This document shows positions 1-53,705 of a stretch of DNA of 53,705 nucleotides, piece after piece (positions within the stretch are counted from its first letter, which is position 1; the number at the start of each line of letters is the position of its first letter). The notes beneath the pieces are model-generated. The model worked only from the letters and a program-made list of their open reading frames with translations. It was not told the DNA's origin and searched no databases. The position numbers and the translations under genes are program-made. Source of the stretch: Prorocentrum cordatum (Eukaryota); NCBI GenBank assembly GCA_963575745.1, contig CAUYUJ010000295.1, positions 62,001 to 115,705 on the forward strand, read 5' to 3'.

Positions 1-185
1 GTTGGGGGGGGTAAGGGTTCCACATGTGTTTTTTCGATATTTCCCGGACCCCCCCCCACTGGAAATCGAGGGTAAATCTGAGCCTTCGGGTTGGGTTGGG
101 GTGGTTTGGTGGGTGGTGATAATTGTCTGTATGCTTTTCTCCTTCCTGAACAACAGGGTCACCGAGAGCAGAAGGTCGGCGGCGG

Positions 186-370
186 GCGAGGGGGGGAAGT
201 GAGAGGAGAAGGCCTTCTCGGAAGGCTCGGAAGTCCCCCTGGCCTTCCGAGGAGTTTCCTATAGGCCTTCCCCGAAGACAAACGAAAACTTCTTAGAAGG
301 CGAGAGGGCCTCTGAGAAGTCCCGCTGCCTTCTGAGAAGGCCCTGTCCTTCTCATTTCCCCCCCCCTCGC
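186..370. mobile_element. MITE family F (TIR GCGAGGGGGGGAAGTGAGA...TCTCAYTTCCCCCCC); second copy ~14461-14645
   Basis: TIRs and a dispersed copy with TCTCAGAAGG-like subrepeats. Confidence 0.65.
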
Positions 371-1750
371 TCGCCGCCGAGAACCCCCACCCCAAATAAC
401 ACGATGGAGACGTGGCCTCACTGAAGTCGCACACTCGAAAGCGAGGGATATCGAAACCGAGGCCGACCTCACATCGAGAACAGAAGAGCCCCTGACACTC
501 ATCCGCCGACCCTGTCGGCGTGTGTGAAAGAGCTTTTCCATTCGACCCCGGCTTTTCCGTTGGAATCGTCGACTCCGTCCTCCCCTGTTCAATTTGCCTG
601 GGCCCCCTTCCTCATACGCACTGTCCAAAGCAAAATTGAACAACATCGGAGTGGAATCGAAGGGAAGCCGCTTCCCCTTGATCCCTTCCCCGCGACGGGG
701 GGGTTCATCGAGAACAGCAGAACCCCCAACCCTAAGAACACGATGAAGACGTGGCCTCAACGAGGTACCCGTCTTTGCACATTAGGGATCATGCATCTGG
801 ACGCTTTAGTCCGCTACATCTGCAGAAGAGGCCCCGTCTCTAATGTTTTTGGCCCTCCCAACTTAGGTCCCCTCCCCAAGGGTTAGGGGTCCTTTTTTGG
901 CTACTCACAAGGGGGACCTGGCTCGAGGGAGGGTAGGACGACGACGCACGACGGCGTTCGAGGTTCGAGGCTCTCGAGAACGGTTTCGTCGGCCCCCCGG
1001 CGGCTTTCCACCAAACTTGGGGGCGTCTCCCAGCGGCTATACACCGCGGCGAGAGGTGCCCGGACGGCCGCCAGAGACGCGAGCTGCAGTAGGAGCTCGA
1101 CCACAAGAGACCTTCCACACGGCACCAAACCCTGAGACGCCAAGACGTCCATCGACTTTTTTGGTGTGGGGACGTCAGGCTCTCCATCGCAAAACCATCG
1201 AAACCATCGAAACCCAGGGCACCCTGGAGGCAAGCAGGGTGTTTCTTGGCATGGGTCTCCACTGCATGGCCCGAAAACCAGTCGGAGGTAACTGCCTCCG
1301 TAAAGGGGCCCGGGCAGACTCAAACAAATCCATACAAAACCGTCACACCTGGGAAAAAGACATGTTCGACATACTGGCTGTTCTCATCTTGACAGCGTTC
1401 AGTTCGGCCCAGTGGGCCCCCCAGATCTTCAAACGACGGCCCCAAGTTGGTGTCGAGACAACCCCGGGGTCGGTGCCTGGCACCCCGTGGATCGGTCCAC
1501 CTCGAGAAAGATCGGCGACTCGTGGATCGCCAGAGCGCTCCGCCATGTTCGCCGATGCTAGTTGGGCCACTCGGGCATGTTCAACAAGAGTTAGTTCGGG
1601 CATGTCCCCCTTCAGGGGACTTTCGGACGACAAATAAAAAATGCTTCCAAAATGCTCAAATATAATGCAAAATAATTGAGAAATCATCCCCAGACTGTTG
1701 TTTGACTATTGTTGAATGTTCCTCCTGTAGAGGGACATGCCCGACATAAA

Positions 1751-1988
1751 ACTAGAGGCCTCCTAGATGGGGTCGGAGTAGATGGGGTCGGGGGATCGCG
1801 CGGCATCGCCGACGCATCGGCGATGCATCGCCGATGCATTGGCGATGCAACGGCGACGTCAGCGATGCATCGGCGACGACGGCGTGGAGAGCATCATCGG
1901 GCCCCACATCGAGCCGCACCGGCGATGCATCGGCCATGCGGAGCGATCCACCGACCCCATCTACTCCGACCCCATCTATGAGGCCTAG
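1751..1988. mobile_element. MITE family C (TIR AGGCCTCCTAGATGGGGTCGG; internal GCATCGGCGATGC repeats); second copy ~18945-19157
   Basis: Terminal inverted repeats and a second dispersed copy. Confidence 0.75.
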
Positions 1989-2849
1989 ATTTACGAGGCA
2001 ACTGCTGGGAGGCCTTCGTCGGAAAGATTATGGAGGACTAAGCCCCATTGGGGGGCTGTTACGCCAGTGTGGGTCTCGGAGTAAGCGGGATTCAATCGGG
2101 ATTCAGCCAGACCAAGCGGGATTAAGCCGGACCTCGGACCGGGGCAAAGTCAGAATTTGACCTCCCAAGAGTTGCATTCGAACTAGATCAACGTCGAACG
2201 CCCACGACGGGATCGCCGCTGCGTCGGCACAACGCGACCCTGCCTCACGACGGCGCCGACGGACGACGCCGACGCAGCGGAGCCGCTCCAGCCGGGGCTC
2301 CCTGGCCGCCGCAGCGGCCGCCGCCTCGGGCGGGGGGAGGGGGGCGGCCCTTATTGGGAGGAGGTCGAACATATAAAGAGCCGAACTGTATTCACCGACG
2401 CTTTTTCCGGCCAGGCGCTGAAACTCGCACAAGAAAGCGGATGCTTGTGTATACGGGATCCTGGTGTTCCCCCGGAAAAACGGAAGAAAAGCATACACCA
2501 CATCAACCCAACGTCGTCCCCGACCCTCAGAAAGTCCTGGGATCGAAAAGCAGCCCGACTCTGGTTATGTATATGTTTCAGATTCCGAGCATACGCTGCT
2601 GCATGTGCTACAGATCCGTGGAACAAGCGTGGGCGGTGGGGCAAAGCAGCCCACCCCCAACAAAAACACTCTGTACAATCAACCCGTACAATAAGGATGC
2701 GCGATGAGGATGCGACGGCCTTGGAAGGCCAGTTCGAAGCTTTTCGAGCGGGGCGCGGCCAACGAAAGTGGCCAAGGATGGGCCGAGGAGACAAGGATGC
2801 AAGGGTGCCGTTTGGAAGGTTGCCCATCCTTCTTTTTTTGTTGCGCAGA

Positions 2850-4470
2850 CCCTAGCCGCGCGAACGACCGCAGCGACAGCGACGCCACGTCCAGGACCGC
2901 GAGCGTGGACCCAAGGCGCGCGAAGCTCCGGACCGCCAACGAGGAGCCGACCTGGGCACAGTCCAGGAGCGACAGCGACGCCCCGCACCGCGCGACGCCG
3001 AGCAGCGACAGAGATGCACCAATGAACGCCGAAGGACCTTGGCGAAAGCGCGGAGCCAAGCCGTGAGACCCCAAATGCCGACAGCGACGCGCCGAGCTTG
3101 GAGACCCCGCGCAGCGAGAGCGAGGAGCCAAAACTAACAAATTCCACCACTGACAGAGAGAGCTGGGACCCCACGCGCGCCAACCCGAACACCGACAGCG
3201 ACGCCCCCACGCGAGAAACCGTGAAGGGGCCCAAGGACACACACACACACACATATATAAACACACGCAAATAACAGGGTTCCCAATATTTTCCTAGATT
3301 TCCCCCCCCCCCCCCCCACTTTCCACATTTCCCCATCATTTCTAAGGGATCGACACTACTTATGTCTGTGTGTTGTTTCTTCCCCTCCTGAAACCGCCCT
3401 CAGAGCCAGCGACGAGCCCACGAGCCCGCCGTCCAGGACGGAGAGCCGCCACCCGACTCGCGCGCGACGCTCCCGAGCGACACCGTGCAGCCCAGCTGGG
3501 CAGAGCCCGCGACCGACAGCGAGAACACCGACCCAAAGCGCGCCGAACTGAGCAGCGACAACTCGGAGCCCAGGCGCGCGCAGCTGCGCGCAGACAGCGA
3601 CGAGCCCAGGGCGGAGCAGCCTGGCACCGAGGGCGGAGCGCCCAGGCGCGCGAACGACCGCACGGACAGGGCGGAGCTCAGCTGCGCCACGTCGAAGACC
3701 GACACGGACGATTCCAGGCGGGCGAACCCGCGGAGCGACAGCGAGGAGCCTGCGTGCGTGCTGCCGATCACGGAGAGTGGACCCTAGCCTGCTCGCGCCG
3801 AACAGCGCAAAGGCCGAGACAAGGCGGCAGCAGCTCCTGACGGACAGCGCGGACCCAAGCTGGGCGAAGCCCAGCACGGACAGCGAGGAGCCCCGGCAGG
3901 CCAGAGCGATCCAAGCCTTGCTAAGCCCAGCAACGACAGCGAGGAGCCTAGGCGGACAACGCCGCGCAGGGACAGCGGCGCGCCAAGGTGTGCAAAATCT
4001 AGCACTGACACAGCGGACCCCACGCGGGCGAAGCTCCTCAGGGCATCCGTCGACCCGAGGCCCACGAAGTCCAGCAGCGACAACGAGGACCCCAACCGAG
4101 CGACGCTGCGAACCGACAGCGACGAACCCACGTCGACGCAGTGCAGAACAGAAACACGGGCCCCCAAGCGGGTGAACGATCTCACGGCCACCGAACCTCC
4201 CATGCGCACAAAGTCCAGCACGGACAGCGACGACCCCAGACGGGCGAAAGAGCGCACGGCCACCGAGGAGTCCGAGGCCGCGAAGTCCAACACGGACAAG
4301 GATGCGCCCAGCCGCGCGACGCCGCACACCGAGAAGGCGCTGCCGCACCGCGCGAAGCCCCTGAGCGACACGACGCCCCCACGTGCACGACGTCCAGGAC
4401 CGACAGCGCGGATCCGAGGCGGGCGCAGCCGCGCAGCGACAGCGCGGAGCCGACGCCGACGAAGTTCACG
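2850..4470 (-). pseudogene. Decayed, frameshifted coding-like tandem repeat with a ~22-aa unit (SLRSFARLGSSLSVLDFxxLGS), interrupted by a dispersed repeat at ~3237-3390
   Basis: The same peptide recurs in different minus frames (ORFs 2679-3266, 2608-3339, 3400-3771, 3356-4348, 3784-4521, 4182-4742); ~66-nt periodicity. Confidence 0.55.
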
Positions 4471-5649
4471 ACGGACAAAGCATTTCGGCGTTCTCGCCTC
4501 CTCCACTTCCCGACGCTCCAAGACGGCTCAAGATGCCCCCCAGATCGCCTCAAGACGGCCAAAACGGCCCAGGAGGGCCCCAAGACGGCCCATGACGCCT
4601 CCAAGACGGCCCAAGAGGCCCCCAAGACGGCTCCAAGAGAGTGCCCAGACGAGAGACCAGAACGGACATTTCGAACCCTCGGCACCGAGAAGCTTCCAGG
4701 AGGAACCAAGAGGCCCCCAAAGAGGCCCCAAGAGGCCCCCAAGAGACCAGCGAGAGCGTGATTCCTGAGTGTCGAGGGCGCGGCGCCTGAATATATTGCG
4801 AGGAAACCCCAAGCGACAGCACGATTCTTGAGTGTCGAAAGCGCGACGCCTGAATCAATTGCGATGAAATGTCAGGCGAGAGCAATTGTGAGGAACTCCC
4901 TAGCGAGAGCATAATTCTTGCATCAAATACAAGGAAGTATCAAGCGGAAGACGCTGTTGTTGTAAACCAGCGAGCTCCGGGAGTGGCACTTCAATTGGAA
5001 AACGCTATGCTACGCGAATGCGTGGCCCTTGCATAAGTCGCCAGGAAGTCTCGGGCGAGAGCGCGATTCCGAAGTAAATAATGAGGACGTCCCAGGCGAA
5101 AGCGCGCTTCCTGAATGGCGAGTGCGCGGCGCCTGAATAAATTGCAGGGGATTCACAAGCGAGAGCGCGAATTCTTGGATACATTGTAAGGAAGTTCCTA
5201 GCGAGAGCGCGATTCCTCAGTACATTGCGAGGAAATATCAGGCGGGAGACATTGAAAATTCATTTCTAAAGAATGATTATTGTTGATCTCCGGGCACGGT
5301 TCCGCTACATTTTCTCTGAAAACAAGCCTCCCTCTCGAGTGTTGGCTTGAGCCTAGATGTAGGCCCTTGGAGGCCCAGCTACGACAAAAACGGCTCCCGC
5401 TCGATACTTCCTCACAATTTAATCCTAGACTCCCTGGCCAGAGAGGCCCCGAAACTCAGGAACGGCGCTCGCCCCCAAACTCAGGAACGGCGTTTTAGCT
5501 CGAGAATTCCTCGCAATTCAATTGAGTTGGCGGAGGCCCAACCACGACGACAAGGGCTCCTGTACTTCCTCACGATTTACTCCGAAAGCCCCTGGCCAAG
5601 AAGGCCAATTCAAGCAAGTTGGTGGAGGCCCGGACACGGCGAACGGCGC

Positions 5650-8165
5650 TATCGCTCGAGACCTCTTCGCATTTCGGTCAGTGGCCGACAAGGAAGAGAT
5701 TCCCACCGAGAGGGGGTGCAATCGAAGACGAAGTGGGCGGGTATCGAGGGTTGGGGTATACGGAATGCAAGACACGCGTGCCAGTGAGAGCAAACAGTCT
5801 TAACATGATCGTTGTTGTTGCTGGAACAATTTCTTTTATGTTCGGCGACGACGGGCGTCAAAGGGGGGGGGCGGGGGGATGGTATGACGTAACGCCCCCC
5901 CCCCCGGCCGTGTGGCTCCGGCACCACAGCCGCGCCCGCGCGCACGACGCGACGAGCGACAAGCGTCGACGACGACGGCGCGAGCAGCATGTGGGTGGCG
6001 ATCAGCCCCCCTGCGCCTGTGTACACCACAGCGCTCGCGTGCACCACAGCGCGCGTGTACACCACAGCGCCTGCGTACATCGCAACAACCGTGTGCAACG
6101 CAGCGCCTGTGTACACTGCGGTGCCTGCGTACACTACAGCGCCAATGTACATGTGCACACAGGAGGCAACCATGTGCAACATAGCGCCTGTGTACACCAC
6201 AATGCTTGCGTGCACCGCGGCGCCTGTGCACGCCGCGGCGCTTGTCTACACCACAGCACCCGCGTGCAATGCAGCGCTATTGCACAGCTCCTGCGTGCAT
6301 AGGACAGGTAAAAGGAGCCTGTAAGTGAGGATCTGCCGCGGAAGCGCCACGCCAGGAAAGTGCTGATAATCGAATGCGACGTTCTTCCCTCTTCCCTTCT
6401 CCTCCAGTTCCACCTCCTCCTCCTCCTCTTTTTTCTCTTCCTCCTCCTCCTCCTCCTCCTCTTCCTCCTCCTCCTCCTCCTTCCCTTCTCCCCCTCCTCC
6501 TCCTTGCCCCCTGTCGTCCGGGTTGGCGCCACAGCGCACGTGCGCAACTCAGCGTGCACAACAGAATGGTCTATTGAATCGGCCCACTTGGTTCTCGGAC
6601 GGCCAATGTATGTGGAGCCTCCTGGACGCAGATGGGAGGAGTTACGGTGATGCGGGCGAACTCGGAAGGACTCGTAGATTCCCCTGGCGCTCTCTTGTCC
6701 ATAAGGATTATTTTCGGGTGTTTTCGGTGGAATCCACAAACGCTCCATTTTGTCAGAATGACCCATTGTAACATTCTACATACGACAGTGGTGTTGTGTT
6801 GCACACGGCTGCTGTGGTGCACACAAGCGCCGTGGTGTACACAGGCACTGCAATGCACGCAGGCAGTGTGGTGTACACTGCTGTTGTACACGGCTGATGT
6901 GGTGTACGCAGGCGCTGTGGTGTACACAAGAGCTGCTGTGCCCGCGCGCGCGCGGTGGCACAAACTGACGCTGCGTTGCACGCGGCTGCTGTGGTGTACA
7001 TAGGCGGTGTGGTGTACACGGGCGCTGTGGTGCACGCAGGCACTGAGGTGTACACAGGCGTTGTAGCGCAGATCGCCACCTACATGCTGGCGCCACCAGT
7101 CCCCCCGTCATTCCTAGGCATTCCCAAGCGCCGCCGGCGCGAAACGTGACGTCATCGACCCCCGCCACCCTCCCCAAATGATTGCCGTCATCGGCCCGGA
7201 ATAAACAGGCTCCAGCCGCGTCCGCGCGCACGACGACGATGAGCGACGAGCGACGAGCCACGAGCCACGAGCGACGACGACGACGACGTCGACGACGACG
7301 ACTGCGGACCAGACTCCTATGCGGATTCCTACGCGGACACCTGCGCGGATCTCAATGCGCACGGCGGCAGTGCCTGGAGCGCACTGGGGGGGGAGCGTTA
7401 CGTCATACGGGGGGGGGGGGGCGGGGGCCATGACGCCCGTCATGCCCCAAACAATAAAGAAATGGTCTCCTGTTGTTGTAAGCCGGCGGCCAGGGACATA
7501 AATTGAGGAGGAAGACCTTTCCCTGATAAAAACCAAGTGAGAGCCCCGGAAAAACACCTTCACTTGAAAAATATAGATGTTACCGGAGAGGTGGTTCAAC
7601 AATCATTAGTTTTCAAGGCTGCGAAATCAGCAGCAACAACAACAAACAAACAGACAGACAAACAAACAACCAGACAAACAAGCAAACATACAACCAAACA
7701 AACACACACACACACACACGAACACACATACACAAACAAACAAACAGCAACATCAACACCATCATCAACAACAACAACAATGTGTTTCAGACTGTTCGCT
7801 CTTACCTGCGCGCGTGCCACTCAACACGTACATCCCAAACCCTCGATACCCGCCCTCTCCGTCTTCGTCCGTACCCCTTGGGGGTATATCTTCCTTACCT
7901 GCCACGTACACGTAGCGCGGAGCCTAAAACAGCGGACGCGAAGACGGCTGGGGGAGGGAGGGAGAACGATGGAGCACGAGAGGGATTAGCAGGACGCGGG
8001 GACCAGGAGAAAACACATGGCAGAATCAGACGGGCTGATCGGGCGGGAAGACCATACAATAACGGAAGGGTCAGGAAAACATGCCGAAACGGCCAGGTGG
8101 AGTAGACGGGTTGCTGAAGCGTGAATTCTACGTGAATCGCGAAGACGTCTCGAGCGATAGTGTGA
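5650..8165. mobile_element. Foldback-like element: long inverted arms (~5650-6300 and ~6770-8165) containing an 18-bp minisatellite
   Basis: GTACACCACAGCGCCTGC-type units at 6020-6300 and inverted at 6790-7070. 5700-5830 is inverted with 7780-7890, and 5860-5910 with 7385-7440. Confidence 0.6.
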
Positions 8166-9150
8166 TTCCGCGACTCCTGAACGTCGAGGGTGCGGCGTCT
8201 GAATGAATTGCAAGGAAGGCCCACGCGACAGCGCGAAATCTGCATGAATTCTGAGGTCCTCCGCGGAATCGCGATGTTGAAATGAATTGCGAGGAAGTAT
8301 TAATCGGGAGCCGTTGTTGTTGTAAGCAGGGGGCCCACGACACAGTTTGGTGGCACCTCACGTTCCCTTGAAAACAGGGTGCGAGCCCCAGGAGGAACAC
8401 TTCAATTGAAACATACAACGGTCACTGGATGGGGGTATCAACAATACTTGGTTCTCAGAAGGGAGAATTCAACAAGCAACAATCATCCTGGACACGGAAT
8501 CACACCTTCAGCCCCGCACCCAAGGACAATGGACAAACGTTCGGCCCCCTCACTCTGATCGATATCGCTACTCCACGGACGTCTCCCAGGGTGCGTTCTG
8601 AGCAGAGAACCTCCAGGCGAATCCAGCCGTGGCCGCGAGGGATCTCCAGGACGAGCAGAGGCATCGGTATCGTTTCCTCCGTTGTCAACGTGGCATCAGT
8701 GCCAGCCCCGCACCCCAGAGCTTCGCCCGACCCGCCCGCCGCCGCGGCGCGGCCGCGGCCGCGCCCGCCGCGGCCCCTGGCGGCGGCGGCCCCGAATCGC
8801 CCGACCATAGGAGAAGAAACAACGGCACAAAGACAAACTTTCGCAGCCCCGCGCGGACTTCTTCGGTGGCTCAAGGATGGGGTCCTGAGGGATGGGGTCC
8901 GAAGGACGAGGTGCCTCAAATATCGGGCCGGGCGAAAGGGGGGATAGCAAAGGGGGGGGTTGAAAATCAGCTCGCGTAGCTGATTTTCGCGGCGCCTCGC
9001 GCCCATGCATCGAGGAATGGGCCCCTCGGTGGGGCCGAAACCAGCTGCATGCAGCAGATGTCGTAGCCCCCCCTTCCCTATCCCCCCTCTTCGTCCGGCC
9101 CGATCCATGAAGGGTCCCAGGGATTCCTCCTCCTGATTCCTATCCTTAGG

Positions 9151-9349
9151 TAGGGGACCAAAAAGTGACATAAACATAAAAACTCGGAGGTCCGCGCGGA
9201 TTTCTCGGATCGGCGCTGGACCCCCCTCCCTGGCGCGCGGAGCGCGCCAGGGGCGGCGCCGGAGGCGCCGCCGGGGGGCCCCAGCGCCGATCCGAGAAAT
9301 CCGCGCGGACCTCCGAGTTTTTATGTTTATGACACTTTTTGGTCCCCTA
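9151..9349. mobile_element. MITE family B (~195 bp near-perfect hairpin, TA flanks, Tc1/mariner-like); other copies 10081-10280 and 15099-15298, degenerate at ~14815-14905, 18030-18200, 24215-24480, 25060-25245
   Basis: Long TIR GGGGACCAAAAAGTGACATAAACATAAAAACTCGGAGGTCCGCGCGGATTTCTCGGATCGGCGCTGG and its complement. Confidence 0.82.
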
Positions 9350-10309
9350 TTAGGGCCCGGCCCCATCTTCGAACCACCGATCTCTTGCCTCGGCGCTGCA
9401 GCTCCCCGACCTCGGCGCGCGGAGCGCGCCCGGCAGGGGCGGCGCCAGAGGCGCTGCTGGGGGCGCCCAGCGCCGAGGCATAAGAGTTCAGTAGGGCCTG
9501 TCCCCCTACAGGGGGATTTTCAAAGGAAAATAAAAATTACTCACAAAATATTCAAACATGGTCAAACAAAAAAACAGACTCGGAAAATAGTCCCCCGACT
9601 ATTTTTGGACTATTTTTGAATATTCCCCCTGTAGAGGGACAGGCCCGACTTAACAATAGAGAGACCCGCGCGGAACGCCGACGATTTCTGCCTTCATGCC
9701 GGCTTTCCTTCTTCGAGATCACCGGCGCCGCGCCCCTGCCTGGGGAAACCAAGAAAGGCACCGATGCCGCTGCTCCGCGGACCTCTCTCCTGGGGTGCGT
9801 TCTCTGACCAGGGTTTCGGGGCGAATCCAGCGGTGGCGACGACGGAGGCCCAGGAGGCCCAAAAAGCAGAAAAAACGAGGGCAGGGTACCCAAACATACA
9901 ACGCATTTGAAAAATCAAAACGGAAATTTCTCGCTACTTTCGGCCTCTAGGGGCCCTCGCTGGGCCCCGGGACCGTCAACAAACGACTCGGGCTGCACAA
10001 ACCGGTGCTGGGGGATGCGTCGAGCCTTCCAGGGGGACCCCGCGTCGAAACAATCACGACACGTCGGATCTCTGGGCAGATAGGGGAACAAAAAGTGACA
10101 TAAACATAAAAACTCGGGGGTCCGCGCGGATTTCTCGGATCGGCGCTGGGGCCCCCCTGACGGCGCCTCTGGCGCCGCCCCTGGCGCGCTCCGCGCGCCA
10201 GGGAGGGGGGTCAAGCGCCGATCCGAGAAAGCCGCGCGGACCTCCGAGTTTTAAGCTTATGCCACTTCTTGTTCCCCCTAGCAGCGGCACGGGTACCCTT
10301 TCCTCCCCT

Positions 10310-10510
10310 GACTGCCGGCGCCCCTGGCCGCGCCCCTGCCGGCGCGGCCGGCGCGGCCAGCGCGCCCGCGGCCGCGGCCGCGCGCCGCGCCCGCGGGGGC
10401 GGCGGCGGGCGGCGCGGCTCCGAGGCAGCGCAGGTCGAGCGCGGCGCCGCAGCGGCAGGCGGAGAAGGCCGCGCGCTCGAGCGGCGCCTGGCGAGCGGCG
10501 GCGTCCCTGC
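10310..10510 (-). CDS. TOP3A: Probable TOP3A exon 17 ([29 protein letters not shown]... RG-rich)
   Basis: CACAG|G acceptor in the correct phase with a GGCAG junction repeat. CxCG looks like the start of a zinc ribbon. The 3' end is uncertain. Confidence 0.6.
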
Positions 10511-10587
10511 CTGTGGGCATCGTTGCACCGAGCCCCATCCCCACCAGCGTGGGCTGGGCCCCACTGGCCGATTGAAAGCCCTAGATG

Positions 10588-10635
<48 letters not shown>

Positions 10636-11806
10636 CCGTCTCCCTCGGGCTTCGAAGTGCTGAGATGTTGGGGGTCTGGATGGAGATGGGGATGGGGATG
10701 GGGATCGGCGAAACGATGCTGAGCCTGGAGGCAGAGAAGGCCCCAGACCCCTCGCGCTGCGGAAAAGTCACGACGGGAAGCTTCTCGCTATCTTCGGCCT
10801 CATGGGGACCCTCACCGGTCCTCGGAAGGGTCAACAAAACGACTCGGGATGAAGAGCCTGCCCAAGGGAATCGGTCGAGACCTCTCGGGGTCGACGTCAT
10901 GAAAAAATCATGGCGTCGGGGGTCTGGCGAAGGCCGTGGCCACGACCAGTCTCCTGAGCACAAGAACGCACCGATGCCGATCTGGGCCACCGTCCGTCCC
11001 GGTCACCGTCGACCCGTGGATCGCCCACGGCGGCGGCCGGCGTGGACCATGACCAAGGTGTCGGCGTCGACGAGATCCTGCGGCGTTTTGGTCATGGTCG
11101 GCGTGCTTCTGCCCCCCCCGGCTGCCCTCGAAGTGCTGCGAGAGGGCGGCGTCGAGCGCGGGGGCGCTGCGCACCAGCGCGGCGTAGCAGCGCTGGGTGG
11201 CGTCCACGCACCAGCGCAGGAACTCGTCTCGCCTAGGTGGAAGATCGTCGCGGGGGATGCTCTGGGGGCAGCGACAGCGACCCAAGCCACCCCCACACCA
11301 ACCACATCACATCATATGCTTTCGAAACATTCAAGAAACATGTAAAAATCATCCTGGTGGGAGTGGGGGTGGGCAGTTCCCTCTCTCGGGACAGGGGGCC
11401 ATAGGTGGATGCCGAGGGGATGGGCTGCAGGTGCCCTTCTAGGTAGATCGAGGGGTCCCGCCTCAGCCGTGGCTAGTCTGCTAACTCACTGGGCTAAGTG
11501 GGCGCCGCCCACTTAAGAAAATTATATGGTTTCCCAGTATAATGTAACATTTAACGCGCTGGTACGCAAGCTTATGTCATGTACTCCATATCAGCTGCCA
11601 GTCCCACTATCGCCGCAACAAGCACCGCGGTGATCAAAACAGTGCCAACGGGGGGATGTGTCAGTCGGCATCGAACTGTAACATCGGATCGGATCGGAAC
11701 TTGCATCGGATCAGGTCGCATCGGCGCGTAGCCGGACAATCGAATCCGATCGGGTGCGCCAAGATGCACAACCACGCCATACAAACAGCGGTCCGCATGG
11801 AACTCT

Positions 11807-11854
<48 letters not shown>

Positions 11855-12417
11855 GCACCTCTCCGAGGGAGTAGAGCTCAGAGGCGATTAATGCGCACGC
11901 GTCCGCGATTTTTCTGGGCGTTTCGCTCGGGACATCCTCGAAATTCTGAAAATCGGTGGCACCCCTCACGCAGATCGTGACGTCAGGGTCCAAAAACACA
12001 TGGGAATTTCAACATTTTAACATAAACCTTCAAAAACACATTGTGACATTCTCAGGGAATGGCGGTTTCGCTTGGGAATGGCGGTTTCGCTTGAAAAATC
12101 CTTCCAAAATCGAGCCCCAGACCCCGCCTCGGAGCCTCCTGGGGGCCTCCTGGAACCTCCTGGGGCCTCCTGGGGCTTTCTGAACCTTCTGGCACCCCAG
12201 ACCCCGCCTCGGAGCCTCCTGGGGGTGTCCTGAAACCTCCTGGGGCCTCCTGGGGCCTCCTGCGGCCTCCTGGAGCCTCTTGGGGCCTCCTGAAGCCTCC
12301 TGGGGTCTCCTGGGGCCTCCTGAGGCCGCCTGGGGCCTCCTGGGGCCTCCTGGGGCTTCAGAACTACATGCACACAGAGACACAAATCACGCCCAACACA
12401 TCACACGCTAGACAAAC

Positions 12418-12467
<50 letters not shown>

Positions 12468-15400
12468 CAACACACAAAAGCACGCACCACACAAAGCATA
12501 CATCACACACACACACACACGCACAACACTCACAATCCTGGGGCCTCCTGGAGCCTCTTCTGGTATCCAAGTCGGGCCTCCTGAGGCTTCCTGGGGGGCC
12601 CTGGTACACACATCGCAAGGTGTGGCAACCCCACTTGCGCTCGAGTGCGACTTCGATGTTGCATTTCACACCTGCTTCAAACGCCCCTTCAGTTTTTTGT
12701 ATGAGCCTGGGCACACACGTGCCACTTGTGTACACATATCTATAAATATATGCATATATATACACATATATATATATGAATATATATATATGTATATATA
12801 AAGACCGAGCCATATTGAGCCGGCCGGAATCGATGCCGACTCGGATCGATTGGATCGGAATGGGCCCTGCTCAGCTCGGCCCGGCCTGTCTCCGAAACCC
12901 CGAGCCGCCCCGAGACGTGGCCAAGAGCTCCGCGAGGCTCCAGCAAGAGCTCCTCAGGGAATTGCCCAGCGCGCGCGGGGCCCACCCGCCAGAAGCGAGC
13001 AAGGAGTTCGCTCAAGAGTTCTGGGAGTTCCCGACGCAGCGACTGCACTGTAGGACTGCCGAGGCTTCGCTTGGTGCCCGTCTGTGGGCGCCTCGTGCGC
13101 TGGGCTGGTCCGCCGAAGTTCCGCCCGGTGCCCGCCCGCGGGGTCCCTTCGTGGGTGCCTCGTCCGCTCGGTGGGTTGGCCGACGTTTCGCCTGGTGCCC
13201 GCCGTGGGAGCCTCGTGGGCGGCTGGTGTGCTGGGCTGGCCGCATCATTTGCACCACACAGCTGTTGCCACCAAGCTTGAGCCACGTAGCTCACACCACG
13301 TAGCCAAACGCGGCCCAACGTGCGCCACACATGTTGCAGCGCGTAGTTGACGCCACGTGGTGGTTTGCACAGCATGGCTTGCACATGAGCGAAAGAGGAT
13401 ACGCCGCGCAGTTTGCTTGCATCACACAGTTGACCTGCACCGAACAAAACTTCACCACATAGCTTAAACCACCGCGCAACTTACACCACGTGGTTTGCAC
13501 CACAGAACTTCCACCACACGGCTCGCACAGCCACAGCGCAGTGACTTGCTGCTTGGGGTCCTGGCTGGCAGAGGGACTCGCGCTGACCGAACGTGACGCG
13601 GCAGGAAGCCGCGCCCATAGCGCCGACGCGCCTTGCCCAGGTCAGGCCACATGCACCGAATTGGGGGGGAGGGAGGGGGCGGGGAGGGCCCCCACGACCC
13701 CGGCCAGCACATGGGAGCGCGCGGCAGCGGGATGGTGGGGGGCGTTGCCTGCGATTCGAACTCCAACGGGTGCCTCCGCTGGCCGCGCGCGATCTGGCAC
13801 ATGCCGTCCTCCATCTTGGCTCTCAGCGTCGGCTTCGAGAGGTCGAGGCCCTCCTCCAGCGCGAAACGCTGGTAGCCCTCGACCAGGGCCTGGCCCAGGG
13901 GCGTCGGCTCCAGCCGCCCCTGTGCGTTCTTCAGCACGTACTTGCGCGTCTGAATCTTCTCGATGCTCGGGGGCTGCCACGGGCGTCCCTGGCCCAGGGT
14001 GTCCCTGGCTTCCCGCTGCACCTCGGAACGCCTGGGGCCCTCTGGGCCTCGAGGGGGGTGCTCGTGGAGGCCGTGGGGGCACACCCTGGGCCCGGGACAC
14101 CTCTGGCGGCGCCCGAGATGTGGTCGTGCATGGTGGCGTCGGTGCCGATGCCCGTGCGATCCATGAGGGCGATGAGGTCCGCCTCGCTCAGCAGCGGCGG
14201 CGGCTGCGTGCGCGACTCGAACATCTCGAGGGCCGAGAACGCCAGCAGCTCGTGGAGCTGGAACTGCGGCAGCGGGTCGTTCACCTCAGGGGGCGACGTT
14301 CGGGCCGGCACCGGCAGAGGGGCAGGAACATCGAGCCGGACTCGGCAACACATCGGCGATAGAGCGTCGACAAGCCACGGCTGGATCCGCCCGAGATTCC
14401 TCTTAGAATGCACCCTGGGAGAGGTCAGGGGAAAGATGTTCGACCCTAAGTCGGCGGCGTGCGAGGGGGGAAGTGAGAAGGAGAAGGCCTTCTCAGCAGG
14501 CGACGGGACTTCTCAGAACCCCTCGCGCCTTCAGAGAAATGTTCCGTGTCTTCGGGGAAGTCCCAGAACACTTCTCAGAAGGCCACGGGACTTCCAAGCC
14601 TTCCGAAAAAGGCCTTCTCTTTCTCACTTCCCCCCCCGGCTCGCCGCCGATAACAACAGGCACCCCGACAAGCCAAGCCTCCTGGCAAACGCACCTGACC
14701 TGAGTGAAGGATCGAACGGGGCAGGGCTGTTTGGTAAACGCCCAGGGCTGCCTACTAAACGCCGACTGTGGAGGTCGGTGTTTCTTTTTCTCGCTAGGCT
14801 AACTAGAAGAATAACAAAACAACATAAACATAAACTTTTGGCGCGCCACGCTGGTCCAAGAAATCCGCGCGGAGCGCCACAAGTTTATGTTTATAGTTTT
14901 TTTTTCTTCTGCGACTAACGCTGTCCCTGATCACCCAGTTCGAGTACGGGTACACCTCGAGCCAGCCGCGGTCCTGACTGCCTACCAGACCACCCCAACC
15001 CGAACCGCAGACCCGAACTTCGGGTTCGGGGGGGGGGTACGGGTTCCAGATGCGTCTTTTCACAAGGTTCCCCGACCTGGATATGGACAAGGACATGGAT
15101 AGAGGAACAAAAAGTGGCATAAACATAAAAACTCTGAGGTCCGCGCGTATTTCTCGGATCGGCGCTGGACCCCCCTCCCTGGCGCGTGGGGCGCGCCAGG
15201 GGCGGCACCGGAGACGCCGCCAGGGGGGCCCAGCGCGGATCCGAGAAATCCGCGCGGACCTCCGAGTTTTTATGCTTGTGTCACTTTTTGTTCCCCCAAT
15301 GGAGGGCCAATCGGGGCCCTCGGGTTGGGCTGTGGGTTTGGACGCCCAAAATGGGTACGGAAAGAATGGGTACAATGCCCAGCAACAAATGTTGTCTCAA

Positions 15401-18400
15401 ACCAACAGCGGCCACTGTTGGGCAGGCGGCCGTCTGTCTCGAATGAACGCAGGCCGCGGCGGCGCGGACAGCGAGTCCTGTCCAAAATGAACAGGAACTG
15501 CTGTTGGGCATTGTACCCATTCTTTCCCTACCCATTTCGGGCGTCCAGAGTGGTGGGTGGGATTCCCCATATTTCCTGGGTTTCTGTCTTCCCCCCCACT
15601 GCCCATATTTTCCCAAATTTTCTGGGGAGTCGACGATTCATTGTGTCTGTGTGATTTTTTCTCCCTCCTGAAATCGGGGCCCTCGGGTTGGGCTGTGGGG
15701 TGGCCCGGTGGGCGGCGAGGTCCAGCACCACCAGGCCGGCGACGCCGAAAGCCTCCTCGGCCAGCACGGCCTCCACCTCCGTGCGGGCGCCCCGGGCGTC
15801 CGGCGAGCAGCACGCGAGGAAGTGCCGCGCCACCTGCCGTGGCCGCTCACGGGGGGCCTCCAGCGTGAGGTCGGCCGCGTCCCCCGACAGGCGGACTGTG
15901 GGCGAAAAATGAAATCGAGCAAAACGAAAAAAAGAACCATCCCCACAAGTGGTGGAGCAAGGATACTTTGTCACTATTCTGGAATATTCCTCCCGTGGAG
16001 GGACGTGCCCGACTTAAGTCCAGTGACATCATGCTGGCTCCTGCTAACCGACGCTAACCGACGCTAGTCGACGCTGAACCGGTGCTGCTCGACGCAAGAG
16101 CGGCGCTCTCTCGCCGACTGCCCGACGCCAGCGCACGCGGATGCGCACTCGTAACGCTGGAGCTGCGAGGACGTGCCGGGCTCCCACGAGGTGCCAGCGG
16201 GGCGCCACCAGCTCGTAGACCCGCCACTCCTCCTGGTTCAGCTCGCCCTGCTGCACGCAGCGCACGGGGTGGACGGGCCGGAGAAGAACACAGCAAGCGG
16301 CACGAGCACGAGCTGTCGGAGGCCCGCGCGGAGTTCTGGGCTCCGCGCCGGAGCCTCCCCCCTCCCCGGCGCGAGGGGCGCGCTCACTAGGCTTAAGTCG
16401 GGCCTGTCCTCCTACAGGGGGGTTTTGGACGAAAAACCAAAGATACCCCACAAAAGGCCCCCAAATTGTCAAAAGGTACTAAAAACAGGTCGTCGTTTCG
16501 AACTTTCCTTCCGTAGAGGGGCACGCCCGACTTACCACTAGGGGAGGGGGCGCAGCGCCCAGCCCAAAGTCCGCGCGGTCCTCCGAGAGTTTGCGCTGGG
16601 GCAGTTTTCTTCTCCTCCGATGGGCGGGTGCGCGTGGTCGTTGTGGCTGCCCGCCCGGGGCTGCGTGAAGCGGCCGCCGTCGACCAGCGACCGGGCGTGG
16701 TCGCCCCACGCCCCCGAGGCCACCTGCAGCCTCACCAGGCCACGCACGTCTATCGTGTCGGTGAAGCTGTCCGTCTCCGTCCTCTCTTGAGCAGGGGCCG
16801 ACCGTCCAGGCATTTCGGGCCTACCACGAGATGTTCCTAGAACCCAGAAAGGGTCGAAAAACAAAAGCCATGTTCTTAGAACATAAACCCGGTGTGTTAA
16901 CACGAGCCAGTCCCAGCCAGACATGTTCTAAGAACATTTCGTCGAAACCACCAAAGGTTCTTAGAACATTATCTGGCAGGCCTATAGGCGAGCCAGGACG
17001 CTTCGTCACTGCTTGACTCTCGGCTGCGCGCCGACAGGGGAAGCTCGGGAGCTCCGGGCTCGAGATGCGACGTTTTCGGGAACTTCCGTCGGCTCTCGGC
17101 GGAGTTCCAGCCTCGGGATTTGTTCCAGCGGCTGCGGGTCAGAGCGTTTCCGGGGTGCCCGGCTCGTTCCGAATGGCCACGGGAGAGCCGAGGCATGGCG
17201 CAAAAACCAGCAGGCGTCCGAGAGAGGGGCAGCCCTCTCAAAGGCGGCGGGGCTTCTCTGGAGCCCTCCAGCCTTCTGACACGCCGCCTGTGGCTCTGGA
17301 AGAACTGCGCAACGTTCAACCGACGCCCTATCCCCATGGGGGTGGCCTGGGCCCCACTGGCCAACATACCCCCCTAGATGGGGATGTGGTCTGTTTCCCT
17401 TCGGGCTTCGAGGGGTATACTGTCCTCAACTGGGGTGCTGAGATGGTGGGGTCTGGATAACTAGGGTCAGGTCGGGCGTGTCCCCCTACAGGCGGATTTG
17501 GGGCGACAACATTAAAAATACGCAAACAATGCCCCACAATAATCCAACAAAATGAGAGCATCGTCCCCTGACTATTTCCCAAAAATAATTCAGAAAATAA
17601 TCAGAACTTCGTCCCTGAACTATTTTTAAACTATTTTTTGAATATTCCTCCTGTAGCGGGAAAGGCCCGACTTAAAATTAGGGATGGGGGCTCTAAGGGT
17701 CGGCTAAACGACACTACAGAGCCCCTGGAAGGCCTCCGGGAAGGCCAGAGGCCCGCCGAGCCCTCTGGGGAGGCACGCCCCCTCGGCCTTCCCTTAGCTC
17801 GGGCGTGTCCCCCTACAAGGGGATTTTGAGCGACAAACCAAAAATACCACCAAACATACCCCCAAATGCCTAAGAAGTGCTAGCAAACATCGTCCCCGAC
17901 TATGTCTTAAGCATTTCTCGATATCCCCCCTGCAGAGCGACAGGCCCGACTTCAGCTTCCCCCCCAGGCCGCGCGCCGATCCTCGGGTAGGAGATGAGCC
18001 CCCGCTGGTAGAGCGCCTCTCGGAGGAGGGCGACTGCGTGAACAGAAACTCTCCCAGCTCCGCACGGGCTTCCTGCATCGGCGCTGGGCCCCCCCGGGGG
18101 CGCCTCTGGCCCCTGGCGCGCTCCGCGCTCCAGGGGAGGTGGGGCCAGCGCCGATCCAAGAAGCCCGCGCGGAGCTTCGACCGTGCACGATTGGACATGT
18201 TCCCAACTAGCGTGTCGCTGAACGGGGTTCTGAGGAAGGGAACCGCAGAAGAGTCCTACAGGGGAGGCTAAGAACCGGAGATCGATTGCCCGGGCAGCCG
18301 TTTCGCCCGAGACTTCTTCAAGAAACGTGCTGCTCTCGCTAGAATGCCAGCTGTACAGTAGCAGCCCGACCACAAGAAACCTTCCCCAAGAAATCGAACC

Positions 18401-20479
18401 CTGAAACCTCAGGACCTCCATTGATTTTTGGTGTGGGAGCGTCATGCTCTCCGTGGCAGAACCATCGAAACCCAAGAAACCCAGGGCACCCTGGAGGCAA
18501 GCAGGGTCGTTCTTGGCATGGGTCTCCACTGCATCCGGGGCTCTTGCTAGATTGCTGTTCGCCTCAGCACCTCGGCGACGTGCATGCAGCGTGCCGGCGC
18601 GATGCGCAGCTTCGAGGCGGACAGCTTGCCGAGCTCCACCGTGTTGAGGGGCAGTGGCCTCCACCGCGTCTTTGGCTCCTCCAGGACCCGCACCACGCGG
18701 GCACCGCCGGGGGAGGCCTCAACGCAGAGCTCGTAGAGTACGAGCACCGCCAGCTGGTCGAACAATCGCCCGCGGCGCCAAGCGAATCTCAGCGTCTGCC
18801 CAGACCTCGAGGGAGCCTTTCCCCCCTCGAGTATTCCCCCCCTCCCCCTCGGATGGGGTCTGGCATTGGTTTCCCTCGGAGTCCGCTTGTTTCTCCTCCA
18901 GAGGGATGTGACTTCCCCTCGAGCCTTTTTGCTCCCCCTCTGTATAGGCCTCCTAGATGGGGTCGGCGAAGACGGGGTCGGAGGATCTCGCCGCATCGCC
19001 GATACATCAGCGATGCATCGCCAATACATTGGCCCCGCACTGGCGACGTCGGAGACACATCGGCGACGTCGTCGTGAAGAAAATCGGGCCCCGCATCGAG
19101 CCGCACCGTCGATGCATCGGCGATGCGGCGCGATCCTCCGACCCCATCTAGGGGGGGCGAGCCAGGGAGGCGCTCCGGCTCCTTGTGGGCCCACTGGGGT
19201 TAGGTCGGGCATGTCCTCCTACAGGAAGACTTTCAAAGAAACGTGAAAAGAAGGAGCAAACAAAAACCTGGCGAAGGCCGCGATCGCGTGTATAATCTTC
19301 GGTGGGTTTCGTATGGGGGGCGCGAAATGTGTGAGGGTGTCTCCCTCTGTGGGCCACGAGGCGATGCCTGCTTTGCAATACGCCATGCAGGGTTCCGCAG
19401 CTCCGCAGGTCGCTCCACCCAGGTGGCCTGCGGGGCCGCGAAACGCTGACCTGGGTGGGGGAGACGCATGCGAACACTGCCACTGGGGCCTCAAGTGGAG
19501 ATCTCTGCGGGGCCACGAAACGCTGTTCTGGGTGGGGGGGACGCATGCGAACACCGCCACCGAGGCCTTAGGTGGAGCTCCCTGTGGGGCCACGAAACGC
19601 TGTCTTTGGACGGGGAGACGCACGCGAACACCGCCACAAGGGCCGTAGGTGGAGCTCGATGTGAGGCCGCGAAGCGCTGTCCTGGGCGGGGGGGACGCAT
19701 GCGAACACCGCCACTGGGACCTTAGGTGAAGCTCCCTATGGGGCCACGAAACGCTGCCCTGGGTGGGCCACTCGGGCCGTAGGTGGAGCTCCCTGTGGGG
19801 CCACGAATCGCTGTCCTGGGAGGGGGGAAAGCATGCGAACACCGCCACTGGGGCCGTAGGTGGAGCTCCCTGTGGGGCCGCGAAACGCTGTCCTGGGTGG
19901 GGGAGACGCATGCGAACACCGCCACAAGGGCCGCAGGTGGAGCTCCCTGTGGGGCCGCGAAACGCTGTCCTGGGTCGAGAAAAAGCGCATGCGAACACCG
20001 CCACTTGGACCTTAGGTGGAGCTCTCTGTGGGGCCACGAAGCGCTGTCCTGGGCGGGGGAGACGCATGCGAACACCGCCACTGGGACCTTAGTTGGAGCT
20101 CTCTGTGGGACCACGAAACGCTGTCCTGGGTGGGGGAGACGCATGCGAACACTGCCACTGGGGCCTCAAGTGGAGATCTCTGTGGGGCCACGAAGCGCTG
20201 TCCTGGGTGGGGGAGACGCATGCGAACGCCGCCACTGGGGCCTCAAGTGGAGCTCCCTGTGGGGCCAGCGAAACGCTGTCCTGGGTGGGGGAAACGCATG
20301 CGAACACCGCCACTAGGGCCTTAGGTGGGGTTCCCTATGGGGCCGCGAAGCCCTGTGATGGTTGGGGGAAACGCATGCGCACACCGCCATTGAGGCCTTC
20401 GATGGGGCTACCTGTGGGGCCACGAAACGTGTAAGGGGTGTGGCGGAATTGGTGGCGATGATGGTGACGATAACGGTGG

Positions 20480-20562
<83 letters not shown>

Positions 20563-20570
20563 ATGATTAC

Positions 20571-20616
<46 letters not shown>

Positions 20617-23600
20617 TGGATGATGTGGATGATGTGGATGCTGATGATGATGATGATGATTATGATTATTATGATGATGATGATGATGATGATGATGCTG
20701 ATTATGATGATGATGATGATGACGATGACAGGGCGACGATGATGATGCTGATGATGATGATGAGGATGATGATGATGATGATGATGATGGTGGTGATGCT
20801 GATGATGATGCTGATGCTGATGATGATGACGACGACGACGAGGACATGCGCAGGGAAGAGCTAGGGAAGGGAGGAGGGAGGAGGGGGAGGAGGAAGGAAG
20901 GAAAAAAGGAAGGAAGGAACGCGGGGACAGTCTTGAAAACGAGGACCCAACACTTCAGGATGGTTGGGAAAAGCCTGAAAACAAAATAGCACGGAACATC
21001 GTCCCCAGGCTATTTTTCACTATTCTCGAACCTTCCTCCTGTGGAGGGACATGCCCGACTGAACAATACAGCCCCAAACACATGGAAATGCAGTGGATTC
21101 CGCGCACCCCGCACGCACTTCGTGCCCCAAGTAGAGGGCAGAACATCCATCCCCATAATAGTAACCCCGACAAGCGAAGCCGTTTAGTAAACGCCGATTG
21201 ACGGGGTCTGGGTGGTTTCCTCCCTTGACCAAGAGTCTGAGCTGGCCCCCTGAGCGGCTCATGGGAGCATCGTTTGAGCACAACCATCACGCACTTCGTC
21301 CCCGTTAGATCTCTCTGGAGGCCCTCAACGAGGGCCACATGGGCCCCGAAGGGTTCTGAGCTGGCCTTTCAAGACAGCTCAGTGGGGCCTGATTTCGGCT
21401 CACCCCTAATGCACTTTGTGTCCCACAAACCTCCCGAGGCCATCAGCTGGCCCTCAAGACAGCCGAATGGATCCATATTTCGACACACCCCTCACGCACT
21501 TTGTGCTTTAAGGACCCCCCAGGGCTCTCAGCTGGTCCACCAAGATGGCTCAAGGGAGCCCCATTTCGCCACACCTCTCACGCGTTTCGTGCCAGATGCA
21601 CACGCTCCTGTGAGTTCGGCAGATCCCTCACGCACACCGTGGCCTGTGGAACCTCGGAGGCCCTCCACGGGCCCGCAAGACGGCTGTAATGGATGCGCAT
21701 GTCGGCGCACGCCTCACGCGCGTCTTGCCCCCTGGACCCCCAGCACTGGCCCTCGGCCGGCCCTCCCGGAGTGCCCGACGGGACTTTCCCTTCGGCGCAG
21801 GTCCCTCGCGCACTGCGTGGCCCATGGCGGCCTCGACGCTGAACCTCCCTGACTGGCACGCGGAGCGCGCCCGTGTCGGCGCGAGGAGGCGCCGCGGAGG
21901 GGGCCCAGTGCCGACCCAGGAGATCCGCGCGGACCCTCCTGACTACCCACCTGACCACCCCAACCCAACCCGAAGACCCGAATTTCGGGTTGGGGGGGGT
22001 ACGGGTTCCATACGTGCTTTTTCAGTGTTCCCCGACCCCCCCCCCACACTGGAAATGGAGGGCAAACTGAGGCCTTCGGGTTGGGTTGGGGTGGTTTGGT
22101 GGGTGGTGACCTCCGAGCAATGACGGTGCTGTTTCTGTTGCAGCCGCTCGTCCTGCGACGTGCTGTGCCGCTTTCGACCCCCGGCCTCTGCAGCTCGGCC
22201 CGCATGGACCAGAAGGGCTCGGGGCGGAAGCGCCGGATGCGGTCCCAGCGCTCCACGACGAAGCCGAGCGTGGGGAACTGGCAGGGGCCGTAGCTCAGGA
22301 TCTCCCTGCCCGGGGGAGGCCCAACAATATCCAACTCGCCGACGCGCCAGGACCACCAAGGAGCCCAAGCAGGACGACAGGGGCACGAGGGCGGTGCCGG
22401 GTGAGGATAGATCTAGGTCGGGCATGTCCCCCTACAGGCGGATTTTGGGCGGAAAAGAAAAAAGACTCTAAAAATATTCAAAACACAAGCAAAATAGTCC
22501 AAACAATCGTCCCCCGACTATGTTTTGACTACTTTTGAACCTCCCTCCTGTAGAGGGACAGGCCCGACTTAAGGATAGATCGGGGATCTCTGCGAGCTGG
22601 CGGGTCCGGCGGAGGGCATCGGCCGCTGCGGCCGCTCCAGGGAGCTCCCGAATGCTGTGGTGCGCTCCAGATGGCTCTGGAGCGACTTCCCCTCATCTTA
22701 GGCGTAGGTCGGGCCTGTCCCCTTACAGGCGGAATTTGAATGAAAAATCAAAAACCCCTCAAATACTCCGAAAATATTCAAACATGGTATAAACAAATGG
22801 TCCCCGTATCATCTTTGGACTGTTCTGGAATATCCCCCCTGTAGAGAGGGACAGGCCCGACTTCTTAAACAAATAGCAGAACAAATGCTCCAGCATACCC
22901 AAAACCAGTCCGAACATCGCCCCCGGGCCTGCCTGACCAGGATCGCTGCGTGCACCCTCCTGCCTCGGCCAGGGCCCCGACAGGCCGAGCCCGAGCCCCG
23001 CATCGGCGCGGCCCGAGGCGGTGAGGCGCACCTCATTGTTCTCCGAGAGCCGACGGCGCCCGCACGCGCAGAGTCGTGAACGAGCGCGGCAGGAGGCATA
23101 GGCTTGGGTCGGGCAGGTCCTCCGACAGGCGGAAACTGGAGGACAGGTAACAAAAAAATAGTCCAACAATGTTCAAACGTAGTCGAGCATTTGTCCCCTG
23201 ACTCTGGTTTTTGACTCGGGGATGGACAGACCCCCCTTTAGCAAAACGTGGTTTAGTGAAAACGACCTGAGGCCCAAAACTGGCGGGCGCAAGCCTGGAA
23301 AATAACGGCCACGGCGCCCTCTCGAGATCCGAAAACGGACAATTCACTAATCGACGTGTCACTGTTGGGGGTTCTGTCCACCCCCGATTGACTATGTTCG
23401 ACTGTTCCTCCCATAGAGGGGCACGCCCGACTTCACCCTCGACGCAACCTTCTCAGCGGTAATTTTTGTACGAGCCGGACCGCTCCGCGACGGCCCCGCG
23501 GCCCGAAGCCCTGGGCGGCCACGCCCAGTGCAGCGACCATCGCAGGGGGTGCCCAGGTCAGGTCGGGCGCGTCCCCCTACAGGCGGATTTTGGAGGAACG

Positions 23601-26600
23601 ATTAGGGATAGTCACTAGTCCAAAAACATGCAGAAAGGTCAAAAAGTGTAAGAAAAAACATCGTCCCACAATTAGTTGTGAACTATCTTTTGAGATTCCT
23701 CGTGTAGAGGGACAAGCCCGACTTGATGCTAAGAAGACAGGAAGCCGATGATCTGATGCTGACCCAGACCCCTCGCGCTGTGAAAAATCACGACGGGAGG
23801 TTCCTCGCTATTTTCGGCCCCGGCGGGCCCTTACCTGCCCTCGGGACCGTCAAAAAACGACTCAGGATGAAAAGCCGGTCCCGGGGCAAGGGTCCAGACC
23901 TCGAGGGTTCGCGTCATGAAAAAATCATGACGTCGAGGTCTGGGGAAGAAGGTGGGTTACACATGGCCCAATCTGGCTCAAGTGGGTTACAAGTGCCCTG
24001 AGTGGGGGATCTGTCACTCAACAAAACTCGCGGAGCCCGCTTAGTCCGGATCCTTACCCATCCTAGACAACTACACGACACCAATGACCCGCATATAATC
24101 CAGGTCAGCTCCGATACAACCCGCCTCAGATAACCTGTCCCCCTCAGAAACCCACGGCGATCTCAGTGTGAACAGAAATCGGCGCGGGGATCTCAGTGGT
24201 TGACGTCCCGAGGAAGTAACAACTGCGTGTTACAAACTTTCGACGGTGGATCGGCGCGGATCGGCGCTGGAGACCCCTCCCTGGCGCGCGGGGCGGGCCA
24301 GGGGCGGCGCCGGAGGAGACGCCAAGGGGCTCCAGGTCTGTGCGGATTTCGTGGGTCGGCGCTGGAGCTCCTCTCTGACGCGCGGATCGGGCCAGGGGCG
24401 GCGCTGGAGGAGACGCCAAGGGGTTCCAGCGCCGATCCACGGAATCCGCGCGGAGCTCCGAAAAGTTATGGTTATGCAATCAGTTCTCCCTCTTCGATCA
24501 CAGAGGTTGCCGTCCGCTTGCCATCGCTCCGGCGTCCATTCCTCGTAATTGCACGGTTCGGTGTCGTGCGTGGCTTCTCCCGTTCTCTCGACTTGAAGAT
24601 CCACGATGCTCCAATATGGTTCAGCTGTTCTGGAGCTGGCCTTAGGTAGGGCATGTCCTCCTACAGGCGGATTCCGGACGAACAATTTATCCCACCCCCA
24701 GACATGCTCCAAGAATGTTCAACAATACTAAAAAACATGGCCCCCAGGCTATCTCTCAAAACTATTCCTGAATAGTCCTCCTGTAGAGGGACACGCTCGA
24801 CTTCGCGCTGGCCTCGCCGGCAGGAGTGCACACGCCCGAGCGATGCCAGAGGTGCCGCGGCCTGCCCAGCTCCGGGAACATCGGCTGGTAGCGCAGGGAC
24901 ATCCAGCGCGTGAACGCCGCGCCGCAGCGCAGGTCGATCTCCGACCGCGCCTCCACGGCGTCGGCCAGCCGCGGGTCCGGGGCCCTCAGCGTGGCGCACG
25001 CCCGCAGGAGGTCCTCGCGCGTGAGCGCGGAGAAGACGGCGCGGAACACCTCCGAGGAGGCAAGCAATGCATAGAAACCCACGCTTTGGGGAGGCCCGTG
25101 CAGGCATCCGGGGATCGGCGTTGGATCTCCCCTCCCTGGCGCGCGGAGCGCGCAAGTGGCGGCGCCGGAGGCGGCGCCCGGGGACTCCAGCGCCGATGCG
25201 AGGAACCTGCGCCGACCTCCAAAAGTCTGTGTGTATGCTCATGTTGAGGTCGGGCATGTCCCCCTGCAGGCGAACCTTGAAGGGAAAGTGCAAGAAAGTC
25301 AATCCAAACTCGAGCATAGTCAACATAAGAGCACGCGCAACCGTCCCCAACTCATTTTCTAACCATTCTCGAGTACTCCTCCCGTGGAGGGGCATGCCCG
25401 ACTTGAGCTCATGCAGCTCCGTTCTTCGTCGGCGCCTGCAGGCGGCCGCCCGCCGCCTGCTGACAGACGTCGATCACCTCGAAGGCGATCGCCTCGCCCT
25501 CGCGGTCGCAGTCCAGCCAGAGCACCAGCCAGTCCGCCTGGTGAGCGTTTTCTTCTTCGGCGTTTCGACATTGGGCGCCAGGGGGGGGCGAGGGGGGGGT
25601 CCTGGCTCCAGACCTCTGCTTAGTGCGGCTGTTTGGATCAATGCGTCCCTCGCGGGAGAGACCCCACCTGCTCGGAACAAGCGCCCAAAACAGCCAAGAT
25701 CCACTCCGTGGGGGTGGGGGGAGGGGGGGGGCGAGGGCCCGCGCCGATCGGCAAAACAATGAATAAAAAACCGCTCACCTGGCGGGACAACTGCTTCAAG
25801 TTGCGGTCGATGTCCTCCAAGGCCGGGCTGACGGCGATGTTGCTCAACGGTGATGTTGAGAAAACCAAAGAGTAGGACATCACGAACCACACACTTTCTT
25901 ACACGTTCAATCTGCGAGCGGATCGAGCGTACACGACACAGCGAATTGTAGGAAAGCGCAAGCCACGCATTCCCACCACACCGAAACCTACACCGCCGTT
26001 AGCTACATCGCCATTCACCCGTCTACGGGTCCTGGCAGTCGGGGAGGATGTGGCGCTGCATCGGAGCGGTAAAGAGGCTCGCGGGCGTGCAGGACGACCA
26101 GGACTTAAGCTCGGGCCCGAAGTCGTGCCCGATGAGGTGGCCGCGCACAGCGCTCACGGTCATGCGGCAGTTCGTTCCCCTCAGATTGAAGGGGAACTCC
26201 TGCAAGGATGCACACAATCTGATGAGATAGTATGTCGATGGACAAGATATCTCTTTTCCATCTTGAGCCAAAATGGGTGCACGGAGGAGGGTGTCAGAAT
26301 CACTCCTCCTCGGGCCTGGCCGCCAACCCGGCCAGGCACGACCTACGTCGTACGCGGGCGCGCCCAAGCCGACGCGCCCATCTCATCAGCCAGGCTGCGG
26401 CCATGCCGCGAGCCCCTCACTCCGTCCGGCGCGATCATACCGCCGCCGGCGGAACCTCATCCAGCCCCACAGGTAGCGGAGCATGGATTCGATCCACTCC
26501 ATCACTTGAAGTCCTTCTGAGTCAAACTCGGTGTCCGATCCCAGATGTTGAGCGTCGCCATGTGTCTCCTCAAAAGGGATCCACCCACTCTCTTGGTCAG

Positions 26601-29600
26601 CACGTCCGCGACATTGTTCTTACCAGGAACCGCGGCGATCGAGAGGTCGCCCTTACCCACGCGCTCCTGGATCCACAAGTATCGTGATTGAACATGTCGC
26701 ATCTTCCCGAGACCCCGCCGTTGGACGTGGCCCCGGGCCGCCGATGAATCCGAGGCGAGCTCTACCTTCAGGTCCAGCCCCCAGTCCGCGAAGAGGCTGT
26801 GAAGGCCCAGGCCCACGCTCCCGCCCTTCACCAGGGCGTAGTACTCGCTCTCTCCGCTGCTCAAAGAAACCGTCGACTGCAGATTACTGCCATGCTTGAC
26901 GACATGATGCCCCAGCATCGCCACGAAGCCTCCGGTGCTCTTCCGGGTGACTGCGCAGCCCGCATGATCGGAGTCCACGTACACCCGGATCTTGTCGAAC
27001 ATCTTCTGCTCCGTGAAAACCGTCACCGTGCTAGGATGCCGCTTGAGGTAGCGGCCAACCCTCTTGAGCATGAGCCAACTCGCCTCCGTTGGCGTCTGCA
27101 TGGACCTAGCGAGCGTCTTTGATGCCTCTGCCAAGTCCAGCCTGTCCTGAGACAGGTAGGCCACCCTCATGGTGAGGGATCGGAAGCGCGAAGCTTCCGC
27201 TGCTCCCAACGCCGCCGACTTCGCATCCATCATCTGCTTGTCGGCGCTGCGCTTCTCCATCGGCGTGTCCACGCCGTTGGCCTTGCTGAGACCCAACTCG
27301 TCGATCACGATCTCCGCGTGCCGCTTGTCCGGCTCGATCATCGCATGCCGGCAGGGCCGGCCACCGCCAGGCGGAACTCCCGCACTGACCTCGATGACCC
27401 GATTCAGGAAGACCGCCTGCTTGTCATCGCCCTCGTCGAAGCCTAGGTTCGCAGTCTTCTTGAACTCGTACTTCTTGCCCAGCGTGGCCTCGAAGCTGTC
27501 GATGTCCTGCTGCTGAGCCAGCACCGCGAAGTCGTCGCCGTGCCCCAGCAGCCTCGTCTCGTCCACCTCCTTGTAGAAGACCGCTGGGCACGACACGCCC
27601 GCCTTGTAGCCGTGTTCCTCCAGCAGCTCCGTGTAGTCGCCCTGCCAGATCTTGCTGGCGTCCTGCGTGCCGTACCAGGACTTGAGGAGTAGGCCGCACT
27701 TGTCCTCGCCGTACTCCTTGCGACTCTCCTCCTCCAGCTCTACGAAGATCCTCCGCTGCGCCTTCCCGTAGAAGTGCGCCCTGCTGATGTCGAAGAAGCC
27801 GATCTTGAAATTGCCCGGCTTCCTGCCCTTCTTGCGAAGCGACTCCTGAATGTGGAGCGGTGCTTCCCGCGTCCACGTGACCATCAGCGAGACCAGCGAC
27901 CGCGTGGCCTCCAGAGGAGGCATGGCCGAGAAGACCTCGGACGCCTCCAGCTGCTCGTCGGGGCGCTTCTTCGCCTTGATCTCCTTCACGACGAGCCTGA
28001 TCCTGTAGTTGGGCCTCTCCGCGTCACCCTTGTTCGTGTCGACCCACTTGAGTGGGATGGGCGGACGCCCAGTCTCGGCGAAAGCCTGAGACCTCGGGAC
28101 GATCTCGATCAGCTCCTGCTTCTTGACCCACTCGCGCTCGACCGCGCGAGCCTGGGCCACAAGGCCCGCCTCCAGGTAGCCGCCATTGACGTCGTCCCAG
28201 TAACTCGTCCAGTCCCCGGGCGGCACTGCCGCGTCCACAGGGACTGGGCCCGACTGCTGCACCTGGGCGGTGCTGAGCTCTCCCACGTCATTCAGCGTGT
28301 CCTTGAGCTCCTCCAGCACCGCCTCTACCAACTTCGGTGGATAGACCTTCGCGAACCGCGCGATGCCGCCCACGAGCGTGATGTGGCGATGCCATTCCGC
28401 GCGGCCGTCCACATTGCTGCAAGTGCCCTGCAGCCTCCGGGCTAAGCCTGGATGGTTGGTGACCCATCCGGTCTCCTTGCGCACGAACTCCTCCTGACCA
28501 CTGCGTGGGTTCGTGAGCTTCATGCCCCACCGACACATGGGGCCTTTGACCGTGAAGACTCCTGGATGCGCGACCAGCTCCTTGACGATGTCCTCATTCC
28601 ACGATCGCGCGCTCCAGGGATGCTCATGCAGGAAGTACCTGCCTGGCTTCCTGAGCTGACGCCAGTAGGCGTCGACTGCCACCTTCAGGTGGTGTCTGGC
28701 CTCCTCCATCTCAGCCGCCTCCTGCTCATCGGTCCTGAACTTGGCGCTCAGGCCCCTCAGCAAGCTGAACTTCTCGCATGGAGGGGACCCCGTGAGCAGG
28801 ATGGGATCCATCCGCTCCTGCTGCTTCTCGAGCTCCTTGACATCCTCGGGGCGCCGCAAGTCCCACGGCGCCCCGTCCTCCTTGAGTTCCTCCAGGTCCG
28901 CCGCGAAGCCCGGGCGCAGCTGAAATTCCGCTGCCCGAGCCGAGAACCGATGTGGCGAGTACACCTCGGCCACGTCCACGGCGCCCAGCTGCAACGCCGA
29001 TAGGGCGATGCCATCCACTTCTTCGTCGGCGATGTCCACGCCGACGCTGGCCCAATGGCCGCTGACCTGTTCGCGAACGAGCGGGAGCAACTCCGCCTTC
29101 GCTCTCGTCAGCACTCCGAGCTCAACCAGCTCGATCGACGCCATATCGAGGGCGAGCACCCGCATGTGCCTCCCCTCACTGGCGTTCCACACGACTGCCA
29201 CTCCAGCTGGCAGCTGAGGTCCTTCCGCTGGCGCCGGCTGCGCCGCGAGATCCTCCATGTCCACCGGTACCGGCACGTCTGCCGGCTGTGGATCACCGCG
29301 CTCGAGGGCCTCCGGCACGTCATCCGGGGCCACCTCTGCCAAGCGCTTCAGCCGCGACCTGGCTGCGGTCATGTCGACATCCGCGGCGGCCTCTGCCGCT
29401 CGCGCCGCTCCCGAACTGGAGCTCGCTCCTCCTGAAGGAGCCGCCGCGCCGAAGCCCGGTGCTACCGGCTGGCTCTCTCGCATGCGCGCCGCTGTGGCTG
29501 CCACGGCTGGCGCTGCTGCCGATCGGGCCGCGGCCGGCGCGGCCGATGCCGCTGCCGCCGCTGCCACCGGCTCGGTGATCCTCCGAGCCGTCTTCGGCGG

Positions 29601-32600
29601 AGGGGTCCCTGCCGCGGCCGCTGCCGCTGGTCGGACTCTGGCCTCTTGGCCCTGCCTCCGTTCTCGATACTGGCCGGTCCTTTCCCGGCCTGCCTCCTCC
29701 GCGTCCATCGCTTCGAAGATCCTCTTGCTGCACACCGCGTTGTGCGCGTGGCCAGCCAGCACCCGGCCGTGCTTGGCGATCGAGACGCACCCTGGGCATC
29801 CCGGCGTTGCGCCCAGCCGCTCGACGTCCGCCTTGAGGACGTACATCCTCCTCGGCGCCTGCGGCTGCGGCGACACCACCACAATTGGTGGCGGTCCGAC
29901 CTCTCCAGGTCCGACGATGGCCCGCGGCGCGCTTGCCGCACGCGGAGCCACGTCCCACGGCAGGCCCTTCAGGCCATCCCAGCCCGCCGTGATCCACTTC
30001 TCGCTCTGCGGCAGGCTGCGAAAGCCGACCGCCTTCTTCGCGCCGTCGCTCGTGATGACCATCATCGAGCCGTCGCGCGGGTGGTGGCCGATGTAGCGAG
30101 CCTCCACCATCTGTTCCTCCAGCGCGTTCTTCCTCGCGCGCTCCCCGGCGAACCGCGCCATCAAGCGCTCGCCGAAGAGCGGGACCGGCTTCCTCCACTG
30201 CCGTCCCGTGAGCCGCTGGAGAGCGGTCTTGCCATCCTGGCCGCGCCGGTATCGGTTGATTACCGATGCGGCGTGCTCCGGCAGGTGCGCTAGCACCGGG
30301 TGCTTGTCCTCCACCTTGACGCCCAGCTTGGACTCCAGGTCCATCTTGAGCGCCCGCACCTGCTTCTTAATCTCGCGCACCGTGACCTCGATCTCCCCAT
30401 TGGCCTGATGATCGGCCGGTGCCGACTCCTGGGGAATGGCCTCGAGGCCAGGAACCTCCTCCACCGCACGCCTCTTGACCAACAGGATCGCCGGCTCGCC
30501 GTCGGACTTGTTGACGATCTTCCTGTAGCCCAGGATCCGCAAGAAGCGTGCGAAGAACTTGATGGCGCAGGCGTCGTCGCCCTTCTTCTCCACGAATGTC
30601 GCTGCCATCATCTTCGAGCGCCGATCCCTAAGTACCAGCATCGGCATGGTGTCCGCGTCGTCCTGGCCCATGAAGGCGTAGTCGGACGAGACCACCGGCA
30701 CCGCCGTCTCGTCGTCCTCCGGTGCGCGGAGATGCGGCTGGCCTTGGCCCTTTGCCGCAATACACACGCGACACCAGCTGCGATAAGTCGCGTGTCCCAT
30801 CGCCTCGTGTTCGTCGATCTCCCTCTGAGAGGGCTCATGAGGTGCCTTCAGCACTCTCGGGCGAGCCTCCTCCTCGCCCTCGTCGGCCTGCTGTCCATCA
30901 GGAGCAGCTGGCAAAGCGTCGGCCGCAGCAGCTGCCGCTGGCTGAAAACCCGGCGGTCTCACGTCGGAAGGTCCCGACCCCGCCGCTGCCGCCCCCGCAG
31001 CCGATGCCGCCGGGGGCCGTGGTATTAAGTCCTCCAGTGGGCTTACGCCGAGGGCTGCCTCCTGGGGACTGTCTTCTCGAGGATCTCCAGCAGCTCCTCC
31101 TTCGACTTGCCGCTGAGGAGCTCCACTAGCTCGGACTTCGACTTCGCCGAAAGTCCCTCCTCGAGAGGAGCAACCGAGCCATGTTGGCCCTTCTTGAGGT
31201 AGAAGTTGTAGACGCCCTGCTCGCGATAGACCGGCAGCATCTGGTGCTTCGCCGCCTTCGCCTCCTTCTCGAGCATGCCTACCACGCGCTTGCCGATTGG
31301 GCTCTTCTCGTGGAATATCCAGCCGCCATTGCGACCCAGGAATGAACACTGTCCAGCTCCTGCTGCCTGCCCCACCGAGATCAACGGCTTGTGCACGTTC
31401 GTCACGCGTCCCTTGAGTGCTCGTAGCACTCCGTACTCGTCCTCCGCCTTGAGCTGCAAGCTGCCCTCGTCCGGGACGAGCTCACCACTGGCCGTACGAT
31501 ACGTGCTGCCGTTGCCCTCCATTCCCGTCGGCGGCGCGAAGCTCCGAGGGAATGCTGAGATAGCTGCACCGCTGTCCCAGTTGAACTTCATCCAGTCGTC
31601 CTGCGCGAAGGGGGAGAGGTCGACCGCCGCTATGCCGCGGCCGCTGCCGCTGGCGAGCTCCAGGCAGTCCAAGCTGCCCATGTCCAGAGCGGCGACCTCC
31701 GCTTCAGGCTCCTCCTCCAGGCTGCCTGCCGCCTTGCCGCCGGCCTTGCCGCCGCGGCTACCGACTTTACCACCAGCGCTTGCCCCCGTTGCGGATCCAG
31801 TTCCAGCCCTCGTACTCGATCCCTGCTCTTTCCTCCAGCAGTCGGATGCCTTGTGGCCCCATCTCTCGCAGTTCCGACAGTAGCCGTCGAAGCGCCCGCT
31901 GGTGCTTCGAGGTGCCGTGTGCCCTGAACCACGGCCCGAACCCGTCGGGGATGTGCGGGAGCCTGAGTATGATCCGTTCGTCGATTTGCTCTTCCCCTTC
32001 GGCTCCTGAGTCTTGCCTTTCCCTTTGCTCTTGCCGTCCTTGCCCTTGCCTTTGCCTTTGCCTTTCGGGGCTCCGAACGATCCGACGTCCATGTCGTCCG
32101 GATGATGCGCCCGCGCACGGATCGATGGCTCCTTGATCTTCACGCCGGTCCAAGCCTCTACGATCGTCATTACCTCGTTCAGACTGTCCTGGAACGTTAC
32201 GAGCCGATGCTTGTTGAGTACGAGGTGGTTCTCGATGTCCTGAGGCACGAGCATCTCGAGGGCCGCCATCTTGATATCCTCCGGCAGCTCGGCCAGACCA
32301 TCTTCTCCTTGGCGGCGTTCGTACCTGCCTATCTGCTGGATCCACTTCTCTAAGGCGGACCCCAGCTCGTCCGCGCTGCACTTCGGAGGCGAGATGATCG
32401 ACCTCAGGATCAGCCTCTTCCTCGGGCCTGTCGTCGGATCCCACCTGCGGTGGAGCTTCCGCCAGGCTTCGAGACCGTTCCCGTCGGGGGCGCCCGTCAC
32501 GAGGTCGTTGCTCTCGCTGCCGTCCGCCGTCGTGCTGAGCAGCGCCGCGTACAGCTGGTTGACCTTGGTCTCCAGCTCTGGAACTCCGTCGTGCACCGCC

Positions 32601-35600
32601 CGAGCTCCCTCGATCGTCACGGGGCGTTCGGCTTCGGCTGCCCACCGAAGAACAGGGCGAAAACTCTCTCCGTACACGCCGATCACGTAGTTCTCCATCT
32701 TGCGATTCCAGGCGCCGAACTTTTCTTGGTCGTCGCCCATCGTCGTGGGCTTGCCGATCCCCTTGGTGTCTACGAGACCTTGAACGGCTCCACCCGCGCT
32801 CGTCGCGCCTCTGATCTGCTCGCCCATCCGCTCGATCGCCTGCGGGATTGCCGCGAGGCCTCCTGCCACCTGCTGCTGAAGACGCTGATTCTCGTTCTCC
32901 AGCCTCCTCATCTCGTCGGCTGCCTGACCTATTTGAGCCGCGAACTCCTGCCTCAGCAGTTCGAACTGATGCCGAACCTGCTCGTCCATGTTTGACAGCG
33001 TGTCTCTCGGCGAGCTCCTCCCTGCTCTCAGCTATCTCCTGCCTCGTACGCTCGAGGTCCGTGATCCGTCCTAGGACTTCCTTCTGCGTTCTCTCGACAA
33101 CGTCTGAGGAGTTCTCCGACGGATGGTCCTCGATGTGTGCGAGGTCACGAAGCCTGTCGCCTGCCTCCCTCAAGTCGTGCTTGAACTGGAGCTGCTTGCG
33201 CCTGGTCTCGATCGCTGCGTCGCTCCTCTTGCCGCGCCTGCGGCCACTCTTCCCGGCCCCTGCCGGTTGCTCGGTCGCTGCCGAGCTCGCTGCGGCCGAT
33301 GCCGCCCTCTTCCAGCCTCGAGCTTCCTGCCAGCTCGCCGTGGCGCCCGCGGACGCGGCGCGCCGAGGCCTTGGTGGGGTCGGCAGCAGTGAGTGGCCAG
33401 CTCACGCTACCATGATGAGATAGTATGTCGATGGACAAGATATCTCTTTTCCATCTTGAGCCAAAATGGGTGCACGGAGGAGGGTGTCAGAATCACAATC
33501 GCACTACTGAGCATAACTGCGTCGACACCCATCAGCCCAGGACACCCAAGAGGCTGCCTCGGAGGGGTGTGCCGAGCGAGAGAAACGTTCAGCCAACGTG
33601 AACATGTCAATTCTGATTGCATCCCTCGGAAGAACACATTGACTTGGCCGAATGTTTCCCAGACGGCACCAAGCGAGTAACGATTAATCTTAAGTCGGGC
33701 GTCCCCCTACAGGCAGATTTCGGGCGAAACAAAAGAAAAACAAATAACATACTCAAACATACTTCAAACAAATCAAACACTATCGTCCCCAGACTATTGT
33801 TTTGACAATTTCTGATTTTTCCTCCTGTAGAGGGACACGCCCGACTTAGTATTACTTGCCTTCGCGTCCCCGCGCCGCCCCTTGGTAAGAAGCCGGCTCC
33901 CAGCCCTCGGCCGAGATGCGCATGGGCCTTCGCGCCCCTGCGGTGGCATGGGTCATGTAGGGTTCGGTCGGGCATGTCCTCCTACAGCTCGGGTAGGGGA
34001 TCGCCTACAGAAGTGATTTACCCCAGAATTAGTTTCCCCATCGAATCTACGCAACAATGCGTAGAATTTTCCGCAGATCTACAGACCAGTCGATCTACTT
34101 TTCGTAGATTCGATTGGGAAATCAATTCTGGGATAAATCAATTCTGTAGTCGATCCCCTGTTTGAACAGTCAGAACACATTCAAAAGTACTCAAAAGTAG
34201 TAAAATAACTCGTCTCCAGACAGCTTTTTCATACTGTGTTTGACTATTCCTCCTGTAGAGGGACGTGCCCGACTCAAATGACGACTGGCGGTTCGAAAAA
34301 AAAACAGGGGCAACGATCAGAAGGCCCCCGGCCGCAGGGAAACGTGGTGCAGAGGACGGTCAGAGGCTCTCAGCGGCGTCGACGCCCACGAGCAAGCTCG
34401 ACGAACCCGATGCACTCATCATCGCCCAGGGGGCCGCTGCGTGGCGGGCCCCGCCGGGCATCTCTGCACTGCCCTACTGCATCCGGTATACCCACGAGGG
34501 CCGGCCACGGCGGCGGCAAACCTGAGAACCGACCGACCCGACGGCGACACCGACACCGACCGCAGCTGACAGGCCGCGAGCAGCCTGAACTGGCGCAGCG
34601 ACGCAGCCGCGGCACGATCACCGACCGAACCGAATCGACCGAACGCGACCGACGCTGACGCAGCCGAGCCGACCGAACCGCGGAAACCCTTGTCTGCCTC
34701 ACCGCGCGGACTCCGGCACGTGCATGCCCTGCGCCGTGCACATCCCTCCTCACCCTGCGTCAACCCGCCCTCGGCGAGTCGCAGCCGCCCGATGCCGGAA
34801 TGCCGACGAGAAGCCACGAGAACCCTCGCGAAATCCTCGGACCCCGAAGTCTTGTGCATTCCTCCCTGAGCCCTGAGCCTATCCCTCCCTCGACGGTGCT
34901 CCTGATCTTGAAGGCGGCTAGGGGGTCTGACCTGGCTGGGGCCCCAGCAAAATCGGTCAGGCGGGGGGGATGAGGCCAACTCGGCTCAGAGTCGGTCCCC
35001 AGAGCCCTCCCGGGAGGAGGGGGAGGAGGAGGGGGAGGAGGAGGAGGAGGAGGAGGAGGAGGAGGAGGAGGAGGAGGAGGAGGGAGGAGGAGGAGGAGGA
35101 GGAGGAGGAGGAGGAGGAGGAGGAGGAGGAGGAGGAGGAGGAGGAGGAGGAGGAGGAGTCTGGTGCATGCGTCCTGTCGCGCTGGATCCGCTGTTCGCAG
35201 CCCCGGGGCCCGCGGGCGGCCCTCGGAGGCCGCAGACGGCAACAGCAGCTTCCCGGGCCCAGGGCCTCGAGCCTGCCCGCCCTTCCTGCCCGTCCATGAG
35301 AAGCCTTCCACAGGAGGCCCAAGCGTGAAACCCCAGGGCGTCCGTTGCCTTCTGGCGTGGGCGCGTCACGCGTACCATAAGCAGAGCCATCGACACCCGA
35401 GGAACGCATGGGCACCCTGGAGGCAGGCGGGGTGCTTCTTGGCGCGGGCCCCCACTGCTGCAGTGCTGGGCCACCTCGGACCCTTGGACGGCTCCAGCCC
35501 CGCTCGGCCCCCCCCCCGCGAGGGCTCCGACACGTGCATGCCGTGCGCGTCCCTCCTCTGATGGGCAAGCTTTCCACCACTACTACCACTATGTAGGACG

Positions 35601-35865
35601 GGGGGAGAAGGGAGGAGGAGGAGGTCCTCCTCCTCCCCCTCCCCCTCCCCTCCCTCCTCCTCCTCCTCCTCCTCCTCCTCCTCCTCCTCCTCCTCCTCCT
35701 CCTCCTCCTCCTCCTCCTCCTCCTCCTCCCCCTCCTACCCATGGCAGCGGTGGTGGAAAGTGGGCCCACCGTCCTCTGCACGCCCGCCCCGCCCAGGTGC
35801 CGCGTGATCTCGCGGGCCACCGACGGCTTCTCCGCCACGTTGAGCACCCGGACCTCCCTCGGCAT
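10310..35865 (-). CDS. TOP3A: DNA topoisomerase III alpha (type IA), multi-exon gene; C-terminal exons beyond about 10310 unresolved
   Basis: Exons in transcript order: 35770-35865, 35528-35557, 26032-26199, 25779-25814, 25436-25537, 24862-25049, 22186-22305, 18571-18805, 17982-18016, 16619-16781, 16209-16271, 15723-15833, 14935-14973, 14117-14284, 13774-13961, 11126-11232, ~10310-10510. Exon lengths and phases join in frame. Motifs: [15 protein letters not shown] (TOPRIM), [46 protein letters not shown] (catalytic Tyr), [57 protein letters not shown] and RHFLACCS favour alpha over beta. Confidence 0.93.
10590..10633. repeat. (TA)n microsatellite; also 11809-11854. (CA)n tract at 12421-12463
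   Basis: Direct reading. Confidence 0.9.
10742..10927. mobile_element. MITE family D (CCCAGACCCC...GGTCTGG; ~185 bp); copies 23763-23944 and ~36047-36231, partial ~9915-10076
   Basis: Shared internal GTCATGAAAAAATCATG and ACGACTCGGGATGAA, with short TIRs. Confidence 0.72.
11126..11232 (-). CDS. TOP3A: TOP3A exon 16 (RDEFLRWCV...[10 protein letters not shown])
   Basis: Matches the LDxALxxxF end of the core domain; CCTAG|G acceptor, GC donor. Confidence 0.82.
12115..12360. repeat. 10-bp tandem repeat TGGGGCCTCC
   Basis: Direct reading; more than 20 degenerate units. Confidence 0.8.
13774..13961 (-). CDS. TOP3A: TOP3A exon 15 (EKIQTRKYV...LGQALVEGY...LSKPTLRA...GQR)
   Basis: Conserved motifs; GC donor. 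Confidence 0.9.
14117..14284 (-). CDS. TOP3A: TOP3A exon 14 (VNDPLP...[29 protein letters not shown])
   Basis: Conserved GIGTDAT motif. The 3' boundary is non-canonical. Confidence 0.9.
14935..14973 (-). CDS. TOP3A: TOP3A exon 13 ([13 protein letters not shown])
   Basis: Matches the xLxVYPYxxW motif; CAG|G acceptor, GT donor. Confidence 0.88.
15723..15833 (-). CDS. TOP3A: TOP3A exon 12 ([13 protein letters not shown]...GLVVL)
   Basis: Conserved motif; GA donor. Confidence 0.92.
16209..16271 (-). CDS. TOP3A: TOP3A exon 11 (HPVRCV...WRVYEL)
   Basis: Continues HPPIHP and ends YEL before VARHFLA; GT donor. Confidence 0.85.
16619..16781 (-). CDS. TOP3A: TOP3A exon 10 (TETDSF...NDHAHPPI)
   Basis: RTET and DxAHPPI motifs. 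The 3' boundary is non-canonical (see findings). Confidence 0.88.
17982..18016 (-). CDS. TOP3A: TOP3A exon 9 ([12 protein letters not shown], catalytic tyrosine)
   Basis: GxISYPR active-site motif; GA donor, phase 2. Confidence 0.9.
18571..18805 (-). CDS. TOP3A: TOP3A exon 8 ([16 protein letters not shown]...[10 protein letters not shown]...HVAE)
   Basis: Conserved motifs; GT donor. Confidence 0.92.
19400..20430. repeat. 77-bp minisatellite, ~13 units
   Basis: GCATGCGAAC core recurs mostly at 77-bp spacing (19466, 19543, 19620, 19697; 19831, 19908; 19987, 20064, 20141, 20218). Confidence 0.88.
20457..20842. repeat. (GAT)n microsatellite, imperfect
   Basis: Direct reading. Confidence 0.95.
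21935..22110. mobile_element. MITE family G (TIR ACCACCC(C)AACCCAACCCGAAG); copies at 1-120 and forming both ends of intron 14974-15722
   Basis: Near-identical segment at 1-120; inverted termini. Confidence 0.7.
22186..22305 (-). CDS. TOP3A: TOP3A exon 7 ([19 protein letters not shown]...)
   Basis: Conserved motif; GC donor. Confidence 0.92.
24862..25049 (-). CDS. TOP3A: TOP3A exon 6 (VFRAVFS...[12 protein letters not shown]...)
   Basis: Conserved Top3 motif; GC donor, phase 2. Confidence 0.92.
25436..25537 (-). CDS. TOP3A: TOP3A exon 5 ([21 protein letters not shown]...)
   Basis: TOPRIM DxDREGE motif; GC donor. Confidence 0.92.
25779..25814 (-). CDS. TOP3A: TOP3A exon 4 ([12 protein letters not shown])
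   Basis: In-frame 36 nt, AG|G acceptor, GTGAG donor. Confidence 0.82.
26032..26199 (-). CDS. TOP3A: TOP3A exon 3 (EFPFNL...SAVRGHL...PDCQ)
   Basis: Matches the TSVSGHL region. TTGCAG|G acceptor, GA donor. Confidence 0.9.
26220..26302 (-). repeat. 3' LTR of copia element (83 bp)
   Basis: Identical to 33413-33495. Preceded on the minus strand by the purine tract GAGGAGGAG (26303-26311). Confidence 0.96.
26502..31349 (-). CDS. Copia Pol: integrase - C5 MTase-like - reverse transcriptase - RNase H (1615-codon ORF; true start probably by frameshift from gag-PR)
   Basis: IN: H..GH....WCRVC, SDY, KSDGE, NGEIE. MTase: [74 protein letters not shown]. Confidence 0.92.
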   Translation of the reverse strand: MFIPGSQWRLDIPREEPNRQARGRHAREGGEGGEAPDAAGLSRAGRLQLLPQEGPTWLGCSSRGGTFGEVEVRASGAPQRQVEGGAAGDPREDSPQEAALGVSPLEDLIPRPPAASAAGAAAAGSGPSDVRPPGFQPAAAAAADALPAAPDGQQADEGEEEARPRVLKAPHEPSQREIDEHEAMGHATYRSWCRVCIAAKGQGQPHLRAPEDDETAVPVVSSDYAFMGQDDADTMPMLVLRDRRSKMMAATFVEKKGDDACAIKFFARFLRILGYRKIVNKSDGEPAILLVKRRAVEEVPGLEAIPQESAPADHQANGEIEVTVREIKKQVRALKMDLESKLGVKVEDKHPVLAHLPEHAASVINRYRRGQDGKTALQRLTGRQWRKPVPLFGERLMARFAGERARKNALEEQMVEARYIGHHPRDGSMMVITSDGAKKAVGFRSLPQSEKWITAGWDGLKGLPWDVAPRAASAPRAIVGPGEVGPPPIVVVSPQPQAPRRMYVLKADVERLGATPGCPGCVSIAKHGRVLAGHAHNAVCSKRIFEAMDAEEAGRERTGQYRERRQGQEARVRPAAAAAAGTPPPKTARRITEPVAAAAAASAAPAAARSAAAPAVAATAARMRESQPVAPGFGAAAPSGGASSSSGAARAAEAAADVDMTAARSRLKRLAEVAPDDVPEALERGDPQPADVPVPVDMEDLAAQPAPAEGPQLPAGVAVVWNASEGRHMRVLALDMASIELVELGVLTRAKAELLPLVREQVSGHWASVGVDIADEEVDGIALSALQLGAVDVAEVYSPHRFSARAAEFQLRPGFAADLEELKEDGAPWDLRRPEDVKELEKQQERMDPILLTGSPPCEKFSLLRGLSAKFRTDEQEAAEMEEARHHLKVAVDAYWRQLRKPGRYFLHEHPWSARSWNEDIVKELVAHPGVFTVKGPMCRWGMKLTNPRSGQEEFVRKETGWVTNHPGLARRLQGTCSNVDGRAEWHRHITLVGGIARFAKVYPPKLVEAVLEELKDTLNDVGELSTAQVQQSGPVPVDAAVPPGDWTSYWDDVNGGYLEAGLVAQARAVEREWVKKQELIEIVPRSQAFAETGRPPIPLKWVDTNKGDAERPNYRIRLVVKEIKAKKRPDEQLEASEVFSAMPPLEATRSLVSLMVTWTREAPLHIQESLRKKGRKPGNFKIGFFDISRAHFYGKAQRRIFVELEEESRKEYGEDKCGLLLKSWYGTQDASKIWQGDYTELLEEHGYKAGVSCPAVFYKEVDETRLLGHGDDFAVLAQQQDIDSFEATLGKKYEFKKTANLGFDEGDDKQAVFLNRVIEVSAGVPPGGGRPCRHAMIEPDKRHAEIVIDELGLSKANGVDTPMEKRSADKQMMDAKSAALGAAEASRFRSLTMRVAYLSQDRLDLAEASKTLARSMQTPTEASWLMLKRVGRYLKRHPSTVTVFTEQKMFDKIRVYVDSDHAGCAVTRKSTGGFVAMLGHHVVKHGSNLQSTVSLSSGESEYYALVKGGSVGLGLHSLFADWGLDLKVELASDSSAARGHVQRRGLGKMRHVQSRYLWIQERVGKGDLSIAAVPGKNNVADVLTKRVGGSLLRRHMATLNIWDRTPSLTQKDFK
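31043..32989 (-). CDS. Copia Gag-protease (648 aa)
   Basis: Zinc knuckle [14 protein letters not shown] (CX2CX4HX4C); aspartic protease motif WDSGA; N-terminal coiled coil. Confidence 0.88.
   Translation of the reverse strand: MDEQVRHQFELLRQEFAAQIGQAADEMRRLENENQRLQQQVAGGLAAIPQAIERMGEQIRGATSAGGAVQGLVDTKGIGKPTTMGDDQEKFGAWNRKMENYVIGVYGESFRPVLRWAAEAERPVTIEGARAVHDGVPELETKVNQLYAALLSTTADGSESNDLVTGAPDGNGLEAWRKLHRRWDPTTGPRKRLILRSIISPPKCSADELGSALEKWIQQIGRYERRQGEDGLAELPEDIKMAALEMLVPQDIENHLVLNKHRLVTFQDSLNEVMTIVEAWTGVKIKEPSIRARAHHPDDMDVGSFGAPKGKGKGKGKDGKSKGKGKTQEPKGKSKSTNGSYSGSRTSPTGSGRGSGHTAPRSTSGRFDGYCRNCERWGHKASDCWRKEQGSSTRAGTGSATGASAGGKVGSRGGKAGGKAAGSLEEEPEAEVAALDMGSLDCLELASGSGRGIAAVDLSPFAQDDWMKFNWDSGAAISAFPRSFAPPTGMEGNGSTYRTASGELVPDEGSLQLKAEDEYGVLRALKGRVTNVHKPLISVGQAAGAGQCSFLGRNGGWIFHEKSPIGKRVVGMLEKEAKAAKHQMLPVYREQGVYNFYLKKGQHGSVAPLEEGLSAKSKSELVELLSGKSKEELLEILEKTVPRRQPSA
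33397..33412 (-). promoter_or_regulatory. Primer binding site TGGTAGCGTGAGCTGG
   Basis: Immediately follows the 5' LTR and starts TGG, complementary to tRNA CCA. The implied tRNA has A73 and U72, consistent with initiator Met (inference). Confidence 0.75.
33413..33495 (-). repeat. 5' LTR of copia element (83 bp), contains a DinoSL-like motif
   Basis: Identical to 26220-26302; TGAT...ATCA termini. Confidence 0.96.
35013..35158. repeat. (GGA)n microsatellite; other (CCT)n/(GGA)n tracts at ~6410-6500, 35610-35735, 47858-47910
   Basis: Direct reading. Confidence 0.9.
35528..35557 (-). CDS. TOP3A: TOP3A exon 2, 30-nt micro-exon ([10 protein letters not shown])
   Basis: Fills the ~10-aa gap between exon 1 and EFPF. 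ATCAG acceptor, GA donor, and a GGAG junction repeat shared with the exon 3 acceptor. Confidence 0.6.
35770..35865 (-). CDS. TOP3A: TOP3A exon 1 ([32 protein letters not shown])
   Basis: ATG at 35865, TOPRIM VAEKPS motif. GT donor at 35769; an alternative in-frame GA donor lies at 35773. Confidence 0.88.
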
Positions 35866-37136
35866 GGCCCCCGCGGGGCGCCGCCGCCGCAGGCCCCGCG
35901 GCGCGCCTCCGCGGCCCCAGGGCGCGGCCCTGCCCGGCCGGCGCCGCCCGCGGCCAGCATCCGCGCCCACCTCGCCGCCCAGCGGCTCGGAGGCTCTGCG
36001 ACGGTTGCGTGGTGACCGCCCCCTGATCAAAAGCAGGGCCGCCCCCCCCAGGCCCCCTCGCGCTGCGAAAAAATCGCGACGGGAAGTGTTTCACTCCTTT
36101 CGGCCCCTGGGGGCCCTCACCAGGCCACGTGACCGTCAAAGAACGACTCGGGATGAAAAGCTGGTCCCGGGGAATGGGTCCGGACCTCTGGGGGTCGCGT
36201 CATGAAAAAATCGTAACTTCGGGGGACTGGGCTGCTGGGCGTGAGTGGACAGCTCTCCGCCGCCATCTTGTGGTCATGAAGGAGACCGCGTCTGCATCGC
36301 AGAGCGGGGGGGGGCCTGGTGGGCAAACACCTGGCCCCGAGGTCTGGCCGCCGCGATCGCCGCGGCGACCTCCCAAACCGACCCAGAGGCTTTTGGTTCG
36401 GGATCGGACATCACGCAACGATGCGAGGGGCCAGCTGGATGACCGCCCAAGATCCTCGAGCACACGCTGGCCCTCGAGCCTATAAAAGCTTGTGTGTGGG
36501 CCGTCCGGGCAACGTGAGGCCGCCCGCTGGCAGGGCAATGGTCTTGACCCATCCGCACACGCCCTCCATCCTGGTATGGAGGAGGGGGGGCGCGATGGAT
36601 TAGAGCGTGTAATCTGGACTCAGGTAGCCACAGATGGCCTCTATTACTCAAGATAGCGCAAGATGGCTCAACACACGCCCCAAGAGGCCCCAAGACCGCC
36701 CCAAGACGGCTCCAAGTGGCCTCGAGAGCCTCTTTTGGACGCCTCCGAGAGGCCAAACTCCTTCTCGAACCTGAGGAACCTCAATGAAGTTAGCCTTCTC
36801 GTGGGTTAGCCTTAACCTCCTCGCTCCCGATGGGCTTTGAGGACTCATGGTGGCTCCAAGATGGCCCAAGAGAGCTCCACGAGTAGCCCAAGAAGGCCTA
36901 AAGACGGCCCTGAGAATGTCCAGGAGCGCGCTAAGAGAACCCGAAGAGGCGATGTGCAGGGCTCTTGCGAGGGGGCTTACATTGAGAGCCCCCCTTCGCT
37001 CAAAGCCAAAAGAGTTGAACTAACCCGAGGTTGTTGACGGATGTTGAATAGGTATCCTGGGAAGGCTTGTGGGCCAAGATGGCAAGATGGCTCCGAGATG
37101 TCTTCAGATAGCTCAAGATGGCGCAATAGTTCCTCT

Positions 37137-37534
37137 CACACCGGCGCATCAGCTGCACCGCCCAAGGAAAAGGCTACGGGGAGGGGAGGGTGCAGGGGAG
37201 GAGCCTCAGACGCAACGAAAAAATGTCACGAATTCCGGCCCCAAAATGCGATGACACGGAGGCCGAGGACGGACGATGATGTAACCAGCACCTTTTGCTA
37301 CATAACATCCTGGTGCAATCTACATTGTCTCATAAACTGCGGATTGGGAGTGTGCGCCACCGCGCGCTCCCCCTCTTTGGGCCCGGCTCCGCGCCCACCA
37401 CGGGGTCGCGCCGTTCCAGAGGGAGCAAAGAGGTAAGCCGGTAGCGGCGGCGCCACGTCCGCCGGCGGCCCCAAGGGGAGGCGCACACCGCCAACCCCCA
37501 GAACCGGGCACCAAGGCCCTACCGAATACCCCCC
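37137..37534. repeat. Split direct repeat A (398 bp); second copy 37931-38328
   Basis: Copies offset by 794 bp; no mismatch noticed on manual reading. Confidence 0.93.
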
Positions 37535-38330
37535 CCTTTGGTGGCTTGCCCAAGAAATCCTCACCTCACAGGGCGGGCTGGGCGGGACAAGCGTGCGACC
37601 ACACACCTGTCCTAGAGCCAAAATGTCAACGGACCGTGCTATGCATCATGCTGCCGGTCCGCATGCTGCTACTCTATGCTGCCCTACTCGCGTTCAACTG
37701 GCACTGAAGCATGAGTAGGTTAGCACTGCCAAAAGCACAAGAACACAGGGAACCGTTTTCCGGTCACCTGGGCGTTTCCCCGCGGATCCGCACATTTTCG
37801 GTGTACCGGTCCATCCGTGCATTCTGGGGCAGAGAGGCTGCACTCTTCACACATCCCTGCAACCCCTCCTCCCACTCACCCCCACCCGCAGCAGGGCTTC
37901 GCTGTGACTGCGCACACGCGCGTGCTTCACCACACCGGCGCATCAGCTGCACCGCCCAAGGAAAAGGCTACGGGGAGGGGAGGGTGCAGGGGAGGAGCCT
38001 CAGACGCAACGAAAAAATGTCACGAATTCCGGCCCCAAAATGCGATGACACGGAGGCCGAGGACGGACGATGATGTAACCAGCACCTTTTGCTACATAAC
38101 ATCCTGGTGCAATCTACATTGTCTCATAAACTGCGGATTGGGAGTGTGCGCCACCGCGCGCTCCCCCTCTTTGGGCCCGGCTCCGCGCCCACCACGGGGT
38201 CGCGCCGTTCCAGAGGGAGCAAAGAGGTAAGCCGGTAGCGGCGGCGCCACGTCCGCCGGCGGCCCCAAGGGGAGGCGCACACCGCCAACCCCCAGAACCG
38301 GGCACCAAGGCCCTACCGAATACCCCCCGC

Positions 38331-40670
38331 TTACGCCACGGTGGCGTTCCCAAACTTGCTACACTTACGGCATCTCTGGTGCACTGGAGTTGCAGCCCAC
38401 GTCGATGAAGTCGCTGGCACGCCGCCACAGATGGCCCAGTTCCAGCCGCAGTGCGTGGAGGCCACGCTCGCAGCCACGTGCAGCTTGCCGTCGACGCACT
38501 GGACGTACGTGGGGGGGCCCTGCCCCGCCAGCACCGCCACATCTCCCTGCAAGAGTGCAACGTCCTCCCGCAATGTCTTCAAGGTGCGCTCCGCTGCCTC
38601 CGCGGCCGGGGTGATCTCGGCCAGGAGCCTGGGGAGCAGCTCCTCCGAGAGGGCGCCGACGTGGCACTCGACGATGGACTTCACGCTCTGCTGGGAGACG
38701 CCTCCCATGATCTTGGCCATCTTGCCCGCTTCCTGCAACAGCCTGTCGTGGACGTCGTCGAGTACAAGCCCGTCTGGTTCTTCCACGCGCCGGGAGATGC
38801 CGCCACCTCGGGAGCCGAGGGCGGCGTCCCTCACGTACCGCAGCACCGCCGAGCTCCCCCACCTCCCAAAGATCTGCACCACGGAAATCGGGTAGACCGC
38901 GGCCATGCGCTGCGCCCCCGCCACCCGCGCAGAGTGGCCCGTGATGTGCAAGTCGTCGACGCCCATTAGCTCCACCACCTCACGATAGAACTTGACAGTG
39001 CTGTCCTTGGACACGGGCTGCCCGAACCCGTCCACGATGAGGGGCCACTGCTCTTCGAGAATCCACCGGCCACCCAGCCAGCAGCGCCCTTGCTCGTCGC
39101 GCCGCGCCTTGGCCCTGGCATCCAAGGAGGCGCCGACCACGCGGCGCAGGGCTGCCACCGGGCATAGGGGCGCAGGGCACGCACAGCCAAGGCAGCGCTT
39201 CTTTCCAAGCGCCCGCACGTCTGCTTTGGAGGCGGGCAACAGCCACTCCGCGCAGCCGCATGGCCCCTCCTCCTCGCCCATGGGGTCGAAGAAGACAATG
39301 TGCTGGACCATCGCGGCGGAGGACTCGATCTCGCGCAACATCCAAGCTGCTGACGCGACCATGACATCGACGCCCGCCGCTGGCCATGCATCCCGGCTCC
39401 CGCGCGAAATTTGGTCCAAAGCGCCTTGACTTCGCAACCGATCGATGGGCAATGGGTCCGCCTGCCGTGCCGGGCCCATGCCCCTCTCCAGCGACCGGAC
39501 CGCATCGCTGCAGGCCAGTTTCAACTGGTCCGTCCACGGGCTCCCCAACAGGACGTGCTGGCGCTTCATCGCCGATATGTAGGCGGCCCCACTCCGGTAG
39601 CAGCCGCGCCTCAAGAGCGCCCCCGCGAGCTCCACCAACTCCGCACTTAGTGGGAACGGGGCGAGCTTCCGCGCACTGCAGCGGTCGTACCACCATTGGA
39701 GTCGGGACCTATGCGAATCTCTGCTTGTCTTCGCGAAGCGGGCGGGCCTCAACGCCTCCACGGCGTTGGCATCTTCGGCAAAGGCGTCCAACCCCTTGGC
39801 CGCGCCCTTCCTGCACGGCCGCTGCGCAGGAGCCAGGTCGTGCCAAGGGTGCCCGTCGCCCTCGCCGCCCCCTCCCGGAGCGCGGGCGCCGCGTACCTTC
39901 CTGCGCTTCCAGCTGGGCGCAGGGCAGCCTTTCCTGCGCGCGACCTGCTCGGGGACCGCCGCAGAGACGATGGACGCGTCGTCGTCGCTCGACTCCGATC
40001 CCGACTCGCCCTCTGCCGGGCCATCCACGCCCGCAGAGGAGTTGCGCCCCGTCGCGGGGAGGTGCCGCCCCCGAGCGCCGCGCTCCGCCAAGGCCTGCTG
40101 CCTCCTGGCGAGCGCGGACGCCTGCAAGCGAGACGCGACGCCAGGCTGACAGGCCGCCGGGCCCTCACCAGCGCCTTCCAGCTCGGCCCTGCGAGCGCTC
40201 ACTTCTGACGCAGTCGCGGCAGCCCGGGCGCGCGCCAGCGCGGATCCTGGCGCCGTCGCTCGACCCTCGCCACCGCCATCACTGCCCCCCGCCTGCGCCG
40301 ACAGGGCCAAGGCCCTGACAGAGGCGAGATGCCTTGCGGTGGCTGCAGATGCCATGGCCACGAAACGGCTGCAGCTGCTGGATCGGGCGCCGCCCGATGC
40401 TCGAGGCAAATGGGTACGGATGCCCTGCCGACCAGCAGGGGGAGGTGGGAGGGGGAAAGGCCGGCGCGCACAGCACGGCCGATCCTCGCGGGCAAAACCA
40501 TGCCCACGCGGCAGCACCAAATAACACGCGAGGAGCCCTGCCGACCAGCAGGGGGGCGGGAGGAAGAGCCGGCAGGCATGCGCAGCACGGCCGGAATACG
40601 GGGCACGACCATGCCCAGGGTGGCGACGAGCACTACCATGCCCATAATTTTTTTCAACCATTCCACCCAT
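38331..40670 (-). CDS. DIRS tyrosine recombinase (true start may be the internal Met near 40355)
   Basis: Catalytic R-K-H-R-W-Y set: MLREIE, SKAD, TGHSAR, GRWGS...LRY. Confidence 0.88.
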   Translation of the reverse strand: MGGMVEKNYGHGSARRHPGHGRAPYSGRAAHACRLFLPPPCWSAGLLACYLVLPRGHGFAREDRPCCARRPFPLPPPPAGRQGIRTHLPRASGGARSSSCSRFVAMASAATARHLASVRALALSAQAGGSDGGGEGRATAPGSALARARAAATASEVSARRAELEGAGEGPAACQPGVASRLQASALARRQQALAERGARGRHLPATGRNSSAGVDGPAEGESGSESSDDDASIVSAAVPEQVARRKGCPAPSWKRRKVRGARAPGGGGEGDGHPWHDLAPAQRPCRKGAAKGLDAFAEDANAVEALRPARFAKTSRDSHRSRLQWWYDRCSARKLAPFPLSAELVELAGALLRRGCYRSGAAYISAMKRQHVLLGSPWTDQLKLACSDAVRSLERGMGPARQADPLPIDRLRSQGALDQISRGSRDAWPAAGVDVMVASAAWMLREIESSAAMVQHIVFFDPMGEEEGPCGCAEWLLPASKADVRALGKKRCLGCACPAPLCPVAALRRVVGASLDARAKARRDEQGRCWLGGRWILEEQWPLIVDGFGQPVSKDSTVKFYREVVELMGVDDLHITGHSARVAGAQRMAAVYPISVVQIFGRWGSSAVLRYVRDAALGSRGGGISRRVEEPDGLVLDDVHDRLLQEAGKMAKIMGGVSQQSVKSIVECHVGALSEELLPRLLAEITPAAEAAERTLKTLREDVALLQGDVAVLAGQGPPTYVQCVDGKLHVAASVASTHCGWNWAICGGVPATSSTWAATPVHQRCRKCSKFGNATVA

Positions 40671-40739
40671 ACGCCACTGCAGACACGAAGGCGGGCTCCG
40701 GCAGCGCTCACAGCATGCCCAATGCCGCCCGCCAGCGGC

Positions 40740-43700
40740 CTAAACTGACCGCGCGCCTGCACCCGGAGCGGCACTCACAGCGCGCTCCCCCTCGCCAGCA
40801 CGACCATGCTGGCGACGATGCCCCTGTGCCAACCCTCCGGGGCGACCACCCCCGAGGAAGGCCCAAGGCTGGCGGCGGACCGGCCGCGAGGGCACAATGC
40901 CCTGGAGCACCTGCGGGATCGCGGAGCCCTCGCCCACCCTGGAGAGGTCGTCGGCCACGTCGTTGTCTTCTGACCAGTAATGCGCGGCCGTCAGGTCGCT
41001 CATGCCTACCCCGAGCTCCAGCTGCGCCTCGATGACGATGGCATTGACGAGCGGATGCCTCGCCTTCCGGCGCACGACGCTCTGCAGGGCGCCGGAGGCG
41101 TCGCCGCGGAGCCCCAGCTGGCCCTCGGCATCTTTGATGAACGTGGCCCACGTGGTGATGGCCAGCAGGAGGGCGTACGCCTCCCACAGCGGCTGGCTGC
41201 CCGGATCCTCCTTCAGGGCGCCTGTGGCGATCTCGTCGGTGGCGTCCCAGACGGTGTAATAGAAACCGTGGTAGTGTTTGCCACCATCGCGAGAGAACCA
41301 TGCGCCGCTGCCTGTGGTGCTCGCGTCGAAGCCGATGATGAACTCCAGAGGGCGCTCGTCGACGCAGAAGGCCCTTGGAAGGCTGACCAGCCGCCGCTCT
41401 GAAAAATGGATTATCCAAGATAGCGCCAGAGATACCCTTTCGCGCCGAAGGACGGCCGCCGACTCACCAGCAGCCGGCGGAGCGGACACAGCCGCCCAGA
41501 TCATTTGGGCGAAACCTCGGAGGGCAGGGGTGACGGAACCTACCCAAGAGGCCAGCCCCGCGAACGCCCTCAGATCGCGGCGCTGGATCAGCGGCTGCTC
41601 GACGAGGCGCAGGGCCCCGCTGAGGAGTTTCTCCGCCTGGTCCTCCGCGACGGTGATGAGAACGGCGTGGATGCGGTCGCCCTTGAAGGCATATTTCATT
41701 TCTGCGCCGAGCCACGTGACCGACTCGCCGTGCTTGCCCTTCGTCCACGCCATGCGGAAACCGAGAGCCTCCCACAGCAGGAGCAACGTTAAGACAGCCA
41801 TCGATCGCTCCTCGGGCTCACCGACGAGGACAACCAGTGGGTCGTCGACGTAGCACTGCAAGTGGGCTTCCGGTGCGGGCACTGTGGCCGCAGACGCCCG
41901 CATCAGCGCTGCTGCAACCCTGCCCCGCACCAGGGGCCCGGCGATATGGCCAAACATGACCGTGAGGTACTGGAAGAACCCCCACTTGCCGTCGACGCGG
42001 GCGGAACCGCAGAGGTACCTTCGCTCCCCTGGGTGTACGCGGAGCTGCTTGAAAGCGTCCGTGAAGTCCAGGACCAGGATGCCGACCCGGCCGCGGCGCT
42101 GGGCGGCGCGCCCGGCCGCCCGGAGGGACTGCACGGCGTCGTACAGCCTGGGCAACACTACCCGCTCTGGGATCCTCGCCAAGGCGTTGACCCCGCTACG
42201 GCGGAGATCGTGGATAAGCCGGATCTTCAGCTTCCCGGACGCCCTCAACTTTGCAAGAACAGCCACCTTGGACAAGTGGCATTTCCCGGCAAGCTCTTCC
42301 AATTCCTCCAACGTCTCCCGCCAGATCAGGTATCCAGCGTCCAACTCGGCCTTCAACGCAGCGTCGGCCTCGGCCGCGTACTCGTCATAGGACGCGTAGT
42401 TGTGGAACCCCCACGCGGCAGGCCACGGCGCCAGCTCGGTCCGCGCCAACCCCGCGTACTTGTAGGGCTTGTCCATGGCTGGGAACACGCCGCAGACCGG
42501 GATGTCCTGGTCGATGCCCATGGGGGTCGCGCCGGCGGCCCACTGCCCAAGCACGACGTCTGGGCCCCCAGCCGCCGTCAGCATGGCCGCCAGGAGGTGC
42601 GCCTGCAGGCCCGATGGGGCGACGCCGATCGGCGCGGCGCGGCTGGCCCATAGGGCCGCCAGGGCTTCGCGGGCGCGCCCCACCACCGCCGCCGGAAAGC
42701 CTGAGTTCTGCTCCGTCCCAAGCAACTCCATGACCGCGCGGACCTCCGGCAGCACTGCCCCGTCTTGGCCAGCGATGATGGGCGCCAAGGCTGCTCTGAT
42801 GTCCCTGCCGACGCCGGGCCACCCAGGGACGCGGGCCACCGACAGGTGCGGATCCCGCAACCCCCCCAGCGCCATCTTATTGGCTGCCTCCCGCTGGGCC
42901 TTCCGGCTGGGCGCCTGCAGTGGGTCGCGGGCGCCGTGCTCGTCGAAGGTAACCGTCGCAATCGACGGCGGCGACGAGCGGTCAGCTGCAAATGCCCGGG
43001 CCAATGCCTCGCATAGGTCCTGCGGGTACTCCGCGGCCAGCTCGATCCTGCAGCACCGCGACCCGTCCGGCCTCGTCGCGAGCCCCTCCAGGGGAAGGTG
43101 AGGCGGATGCACCGGCGGCCCCGGGCATCGCACGCCGAGCTGTCGGAGCCACGGGGCGTTCGTCACCCACTTCGTCCCCTTCCTGTACTGGCCTCCGAAG
43201 CAGCACTGGTCCCCCTTGACGACGAAGACGCCCGGCAACAAGACGAGCAACCGGTACTCCTCGAACTCCCACATCAACGACCTCTCCGGGCCCTCGATGG
43301 AGAAGAAGCCGCCGGCCTGGATCTGCACCTTCGCCAAGCGCGCCGTGCGGACGGCCCAGGCGTTGTCCTCGGTGACGCACCGGGGCCTGCTGTGCCGCGT
43401 TCCGAGGCCGTAAGGCTGCTCCGTGCTCCGCAACACGACCACCCGGGCATGCAGTCTACGCCGTCGAGCCCGCACGAACGTACGGTATGGTGGTGCGAAG
43501 TGGAACCATCGATAACTGCGGCGGCGGATCCGCCGGGCGAGGTCGCGGAACTCTGACAATGCCAACATGTCGAAACCGCCGCTCCTCGCCCGACCAGGGC
43601 TCCTCGCGGTGAAGGTGTCCACCTTGACGCCAAGCTTCCGGACTGCAGTGGACAACCCTGCGGCGCCGACAGCCACCTCGGCGAAGTGCTGTCTGAAGGG

Positions 43701-43964
43701 CTGCTGCGGCATCTCTCCATCGGTCCGGGCACCCAGATCCTTCGGTACCCCTCGCAGGCGCTTCGCCGCCAGCCGCTCGCCCCAGGAGCGGCGGCGGATC
43801 CTCGGTGCGGCGAGCTGCCCGGCCGCGGGCGCCGCGCCTCCCGACCGCGGACTCCCGCGGGGGCGGCCAGGGCGCGGCTGGGCGCGATCCCGAGGAGCGC
43901 CCGTGGGCGCGAGGGGCGAACAGGAGCGGTCATCGAGACGAGGCGCGGGGACATTCCGCCGCAC
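40740..43964 (-). CDS. DIRS Pol: degenerate C5 MTase-like domain - reverse transcriptase - RNase H
   Basis: MTase-like: FAEVAVGAAG, HFAPPY, FSIEGP, DQCCFG, RKGT. RT: LIHDLR, LDFTDAF, MFG, YVDD. RH: FDAS, WEAYA, RGDA, NDVADDLSR. Confidence 0.88.
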   Translation of the reverse strand: MRRNVPAPRLDDRSCSPLAPTGAPRDRAQPRPGRPRGSPRSGGAAPAAGQLAAPRIRRRSWGERLAAKRLRGVPKDLGARTDGEMPQQPFRQHFAEVAVGAAGLSTAVRKLGVKVDTFTARSPGRARSGGFDMLALSEFRDLARRIRRRSYRWFHFAPPYRTFVRARRRRLHARVVVLRSTEQPYGLGTRHSRPRCVTEDNAWAVRTARLAKVQIQAGGFFSIEGPERSLMWEFEEYRLLVLLPGVFVVKGDQCCFGGQYRKGTKWVTNAPWLRQLGVRCPGPPVHPPHLPLEGLATRPDGSRCCRIELAAEYPQDLCEALARAFAADRSSPPSIATVTFDEHGARDPLQAPSRKAQREAANKMALGGLRDPHLSVARVPGWPGVGRDIRAALAPIIAGQDGAVLPEVRAVMELLGTEQNSGFPAAVVGRAREALAALWASRAAPIGVAPSGLQAHLLAAMLTAAGGPDVVLGQWAAGATPMGIDQDIPVCGVFPAMDKPYKYAGLARTELAPWPAAWGFHNYASYDEYAAEADAALKAELDAGYLIWRETLEELEELAGKCHLSKVAVLAKLRASGKLKIRLIHDLRRSGVNALARIPERVVLPRLYDAVQSLRAAGRAAQRRGRVGILVLDFTDAFKQLRVHPGERRYLCGSARVDGKWGFFQYLTVMFGHIAGPLVRGRVAAALMRASAATVPAPEAHLQCYVDDPLVVLVGEPEERSMAVLTLLLLWEALGFRMAWTKGKHGESVTWLGAEMKYAFKGDRIHAVLITVAEDQAEKLLSGALRLVEQPLIQRRDLRAFAGLASWVGSVTPALRGFAQMIWAAVSAPPAAGESAAVLRRERVSLALSWIIHFSERRLVSLPRAFCVDERPLEFIIGFDASTTGSGAWFSRDGGKHYHGFYYTVWDATDEIATGALKEDPGSQPLWEAYALLLAITTWATFIKDAEGQLGLRGDASGALQSVVRRKARHPLVNAIVIEAQLELGVGMSDLTAAHYWSEDNDVADDLSRVGEGSAIPQVLQGIVPSRPVRRQPWAFLGGGRPGGLAQGHRRQHGRAGEGERAVSAAPGAGARSV

Positions 43965-44063
43965 TGCAGAGCATTCAGGGGCTGGGCTACTGCCGCCGTG
44001 GCAAGATGCCTCCGCCCCTTCACTCGCCCCGCATCCCTCGCCAGAGCAGGCCGGGGATTGGCC

Positions 44064-45624
44064 TCACTTGGGCTTGCCCCCCTTGCCCTTGCCGCCGCCC
44101 TTGCCTTTCGGAATCGGCTTCCAGCCTGGGTGGGTCCTGCAGTCGATGCTGCGATGCGGCTGGCGGCACCACTCGCAGCAGTGCACCCTTGGCGGGTGGC
44201 TGCTGCACGGCGTCGTGCATCCGCCCTCGTTGCGGCTCCACTCGAAACAAATGTCCGAGCCGTTCTCTGCGCGGAGGAACCGGCCGTCCTCGCGCCTCTG
44301 GTTGACCCAGTTGTTCCACTCGGTGGTGCCCCGCATCTGCTTCGCGTCCCCCTGCCCTGACTGCGCCGCGTCCCTGGCCGCGGCCGCCTTCCGCTTCATG
44401 GCCCTCTTGCCCATGCCAGGCGGCGTCGCCGCTGACCCCGCCGCGGCCGCGGGGCGGGCGGCGCCCGAATCTGGCGGCACGGGGGGGGTACTCCTGCCGA
44501 CGCGTCCACGACGGCGCCCGCGCAGCATGCCCCCCTTTCTCCCAGCTCGTCGCCTTCTCCTTGAGGTGCTGGTCCCAGAAGTCCTTGCCCTCAAAGCCCT
44601 CCACGGCGGCCAACAGCACCGAGTTGTACGGGCGCTCCGGCTGGAACGTGCTCAGGTTAGGAGAGCTCTTGTGGAAGGCCCGCTGCCGCCTGAGCTCGTC
44701 CGGCACGAACTCAAATCGGAACTCCCATTCGGCCATTGCGGCCACCCACCATGCCTGAGGGTGGAGCTCTGCCAGCCGCCGGAAGTTCCTGGCGTAGGCA
44801 TCAGCGACGCCGCGCTCCACCACATCGGCCATGACCAGCGTGGGCACTGCGAACTCCCACGCCGCCATCCAATCGTCGAGACAGGACGGCCCCGGCACCT
44901 CATGTGGGACGAATGCTCCTTGCGCATTCTTGTGGTGTATCGTCAGCATGAGGTGCCGCTCGCGACGGCCGCCGTTCGGCCCCCAAATCGCCATATCGAA
45001 TGCCAACGGGTTCAGCTCTGCATCCGCGATCCGCTTGATCACGGAGAGCTGGTTGTCCGTCGGCGCCAGCTCGCGGGGCAGCGGCAGCGAGTTGATGGCC
45101 AGCCACCGGCCCCGCATCTTCTCGAGCTCAACCTCCTCGAGGGGCGTCACTGTGAGCCTGGACCCTTGGTCAAAGAAGTCCCTCACACGGAGGACGGGGC
45201 CCGTCGCCGACTCGATCGCCCCACTCCCGGACCCGATCGTGGCGATCACGGGCGGCTTCGCAGGGCCAGGCGGCTCAGACGCGCCAGCCACAAGGCCCCC
45301 TCCAGGCGCTTGCTGCGAGGCCTCGGACCCGCTGATCAGCGGCAGCCCAGCCAGCTGCCGAGCCACGTTGAAGAGCAGCACAAGCCTCGTACGCATCAGG
45401 CCGCCGCCCCCGACGGTTGCCGCCGACACCGCCTGGAGGTAATCATCCACACCCACGGCCGCCAAGAGCTTCATGTCGGCAAACTCTGGCTCCCCGAGGT
45501 GCGTGGCGACCTTCGTCCAAATGTCCTCCCCGACATTGGCGAACTGCCGCGCCGCGGCGAAATCAGCCATGGCGCCGAGCTCCTCCGGCGACGGCATCAG
45601 CGCCTCCATCGCTGCGGCAGCCAT
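44064..45624 (-). CDS. DIRS Gag-like protein with C-terminal Cys/His zinc finger, interrupted by a 1-nt frameshift at a C8 run (44481-44488)
   Basis: ATG at 45624 (MAAAAMEALMP). ORF 44020-45696 switches to the frame of 44064-44594, which carries CFEW..GC..PC...HCCEWC..PH...C. Confidence 0.7.
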
Positions 45625-45678
45625 GGCAGCCCGCGCAGCGCAGATACAGATCTTGAGACAACAGGGCCCCCCCCGCTT

Positions 45679-46022
45679 ACAAGCGTGCGACCACACACCT
45701 GTCCTAGAGCCAAAATGTCAACGGACCGTGCTATGCATCATGCTGCCGGTCCGCATGCTGCTACTCTATGCTGCCCTACTCGCGTTCAACTGGCACTGAA
45801 GCATGAGTAGGTTAGCACTGCCAAAAGCACAAGAACACAGGGAACCGTTTTCCGGTCACCTGGGCGTTTCCCCGCGGATCCGCACATTTTCGGTGTACCG
45901 GTCCATCCGTGCATTCTGGGGCAGAGAGGCTGCACTCTTCACACATCCCTGCAACCCCTCCTCCCACTCACCCCCACCCGCAGCAGGGCTTCGCTGTGAC
46001 TGCGCACACGCGTGTGCTTCAC
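45679..46022. repeat. Split direct repeat B (344 bp); second copy 37587-37930; contains a DinoSL-like 22-mer
   Basis: Copies offset by 8092 bp; one mismatch noticed (37921 C vs 46013 T). Confidence 0.93.
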
Positions 46023-46786
46023 AGCATGCCTCTGAAAGGCCCATGATCGCCGCAATATAGGTCCATGTGGCCACGCCTTCCCCCCCCCGATGACGCCTTC
46101 GATAGGCCAACATCTTTTCAACACCAGAGAAGCACATTCCCTCCTGCCCATGTTCGCCTCCGACGGGCCCGATGAGCTCAGGGTCGTCCTTATCTCAGCC
46201 TTGGATGTATGCACGTCCCAGGCCCCAAGCATTGCAACTTCCTCTTACAGTAACCACCCCTGCAAACGAAGCCCTTGAGGCATCGCACCTAAGAAGGGAT
46301 CGAACAGGGCAGGGCTAGATGAAGGGCGCCCAGGGCCGTTGAGCAACCGCCAATTGTCGAGGGGGGTTCGGGCCGTTTTTCCTCCGTTGACCTGGGGCCT
46401 TCTTTTCGCTTCCTTCCTTCCTCCCCTTTCCTTGCCTGCCATTGTCCTCCCTGCTCTTGCCTTTCTTCCTCTCATCTCGCTTTCCTCCCTTTTCTGCGCC
46501 TTTCCCTTTCCTTCCCTGACTCTCCTCTGTCTATGCTTTCCTCCGAGACAACTCGCGCGTGATATTCGACCCAACACGCTTCAGCGAGCACACGCGACGC
46601 AGACGCGCCGATCTGCATGCCGCCGCGCACGTCCATAACTAGGCTGCCCGCAGCCTACACCCAGGCCATGGGGCAGTCCTAGGGCCGCCTATGTCGTTAA
46701 AGGCTTAACGACTCCTGCCGTCCTTCGACTCGCGCTAGAGCCGCCGCAATTTGCTCCAACGGTCCCTGAAGGTTGCTGGATTTACC

Positions 46787-46858
46787 TGGATCTACCTGGA
46801 TTTACCAGGATTTATCTGCATTAATCTGGATGTATCTGCATTTACCTGGATTTATCAG
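46787..46858. repeat. 10-bp tandem repeat TGGATTTACC (~7 units)
   Basis: Direct reading. Confidence 0.7.
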
Positions 46859-47805
46859 GCTCCCCCACAAGTCGATTGGCGACAAGTCGTCGAGCCCTTC
46901 GGGACTTTGGCCTGCGCGCACCCCCGCGCCGTGGCCGCCGCCGCGGCCGCCGCCGCCGCCGCGCGACCAAGGTCCGCTCGGAATCGCAGCCGGAGTCGCC
47001 GCCGCCGCGGCGGCCGCCGCCGACGCCGTCGCCCGTCGCCCGCCGCCGCCGTCGCCGTCCGTGGTCGCCGCCGCCGCGGTGGCGACCGTCGCCGTCGCCG
47101 CGCTCGTCGCCGCCGCCAGCGCCGTCTCCTCGACCGCTGCGGCGGCGGCCGCCGCAGGCCGTCGTCGCGCGCGGGCCCCATGGGCGGGGCGGGCCGGCGG
47201 CCCCGCGGCCTTCGCGGGGCGGGCGCTCGGGAGGGGGGGCGGCCCAGCGCCCACTCCTGCGCGGCGGGCGGGGGGAGGGGGGGGAGGATCGAGGGGGGAC
47301 GTCGGGGAGGCGCCGCGAGGGGGGGGGGCAGCGAGCAGGGGTCGCGGGCGCAGCGTGTGCTTCCGACCCTTCCGGGAGGCTGCTGCAGGCCCGCCCGGGG
47401 CCTACAGCAGCCTTCTGGAGGCCTGGGTCAGGGGCTTCCTCCTCCTACCCCCTCGTGCCTGGCGGTCGCGGGAGGGAGGCGATCTTCCCCACCCGACAAG
47501 TTGGTTGGAGATTCACGGGAGAGACCTCCCGAACCGCCACGCCCTCTCTGTATTTACCGCGGCCGCTCGGCCCCAAGGGGGCCCTGTGCCCCCGGGGGAT
47601 CCCTCCTCGCGCTCTCGGGCGGGGATCGCTCGAAACACTACGTTTCTACGCGCGGTGATCTGTCTTTTCGGCGGGAGGAAGGCGCATGACGGACCGAGGA
47701 AGATCCCAGACCTCTGGCGACTCTGCAGAGAATGTGACGGCTTCTGCCTCGCACCCCGCAGCGCCCAGGGGCAGCCTTTTTCGGGGGGGGAGCCCCGTGA
47801 TCGTC

Positions 47806-47962
47806 CTTGATGGGCCCGTTTTCCACCACCACCAGCATACGTTGGAAGGGGAAGGGGTCCTCCTCCTCCTCCTCCTCCTCCTCCTCCTCCTCCTCCTCTT
47901 CCTCCTCCTCCTTCCCCCCTCCAACGTATGGTGGTGGTGGTGGTGCAAAACGAGCCCATCAG
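47806..47962. mobile_element. TIR element with (CCT)n core; homologous to TOP3A intron 1 (35558-35769)
   Basis: TGATGGGC..TTTCCACCAC termini in inverted orientation in both copies. Confidence 0.65.
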
Positions 47963-48869
47963 CCATGGCGACAGGCCTCGCGATGCCCTCGACACTTCCA
48001 GGGGCCCTCACTGCACAGTCCGCCGCCCAGGGCTCGACCGGGCTCCAGGGAGGCCCGGGCGCCCGAGTGGCAAGCAGCAGGTGTCACCCCCGCCCCCTCC
48101 CCCCTGGCACCCACCCCCCTCCCCACGGCGATCCGACGCCTCCATGTTCTTCGCTTGAGTACCCGTCGGGCGGAAGAAGTGGGGAGAAGCACAAAGTGGG
48201 AAGGCGTTGACAATAGATTGGGTGTCCGCCCGCCCCCTAAAAAAGAGGACGGGAAAGGTGGAGCCACTCGATCCTTGAAGTAGGAAAGCGAGGCAGGCGC
48301 CTGGCTTAGACTGGAACCTGGGACTCCAGAACTCCCTTCTCTCAACGACCGATGGGTGCCGGTACGGCGCCCCCGACCTCCGGCCTGGCTCCCCCGGGGG
48401 CAAGCGCTTGCTCGTGAGCCGTTCTCCAGCGGTCCTCCGGGGCCCGGCGGGGGCTCCCAGAGGCCGGAGGGAGGCGACGCGCCTCCTGCGCCCCTCCCTC
48501 CTCTCCTTGCCTCCCGGCCCGCGGGAGGAGACAGAATGATGTCGCTGACCATCGCTTGCCCTGAGGACAGCAACACGACTGACATGTGTTCTGGGGGTTC
48601 CGGGTTTGGAGCAAATCCATTATTCTGGGGTATACGATGGTCTGGAACATGCAACATGTGAGTCAAGAACATGTTTTCCAGGCAAAGGAGGCGTGATCTG
48701 TTTGAGGGGCGCACCAGAATTTGTCAACCTACCCAGTAGCCAACAAACCAACCGACCAACCAACAAACCAACCAGGCAACCTACCAACGAACCAACCAAC
48801 CGCTCAATCAACCTGTTAACATAATTTTGACCTGGCAGCAGAGCGACGCCAACTAAGACGATGATCGAT

Positions 48870-49235
48870 GACGACGGAATGGAATGGGATGGGATGGAAT
48901 TGAATGTGGGATGGGATGGGATTAGACGGACCGGAACGAGAGCAAGAGCACTGACAAGCGGCAGTGGCTCCGTTCCGTTCCGTTTGGTTCAAGTCTAATT
49001 CATTCCATTCCATCCCATCGCGTCGCATCCGATCCAATTGCATTCCATTCCGTCCTCGTCGTCGTCATCGTTTTTGTCATCGTGGTCGTCGTCGTCGTTG
49101 CCGTCGTCGTTGTCGCCGTCGTCGTAGTCGTCGTCAACGTCGTCGTCTTCATCGTCGTCGTCGTCGTCATCCTCGTCATCGTCGTCGTCGTTCTCCTCGT
49201 CGTCGTGCGTCGTCGTCCTAGTCGTCGGCGTCGTG
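48870..49235. repeat. Low-complexity block: (GGAAT)/(ATTCC) inverted pentamer arrays followed by (CGT)n
   Basis: Direct reading. Confidence 0.75.
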
Positions 49236-49949
49236 GCAAGTCGAGTTTTTTGTCCAACCCTGCGTTCCCACGTAGATTGTGGTGTAACATTGTATTGTTC
49301 CACCCTGCGGCGTTGCCACGTGAAGAGGACATTGTACTAACGGAGTGGAATTGATTTTTCCACGGCCCCCGCGGCGTTGCCAGGTGACGAGTGGGATGTA
49401 ATACTCTTTATTCGCCCACACCCAGGCCTGTCCACGTGGCGGGTGGAGTCGAATCGTATTTGTTGTTCGCCCGCCCAGCATGGTCACATGAGGAACATAG
49501 AATATTAATATGTTTCATGTCCCGAGGCGTTGCCGTATGACGTGTCGGGTTTTCCGCACCGCTGTATTTCATTGAAATTGCATTGCATCGCGTTGGATTG
49601 CATTAGCATTGAATTGCGCTTGCATTACAAGCAACCGCTGGACCCACAGACCAGTCCCAGTCCAGCCAAGCCACACTTCGGGGCGTGAGCGAAGATGTCT
49701 CACGCGACCGGCCCTGGAAAATAAAATTTCCTGGACCCAGAATCCGCCACCGTGCCCTCGAGGCATGACTTGGAGTGCCCTCAGGTCCCCCGCTGGATCC
49801 CCTGGAGCCTCAGCCCTCAGTCCTGGGGACTCCTCCGGGGCCCCGGACCCGCAGTTGCCAACTCCTCCGGAGCTCCCCGCGTGCCCCGTGGGGCCCATCG
49901 CCCATCGCGTGCCTCCTGGGGCGTGTTGCGGCTTGTCGCGCGACAGGAT

Positions 49950-51950
49950 CTCAAGGGGGGCCAAGAGAGAGTCCCACGAAGCCCCCAGGACGGTCTGCGA
50001 GGACCCGGAGGGCCGAACAATCGGCCCAAGACGCCTAAGGTGGCCTTCGGTCGGCCGAAAGAGCGCTCCAGACTTCCCAAGGCGCCTCCAAGAGCCTCCC
50101 CATGAGGGCCCCGAGGAGCACAAATCATGGTTGTTCATTCGGTGTTTTACAGTGTTTGGGGTTTCGCTTGTAGGAGCTTGCGACGATCCACGACGTCTCA
50201 AGAGGCCCCCAAGACCGCCCCAAGACGGACCCCAAGGGGGCCCCAAGACGGACCCAAAGGGGGCCCCAAGACGGCCCAAGAGGCGCCCAAGACGGCTCAA
50301 GAGGGCCGCGGCCCCAAAAGCGGCCCAAGAAGGGGGAACACGAACCGAAAATCCGAGCCTCCCGCCAACAGCGGCACCCAGGAGGCCCAAAAAGTTCCCC
50401 AAGAGTCCTCCAAGACGCCCCCATGAGGTCACATGCGGCCCCCAAGAGGCCACACGAGCCGCCAAAACAGACCCCTAGAGACTTCAAACTGCCTCCAAAC
50501 AGCCCCCAAGAATGCCTCCCACGTGGTCACAACGAACATCCAAAAGGCCTCTGACCCACAACCCAGGCACGGTGGCGGGGTGGGCCGAAGGCCTTTAGAT
50601 CCGCCGCCCAATTGATTTATCTCAGGGGTGCCTGCCGTGCTAGACCCTGTACGGTTTTTGGTATTGGTTCTTTTGCAAACAAGACCTGCCTCTGGGGCTT
50701 CGGCCCAGCGCACCTGGCTGCCCCTTCCGTCGGGGTTTTCGGTCAAGATTACCTCAATATGGCCTCCATGACGACCAAGACGCCTCCAAGACGGCCGAGA
50801 TGGCCCCAACAGACCCCACCATGGCCCCAAGATGCACCCAAAACGGCCCAAGATGGCATCATAATGGCCTACGACGGCCCAAAAGATCGGCACGAGGCCT
50901 CCAAGAGGCCTCCAAGACGGCCCACGAGGCCCGCAAAAGGGCCGCCAGGAAGGCCCGAAGAGGCCCAAAGCATGGGTATGCCTTAGGTGTTTGAATGATT
51001 CTTGGATGTGCTTATGTTTGGCCTTCCGACGGCCCGAGACGGCCCAAGAGCACCCAGAGATCGCCCAAAGATCGCCCCACAGGCCTCCAGGATGGCCCCA
51101 AAACGGCCCACGAGGCCTCCAAGACGACCAAGATGGCCACCAAGACAGCCCTGGAGCACCCCAAGAGGGCTCCAAGTCGGCGCAGAGGTCCCCAAGACGG
51201 CTTCCGACGGCGTCAGACGGACCAGGAACCATCCCCTGGAGGACCCCAATGGGGGCTCGACCCATCCCGCAGGCCAACCAGAAAGCCCGGGAACATGTAC
51301 AGCCCGTCGGCGTTCCCTTCCAAAACGGCCCCAATGTTGCCAAGACGGCCACGATGGAATCCCAGACGCCCCAAGAGAGCCCCAGATGGCGCCGAGATGG
51401 TCTCCAAGACAAGATGGTCCCAAGATGTCTCCGAGACCGCCAAGATGGTCCAAGAGAGCCCAAGAAGAGCACAAGAGGCTCCTAAGACGACCGAAGAGAG
51501 CCTCCAGGAAGGCCAAGAGAGGCCAAAGTCATTGATGTTCCGTTCGTTGTTTGAAGGATTCTGGCATTTCCTTCATCACAGCCTTCCGACGGCCTAAGAG
51601 GCCCCCAGGATTGGCCCAAGATCGCGCAAGAGTCCTCAAGATGGCCCCAGGACGGCCCAAGAGGCTCCCAAGACGGCCCCCAGAGGGCCACAAGACGGCC
51701 CAAGAAGTTTCCAATACGCCCAAGATGGCCTTCAACACGACCCTGAAGTGCCCTTAGAGGGAGGGCCCCAAGACGGCCCAGAAAAGGCTCCCAAGACGGC
51801 TTCCCACGGCGTCAGACGGGCCAGGAACGACTGAAGACGGCCAAAGAGACCGCCAAGAAGCCCGAAAAGGACCCCTAAGAGGCCCAAGGAGGCCTCCAAG
51901 AGACCCCCAGGAAGCTACCAGGAGGCCCTGATAATGACCCAACAAGCTCC
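49950..51950. repeat. Degenerate CCAAGACGGCC(C) short-period repeat field; related tracts at 4515-4750 and 36650-37120
   Basis: Dense CCAAGA(C/T)GG units, all on the + strand. Confidence 0.75.
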
Positions 51951-53705
51951 CAATAGGTCTCCCCATCCTTCTCCTCATCCTCCATTCTCCTTCCTGTCCT
52001 TACCCAATTCCTCGCCTCTTCCTCCACCACGTGTTCCCCGAAGGGCTTCCGTAACGGCTAGGGGACGCATGGTCCAATAGCGTGACCAAACGTGGACCAA
52101 ACGTTTGGCCACATAGGCGTATCCTAAAAGGCAGGGGTGCGGCGGTGATGCGCCGCAGGCGTCTTCGGCGCATGTTTCTAGAACCCCGAGAAAGCAACTC
52201 TTCAGAACCCCGGAATAACGCATGTTCTTAACCCTTATCCCTGTCCCGAGTTCGGTCGAAAATCTGAGTGTTTGCTCTCTCTTTCGCATGGCCGTCCACT
52301 CCCCGTGCATATTTCGATGTCGTGCGTGTATGTTTTCCTCGCGATGATCCAAGATTCTCCCCGATGGTCCCCGCCGGGGGAAACATGTACACGTCCGAGC
52401 GATGCCAAGTGCTACCGCTGCTCTCTCGCGAGCGGTCCTCCACCACGTCCTCCGCCCCCGAGAACTGCGACAGGACACGGCCACTGTGCCGACCGGGCGT
52501 GTGCAGCGGGGGCCCGACCACAAGAACCCTTCCGCAAGACACCCAGCCCCAAGATGCCAGGGCGTCCATCCATGTCTGGAATGGGCACGTCACGCCTTCC
52601 ATAGCAGAACCATCGGCACCCAAGTCGTTCTCCTGAAATGGATGAAATATTAACTCTGCTCCTGCACCTCAATCTAGTAGCATGAACGGTTTGTCGGTTC
52701 TTCTTCAATTGTGACTGCTGGCTACTATTGGACTAGAACCGCGCGCGCGCTTCGCGCGCGCTTAGGTTTTAGCGCATGCCCAAATGCTACCACGAGGCAT
52801 GGAATTCATGCCGTGTTGTGCGTTGAGGTTGGCGCCCGCTTGCGCTGGTTTCGCGGCTGCTCTGCTCCAGGAGGGGAGCAGGAAATTTAATTCCTGGACA
52901 TTGACGACACTTGTCATTTGCATACTGGGATTGGCGTCTACTCCTCCTCTCATCCTCCTCCTTGCACTGATCCATATCATCGTCCCGATCCGTCCTCTCC
53001 TCTTCGTTGTCCTCCCTCCTCCTCGTGCAGCCGTCGCCTCTCGCGCTCCTCCATCCATCCCTTCCATCCCCTCCGTGCGCCTCCTCCTCCTCCTCCTCCT
53101 CCTCCCCGTCGTCCCCGTTCCCTCCTCTCGATCCTCATCCTCCCTATCCTCTTTCTCTTTCTTCTGGTCGGGGCGACCTCCTCAGAGAGGGCTTCCCAGC
53201 CTGTTCCCCCTCCTCCTTCCCGTTCATCCTCTCCTCCCACCAGTGTTAAAACCCGCCGTCCTCACCATTTTTAACAAAACAAACTAAACTTTGCGGGGTG
53301 GGCGGCAGGCTGGTCGTGGGTGCGTCGCGGCGCGCGGTCGCGGGAAGGGGTGTCCGTTGGTCAGCGCGAGCCCGCACCTGGCGGCGGAGATGGGGGGAAG
53401 CAGGGAGAGAGGGCCGAGTAAGGGAGAAAACCATGAGCGAAGGGGGAAAAAGGGAAAGGAACGGGCCTCCCCGAGTCGGGAACCAGGAAATGGGGCGGAG
53501 ACAACAAGGGAAAGGACGGGCAGAGGAACGCAGGGGCGATATCTGTGCTCGATCCCGCCGCCGTGGATCGCGGCGCCCTCCTTCTCCCCCCTCCCATTCC
53601 TCCTTTCCCTCCTCCTCCCCCCTTCTGGCTGCTCCATAGACGGGTGCATGGGTGCATGGTGGTGGGGCGTCCTCCTCCTCTGCCCCCCTTTCCTCATCAT
53701 ACTTG

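Follow-up and report, generated by a model that had tools for sequence, protein, structure and literature searches.

Introduction

To our knowledge, large-scale documentation of hairpin introns whose borders are arbitrary exists only for Amoebophrya, the euglenids and a tunicate. In Amoebophrya, RNA-validated introns lack fixed terminal dinucleotides, pair their ends in a hairpin and carry repeats of 3-5 nt at their borders, and the introner elements of this parasite, with mean lengths of 120-240 nt and arms of 8-20 nt, have a MITE-like origin (Farhat et al. 2021, PMC7789003). Introns of the GC/GA-AG type amount to less than 3% in this organism (review PMC11453091). The nonconventional introns of euglenids likewise have non-canonical borders, a stem joining their ends, repeats resembling target site duplications and a suspected MITE origin; they usually show a CAG/CTG pairing at positions +4..6 and -8..-6, and they leave as full-length circles, after the conventional introns (PMC11282704). 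In Micromonas and Aureococcus, MITE-like inserts with inverted and direct repeats become introns as well (PMC7789003, PMC11282704).

Among dinoflagellates, identically repeated intron boundaries of 2-9 nt, kept once in the mRNA and always containing AG|G, were described by Mendez et al. in 2015 (PMC5032977), and the introner-like elements of Symbiodinium and Polarella are explained by a GHNN duplication, with an intron that starts with G[T/C/A] (Roy et al., 10.1101/2020.10.14.339549). In the literature covered, which includes the preprint of Roy et al., we found no hairpin introns of core dinoflagellates with borders other than G[T/C/A]-AG; the closest precedent is a mention that, in one species of Symbiodinium, the first base of some donor sites is C (PMC5177918). 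Here we describe two inserts, of 155 and 347 nt, within one gene of a 53.7-kb window (the whole stretch of DNA analysed), which we regard as probably (at roughly 70%) MITE-derived introns removed from RNA, in the manner of the Amoebophrya introner elements, in a gene resembling those of core dinoflagellates.

The host gene

The inserts lie in a gene for DNA topoisomerase III on the minus strand, of which the following parts are needed here:

11067..35862, minus strand: DNA topoisomerase III gene, homology-mapped extent with at least 14 exons (tblastn of P0005/P0003; Pfam matches to Toprim and Topoisom_bac)
14117..14280, minus strand: exon upstream of the 155-nt insert (RNA contig pieces; Pfam PF01131 positions 296-348)
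13772..13961, minus strand: exon downstream of the 155-nt insert (RNA contig pieces; PF01131 positions 349-405; human TOP3A, chain 4cgy_A)

The conserved motif DATMHDHI is read in the frame 14117-14287(-) and EKIQTRKY in the frame 13700-13961(-), which are two different reading frames, and the insert splits the Topoisom_bac profile PF01131 exactly at 348|349. With exactly 155 nt taken out, the profile becomes contiguous and the reading frame is restored. Relatives carry this stretch unbroken, as ...HDHI[KQ]KIQ... in P0003 and in the metagenome loci L001 and L002. In total, 49 metagenome relatives were found, the closest being 71-73% identical among the 14 of the 49 that were examined. Both L001 and L002 read through the two intron sites with no intron there; L002 is genomic and has one GC..AG|G intron at another place in the gene, so the 155-nt and 347-nt introns are not common to that relative. 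The host gene looks like that of a core dinoflagellate. The window yielded no further cellular gene: among the 71 long open reading frames scanned outside the topoisomerase gene, the only matches were to reverse-transcriptase domains (RVT_1); one open reading frame with an RVT_2 match is also present.

Layout and fold of the 155-nt insert

13962..14116, minus strand: 155-nt intervening sequence, which can be placed at any shift from 0 to +4 nt (the last giving 13966-14120), as defined by the RNA joint 13961->14117 and the scripted border options
14117..14120, minus strand: direct repeat CATC, upstream copy (script, coding strand)
13962-13965, minus strand: direct repeat CATC, downstream copy (script, coding strand)
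14078..14117, minus strand: inverted repeat, 5' arm in coding orientation (inverted-repeat pair of 40 nt, 83%; RNA fold)
13966..14005, minus strand: inverted repeat, 3' arm (inverted-repeat pair; RNA fold; terminal duplex)

The insert has the layout [CATC]TCGGG...CCCGAG|[CATC], and its arms of 40 nt are 83% complementary. The fold of the region 13950-14130(-) has an energy of -104.4 kcal/mol, compared with -77.6 +/- 4.6 in 200 shuffles (z -5.8, no shuffle as good), and the duplex formed by the terminal 50 nt of the insert has a z of -6.8 (0/200 as good). Five borders are permitted on the coding strand, namely TC..TC, CT..AT, TC..CA, AT..GC and CA..AG, and none of the five options gives a G[T/C/A]..AG reading. 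Because the duplicated target begins with C, CA..AG is the most economical reading of these borders and the best one. As no second copy of the element occurs within the 53.7-kb window, it is the terminal inverted repeats and the direct repeat that would speak for a transposon origin.

Much of this had been anticipated by the original prediction, made from the letters of the DNA. That the frames of DATMHDHI and IEKIQTR are split by a CATC-flanked insert was re-derived from the sequence and from the Pfam break; the inverted repeat of about 40 bp at its ends corresponds to the arms given above; and the script returned the same five motif-restoring junctions, none of them canonical. The GC..AG alternative that it named, which would delete three conserved residues and read DATIIEK, is also found in the sequence by eye.

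Compared with Amoebophrya, this RNA-supported intron has similar features in its non-canonical borders, its end-to-end hairpin, the CATC at its borders and its length, whereas its 40-nt arms exceed the 8-20 nt described there. The elements of the Amoebophrya type form repeated families there, while the 155-nt element is single in the window and the 347-nt one is repeat-related. The model of Roy et al. fits the insert in its 4-nt duplication, its inverted-repeat element ending in AG and its upstream repeat copy starting the intron; however, the duplication is CATC instead of GHNN and the start is CA.

RNA evidence

The RNA data come from four public runs of different studies, one of raw reads (X24) and three of assembled contigs (X1, X5 and X17), which together hold three exon haplotypes. 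The joint 13961->14117 is present in all four, skipping 155 nt with 4 nt that fit either side. At low depth, X24 gives five raw reads with five different starts across it, and X1, X5 and X17 give one contig each. Among the RNA joints listed, the site shows this one exact junction and no other form in the four libraries, and the GC..AG alternative is absent. The locus is transcribed, and the 155 nt are precisely absent from the RNA, as had been predicted; the joined protein has a single I at the junction, where a double I had been expected.

No unspliced read or contig was seen over the insert, which weighs against our preferred explanation. By arithmetic on the depth table, all the depth in the bin 13721-14141 of X1, X5 and X17 is made up of the spliced contigs and one contig outside the insert, so the insert is covered by no contig in these three sets. 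The contigs of X1 and X5 are identical to the window in each listed exon piece. Furthermore, about 296 nt of a canonical intron (15834-16208) are retained in those X5 contigs from which both the 155 and the 347 nt are missing. This intron sequence agrees fully with the window and the exons show 0 differences, which means that this RNA derives from this locus or from a near-identical one. The joined form occurs in all three exon haplotypes, and the two single-nucleotide differences in the downstream exon (13866 and 13923) are synonymous, at third positions, as read by hand.

In the search of public runs, the best match contained 0.48 of the sampled window words, among the 20 runs sharing a part of them, exon words alone being computed to give 0.52; no DNA run with at least half of the sampled words was found. 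Five listed joints were set aside as not being introns (16418->24649, 16812->16985, 18531->25247, 24291->25710 and 25731->13663): each occurs in one run, lies in repeats and has a shorter side of at most 26 nt, and 25731->13663 connects two G-rich low-complexity tracts.

Other introns of the gene

Eleven RNA-supported introns of this one gene were compared, ten by script and one by hand. The canonical form G[T/C/A]..AG|G accounts for 9/11 and the non-canonical one for 2/11, while in Amoebophrya more than 60% are non-canonical. Introns of the GC/GA-AG type make up 5/11, as opposed to the less than 3% of Amoebophrya (PMC11453091). The use of G[TCA]-AG outside the insert, predicted for the rest of the genome, therefore holds within this gene for nine of the eleven introns. 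Border repeats of 2-9 nt retained once in the mRNA, of the type described by Mendez et al., are found in 10/10 scripted introns; the 155-nt and 347-nt introns, contrary to what that study states for all such boundaries, lack AG|G.

14974..15722, minus strand: comparison intron of 749 nt, GA..AG, with the 4-nt GACC at both borders and inverted repeats near its ends (duplex z -3.4, 0/200)

The layout of this comparison intron, [GACC]TCG...AG|[GACC], is the same as that of the 155-nt insert. Judged by its sequence, it is a standard dinoflagellate introner and matches exactly the type of Roy et al. (GACC...AG|GACC), within the same gene.

The second non-canonical intron and a related repeat family

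16272..16618, minus strand: 347-nt non-canonical intron, sliding by 0 to +2 nt (RNA joint 16271->16619, 4/4 runs)
9152..9347, no strand assigned: palindromic MITE, young copy of a family related to the 347-nt intron (window repeat comparison)
10082-10277 and 15101-15297, no strand assigned: further copies of the palindromic MITE (window repeat comparison)

The 347-nt intron permits the borders GG..TC, CG..GT and TC..CG, as given by the script, and has a usable AG or G border at neither end; it departs from the introner model of Roy et al. on both sides. The intron reads as a long, imperfect palindrome and has another hairpin nested in it (fold z -2.8), its arms being about 75% complementary. 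Its flanks, GCCCATC and GCCCGTC, are alike in 6/7 positions with one mismatch; the mRNA carries the upstream variant (A) of this 7-nt repeat, and the overlap at the junction amounts to 2 nt. Similarity of about 75-81% connects the intron with many repeats across the window, and this comparison marks it as a diverged, palindromic MITE with relatives among the multi-copy elements there. The copies at 9152-9347, 10082-10277 and 15101-15297 are each surrounded by direct repeats of 4-5 nt, and a young copy of the family has 1 mismatch in about 68 nt of arm pairing. Given arms that are 83% and about 75% complementary against this near-perfect pairing, and given the flank mismatch of the 347-nt intron, both hairpin introns look old. 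The presence of this second, MITE-related hairpin intron in the same gene strengthens the earlier view of a non-canonical splicing of hairpin, transposon-derived sequences. Contrary to the introners of Micromonas and Aureococcus, which carry or recruit canonical GT..AG borders, the hairpin introns described here do not.

Proposed mechanism and alternative explanations

In the mechanism we favour, a small non-autonomous DNA transposon with terminal inverted repeats would have inserted in a coding exon, duplicating the 4-nt target CATC. In the pre-mRNA, its arms would pair into a stem of about 40 bp and bring the two CATC copies together, and the sequence between the repeats would be excised and the exons joined, leaving one CATC copy and the original frame. 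This excision would be independent of the G[T/C/A]...AG signals borne by the other introns of the gene. The arrangement of 5' repeat copy, TCG...AG element and 3' repeat copy corresponds to the known dinoflagellate introner design. The precise removal of the 347-nt intron, which has no usable AG or G, suggests a tolerance of fully non-canonical borders comparable to that of Amoebophrya. In this mechanism, the cells producing the RNA would carry the 155-nt insert in their own DNA, and the stem would guide the cut.

The same RNA would be expected if the assembled DNA contained two gene-breaking MITEs and the RNA were produced from an insert-free allele, strain or very recent duplicate, since a precise empty site is indistinguishable from precise splicing and the comparison is based on the DNA of the assembly. 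We consider such an insertion polymorphism unlikely, although the joined RNA form equals a pre-insertion site with a single repeat copy, the insert is left uncovered by RNA in all three contig sets, and dinoflagellate genomes contain many duplicated genes (PMC10666404). A diverged paralogue is excluded by the exon identity of X1 and X5 together with the identity over about 296 nt of intron in X5. Moreover, the polymorphism would require two independent frame-breaking inserts in a gene that is otherwise intact, it would have to involve inserts that look old rather than fresh, with imperfect arms and, for the 347 nt, a flank mismatch, and the three haplotypes share the same RNA form.

The absence of the insert could also arise during reverse transcription, if the mRNA kept the hairpin and the reverse transcriptase jumped across its base from one repeat copy to the other. 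Template switching typically happens where a short repeat adjoins a stable hairpin (PMC2923612, PMC10275267) and is known to mimic non-canonical splicing (PMC2923612), and here a very stable stem (-104 kcal/mol) lies directly between 4-nt repeats. Nevertheless, we hold this artefact to be very improbable: the identical junction is alone among the joints listed in four libraries of different studies, the 347-nt junction shares just 2 nt and its RNA has the upstream A where a jump should give the downstream G, and an mRNA that kept the insert would be frameshifted and encode a truncated form of a conserved enzyme, whose haplotype differences in the downstream exon are all synonymous. An error in the assembly, with G as the true opening base of the upstream CATC copy (position 14120), would turn the insert into an ordinary GA..AG introner flanked by GATC/CATC. 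This one change would suffice, the rest of the layout being that of a standard introner with a 4-nt duplication, but the error would have to hit exactly that base, and about three errors would be needed to render the 347-nt intron canonical, which makes this explanation scarcely credible.

Implications

If MITE-derived hairpin introns are indeed removed in this way, MITEs could land in conserved coding sequence harmlessly, and the trait would be present beyond the parasite Amoebophrya, in free-living dinoflagellates. Either the pathway would be at least as old as the ancestor common to syndinians and core dinoflagellates, or it would have arisen repeatedly. In a dinoflagellate with G[T/C/A]-AG introns, the tolerance would not depend on losing parts of the spliceosome, a loss that has been described in Amoebophrya. 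Tentatively, and with somewhat less than even confidence, we extend this to free-living dinoflagellates with large genomes in general, which may remove hairpin transposon inserts by means of the stem and the flanking repeat, ignoring the splice-site dinucleotides.

In gene models restricted to G[T/C/A]-AG, such genes would come out systematically broken or distorted, and annotation pipelines that accept only GT, GC or GA donors (PMC10666404, PMC12584245) would be expected to mis-model them. In the present gene, a model might choose the GC..AG alternative, with the loss of the three conserved residues. Two hairpin introns in one gene, lying beside a canonical introner with a matching layout, would represent a simple case for testing.

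Other intron types and minor observations

U12 introns have AT..AC or GT..AG termini and a conserved U12 5' splice-site box. The AT option of the 155-nt insert ends in GC and begins with ATCTCGGG, and this type was rejected. Nested canonical introns, as in stwintrons, were likewise discarded by reasoning, as no option of the 155-nt insert starts with G, and among those of the 347-nt intron none has AG at its end or could regain it. A cut at a bulge-helix-bulge is unsupported by the sequence and fold of the hairpin introns. Rfam, run over 13800-16800, returned sub-threshold look-alikes of miRNAs and snoRNAs only and matched neither hairpin intron.

The 155-nt intron resembles those of euglenids, an unrelated lineage, in its non-canonical borders, its stem and its junction repeats, as these are described in PMC11282704. 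The CAG/CTG motif given there is absent, by eye, from the two boundary readings checked (shift 0 and +4). The RNA data showed no reads derived from the intron after excision. In X5, a canonical intron is still retained where the hairpin introns are already absent, an order that, if this is splicing at all, is opposite to the euglenid one.

The interrupted topoisomerase III gene

The 155-nt insert (13962-14116) and a second non-canonical intron of 347 nt (16272-16618) both interrupt a minus-strand gene for DNA topoisomerase III. Pfam recognizes pieces of Toprim and Topoisom_bac in minus-strand ORFs from ~25.7 kb down to 13.7 kb, and tblastn with the 949-aa transcriptome-derived homologue P0005 makes the gene reach from 35862 to 11067. 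The exons next to the insert are the following:

14117-14287, minus strand, upstream exon, Pfam profile positions 296-348
13700-13961, minus strand, downstream exon, starting EKIQTRKY, Pfam profile positions 349-405

Since profile positions 348 and 349 abut across the insert, exactly 155 nt must be removed; its retention in the mRNA would lead, according to the ORF list, to a frameshift and a stop near 13931. Human TOP3A is also alignable to the downstream piece.

The 4-nt direct repeat CATC (coding strand) stands at either border, which allows five equivalent scripted cuts (TC..TC, CT..AT, TC..CA, AT..GC and CA..AG), none of them readable as G[T/C/A]..AG. The ends form a 40-nt inverted repeat, 83% complementary, and the predicted RNA fold reaches -104.4 kcal/mol, against -77.6 +/- 4.6 for shuffled sequences (z -5.8, 0 of 200 shuffles as good). 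The Pfam frames, the border script and the fold confirm the original observation of a CATC-flanked hairpin insert without a canonical donor. A similarity search found no further copy of the element in the 53.7-kb window.

RNA evidence that the insert is exactly absent

A run search with 60 words sampled from 13700-14290 listed 24 runs. Part of the region is carried by 20 rows (8 studies), with a best share of 0.48, and none of the 24 listed runs holds half of the words or more. By our own arithmetic, the share of all words that fall wholly within one or the other exon is 0.52, so that these runs carry the exons only.

The raw RNA reads of X24 and the RNA contigs of X1, X5 and X17 were aligned to 13300-25900. 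The joint 13961->14117, which skips 155 nt, leaves 4 nt fitting either side and restores the motif, is present in all four runs: in five X24 reads with five distinct starts (shorter side 42 nt), and in one contig each of X1, X5 and X17 (shorter side 164 nt). No contig in these three sets covers the insert: by our arithmetic, their whole depth in the bin 13721-14141 is due to the contigs with the joint and to a further one that stops at 13750. The GC..AG joint, put forward originally as the outcome that would speak against non-canonical splicing, is absent among the joints listed for the four runs. At the RNA level, the non-canonical-splicing reading is largely borne out.

The 347-nt intron and its MITE relatives

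The 347-nt intron is likewise removed in all four runs, giving ...HAHPPI/HPVR..., as the homologues read, and every reading of its borders is non-canonical (GG..TC, CG..GT, TC..CG). Its flanks, GCCCATC and GCCCGTC, agree in 6 of 7 positions; the mRNA keeps the A version, which places the junction within the two shared bases at the end. In structure the intron is an imperfect palindrome of great length that encloses a second, nested hairpin (fold z -2.8, 0 of 100 shuffles), and parts of it show ~75-81% similarity to numerous repeats of the window. Three of these repeats, near-perfect palindromes of ~196 nt with 4-5-nt flanking direct repeats, are MITEs (small non-autonomous DNA transposons):

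9152-9347, flanks TTAGG
10082-10277, flanks GCAG
15101-15297, flanks [A]TGGA

Their arms are matched far better than those of the 347-nt intron, with a single mismatch in ~68 nt in 9152-9347. This family attracts reads and contigs of many other loci, X5 depth running into the hundreds, and many loose ends fall at 15234 and 15265, within 15101-15297.

Explanations of the joined form

We consider a MITE-derived intron truly removed from the RNA to be the probable explanation of the 155-nt insert (about 0.7). Transcription from insert-free DNA (an allele, a strain or a very recent duplicate) is an unlikely source of the joined form, even though a precise empty site would look identical to precise splicing. 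X5 contigs without either odd intron retain ~296 nt of a canonical intron (15827-15946 and 16033-16208) and show no difference from the window in this part or in the listed exon pieces, so that the RNA stems from this locus or one almost identical to it. Such identity rules out a paralogue that has diverged, and a recent insertion is made less likely by the imperfectly paired arms and by the one mismatch between the 7-nt flanks; neither argument amounts to proof. The joined form occurs with three exon haplotypes (the window, X1 and X5 alike; X24 with 13923C; X17 with 13866G and 13923C), both SNPs lying downstream of the insert in synonymous third positions, as read by hand.

Template switching of the reverse transcriptase across the hairpin is a known maker of false non-canonical junctions beside short repeats (described in PMC2923612 and PMC10275267). 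However, four libraries share a single exact junction, the 347-nt junction has only 2 shared nt with the upstream variant retained, and the exon downstream shows conservation of its reading frame, all of which makes such an artefact very improbable. Least credible of all is one base error making GA..AG look like CA..AG, which could apply to the 155-nt intron only.

How removal might proceed

The stem of the 155-nt insert begins with the final base of the upstream CATC and stops just short of the downstream one, leaving the two candidate cut sites 0-4 nt from the helix base. The outer helix of the 347-nt intron likewise closes beside its repeats in the fold; in its minimum-energy structure the exon flanks pair mutually and the junctions lie within an internal loop, a modelled pairing that could be due to chance. 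Cutting might be the work of a spliceosome with relaxed requirements or of other enzymes; for Amoebophrya and euglenids, the machinery is described as not established (PMC7789003, PMC11282704).

Other introns of the gene

Border options were scripted for ten joints of the gene, eight of which allow a G[T/C/A]..AG reading with G as the next base; a ninth canonical intron is deduced from the sequence together with contig pieces of X17.

Canonical introns, all on the minus strand
25538-25778, 18017-18570, 14285-14934: GT, scripted RNA joints
25050-25435, 22306-24861, 18806-22185: GC, scripted RNA joints
16782-17981, 14974-15722: GA, scripted RNA joints
15834-16208: GT..AG, X17 contig pieces and sequence

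The expectation of G[TCA]-AG use elsewhere holds for 9 of 11 RNA-supported introns of this gene, the remaining two having no such reading. All nine have repeated borders of 2-8 nt, a known dinoflagellate trait (PMC5032977). The GA..AG intron 14974-15722, [GACC]TCGCC...CAGTCAG/[GACC], has the same layout as the 155-nt element, [CATC]TCGGG...CCCGAG/[CATC]. Towards either end this GA..AG intron, too, carries inverted repeats (z -3.4, 0 of 200 shuffles).

A 39-nt micro-exon (14931-14969, minus strand), with a GT..AG intron on one side and a GA..AG intron on the other, is supported by contigs of three runs. Intron 15834-16208 is spliced in an X17 contig and partly retained in X5 (pieces 15719-15946 and 16033-16271), in contigs already without both hairpin introns. 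L002 (71% identical, 42-53% G+C), the gene's nearest genomic relative in the metagenome collection, has one GC..AG/G intron at 475-670 and is uninterrupted where the window has at least six of its introns; many introns would thus have been gained in the window's lineage or lost in the relative.

Comparison with known introners

In Amoebophrya A25 and A120, more than 60% of introns are reported as non-canonical, 11-30% of these with inverted repeats of 8-20 nt together with border repeats of 3-5 nt (PMC7789003). The introner-like elements of Symbiodinium and Polarella, as described in a preprint (10.1101/2020.10.14.339549), have a 4-nt GHNN duplication, whose upstream copy provides the 5' splice site, and between the copies an element with inverted repeats whose last two bases are the 3' AG. 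The 155-nt element and 14974-15722 share this layout; however, the duplicated target of the former begins with C, which makes CA..AG the reading needing least change. In free-living dinoflagellates, introner elements are counted by the Amoebophrya repeat pattern within annotated introns, from gene-model tools taking GT, GC and GA donors (PMC10666404; for the donors similarly PMC12584245). The splice sites listed by two reviews for Symbiodiniaceae and Polarella are only GC/GA-AG (PMC11453091, PMC11282704), and some donors starting with C are mentioned for one Symbiodinium species (PMC5177918). Our literature searches, which covered Roy et al. as a preprint, found no report of RNA-supported non-G[T/C/A]-AG hairpin introns of core dinoflagellates. 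The 155-nt element is best classed with the non-canonical introners of Amoebophrya, though it belongs to another dinoflagellate background.

Genomic setting

A dinoflagellate origin is indicated by the GT/GC/GA donors with AG/G, the repeated borders, the L002 intron and two identical 21-nt spliced-leader look-alikes, with three mismatches each to the leader (sequence given in PMC12584245) and none expected by chance:

37612-37632, minus strand, spliced-leader look-alike
45704-45724, minus strand, spliced-leader look-alike, ~8.1 kb from the other

The G+C content (58-70%), introns that reach 3.4 kb, a single cellular gene next to two retroelement ORFs in 53.7 kb, and GC/GA donors in 5 of 11 RNA-supported introns would fit a large-genome core dinoflagellate rather than Amoebophrya.

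The look-alikes bracket the minus-strand ORFs 38334-40739, 40743-44063 (RVT_1 domain) and 44023-45717; the bracketed stretch may represent a repeated retroelement, or else a retroposed unit that still carries remains of the leader. An RVT_2 (Ty1/copia-type) open frame of 1659 aa (26505-31481, minus strand) sits in a ~9.3-kb intron between topoisomerase exons at ~35525 and ~26205. Eight X24 reads have a joint going back 12069 nt between 13663-13690 and 25711-25740; the G-rich low-complexity tracts at both places (GGGGGGAGGG...GGGCCC) explain it, and a circular or tandem transcript was rejected as its source. The 3' introns contain (TA)n-type microsatellites (10400-10500, 11780-11860 and 12690-12760), which appear as YIYIYI in translations.

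Follow-up and report, generated by a model that had tools for sequence, protein, structure and literature searches.

A copy of the host spliced leader in the long terminal repeats of a copia-type retrotransposon of Prorocentrum cordatum and its possible use as a host-donated R region

Why would a long terminal repeat (LTR) retrotransposon carry a copy of the spliced leader (SL) of its host inside its LTRs, and could such a copy take part in reverse transcription? The question is raised by a stretch of 53,705 nucleotides of the Prorocentrum cordatum genome (contig CAUYUJ010000295.1, positions 62,001 to 115,705; hereafter, the window). The minus strand of the window reads TCCGTGCACCCATTTTGGCTCAAG, followed by ATGG, from 33478 to 33455, and the identical 24 nt are found from 26285 to 26262. 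When this motif is compared with the dinoflagellate SL (DinoSL; DCCGTAGCCATTTTGGCTCAAG, as printed in PMC7245778), the final 15 nt are exact (15/15) and the 5′ TCCGT matches as well, with GCAC in place of AG; the first-pass annotation of this DNA had read the motif in the same way, and the reading holds for both LTRs. In the literature, we found no report of an SL copy built into an LTR in such an arrangement.

The element that carries the two copies (Table 1) has the hallmarks of Ty1/copia LTRs, namely, direct TG...CA repeats that are 100% identical and a 5-bp target duplication, and the earlier description of an 83-bp LTR with the motif at both ends of the element is thus confirmed. In the pol product, an integrase-like N-terminus is followed by a DNMT-fold domain, a reverse transcriptase (RT) of the RVT_2 family, and an RNase H-like C-terminus. 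The assignment to copia, already made in the first-pass annotation, is borne out by the RT (Pfam RVT_2, PF07727; E = 4.2e-11, with a score of 43.4 bits that exceeds the cut-off of 31.6). Integrase-like motifs (H..H..C..C and D, D, E-like) can be recognized by eye in the N-terminal third of pol (P0001), N-terminal of the RT. A search of pol for the Pfam family rve gave no match even at E <= 5; close homologues of pol carry the UniRef name 'Integrase catalytic domain-containing protein'. No tRNA gene that could be compared with the PBS-like site was found within the window. The identical LTRs, the target site duplication, and the uninterrupted gag and pol reading frames mark the element as a recent, intact copy. 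It also belongs to a multi-copy family: 1041, 380, and 59 contigs from the sequencing runs of three organisms align to it, and at least 20 Prorocentrum cordatum proteins match pol at 90-100% identity, many of them at 95-100%.

Table 1. Features of the two retroelements in the window (positions count from the first letter of the window)
Feature	Position	Strand	Basis or remark
Copia-order LTR retrotransposon, complete, 7,276 bp	26220..33495	-	LTRs, target site duplication, PBS-like and PPT-like sites, gag and pol
5′ LTR, 83 nt, TG...CA	33413..33495 (33495->33413)	-	100% identical to 26220-26302
3′ LTR, 83 nt	26220..26302 (26302->26220)	-	identity to 5′ LTR
Target site duplication GATTG, 5 bp	33496..33500 (5′ side); twin 26215-26219	.	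flanks both LTRs
PBS-like site, 16-mer, TGG first, adjoining the 5′ LTR	33397..33412	-	position
Polypurine tract GAGGAGGAG, immediately preceding the 3′ LTR	26303..26311	-	position
gag ORF, 648 aa, one CCHC knuckle	31043..32989	-	weak zinc-knuckle matches only
pol ORF, 1,615 aa	26502..31349	-	-1 frame relative to gag; 307-nt overlap
U3-like head of LTR, 17 nt: CTGAC (branch-point-like), then pyrimidine-rich run, no AG	33479..33495	-	putative branch point and tract
AAAAG, LTR positions 46-50	33446..33450; copy that would be used, in 3′ LTR, 26253-26257	-	candidate poly(A) site
DinoSL-derived motif, 5′ LTR positions 18-41: TCCGT + GCAC + CCATTTTGGCTCAAG	33455..33478	-	sequence match
DinoSL-derived motif, second copy, 3′ LTR	26262..26285	-	proposed R partner of trans-spliced SL
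DIRS-like retroelement, A-coding-B-A-B, unrelated to the copia element	37137..46022	-	repeats; architecture as described for SymbioDIRS (PMC5890265)
Repeat A	46022->45679 and 37930->37587	-	344 nt; copies differ by 1 nt
Repeat B	38332->37931 and 37538->37137	-	402 nt; copies differ by 1 nt
DinoSL look-alike TCCGTTGACATTTTGGCTCTAG, 19/22, repeat A1 positions 298-319, upstream of ORF1	45704..45725	-	
DinoSL look-alike TCCGTTGACATTTTGGCTCTAG, repeat A2	37612..37633	-	second copy

A short motif might resemble the leader by coincidence or through an assembly artefact, and its brevity is all that speaks for such a reading, which we regard as hardly credible. When up to 2 mismatches were allowed, the window contained 5 matches to the 15-mer, including the two exact LTR copies, whereas 100 shuffles averaged 0.13 matches and never reached 5; moreover, both LTRs have the motif, and it recurs in contigs from independent runs and, at the protein level, in a sister copy. 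Conservation across the family was judged indirectly, from two sister LTRs. One of these is represented by an ENA protein (P0125) that corresponds, at 78% identity, to an antisense ORF of the 3′ end of a sister element and retains 22 of the 24 LTR-encoded residues, whereas the adjoining 3′ UTR has indels. The sole change within the mimic hits its aberrant centre: the replacement of Val by Leu translates into C to G or C to A at the position that removes the internal AG, and G would restore this AG. The other sister LTR comes from a contig of run X3 in which U5 has diverged, yet the aligned part extends from GGAAA across the mimic (with loose ends at 26255 and 33432). Because these two LTRs keep the motif and a look-alike also occurs in a DIRS-like element of the window that is unrelated to the copia element (see below), chance can be set aside; at the level of sequence, these comparisons show that the LTR motif is a true copy of the host spliced leader, residing in a young, multi-copy family of the copia type.

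No shorter relatives of the antisense ORF were found, and a scan of metagenomes with the U5 start ATGGAAAAGAGANATCTTGT as the anchor returned 15 loci, none of them related. Scans of viral contigs gave no matches to the PBS junction, the pol protein, or alignment A1, and 7 matches, none related, to a 17-mer spanning the junction of the SL and U5. Neither gag nor pol had a tblastn match among the 146 IMG/VR loci that contain the 15-mer, and no contigs from one RNA run (X21, chosen by guess) aligned to the element. The single match in a scan of genome contigs lies in a bacterial MAG and was judged to be a chance hit. Derivation from a fragment of an SL RNA gene was rejected as well: a GT donor is missing, with ATGG and the U5 portion of the LTR coming next after the mimic. 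An Rfam search of the window gave no match. Nor does the LTR contain the usual truncated relic form, in which AG directly precedes the 15-mer; here, the 15-mer is preceded by TCCGTGCAC, without AG.

The surroundings of the mimic suggest what it might do. LTR positions 1-41 contain a single AG, at 40-41, and this AG ends the mimic. CTGAC is found at LTR position 6, pyrimidines occupy 11 of the 14 positions from 9 to 22, TTTT lies at positions 30-33, and AAAAG begins 5 nt past the end of the mimic. In dinoflagellates, AAAAG/C has been reported at the exact poly(A) site, and the acceptor sites are AG, with no clear consensus beyond these two nucleotides, according to the account in PMC2488372. 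CTGAC, the pyrimidine run, and AAAAG are all short and could have arisen by chance. The U3-like part, judged by its sequence, is far too short to resemble a promoter. An 8-bp hairpin is predicted to form from the 3′ half of the SL and the following ATGG (z = -2.77).

Our tentative proposal, which may be right although we stop short of calling it probable, is that the LTR mimic serves as a trans-splice acceptor and that the 5′ R is provided by the host SL and pairs with the copy of the mimic in the 3′ LTR. The LTR would have no promoter of its own, and RNA would enter the element from upstream through read-through transcription; this is assumed because the orientation of host genes could not be read from the flanking ORFs (in a Pfam search of 11 of these, none reached a family cut-off, with 10 matching no family and one giving a sub-threshold match to SR-25). 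The 17-nt head, with CTGAC and the pyrimidine run, would provide the branch point and the tract, and the AG that ends the mimic would be the trans-splice acceptor, such that the RNA would be cut at this AG and would gain the authentic 22-nt SL. The mature RNA would then start with SL-ATGGAAAAG... and would be almost collinear with the DNA starting at LTR position 18, whereas the 3′ LTR in the same RNA would retain the mimic, with polyadenylation possibly occurring at the AAAAG beyond it. Minus-strand strong-stop DNA, primed at the PBS, would end in anti-SL, which at first-strand transfer would pair with the 3′ LTR mimic over 23 contiguous identical nt (CCATTTTGGCTCAAGATGGAAAA). The 5′ R would thus come in trans from the host, leaving the element with only the 3′ copy. 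The loss of the internal AG, changed to GCAC, would keep splicing at the terminal AG, thereby preserving the register.

This mechanism is burdened by an extra assumption that it needs because GCAC is present in both LTRs: either the RT would halt at about SL position 8 or trimming would remove the mismatched tip, such that LTR positions 18-26 would be copied from the 3′ LTR. The shared GCAC shows that an authentic SL was not the source of SL positions 1-7 in the most recent cycle and that the 5′ third of the mimic was inherited, a point absent from the first-pass annotation. In Polarella, SL positions 2 and 8 are the preferred starts of full-length cDNAs, as reported in PMC7245778, which is compatible with an RT stop that would leave exactly the 15 nt that are exact in the LTR. 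Two mechanisms had been offered originally, namely, transcription starting on a self-encoded SL and trans-splicing at this AG with the SL becoming part of R. The anatomy of the LTR favours the latter over the former, given the 17-nt head with CTGAC and pyrimidines but without another AG, the AAAAG after the mimic, and the short U3.

The inherited GCAC is accommodated with no further assumption if the SL copy is placed in U3 as a relic core promoter, with TTTT(G) acting as the dinoflagellate TATA-equivalent and the SL having no part in strand transfer; transcription would then start some tens of nucleotides downstream, inside the LTR, and R would be confined to a short segment close to the end of the LTR. 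The TTTT is in place, and Song et al. (as set out in PMC5585692) proposed that TTT(T/G) of DinoSL relics is the promoter that keeps retrogenes alive; 'RNA-dependent DNA replication' is enriched among the relic-bearing genes described in the same paper. However, a start ~25-35 nt past the TTTT would fall downstream of the only A-run of the LTR, the AAAAG, and R would be left with at most ~20 nt and without a poly(A)-type motif. Such a promoter would also leave unexplained the whole 15-mer, the 5′ TCCGT, the retention of the terminal AG, and the fact that two unrelated elements have lost the internal AG, and we consider it unlikely. It is conceivable, if rather unlikely, that the leader is inert: an SL-capped element RNA would have been reverse-transcribed once, trapping the leader, now functionless, at the U3/R border. 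Relic SLs are common in dinoflagellate genomes (as described in PMC7245778 and PMC5585692), the family is young, with identical LTRs and many near-identical proteins, so that the exactness of the 15 nt does not call for selection, and the DIRS-like copy has already decayed to the extent of 3 mismatches. Yet, with the AG lying behind a pyrimidine tract, any trans-splicing at this site would automatically make the relic R; the sister at 78% identity keeps the LTR part better than the adjacent UTR; and, in both elements, the internal AG is gone but the terminal AG remains, an outcome with a joint random chance of about 0.02 by hand count.

A self-encoded leader, with transcription starting at or near LTR position 18 and producing an SL look-alike 5′ end without trans-splicing, would not be unheard of. 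In the PCP gene of Amphidinium, an SL-like sequence is encoded in the genome precisely at the splice site, such that a message could have the leader without being trans-spliced (as described in PMC2488372), and giant-virus bins encode full DinoSL copies before genes, such that this strategy exists in nature. However, the viral copies are directly preceded by a conserved AT-rich motif and retain the AG (ACCGTAG precedes the 15-mer in 81 of the 107 unique sites), whereas the LTR offers only 17 GC- and pyrimidine-rich nt upstream, with no promoter-like feature, and the cap-proximal part of its mimic is altered by GCAC; we deem this route very unlikely.

The second retroelement in the window combines A-coding-B-A-B split repeats, an RT, and a tyrosine-recombinase-like ORF, as expected of DIRS-like YR retroelements. 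Its Pol matches RVT_1 at 26.7 bits, under the cut-off of 29.6. ORF3 itself has no Pfam or PHROGs match; it has 2,120 relatives, and among the 35 that were scanned, Phage_integrase was detected in 16 at E <= 0.01, with one above the cut-off. SymbioDIRS-Dnmt3, as described in PMC5890265, shares the A-coding-B-A-B arrangement, the DNMT-like stretch in Pol, and the separate tyrosine-recombinase-like ORF, and the portions of that description used here report no SL look-alike in repeat A. The look-alike, for which 100 shuffles gave an expectation of 0, ends 25 nt before the end of repeat A, and, as in the copia LTR, the internal AG is destroyed and the terminal AG is retained. A wider possibility, doubtful as it is, would be that at least two classes of dinoflagellate retroelements, copia LTR and DIRS-like, use as R an SL that the host donates in trans at every transcription, with the DNA keeping only the 3′ partner and the acceptor.

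Retroelements tied to the SL system are known from trypanosomatids, hosts that transcribe polycistronically, where they include SLACS/CZAR, located in the SL RNA genes, and VIPER/SIRE. These elements either integrate into SL genes or provide acceptor sites, and we know of none that uses the SL as an R repeat. Cer1 of C. elegans, a Ty3/gypsy element (PMC3315495), resembles the copia element in being an LTR retrotransposon in a trans-splicing host and in having an SL1 acceptor in its RNA, but SL1 is present only on a 2.4-kb subgenomic RNA, the 8-kb genomic RNA escapes trans-splicing, and there is no SL copy within the LTR. The relic DinoSL retrogenes (as described in PMC7245778 and PMC5585692; the former summarises the model of Slamovits and Keeling) share with the LTR motif a DNA-encoded leader copy upstream of a coding region, an origin in reverse transcription of SL-capped RNA, and the 15-nt 3′ part that is kept. 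Each of these relics, however, is found in front of a single host gene, and renewed splicing at the internal AG gives SL + 15-nt tandems. The LTR motif instead occurs in the two LTRs of an autonomous element; it retains the 5′ TCCGT but not the internal AG, and its end is formed by the only AG that follows a pyrimidine tract. In the Amphidinium PCP gene, too, the look-alike ends at the leader junction, such that spliced and unspliced RNA would be indistinguishable, but this is a host gene in a tandem array that is not mobile, and the account in PMC2488372 implies no role in reverse transcription. SmTCL of Symbiodinium microadriaticum (PMC5776459) is likewise a recently expanded, LTR-flanked dinoflagellate element of the Ty1-copia order; the portion of the published account used here mentions no leader motif in the LTRs. 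Proteins of Symbiodinium species match pol at 42-48% identity.

Dinoflagellate genomes have been shaped by massive retroposition of SL-capped mRNAs, with the responsible RT and the route left open in the accounts of PMC5585692 and PMC12014239, and SL-relic retrogenes make up a large share of dinoflagellate genes. Should the host leader act as R, this would be the first concrete molecular link between an LTR element and SL-mRNA retroposition. It would show how an LTR element persists where trans-splicing replaces every mRNA 5′ end and would explain LTRs that are too short for a promoter: promoter-less, 83-bp LTRs would ride on the polycistronic transcription of the host. The first-pass annotation had suggested that an RT transferring on SL homology could jump onto any SL-capped host mRNA, and, as stated, this fails topologically, given that strong-stop DNA jumping to the 5′ SL of a host mRNA would anneal at its extreme 5′ end, where no template remains. 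The homology could be used only in the reverse switch, in which a host cDNA ending in anti-SL would invade the mimic in the 3′ LTR of the element; such invasion could couple retrotransposition to the SL-relic retrogenes.

Outside the two retroelements, the window contains a match to the 15-mer at 23968-23982 on the plus strand, with 2 mismatches and without a preceding CCGTAG, which we take to be due to chance. Weaker fuzzy matches to the DinoSL are scattered over the window at 48975, 40400, 15343, and 5346.

The two LTRs of the copia element are identical 83-nt copies that begin with TG, end with CA and read TGATTCTGACACCCTCC / TCCGTGCACCCATTTTGGCTCAAG / ATGGAAAAGAG...CATCA. The middle block closely resembles the spliced leader of dinoflagellates, 22 nt in length (DinoSL or SL; printed as DCCGTAGCCATTTTGGCTCAAG in PMC7245778): the 15 nt at its 3' end (the 15-mer) match exactly (15/15), the first 5 nt (TCCGT) agree as well, and AG is replaced by GCAC. 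With up to two mismatches allowed, the 15-mer has five matches in the window; 100 shuffles averaged 0.13 matches and never came to five. Re-reading of the sequence along with this shuffle control bears out the first-pass annotation, which had placed an SL-like motif in both LTRs. The motif is a true copy of the leader, incorporated in the LTR of an active, young and multi-copy copia family. The single AG within LTR positions 1-41 lies at 40-41, that is, at the end of this SL mimic. The LTR head contains CTGAC at position 6, pyrimidines occupy 11 of the 14 positions from 9 to 22, and TTTT and AAAAG are found at positions 30-33 and 46-50, respectively. In the predicted RNA fold, CCAUUUUG pairs with CAAGAUGG over the junction between the mimic and the downstream sequence (MFE -35.9 kcal/mol, z = -2.77, a stability matched by 3 of 200 shuffles), forming an 8-bp hairpin.

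This is a complete copia-order retrotransposon, 7,276 bp long, recently inserted and flanked by the target duplication listed in the table. A PBS-like 16-mer starting with TGG adjoins the 5' LTR, and GAGGAGGAG lies just before the 3' LTR; searches of the window detected no tRNA and no Rfam match. The LTRs are unusually short, the typical length being about 100 bp to several kb. Both gag (648 aa, one CCHC knuckle) and pol (1,615 aa; Pfam RVT_2 at 43.4 bits, cut-off 31.6) are open. Pol overlaps gag and is shifted to the -1 frame, which suggests that Gag-Pol might be produced by frameshifting or splicing; in P. cordatum, relatives annotated at ~2,200 aa appear to fuse gag and pol. Integrase-like motifs are discernible by eye N-terminal of the RT, and rve was not detected in pol by Pfam. 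Among the flanking ORFs, Pfam recognized no host genes around the insertion. Repeat families of ~45-55 nt on both sides of it share a palindromic-looking core, ..GTCGGGC..GTCCC.., and are MITE-like or satellite-like.

Features of the copia element, the DIRS-like element and their surroundings
Feature	Position	Strand	Description
LTR copies	33495->33413 and 26302->26220	-	5' and 3' LTR
SL mimic	33478->33455 and 26285->26262	-	middle LTR block; sequence reading
Predicted hairpin	33451-33469	-	3' half of SL mimic and adjoining ATGG
Target duplication	33500-33496 and 26219-26215		GATTG, both LTR flanks
gag/pol overlap	31043-31349	-	307 nt, ORF coordinates
DNMT-fold domain	28305-28985; pol residues 789-1015	-	between integrase-like part and RT; structure prediction, pLDDT 96.4
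Antisense ORF	26232-26687	+	opposite copia 3' end; residues 1-24 LTR-encoded
DIRS-like element	46022 to 37137	-	split direct repeats, order A-coding-B-A-B; three ORFs
Repeats D9, D10, D14	21000-25400 and 33690-34280		both sides of copia insertion
Other repeats	19427-20432; 20390-20886; 35012-35740; 50200-51830		77-nt tandem array; 9-15-nt periodic repeats; long (GGA/TCC)n tracts; 10-11-nt CCCAAGA(C/T)GG-like periodic repeats

The RT/RNase H part of pol has 426 relatives at E <= 0.001 from 8,000 scored candidates; the best 20 of the 426 are Prorocentrum cordatum proteins (each an 'unnamed protein product') with 90-100% identity, followed, at 42-61% identity, by proteins from ENA and JGI assemblies, Symbiodinium and Amphidinium. 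A fraction of 0.37-0.54 of the sampled words of the element is present in eight DNA runs, and contigs matching it at >= 85% likeness number 1041, 380 and 59 in runs of three organisms. From these identities and contig counts, it follows that the family is multi-copy and young. Scans of metagenome, genome and viral contigs yielded no related DNA. Among the 20 gene models of P. cordatum that come closest, four (P0003, P0006, P0009 and P0022) fuse host-type domains (PF14555, Sec7, PPPDE, Glyco_hydro_2_N) to the copia pol, which points to either faulty annotation or transcripts that are read-through or chimeric.

Indirect evidence on the mimic comes from two sister copies. The antisense ORF has a single relative in the database search (P0125, from ENA; 78% identity) and no others. 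This protein retains 22 of the 24 LTR-encoded residues, including all those derived from CCATTTTGGCTCAAGATG, and carries indels within the stretch derived from the 3'-UTR. Its sole change within the mimic is Val to Leu (codon 26277-26279), which in the element sense turns the C after GCA into G or A; the G variant would yield AGCCATTTTGGCTCAAG, a 17-nt match to the SL. A contig from sequencing run X3 aligns from 26255 across the mimic and has a loose end where the U5 side is too divergent, with a counterpart loose end at 33432, so that at least one subfamily has an identical SL/ATGGAAA junction next to a U5 that has diverged. A second hairpin predicted in U5 (GAGAUA/UAUCUC) seems to retain its stem ends in this diverged variant. 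Judging from these copies, a thin sample (n = 2), the mimic apparently does not drift freely.

A second, unrelated class of retroelements in the same window shares the leader-copy feature. The DIRS-like element has the same architecture as described for SymbioDIRS (PMC5890265), with a single nucleotide difference between the two A copies (344 nt) and likewise between the two B copies (402 nt). ORF2 shows a weak RVT_1 match (26.7 bits, under the cut-off of 29.6). ORF3 has no family match of its own in the family searches and 2,120 relatives; Phage_integrase was detected at E <= 0.01 in 16 of the 35 relatives scanned, in one case above the cut-off. Repeat A contains, at positions 298-319 of 344, that is, 25 nt from the repeat end and with ORF1 downstream, the sequence TCCGTTGACATTTTGGCTCTAG, which agrees with the DinoSL in 19 of 22 positions and has no matches in 100 shuffles. 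As in the copia LTR, the internal AG of the SL is lost (here replaced by TG) and the terminal AG is retained.

The best-fitting explanation, which we advance tentatively from the LTR anatomy and which needs one extra assumption, is that the LTR mimic serves as a trans-splice acceptor and that the host donates the 5' R to the copia element. In dinoflagellates, AG serves as the acceptor and AAAAG/C is found at poly(A) sites (PMC2488372). Given the LTR anatomy and a 17-nt head that appears too short to resemble a promoter, we read this head as the acceptor. RNA reading in from upstream would be cut at the AG at 40-41 and gain the authentic SL, so that the 5' end of the mature copia RNA would be the SL followed by ATGGAAAAG... 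The 3' LTR of the same RNA would retain the mimic, and the RNA may terminate at AAAA|G. Strong-stop DNA primed at the PBS would end in anti-SL and anneal to the mimic in the 3' LTR over 23 identical contiguous nt, as against an R of 8 nt if the mimic were missing. Loss of the internal AG would keep splicing at the terminal AG and preserve the register. The same logic could apply to the DIRS-like element, in which the cDNA has to bridge the RNA 5' end and the internal A copy. In the main text of papers covered by full-text searches, we found no description of a leader copy inside an LTR. In C. elegans, the genomic RNA of Cer1 is reported to escape SL1 trans-splicing (PMC3315495).

The main difficulty for the host-donated R is the GCAC that is present in the 5' and 3' LTRs alike. 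In LTR replication, the R of both progeny LTRs comes from strong-stop DNA; were an authentic SL copied to its end, the progeny would read TCCGTAG, so that positions 18-26 must have been templated by the 3' LTR in the last cycle. This origin requires that RT stops near SL position 8 or that the mismatched tip is removed. Full-length cDNAs of Polarella preferentially begin (about 70%) at positions 2 and 8 of the SL (PMC7245778), which fits such a stop, though it is not a test of it. Alternatively, the genomic RNA of the copia element may undergo no trans-splicing. The inherited GCAC would also be accounted for if the mimic lay in U3 and functioned as a core promoter through TTT(T/G), the motif of relic SLs that Song et al. 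proposed as a promoter (PMC5585692); however, this would leave an R of at most about 20 nt, downstream of the sole A-run, and we consider it unlikely. Slightly less doubtful is an inert SL relic carried along in a young family. That the element encodes its own leader is improbable given that nothing upstream of the mimic is promoter-like and its cap-proximal part is altered. Chance resemblance is excluded.

The suggestion in the first-pass annotation that strong-stop DNA could jump onto SL-capped host mRNAs, as a source of retrogenes, fails on topology: anti-SL strong-stop DNA anneals only at the extreme 5' end of a host mRNA, where no template is left, so the jump makes no retrogenes. The reverse switch, from a host cDNA at the SL of its template to the mimic in the 3' LTR of the element, is conceivable; under it, host cDNAs would be expected that start with the LTR head of 17 nt followed by the mimic.

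Leader copies are also found in viral DNA: the 15-mer scan identified at least 147 IMG/VR loci. Among the matches listed, AT-rich loci contain 84 unique sites with the complete CCGTAG plus 15-mer, ACCGTAG precedes the 15-mer in 81 of 107 unique sites, and a conserved AT-rich motif lies immediately 5' of the leader copies; at these listed sites, the first ATG is a median of 49 nt downstream, and an ORF of >= 100 aa is opened in 70 of the 84. Two bins behind these loci both encode NCLDV capsid proteins above the cut-off, and the exact DinoSL 21-mer occurs 67 times in the 951-kb bin and 11 times in the 623-kb bin (both strands; none for the reversed control). A literature search found no description of DinoSL copies in giant viruses. 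This looks like true leader mimicry, with a viral promoter followed by a self-encoded host leader.

The copia pol contains an additional domain, the predicted fold of which is closest, among solved structures, to C5 DNA methyltransferases (DNMT3A/3B/1; E about 6e-6 to 1e-5, TM 0.4-0.5). Pfam did not detect this domain. Of 120 copia relatives, 116 have it, proteins from Symbiodinium and Amphidinium among them, although PMC5890265 describes the copia elements of Symbiodinium as having no DNMT domain. Its PPC and HE.P motifs do not vary, and a glycine-rich motif I is not evident. A 75-aa stretch with 40% identity (E = 4e-8) is common to the N-terminal portion of ORF2 in the DIRS-like element (42900-43964, -) and the DNMT-fold region of the copia element (28320-29402, -); therefore, two unrelated retroelement classes of this genome bear a related module.

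Follow-up and report, generated by a model that had tools for sequence, protein, structure and literature searches.

Why does a retroelement in a 53,705-nucleotide stretch of Prorocentrum cordatum DNA (the window) carry, inside its repeats, a sequence that resembles the dinoflagellate spliced leader (SL)? Dinoflagellate genomes are very large and rich in retroelements, and many of their retroposed genes are tagged by relic leaders. Comparison of the element with itself, with public sequence runs and with related loci indicates that split-direct-repeat tyrosine recombinase (YR) elements of the DIRS order conserve this motif as a leader-derived module, and that the 22-mer in the window is a diverged member of it. 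A fixed and conserved leader core of this kind provides a concrete link between two hallmarks of such genomes, universal leader trans-splicing and rampant reverse transcription.

Two copies of a leader-like 22-mer in the window

A first-pass annotation of the window had reported an ungapped SL-like 22-mer on the minus strand at 45704-45725, matching the leader at 19 of 22 positions. Comparison with the published DinoSL consensus, as quoted in PMC7245778, confirmed this match; the chance expectation for at least 19 of 22 identities on both strands of the window was 2.7e-4 (binomial). The 22-mer occurred exactly twice, at 45704-45725 and, letter for letter the same, at 37612-37633 on the minus strand. 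Both copies showed three mismatches to DinoSL without gaps, at leader positions 6, 8 and 20, and both retained the terminal AG. The rest of the window held no further site within three mismatches of DinoSL, and 100 dinucleotide shuffles of the window yielded no match.

The 22-mer was in sense with the open reading frames (ORFs) of the element. Its last base, 45704, lay 79 nt ahead of the gag ATG at 45624, as the earlier estimate of about 80 nt had suggested. The second copy, at 37612-37633, first described as an internal B copy, belongs to A2, the second copy of repeat A. The placement of the SL-like sequence at the 5' terminus of the element did not hold up: it begins at position 298 of the 344-nt repeat A and ends 25 nt before the 3' end of that repeat.

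A third leader-like match at 23968-23982 (two mismatches to a 15-mer) was found beside a dispersed repeat. It was rejected as a chance match because the other three copies of that repeat were without it. The dispersed repeat measured about 110-190 nt, with copies 76-82% alike at 9910-10021, 10741-10927, 23763-23944 and 36046-36231; no coding potential was noted in it, and the copy at 36046-36231 was placed just beyond the YR element's 3' end.

The carrier is a DIRS-order retroelement with split direct repeats

Self-comparison of the window identified the carrier as a DIRS-order tyrosine recombinase retroelement at 37137-46022 on the minus strand, in the order A1, gag-pol-YR, B1, A2, spacer, B2. 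Repeat A1 (344 nt; 45679-46022) forms the 5' end of the element. Repeat A2 (344 nt; 37587-37930) differs from A1 at one position (99.7% identity), outside the 22-mer, and directly abuts B1. Repeat B1 (402 nt; 37931-38332) begins at the YR stop codon, and B2 (402 nt; 37137-37538), which forms the 3' end, differs from it by one mismatch (99.75%). All four repeats lie on the minus strand. That A1 and A2 differ at a single base, and B1 and B2 likewise, suggests that the insertion is young.

This A1-ORFs-B1-A2-B2 arrangement is the split-direct-repeat layout, in which the B1-A2 junction joins the two ends of the element. It deviates from the simple scheme by a spacer of 23-48 nt between A2 and B2. 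In the window the spacer is 48 nt long (37539-37586, minus strand) and opens with a C-rich box, CCCGCCCAGCCCGCCC (37586-37571). Directly behind A1 lies a G-rich box, AAGCGGGGGGGG (45667-45678, minus strand), the counterpart of a CA(A/G)G(C/T)GGG box in relatives; AAGCGGGGGGGG was missed by the regular expression for the G-box, having T where the pattern demands A or C.

The proteins agreed with this classification, carrying the tyrosine recombinase catalytic set together with a reverse transcriptase/RNase H pol. The YR ORF (38331-40670, minus strand; 779 aa) was recognised through a family alignment and a Cre-type profile match. In an alignment of 18 homologues, the catalytic residues R446, K482, H579, R582 and Y612 were invariant and W604 nearly so, and a profile built from the 18 found 17 Cre/Tre sequences (E 7.7e-7 to 1.9e-5), the matches covering their catalytic C-terminal part. 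Pfam Phage_integrase matched 9 of the 18 homologues, while the window protein itself had no Pfam match. A C-terminal extension of YR (residues about 730-770) contained H731, C741, C767 and C770, invariant across the 18 homologues, and may be a zinc-binding module.

The pol ORF (40740-43964, minus strand; 1074 aa) matched RVT_1 with E 5.3e-6 and 26.7 bits, under the cut-off of 29.6 bits; a YVDD motif and an RNase-H-like tail were read by eye. The gag-like ORF (44020-45624, minus strand) had no Pfam match and five homologues of 40-49% identity. Its match to relatives switched reading frame between about 44494 and 44426: they aligned from 45594 to 44368 or 44494 in one frame and from 44426 to 44121 in another, with their Cys/His knuckle motifs in the latter. 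Such a split over two frames points to a probably defective copy, unless an indel in the assembly lies behind it. Retrieval with gag gave no relatives among viral contigs or metagenome contigs.

No integrase, protease or methyltransferase family was found by Pfam in any carrier ORF, and the other long ORFs of the window were without Pfam matches. Features of the DIRS1-like superfamily were absent, with no inverted terminal repeats in the element and no methyltransferase family detected in its ORFs. The only inverted repeats found in the window were low-complexity arms at 35007-35747. These long arms, at 35007-35158 and 35625-35747, consist of (GGA)n facing (CCT)n and lie about 470-590 nt apart. 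The earlier description of the carrier as DIRS-type is thus borne out by the tyrosine recombinase, the reverse transcriptase and the A1-ORFs-B1-A2-B2 layout.

The element in public sequence runs

Contigs of four public sequence runs were compared with the element: X1 and X2 (organism A), X5 (organism B) and X7 (organism C). Those of X1, X2 and X5 matched at 99-100%, motif region included. A 151-nt contig of X5 spanned 45607-45757 with one differing letter, and a contig of X2 covered 45679-45944 with no differing letters and 28 extra letters. At 45886-45910, other repeat A copies (X2, X5, X7) carried a palindromic insert of 28-34 nt that is missing from the window copy.

Run X7 contained a diverged family covering all 30 bins. 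Four of its contigs broke at 46022, the presumed end of the element. In one X7 contig, only 39 letters separated A (at 45735) from B (at 38328), about 65 nt fewer than on the A2-spacer-B2 path of the window. According to the contig summary, the 3' copy of this relative may be without the motif.

A leader core is conserved among diverged relatives

Relatives were collected as 53 metagenomic loci (L001-L053; 294,330 nt), fetched by YR protein patterns alone and hence blind to the motif. The patterns were built from a 9-sequence alignment, the 18-sequence alignment being too divergent. YR proteins of the relatives were 23-43% identical to that of the window (best aligned segment). The same pol was found in 32 of the 53 loci (tblastn), and the gag-pol-YR order was the same wherever contigs were long enough.

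Searching with leader positions 2-22 and up to four mismatches gave 18 matches in 16 loci, all in sense. When the search was made with DinoSL positions 7-22, a 16-mer, and up to two mismatches, 30 sense matches were found in 27 of the 53 loci and no antisense match, against a chance expectation of 0.08 per strand across the loci. From zero to five mismatches, the counts were 18, 5, 7, 1, 20 and 102 in sense and 0, 0, 0, 2, 14 and 104 in antisense. Background thus begins only at three to four mismatches, where it is symmetric between strands, and 18 of the 30 matches were perfect.

Clustering of the 32 sites, window included, by their 40 upstream nucleotides gave 27 clusters: 26 unrelated metagenomic contexts and the window. 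With 26 unrelated upstream contexts, the core matches cannot be copies of one sequence. Nor are they assembly chimeras formed at a shared word, since the upstream flank repeats together with the core in L008, L037 and L049 and pairs with the downstream flank.

The 27 sites were selected by the 16-mer, so that only the edges of conservation are informative in their per-position match to the leader: positions 8-22 matched in 89-100% of sites and position 7 in 81%, while positions 1-6 and those from 23 onward were near random. The right edge coincides exactly with the end of the leader exon, and positions 21 and 22 (AG) matched in 100% and 93% of sites. At position 6, A was present in 1 of the 27 sites (P about 0.004, assuming independent sites). 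The T at this position in the window is therefore the state typical of the family, and the changes at positions 8 and 20 are private to the window copy, which is also unusual in keeping leader positions 1-5. The motif had been described as a full-length SL-like 22-mer; this is apt for the window match at 19 of 22, but the conserved unit in the family is the 16 nt of positions 7-22.

Capture of an SL RNA gene, or a match by chance, has nothing beyond sequence similarity in its favour. An SL RNA gene comprises exon, GT donor and intron; here the core is followed by GA in the window and by variable bases in relatives, and Rfam at its gathering threshold gave no match. For chance, the expectations were 2.7e-4 in the window and 0.08 per strand in the loci, where 30 matches were observed. 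Both can practically be dismissed.

A neutral relic, in which the leader entered once or often through retroposed spliced RNA and persists without function, would fit the frequency of relic leaders upstream of dinoflagellate genes (PMC7245778, PMC11453091) and the drift of the window copy at three positions. It is at odds with 18 of 30 perfect cores among near-random adjoining bases in elements whose proteins are about 22-43% identical, and with the location of the core inside a repeat, with element sequence upstream, instead of at the 5' edge of a retrocopy. Retention without function therefore seems very improbable to us.

Position, flanking boxes and predicted folding of the core

The core occupied a fixed structural place in the relatives. 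It was found upstream of gag in nine of the ten loci with at least 600 nt of room, the exception, L046, having no core there. Among the 16 loci offering at least 1100 nt behind YR, eight had it 602-1058 nt after the catalytic Tyr and eight did not; of 25 loci with less than 1100 nt, 9 also had a core behind YR. The complete A1...B1-A2-spacer-B2 layout was seen in L037 and L049 (A 102-109 nt, B about 128 nt) and parts of it in L008, L005 and L010. Repeats of the relatives were short, with A at 102-116 nt and B at about 128 nt. From the end of the core to the 3' end of repeat A there were 17 nt in L037, 19 in L049, 22 in L008 and 25 in the window.

The distance from core to gag ATG was not fixed, at 428-963 nt in eight relatives versus 79 nt in the window. 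The first-pass annotation had made conservation among copies the test of its proposal. The outcome speaks strongly in its favour, the core being kept in 27 of the 53 relatives, always in sense and in the same structural place; its spacing to gag varies.

Two boxes distinguished the copies. A G-rich box followed the core copy ahead of gag at 14 of 27 sites (background 1.9%), and a C-rich box followed the copy behind YR at 7 of 27 (background 1.0%); no site had both. The window follows this pattern, with AAGCGGGGGGGG after A1 and CCCGCCCAGCCCGCCC after A2. The boxes might serve for priming, for long-range pairing or as a splice donor. By eye, the short cores of the G-box and C-box showed complementarity along 5-11 nt. 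Mutual inverted repeats in the 60 nt that follow A1 and A2 were considered and rejected, since 196, 71 and 306 of 500 shuffles equalled the observed local alignment scores. A G-rich tract was also frequent upstream of the core in relatives. Contigs L001, L009 and L033 ran in the order pol-YR-(B-A with core)-gag, which reflects either elements arranged head to tail or an assembly that passed from one to another by way of their common repeat A.

In most relatives, the core was placed at the apex of a predicted hairpin whose arms differ by locus yet stay complementary, often pairing an upstream CTTG with the closing CAAG of the core. Arms were swapped among 25 loci, one site each, after the near-duplicate L044 and two sites near contig ends had been dropped. 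Native arms formed 17.3 cross pairs on average, at a mean MFE of -32.4 kcal/mol, compared with 11.2 and -26.5 for swapped arms, and none of 2000 permutations reached the native pairs or MFE. Such covariation of the arms also counts against a functionless relic. Three relatives folded singly gave z-scores of -2.5 to -3.0. The window copy had no enclosing hairpin (0 cross pairs); its core was predicted to be single-stranded between two stem-loops, and the window folds were not better than shuffles (z -1.4 and -1.5).

These folds bear on the possibility that the core is a cis-acting mimic. The RNA would then not be trans-spliced at the motif; the core, displayed in a hairpin loop or between stem-loops, would recruit host leader-RNA factors, with export, translation, stability or nuclear re-entry as the outcome. 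The leader core contains AUUUUGG, the Sm-type site of the leader. The apical position of the core in relatives, the advantage of native over swapped arms, the z-scores of the single folds and the predicted single-stranded core of the window are all consistent with a mimic. So is the retention of positions 7-22 only, as expected of a binding site rather than a complete 5' leader. A mimic leaves unexplained why conservation ends at the splice junction, why the distance to the 3' end of A is fixed and why both A copies have the core, and the folds of the window itself fail to exceed those of shuffles. We know of no binding factor for a displayed leader core, and regard this explanation as rather unlikely.

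A Copia-type element with leader sequence in its LTRs

The window also contains a complete Copia-type LTR retrotransposon at 26220-33496 on the minus strand. Its ORF of 1615 aa matched RVT_2 (E 4e-11), and its 83-nt LTRs (TG...CA) are the identical blocks 26220-26303 and 33413-33496. A 5-bp target duplication, GATTG, was present, as were PBS-like and purine-rich tracts, with TGGTAGCGTGAGC after the 5' LTR and GAGGAGGA before the 3' LTR. Each LTR carries TCCGT, GCAC and an exact copy of DinoSL positions 8-22, starting 17 nt from the LTR start. The 53 loci fetched by YR patterns included no relatives of this element. The presence in one window of two unrelated orders of retroelement with SL-like sequence, as proposed earlier, is upheld by the DIRS-order carrier and by this Copia element with its RVT_2 match and leader positions 8-22. 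A general SL-mimicry strategy, by a cis-encoded leader or by leader-guided strand transfer as first suggested, is a candidate reading of this.

A proposed role in forming and copying the genomic RNA

The comparisons above show the motif to be a leader-derived module of repeat A. For its role, we tentatively favour as the best explanation that the core would act in splicing and in an R-like role, providing end redundancy for a trans-spliced genomic RNA. We hold this just short of probable. The module may have originated by reverse transcription of the element's own trans-spliced RNA. Conservation that stops exactly at the last base of the leader exon points to mature trans-spliced RNA as the source, and not to an SL RNA gene.

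Elements with such short repeats would depend on leader trans-splicing of read-through transcripts to form the 5' end of their genomic RNA, and this proposed reliance would explain why the core is retained. Splicing would use as acceptor the AG at the end of the encoded core (45705-45704 in the window) and would thus be scarless. Genomic RNA would then begin with a real leader followed by a 17-25-nt tail of A, and the same sequence would recur in A2. This redundancy of about 35-47 nt could stand in for an R region. The first cDNA end would pair with A2, and the missing upstream A (and B) would be copied from the internal B1-A2 junction, following the DIRS model. Loss of A at leader position 6 would remove an internal AG, so that splicing would not occur there and relic copies would not stack.

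Several results favour the trans-splicing proposal: a family-wide core found only in sense, in independent contexts, at a fixed place and with sharp edges; depletion of A at position 6; and very short repeats (A 102-116 nt in relatives, 83 nt for the Copia LTR). It also fits the dependence of DIRS elements on a copy of their ends kept internally: in DIRS-1, incomplete transcripts give full-length copies only with the help of an internal complementary region (PMC7192593). Of the full-length Polarella cDNAs that bear DinoSL, about 70% are described as starting at leader position 2 or 8, a clustering that the authors suspected to be a capture artefact (PMC7245778). These starts parallel the full-length form of the window and the truncated form of the relatives and the Copia LTR.

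Other results weaken the proposal. The closing CAAG of the core is predicted to be paired in most relatives, which could hide the acceptor, and because positions 1-6 are unconserved, cDNA of a full real leader would have a mismatched 3' tip. A 3' copy is absent in 8 of 16 loci with room for it, L046 is without a 5' copy, and the 3' copy in the X7 contig may be without the motif. The window copy lacks an enclosing hairpin. Finally, A1 and A2 share the core changes at positions 8 and 20, so the last transposition gave no sign of re-templating from the canonical leader.

The core might be an RNA-processing signal only, a relic leader being a good trans-splice acceptor context that frees the RNA of promoter-less elements from read-through transcripts. 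It would then have no part in reverse transcription, and the A2 copy would be a by-product of repeat regeneration. Retention of the terminal AG, in 100% and 93% of the 27 sites at its two positions, agrees with this, as do the very short repeats and the depletion of A at position 6. An acceptor needs little beyond AG; 16 letters kept across 26 unrelated contexts exceed that need, and in the predicted hairpin the AG is base-paired. A role limited to processing is accordingly unlikely in our judgement.

A wider form of the trans-splicing proposal is possible, if on the doubtful side. At least two orders of dinoflagellate retroelements, DIRS-like YR and Copia-type LTR, would have given up a promoter-defined R, with the host's trans-spliced leader serving as a universal R. 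[quoted passage not shown] If true, this would account for repeats being only 83-116 nt long. Leader trans-splicing would then be a required step of retrotransposition in dinoflagellate genomes, linked to the heavy retroposition of ordinary genes.

Comparison with known systems

The R region of LTR retroelements is a short sequence near both ends of the genomic RNA, with a TAR-like hairpin, and serves the first template switch; its 5' edge is set by the transcript start and its 3' edge by the poly(A) site. The leader core resembles it in that it would be a short sequence near both RNA ends, in forming a predicted hairpin in relatives and in adjoining the point where 5' and 3' contexts diverge. 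In this putative R role it differs in that the core would be supplied or matched by the host's trans-spliced leader and not by an element promoter.

Among the close counterparts of the carrier are the DIRS-like elements of Symbiodinium, including SymbioDIRS, which have an A-coding-B-A-B layout and a Pfam-poor reverse transcriptase (de Mendoza et al. 2018, PMC5890265). In common with them, the carrier encodes its tyrosine recombinase in an ORF of its own, has a divergent reverse transcriptase and follows the same order of repeats. Versions without a DNMT domain co-exist in Symbiodinium, and no DNMT domain was detected in the window element. A leader-like motif in the repeats, as seen in the window element, is not mentioned in the main text of PMC5890265, where the term "spliced leader" occurs 0 times.

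DIRS-1 also keeps an internal copy of terminal sequence, the ICR, from which full-length elements are rebuilt (Malicki et al. 2020, PMC7192593). DIRS-1 combines the ICR with inverted terminal repeats, whereas the family of the carrier has split direct repeats and the B1-A2 junction plays the part of the ICR. VIPER/SIRE of Trypanosoma cruzi is likewise a split-direct-repeat YR retroelement in a host that trans-splices all its mRNAs; unlike in the carrier, no leader sequence is reported for its repeats in the available text of PMC6681497. In Cer1 of C. elegans, too, retroelement RNA meets host leader trans-splicing (PMC3315495). In contrast to the proposal made here, SL1 is found only on a 2.4-kb spliced subgenomic mRNA of Cer1, the 8-kb genomic RNA not being trans-spliced, and the Cer1 LTR has no leader copy according to the text available from that source.

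Another close counterpart is the relic DinoSL that retroposed genes carry (Slamovits and Keeling 2008, summarised in PMC7245778, PMC5585692 and PMC12014239). Like the core, such relics are copies of the leader encoded in the genome, lie ahead of an ORF in the sense direction and are frequently cut short at about position 7-8; for both, reverse transcription of trans-spliced mRNA is the explanation. As in a relic, only the mature leader exon is represented in the relatives, in sense at 30 of 30 matches and with the match ending at position 22. A relic leader marks the 5' boundary of a retrocopy, with nothing of the parent upstream, and decays. The window core, starting at 298 of 344, has 297 nt of element sequence upstream within the repeat. 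It is also duplicated in A1 and A2, held at a fixed distance from the repeat end and conserved across deeply diverged elements.

This likeness matters for annotation. Core-bearing elements will be caught by surveys in which an upstream DinoSL relic is taken as the sign of a retrogene; one such survey described "RNA-dependent DNA replication" as enriched among retrogenes (PMC5585692). Where dinoflagellate assemblies are poorly annotated, the 16-mer with its G-box/C-box syntax is an easy means of finding the ends of elements.

DIRS-like elements of dinoflagellates and the relic leaders of retrogenes are both already known. The full-text literature searched, made up of main articles largely outside subscription journals, gave no description of a conserved leader core built into the repeats of retroelements.
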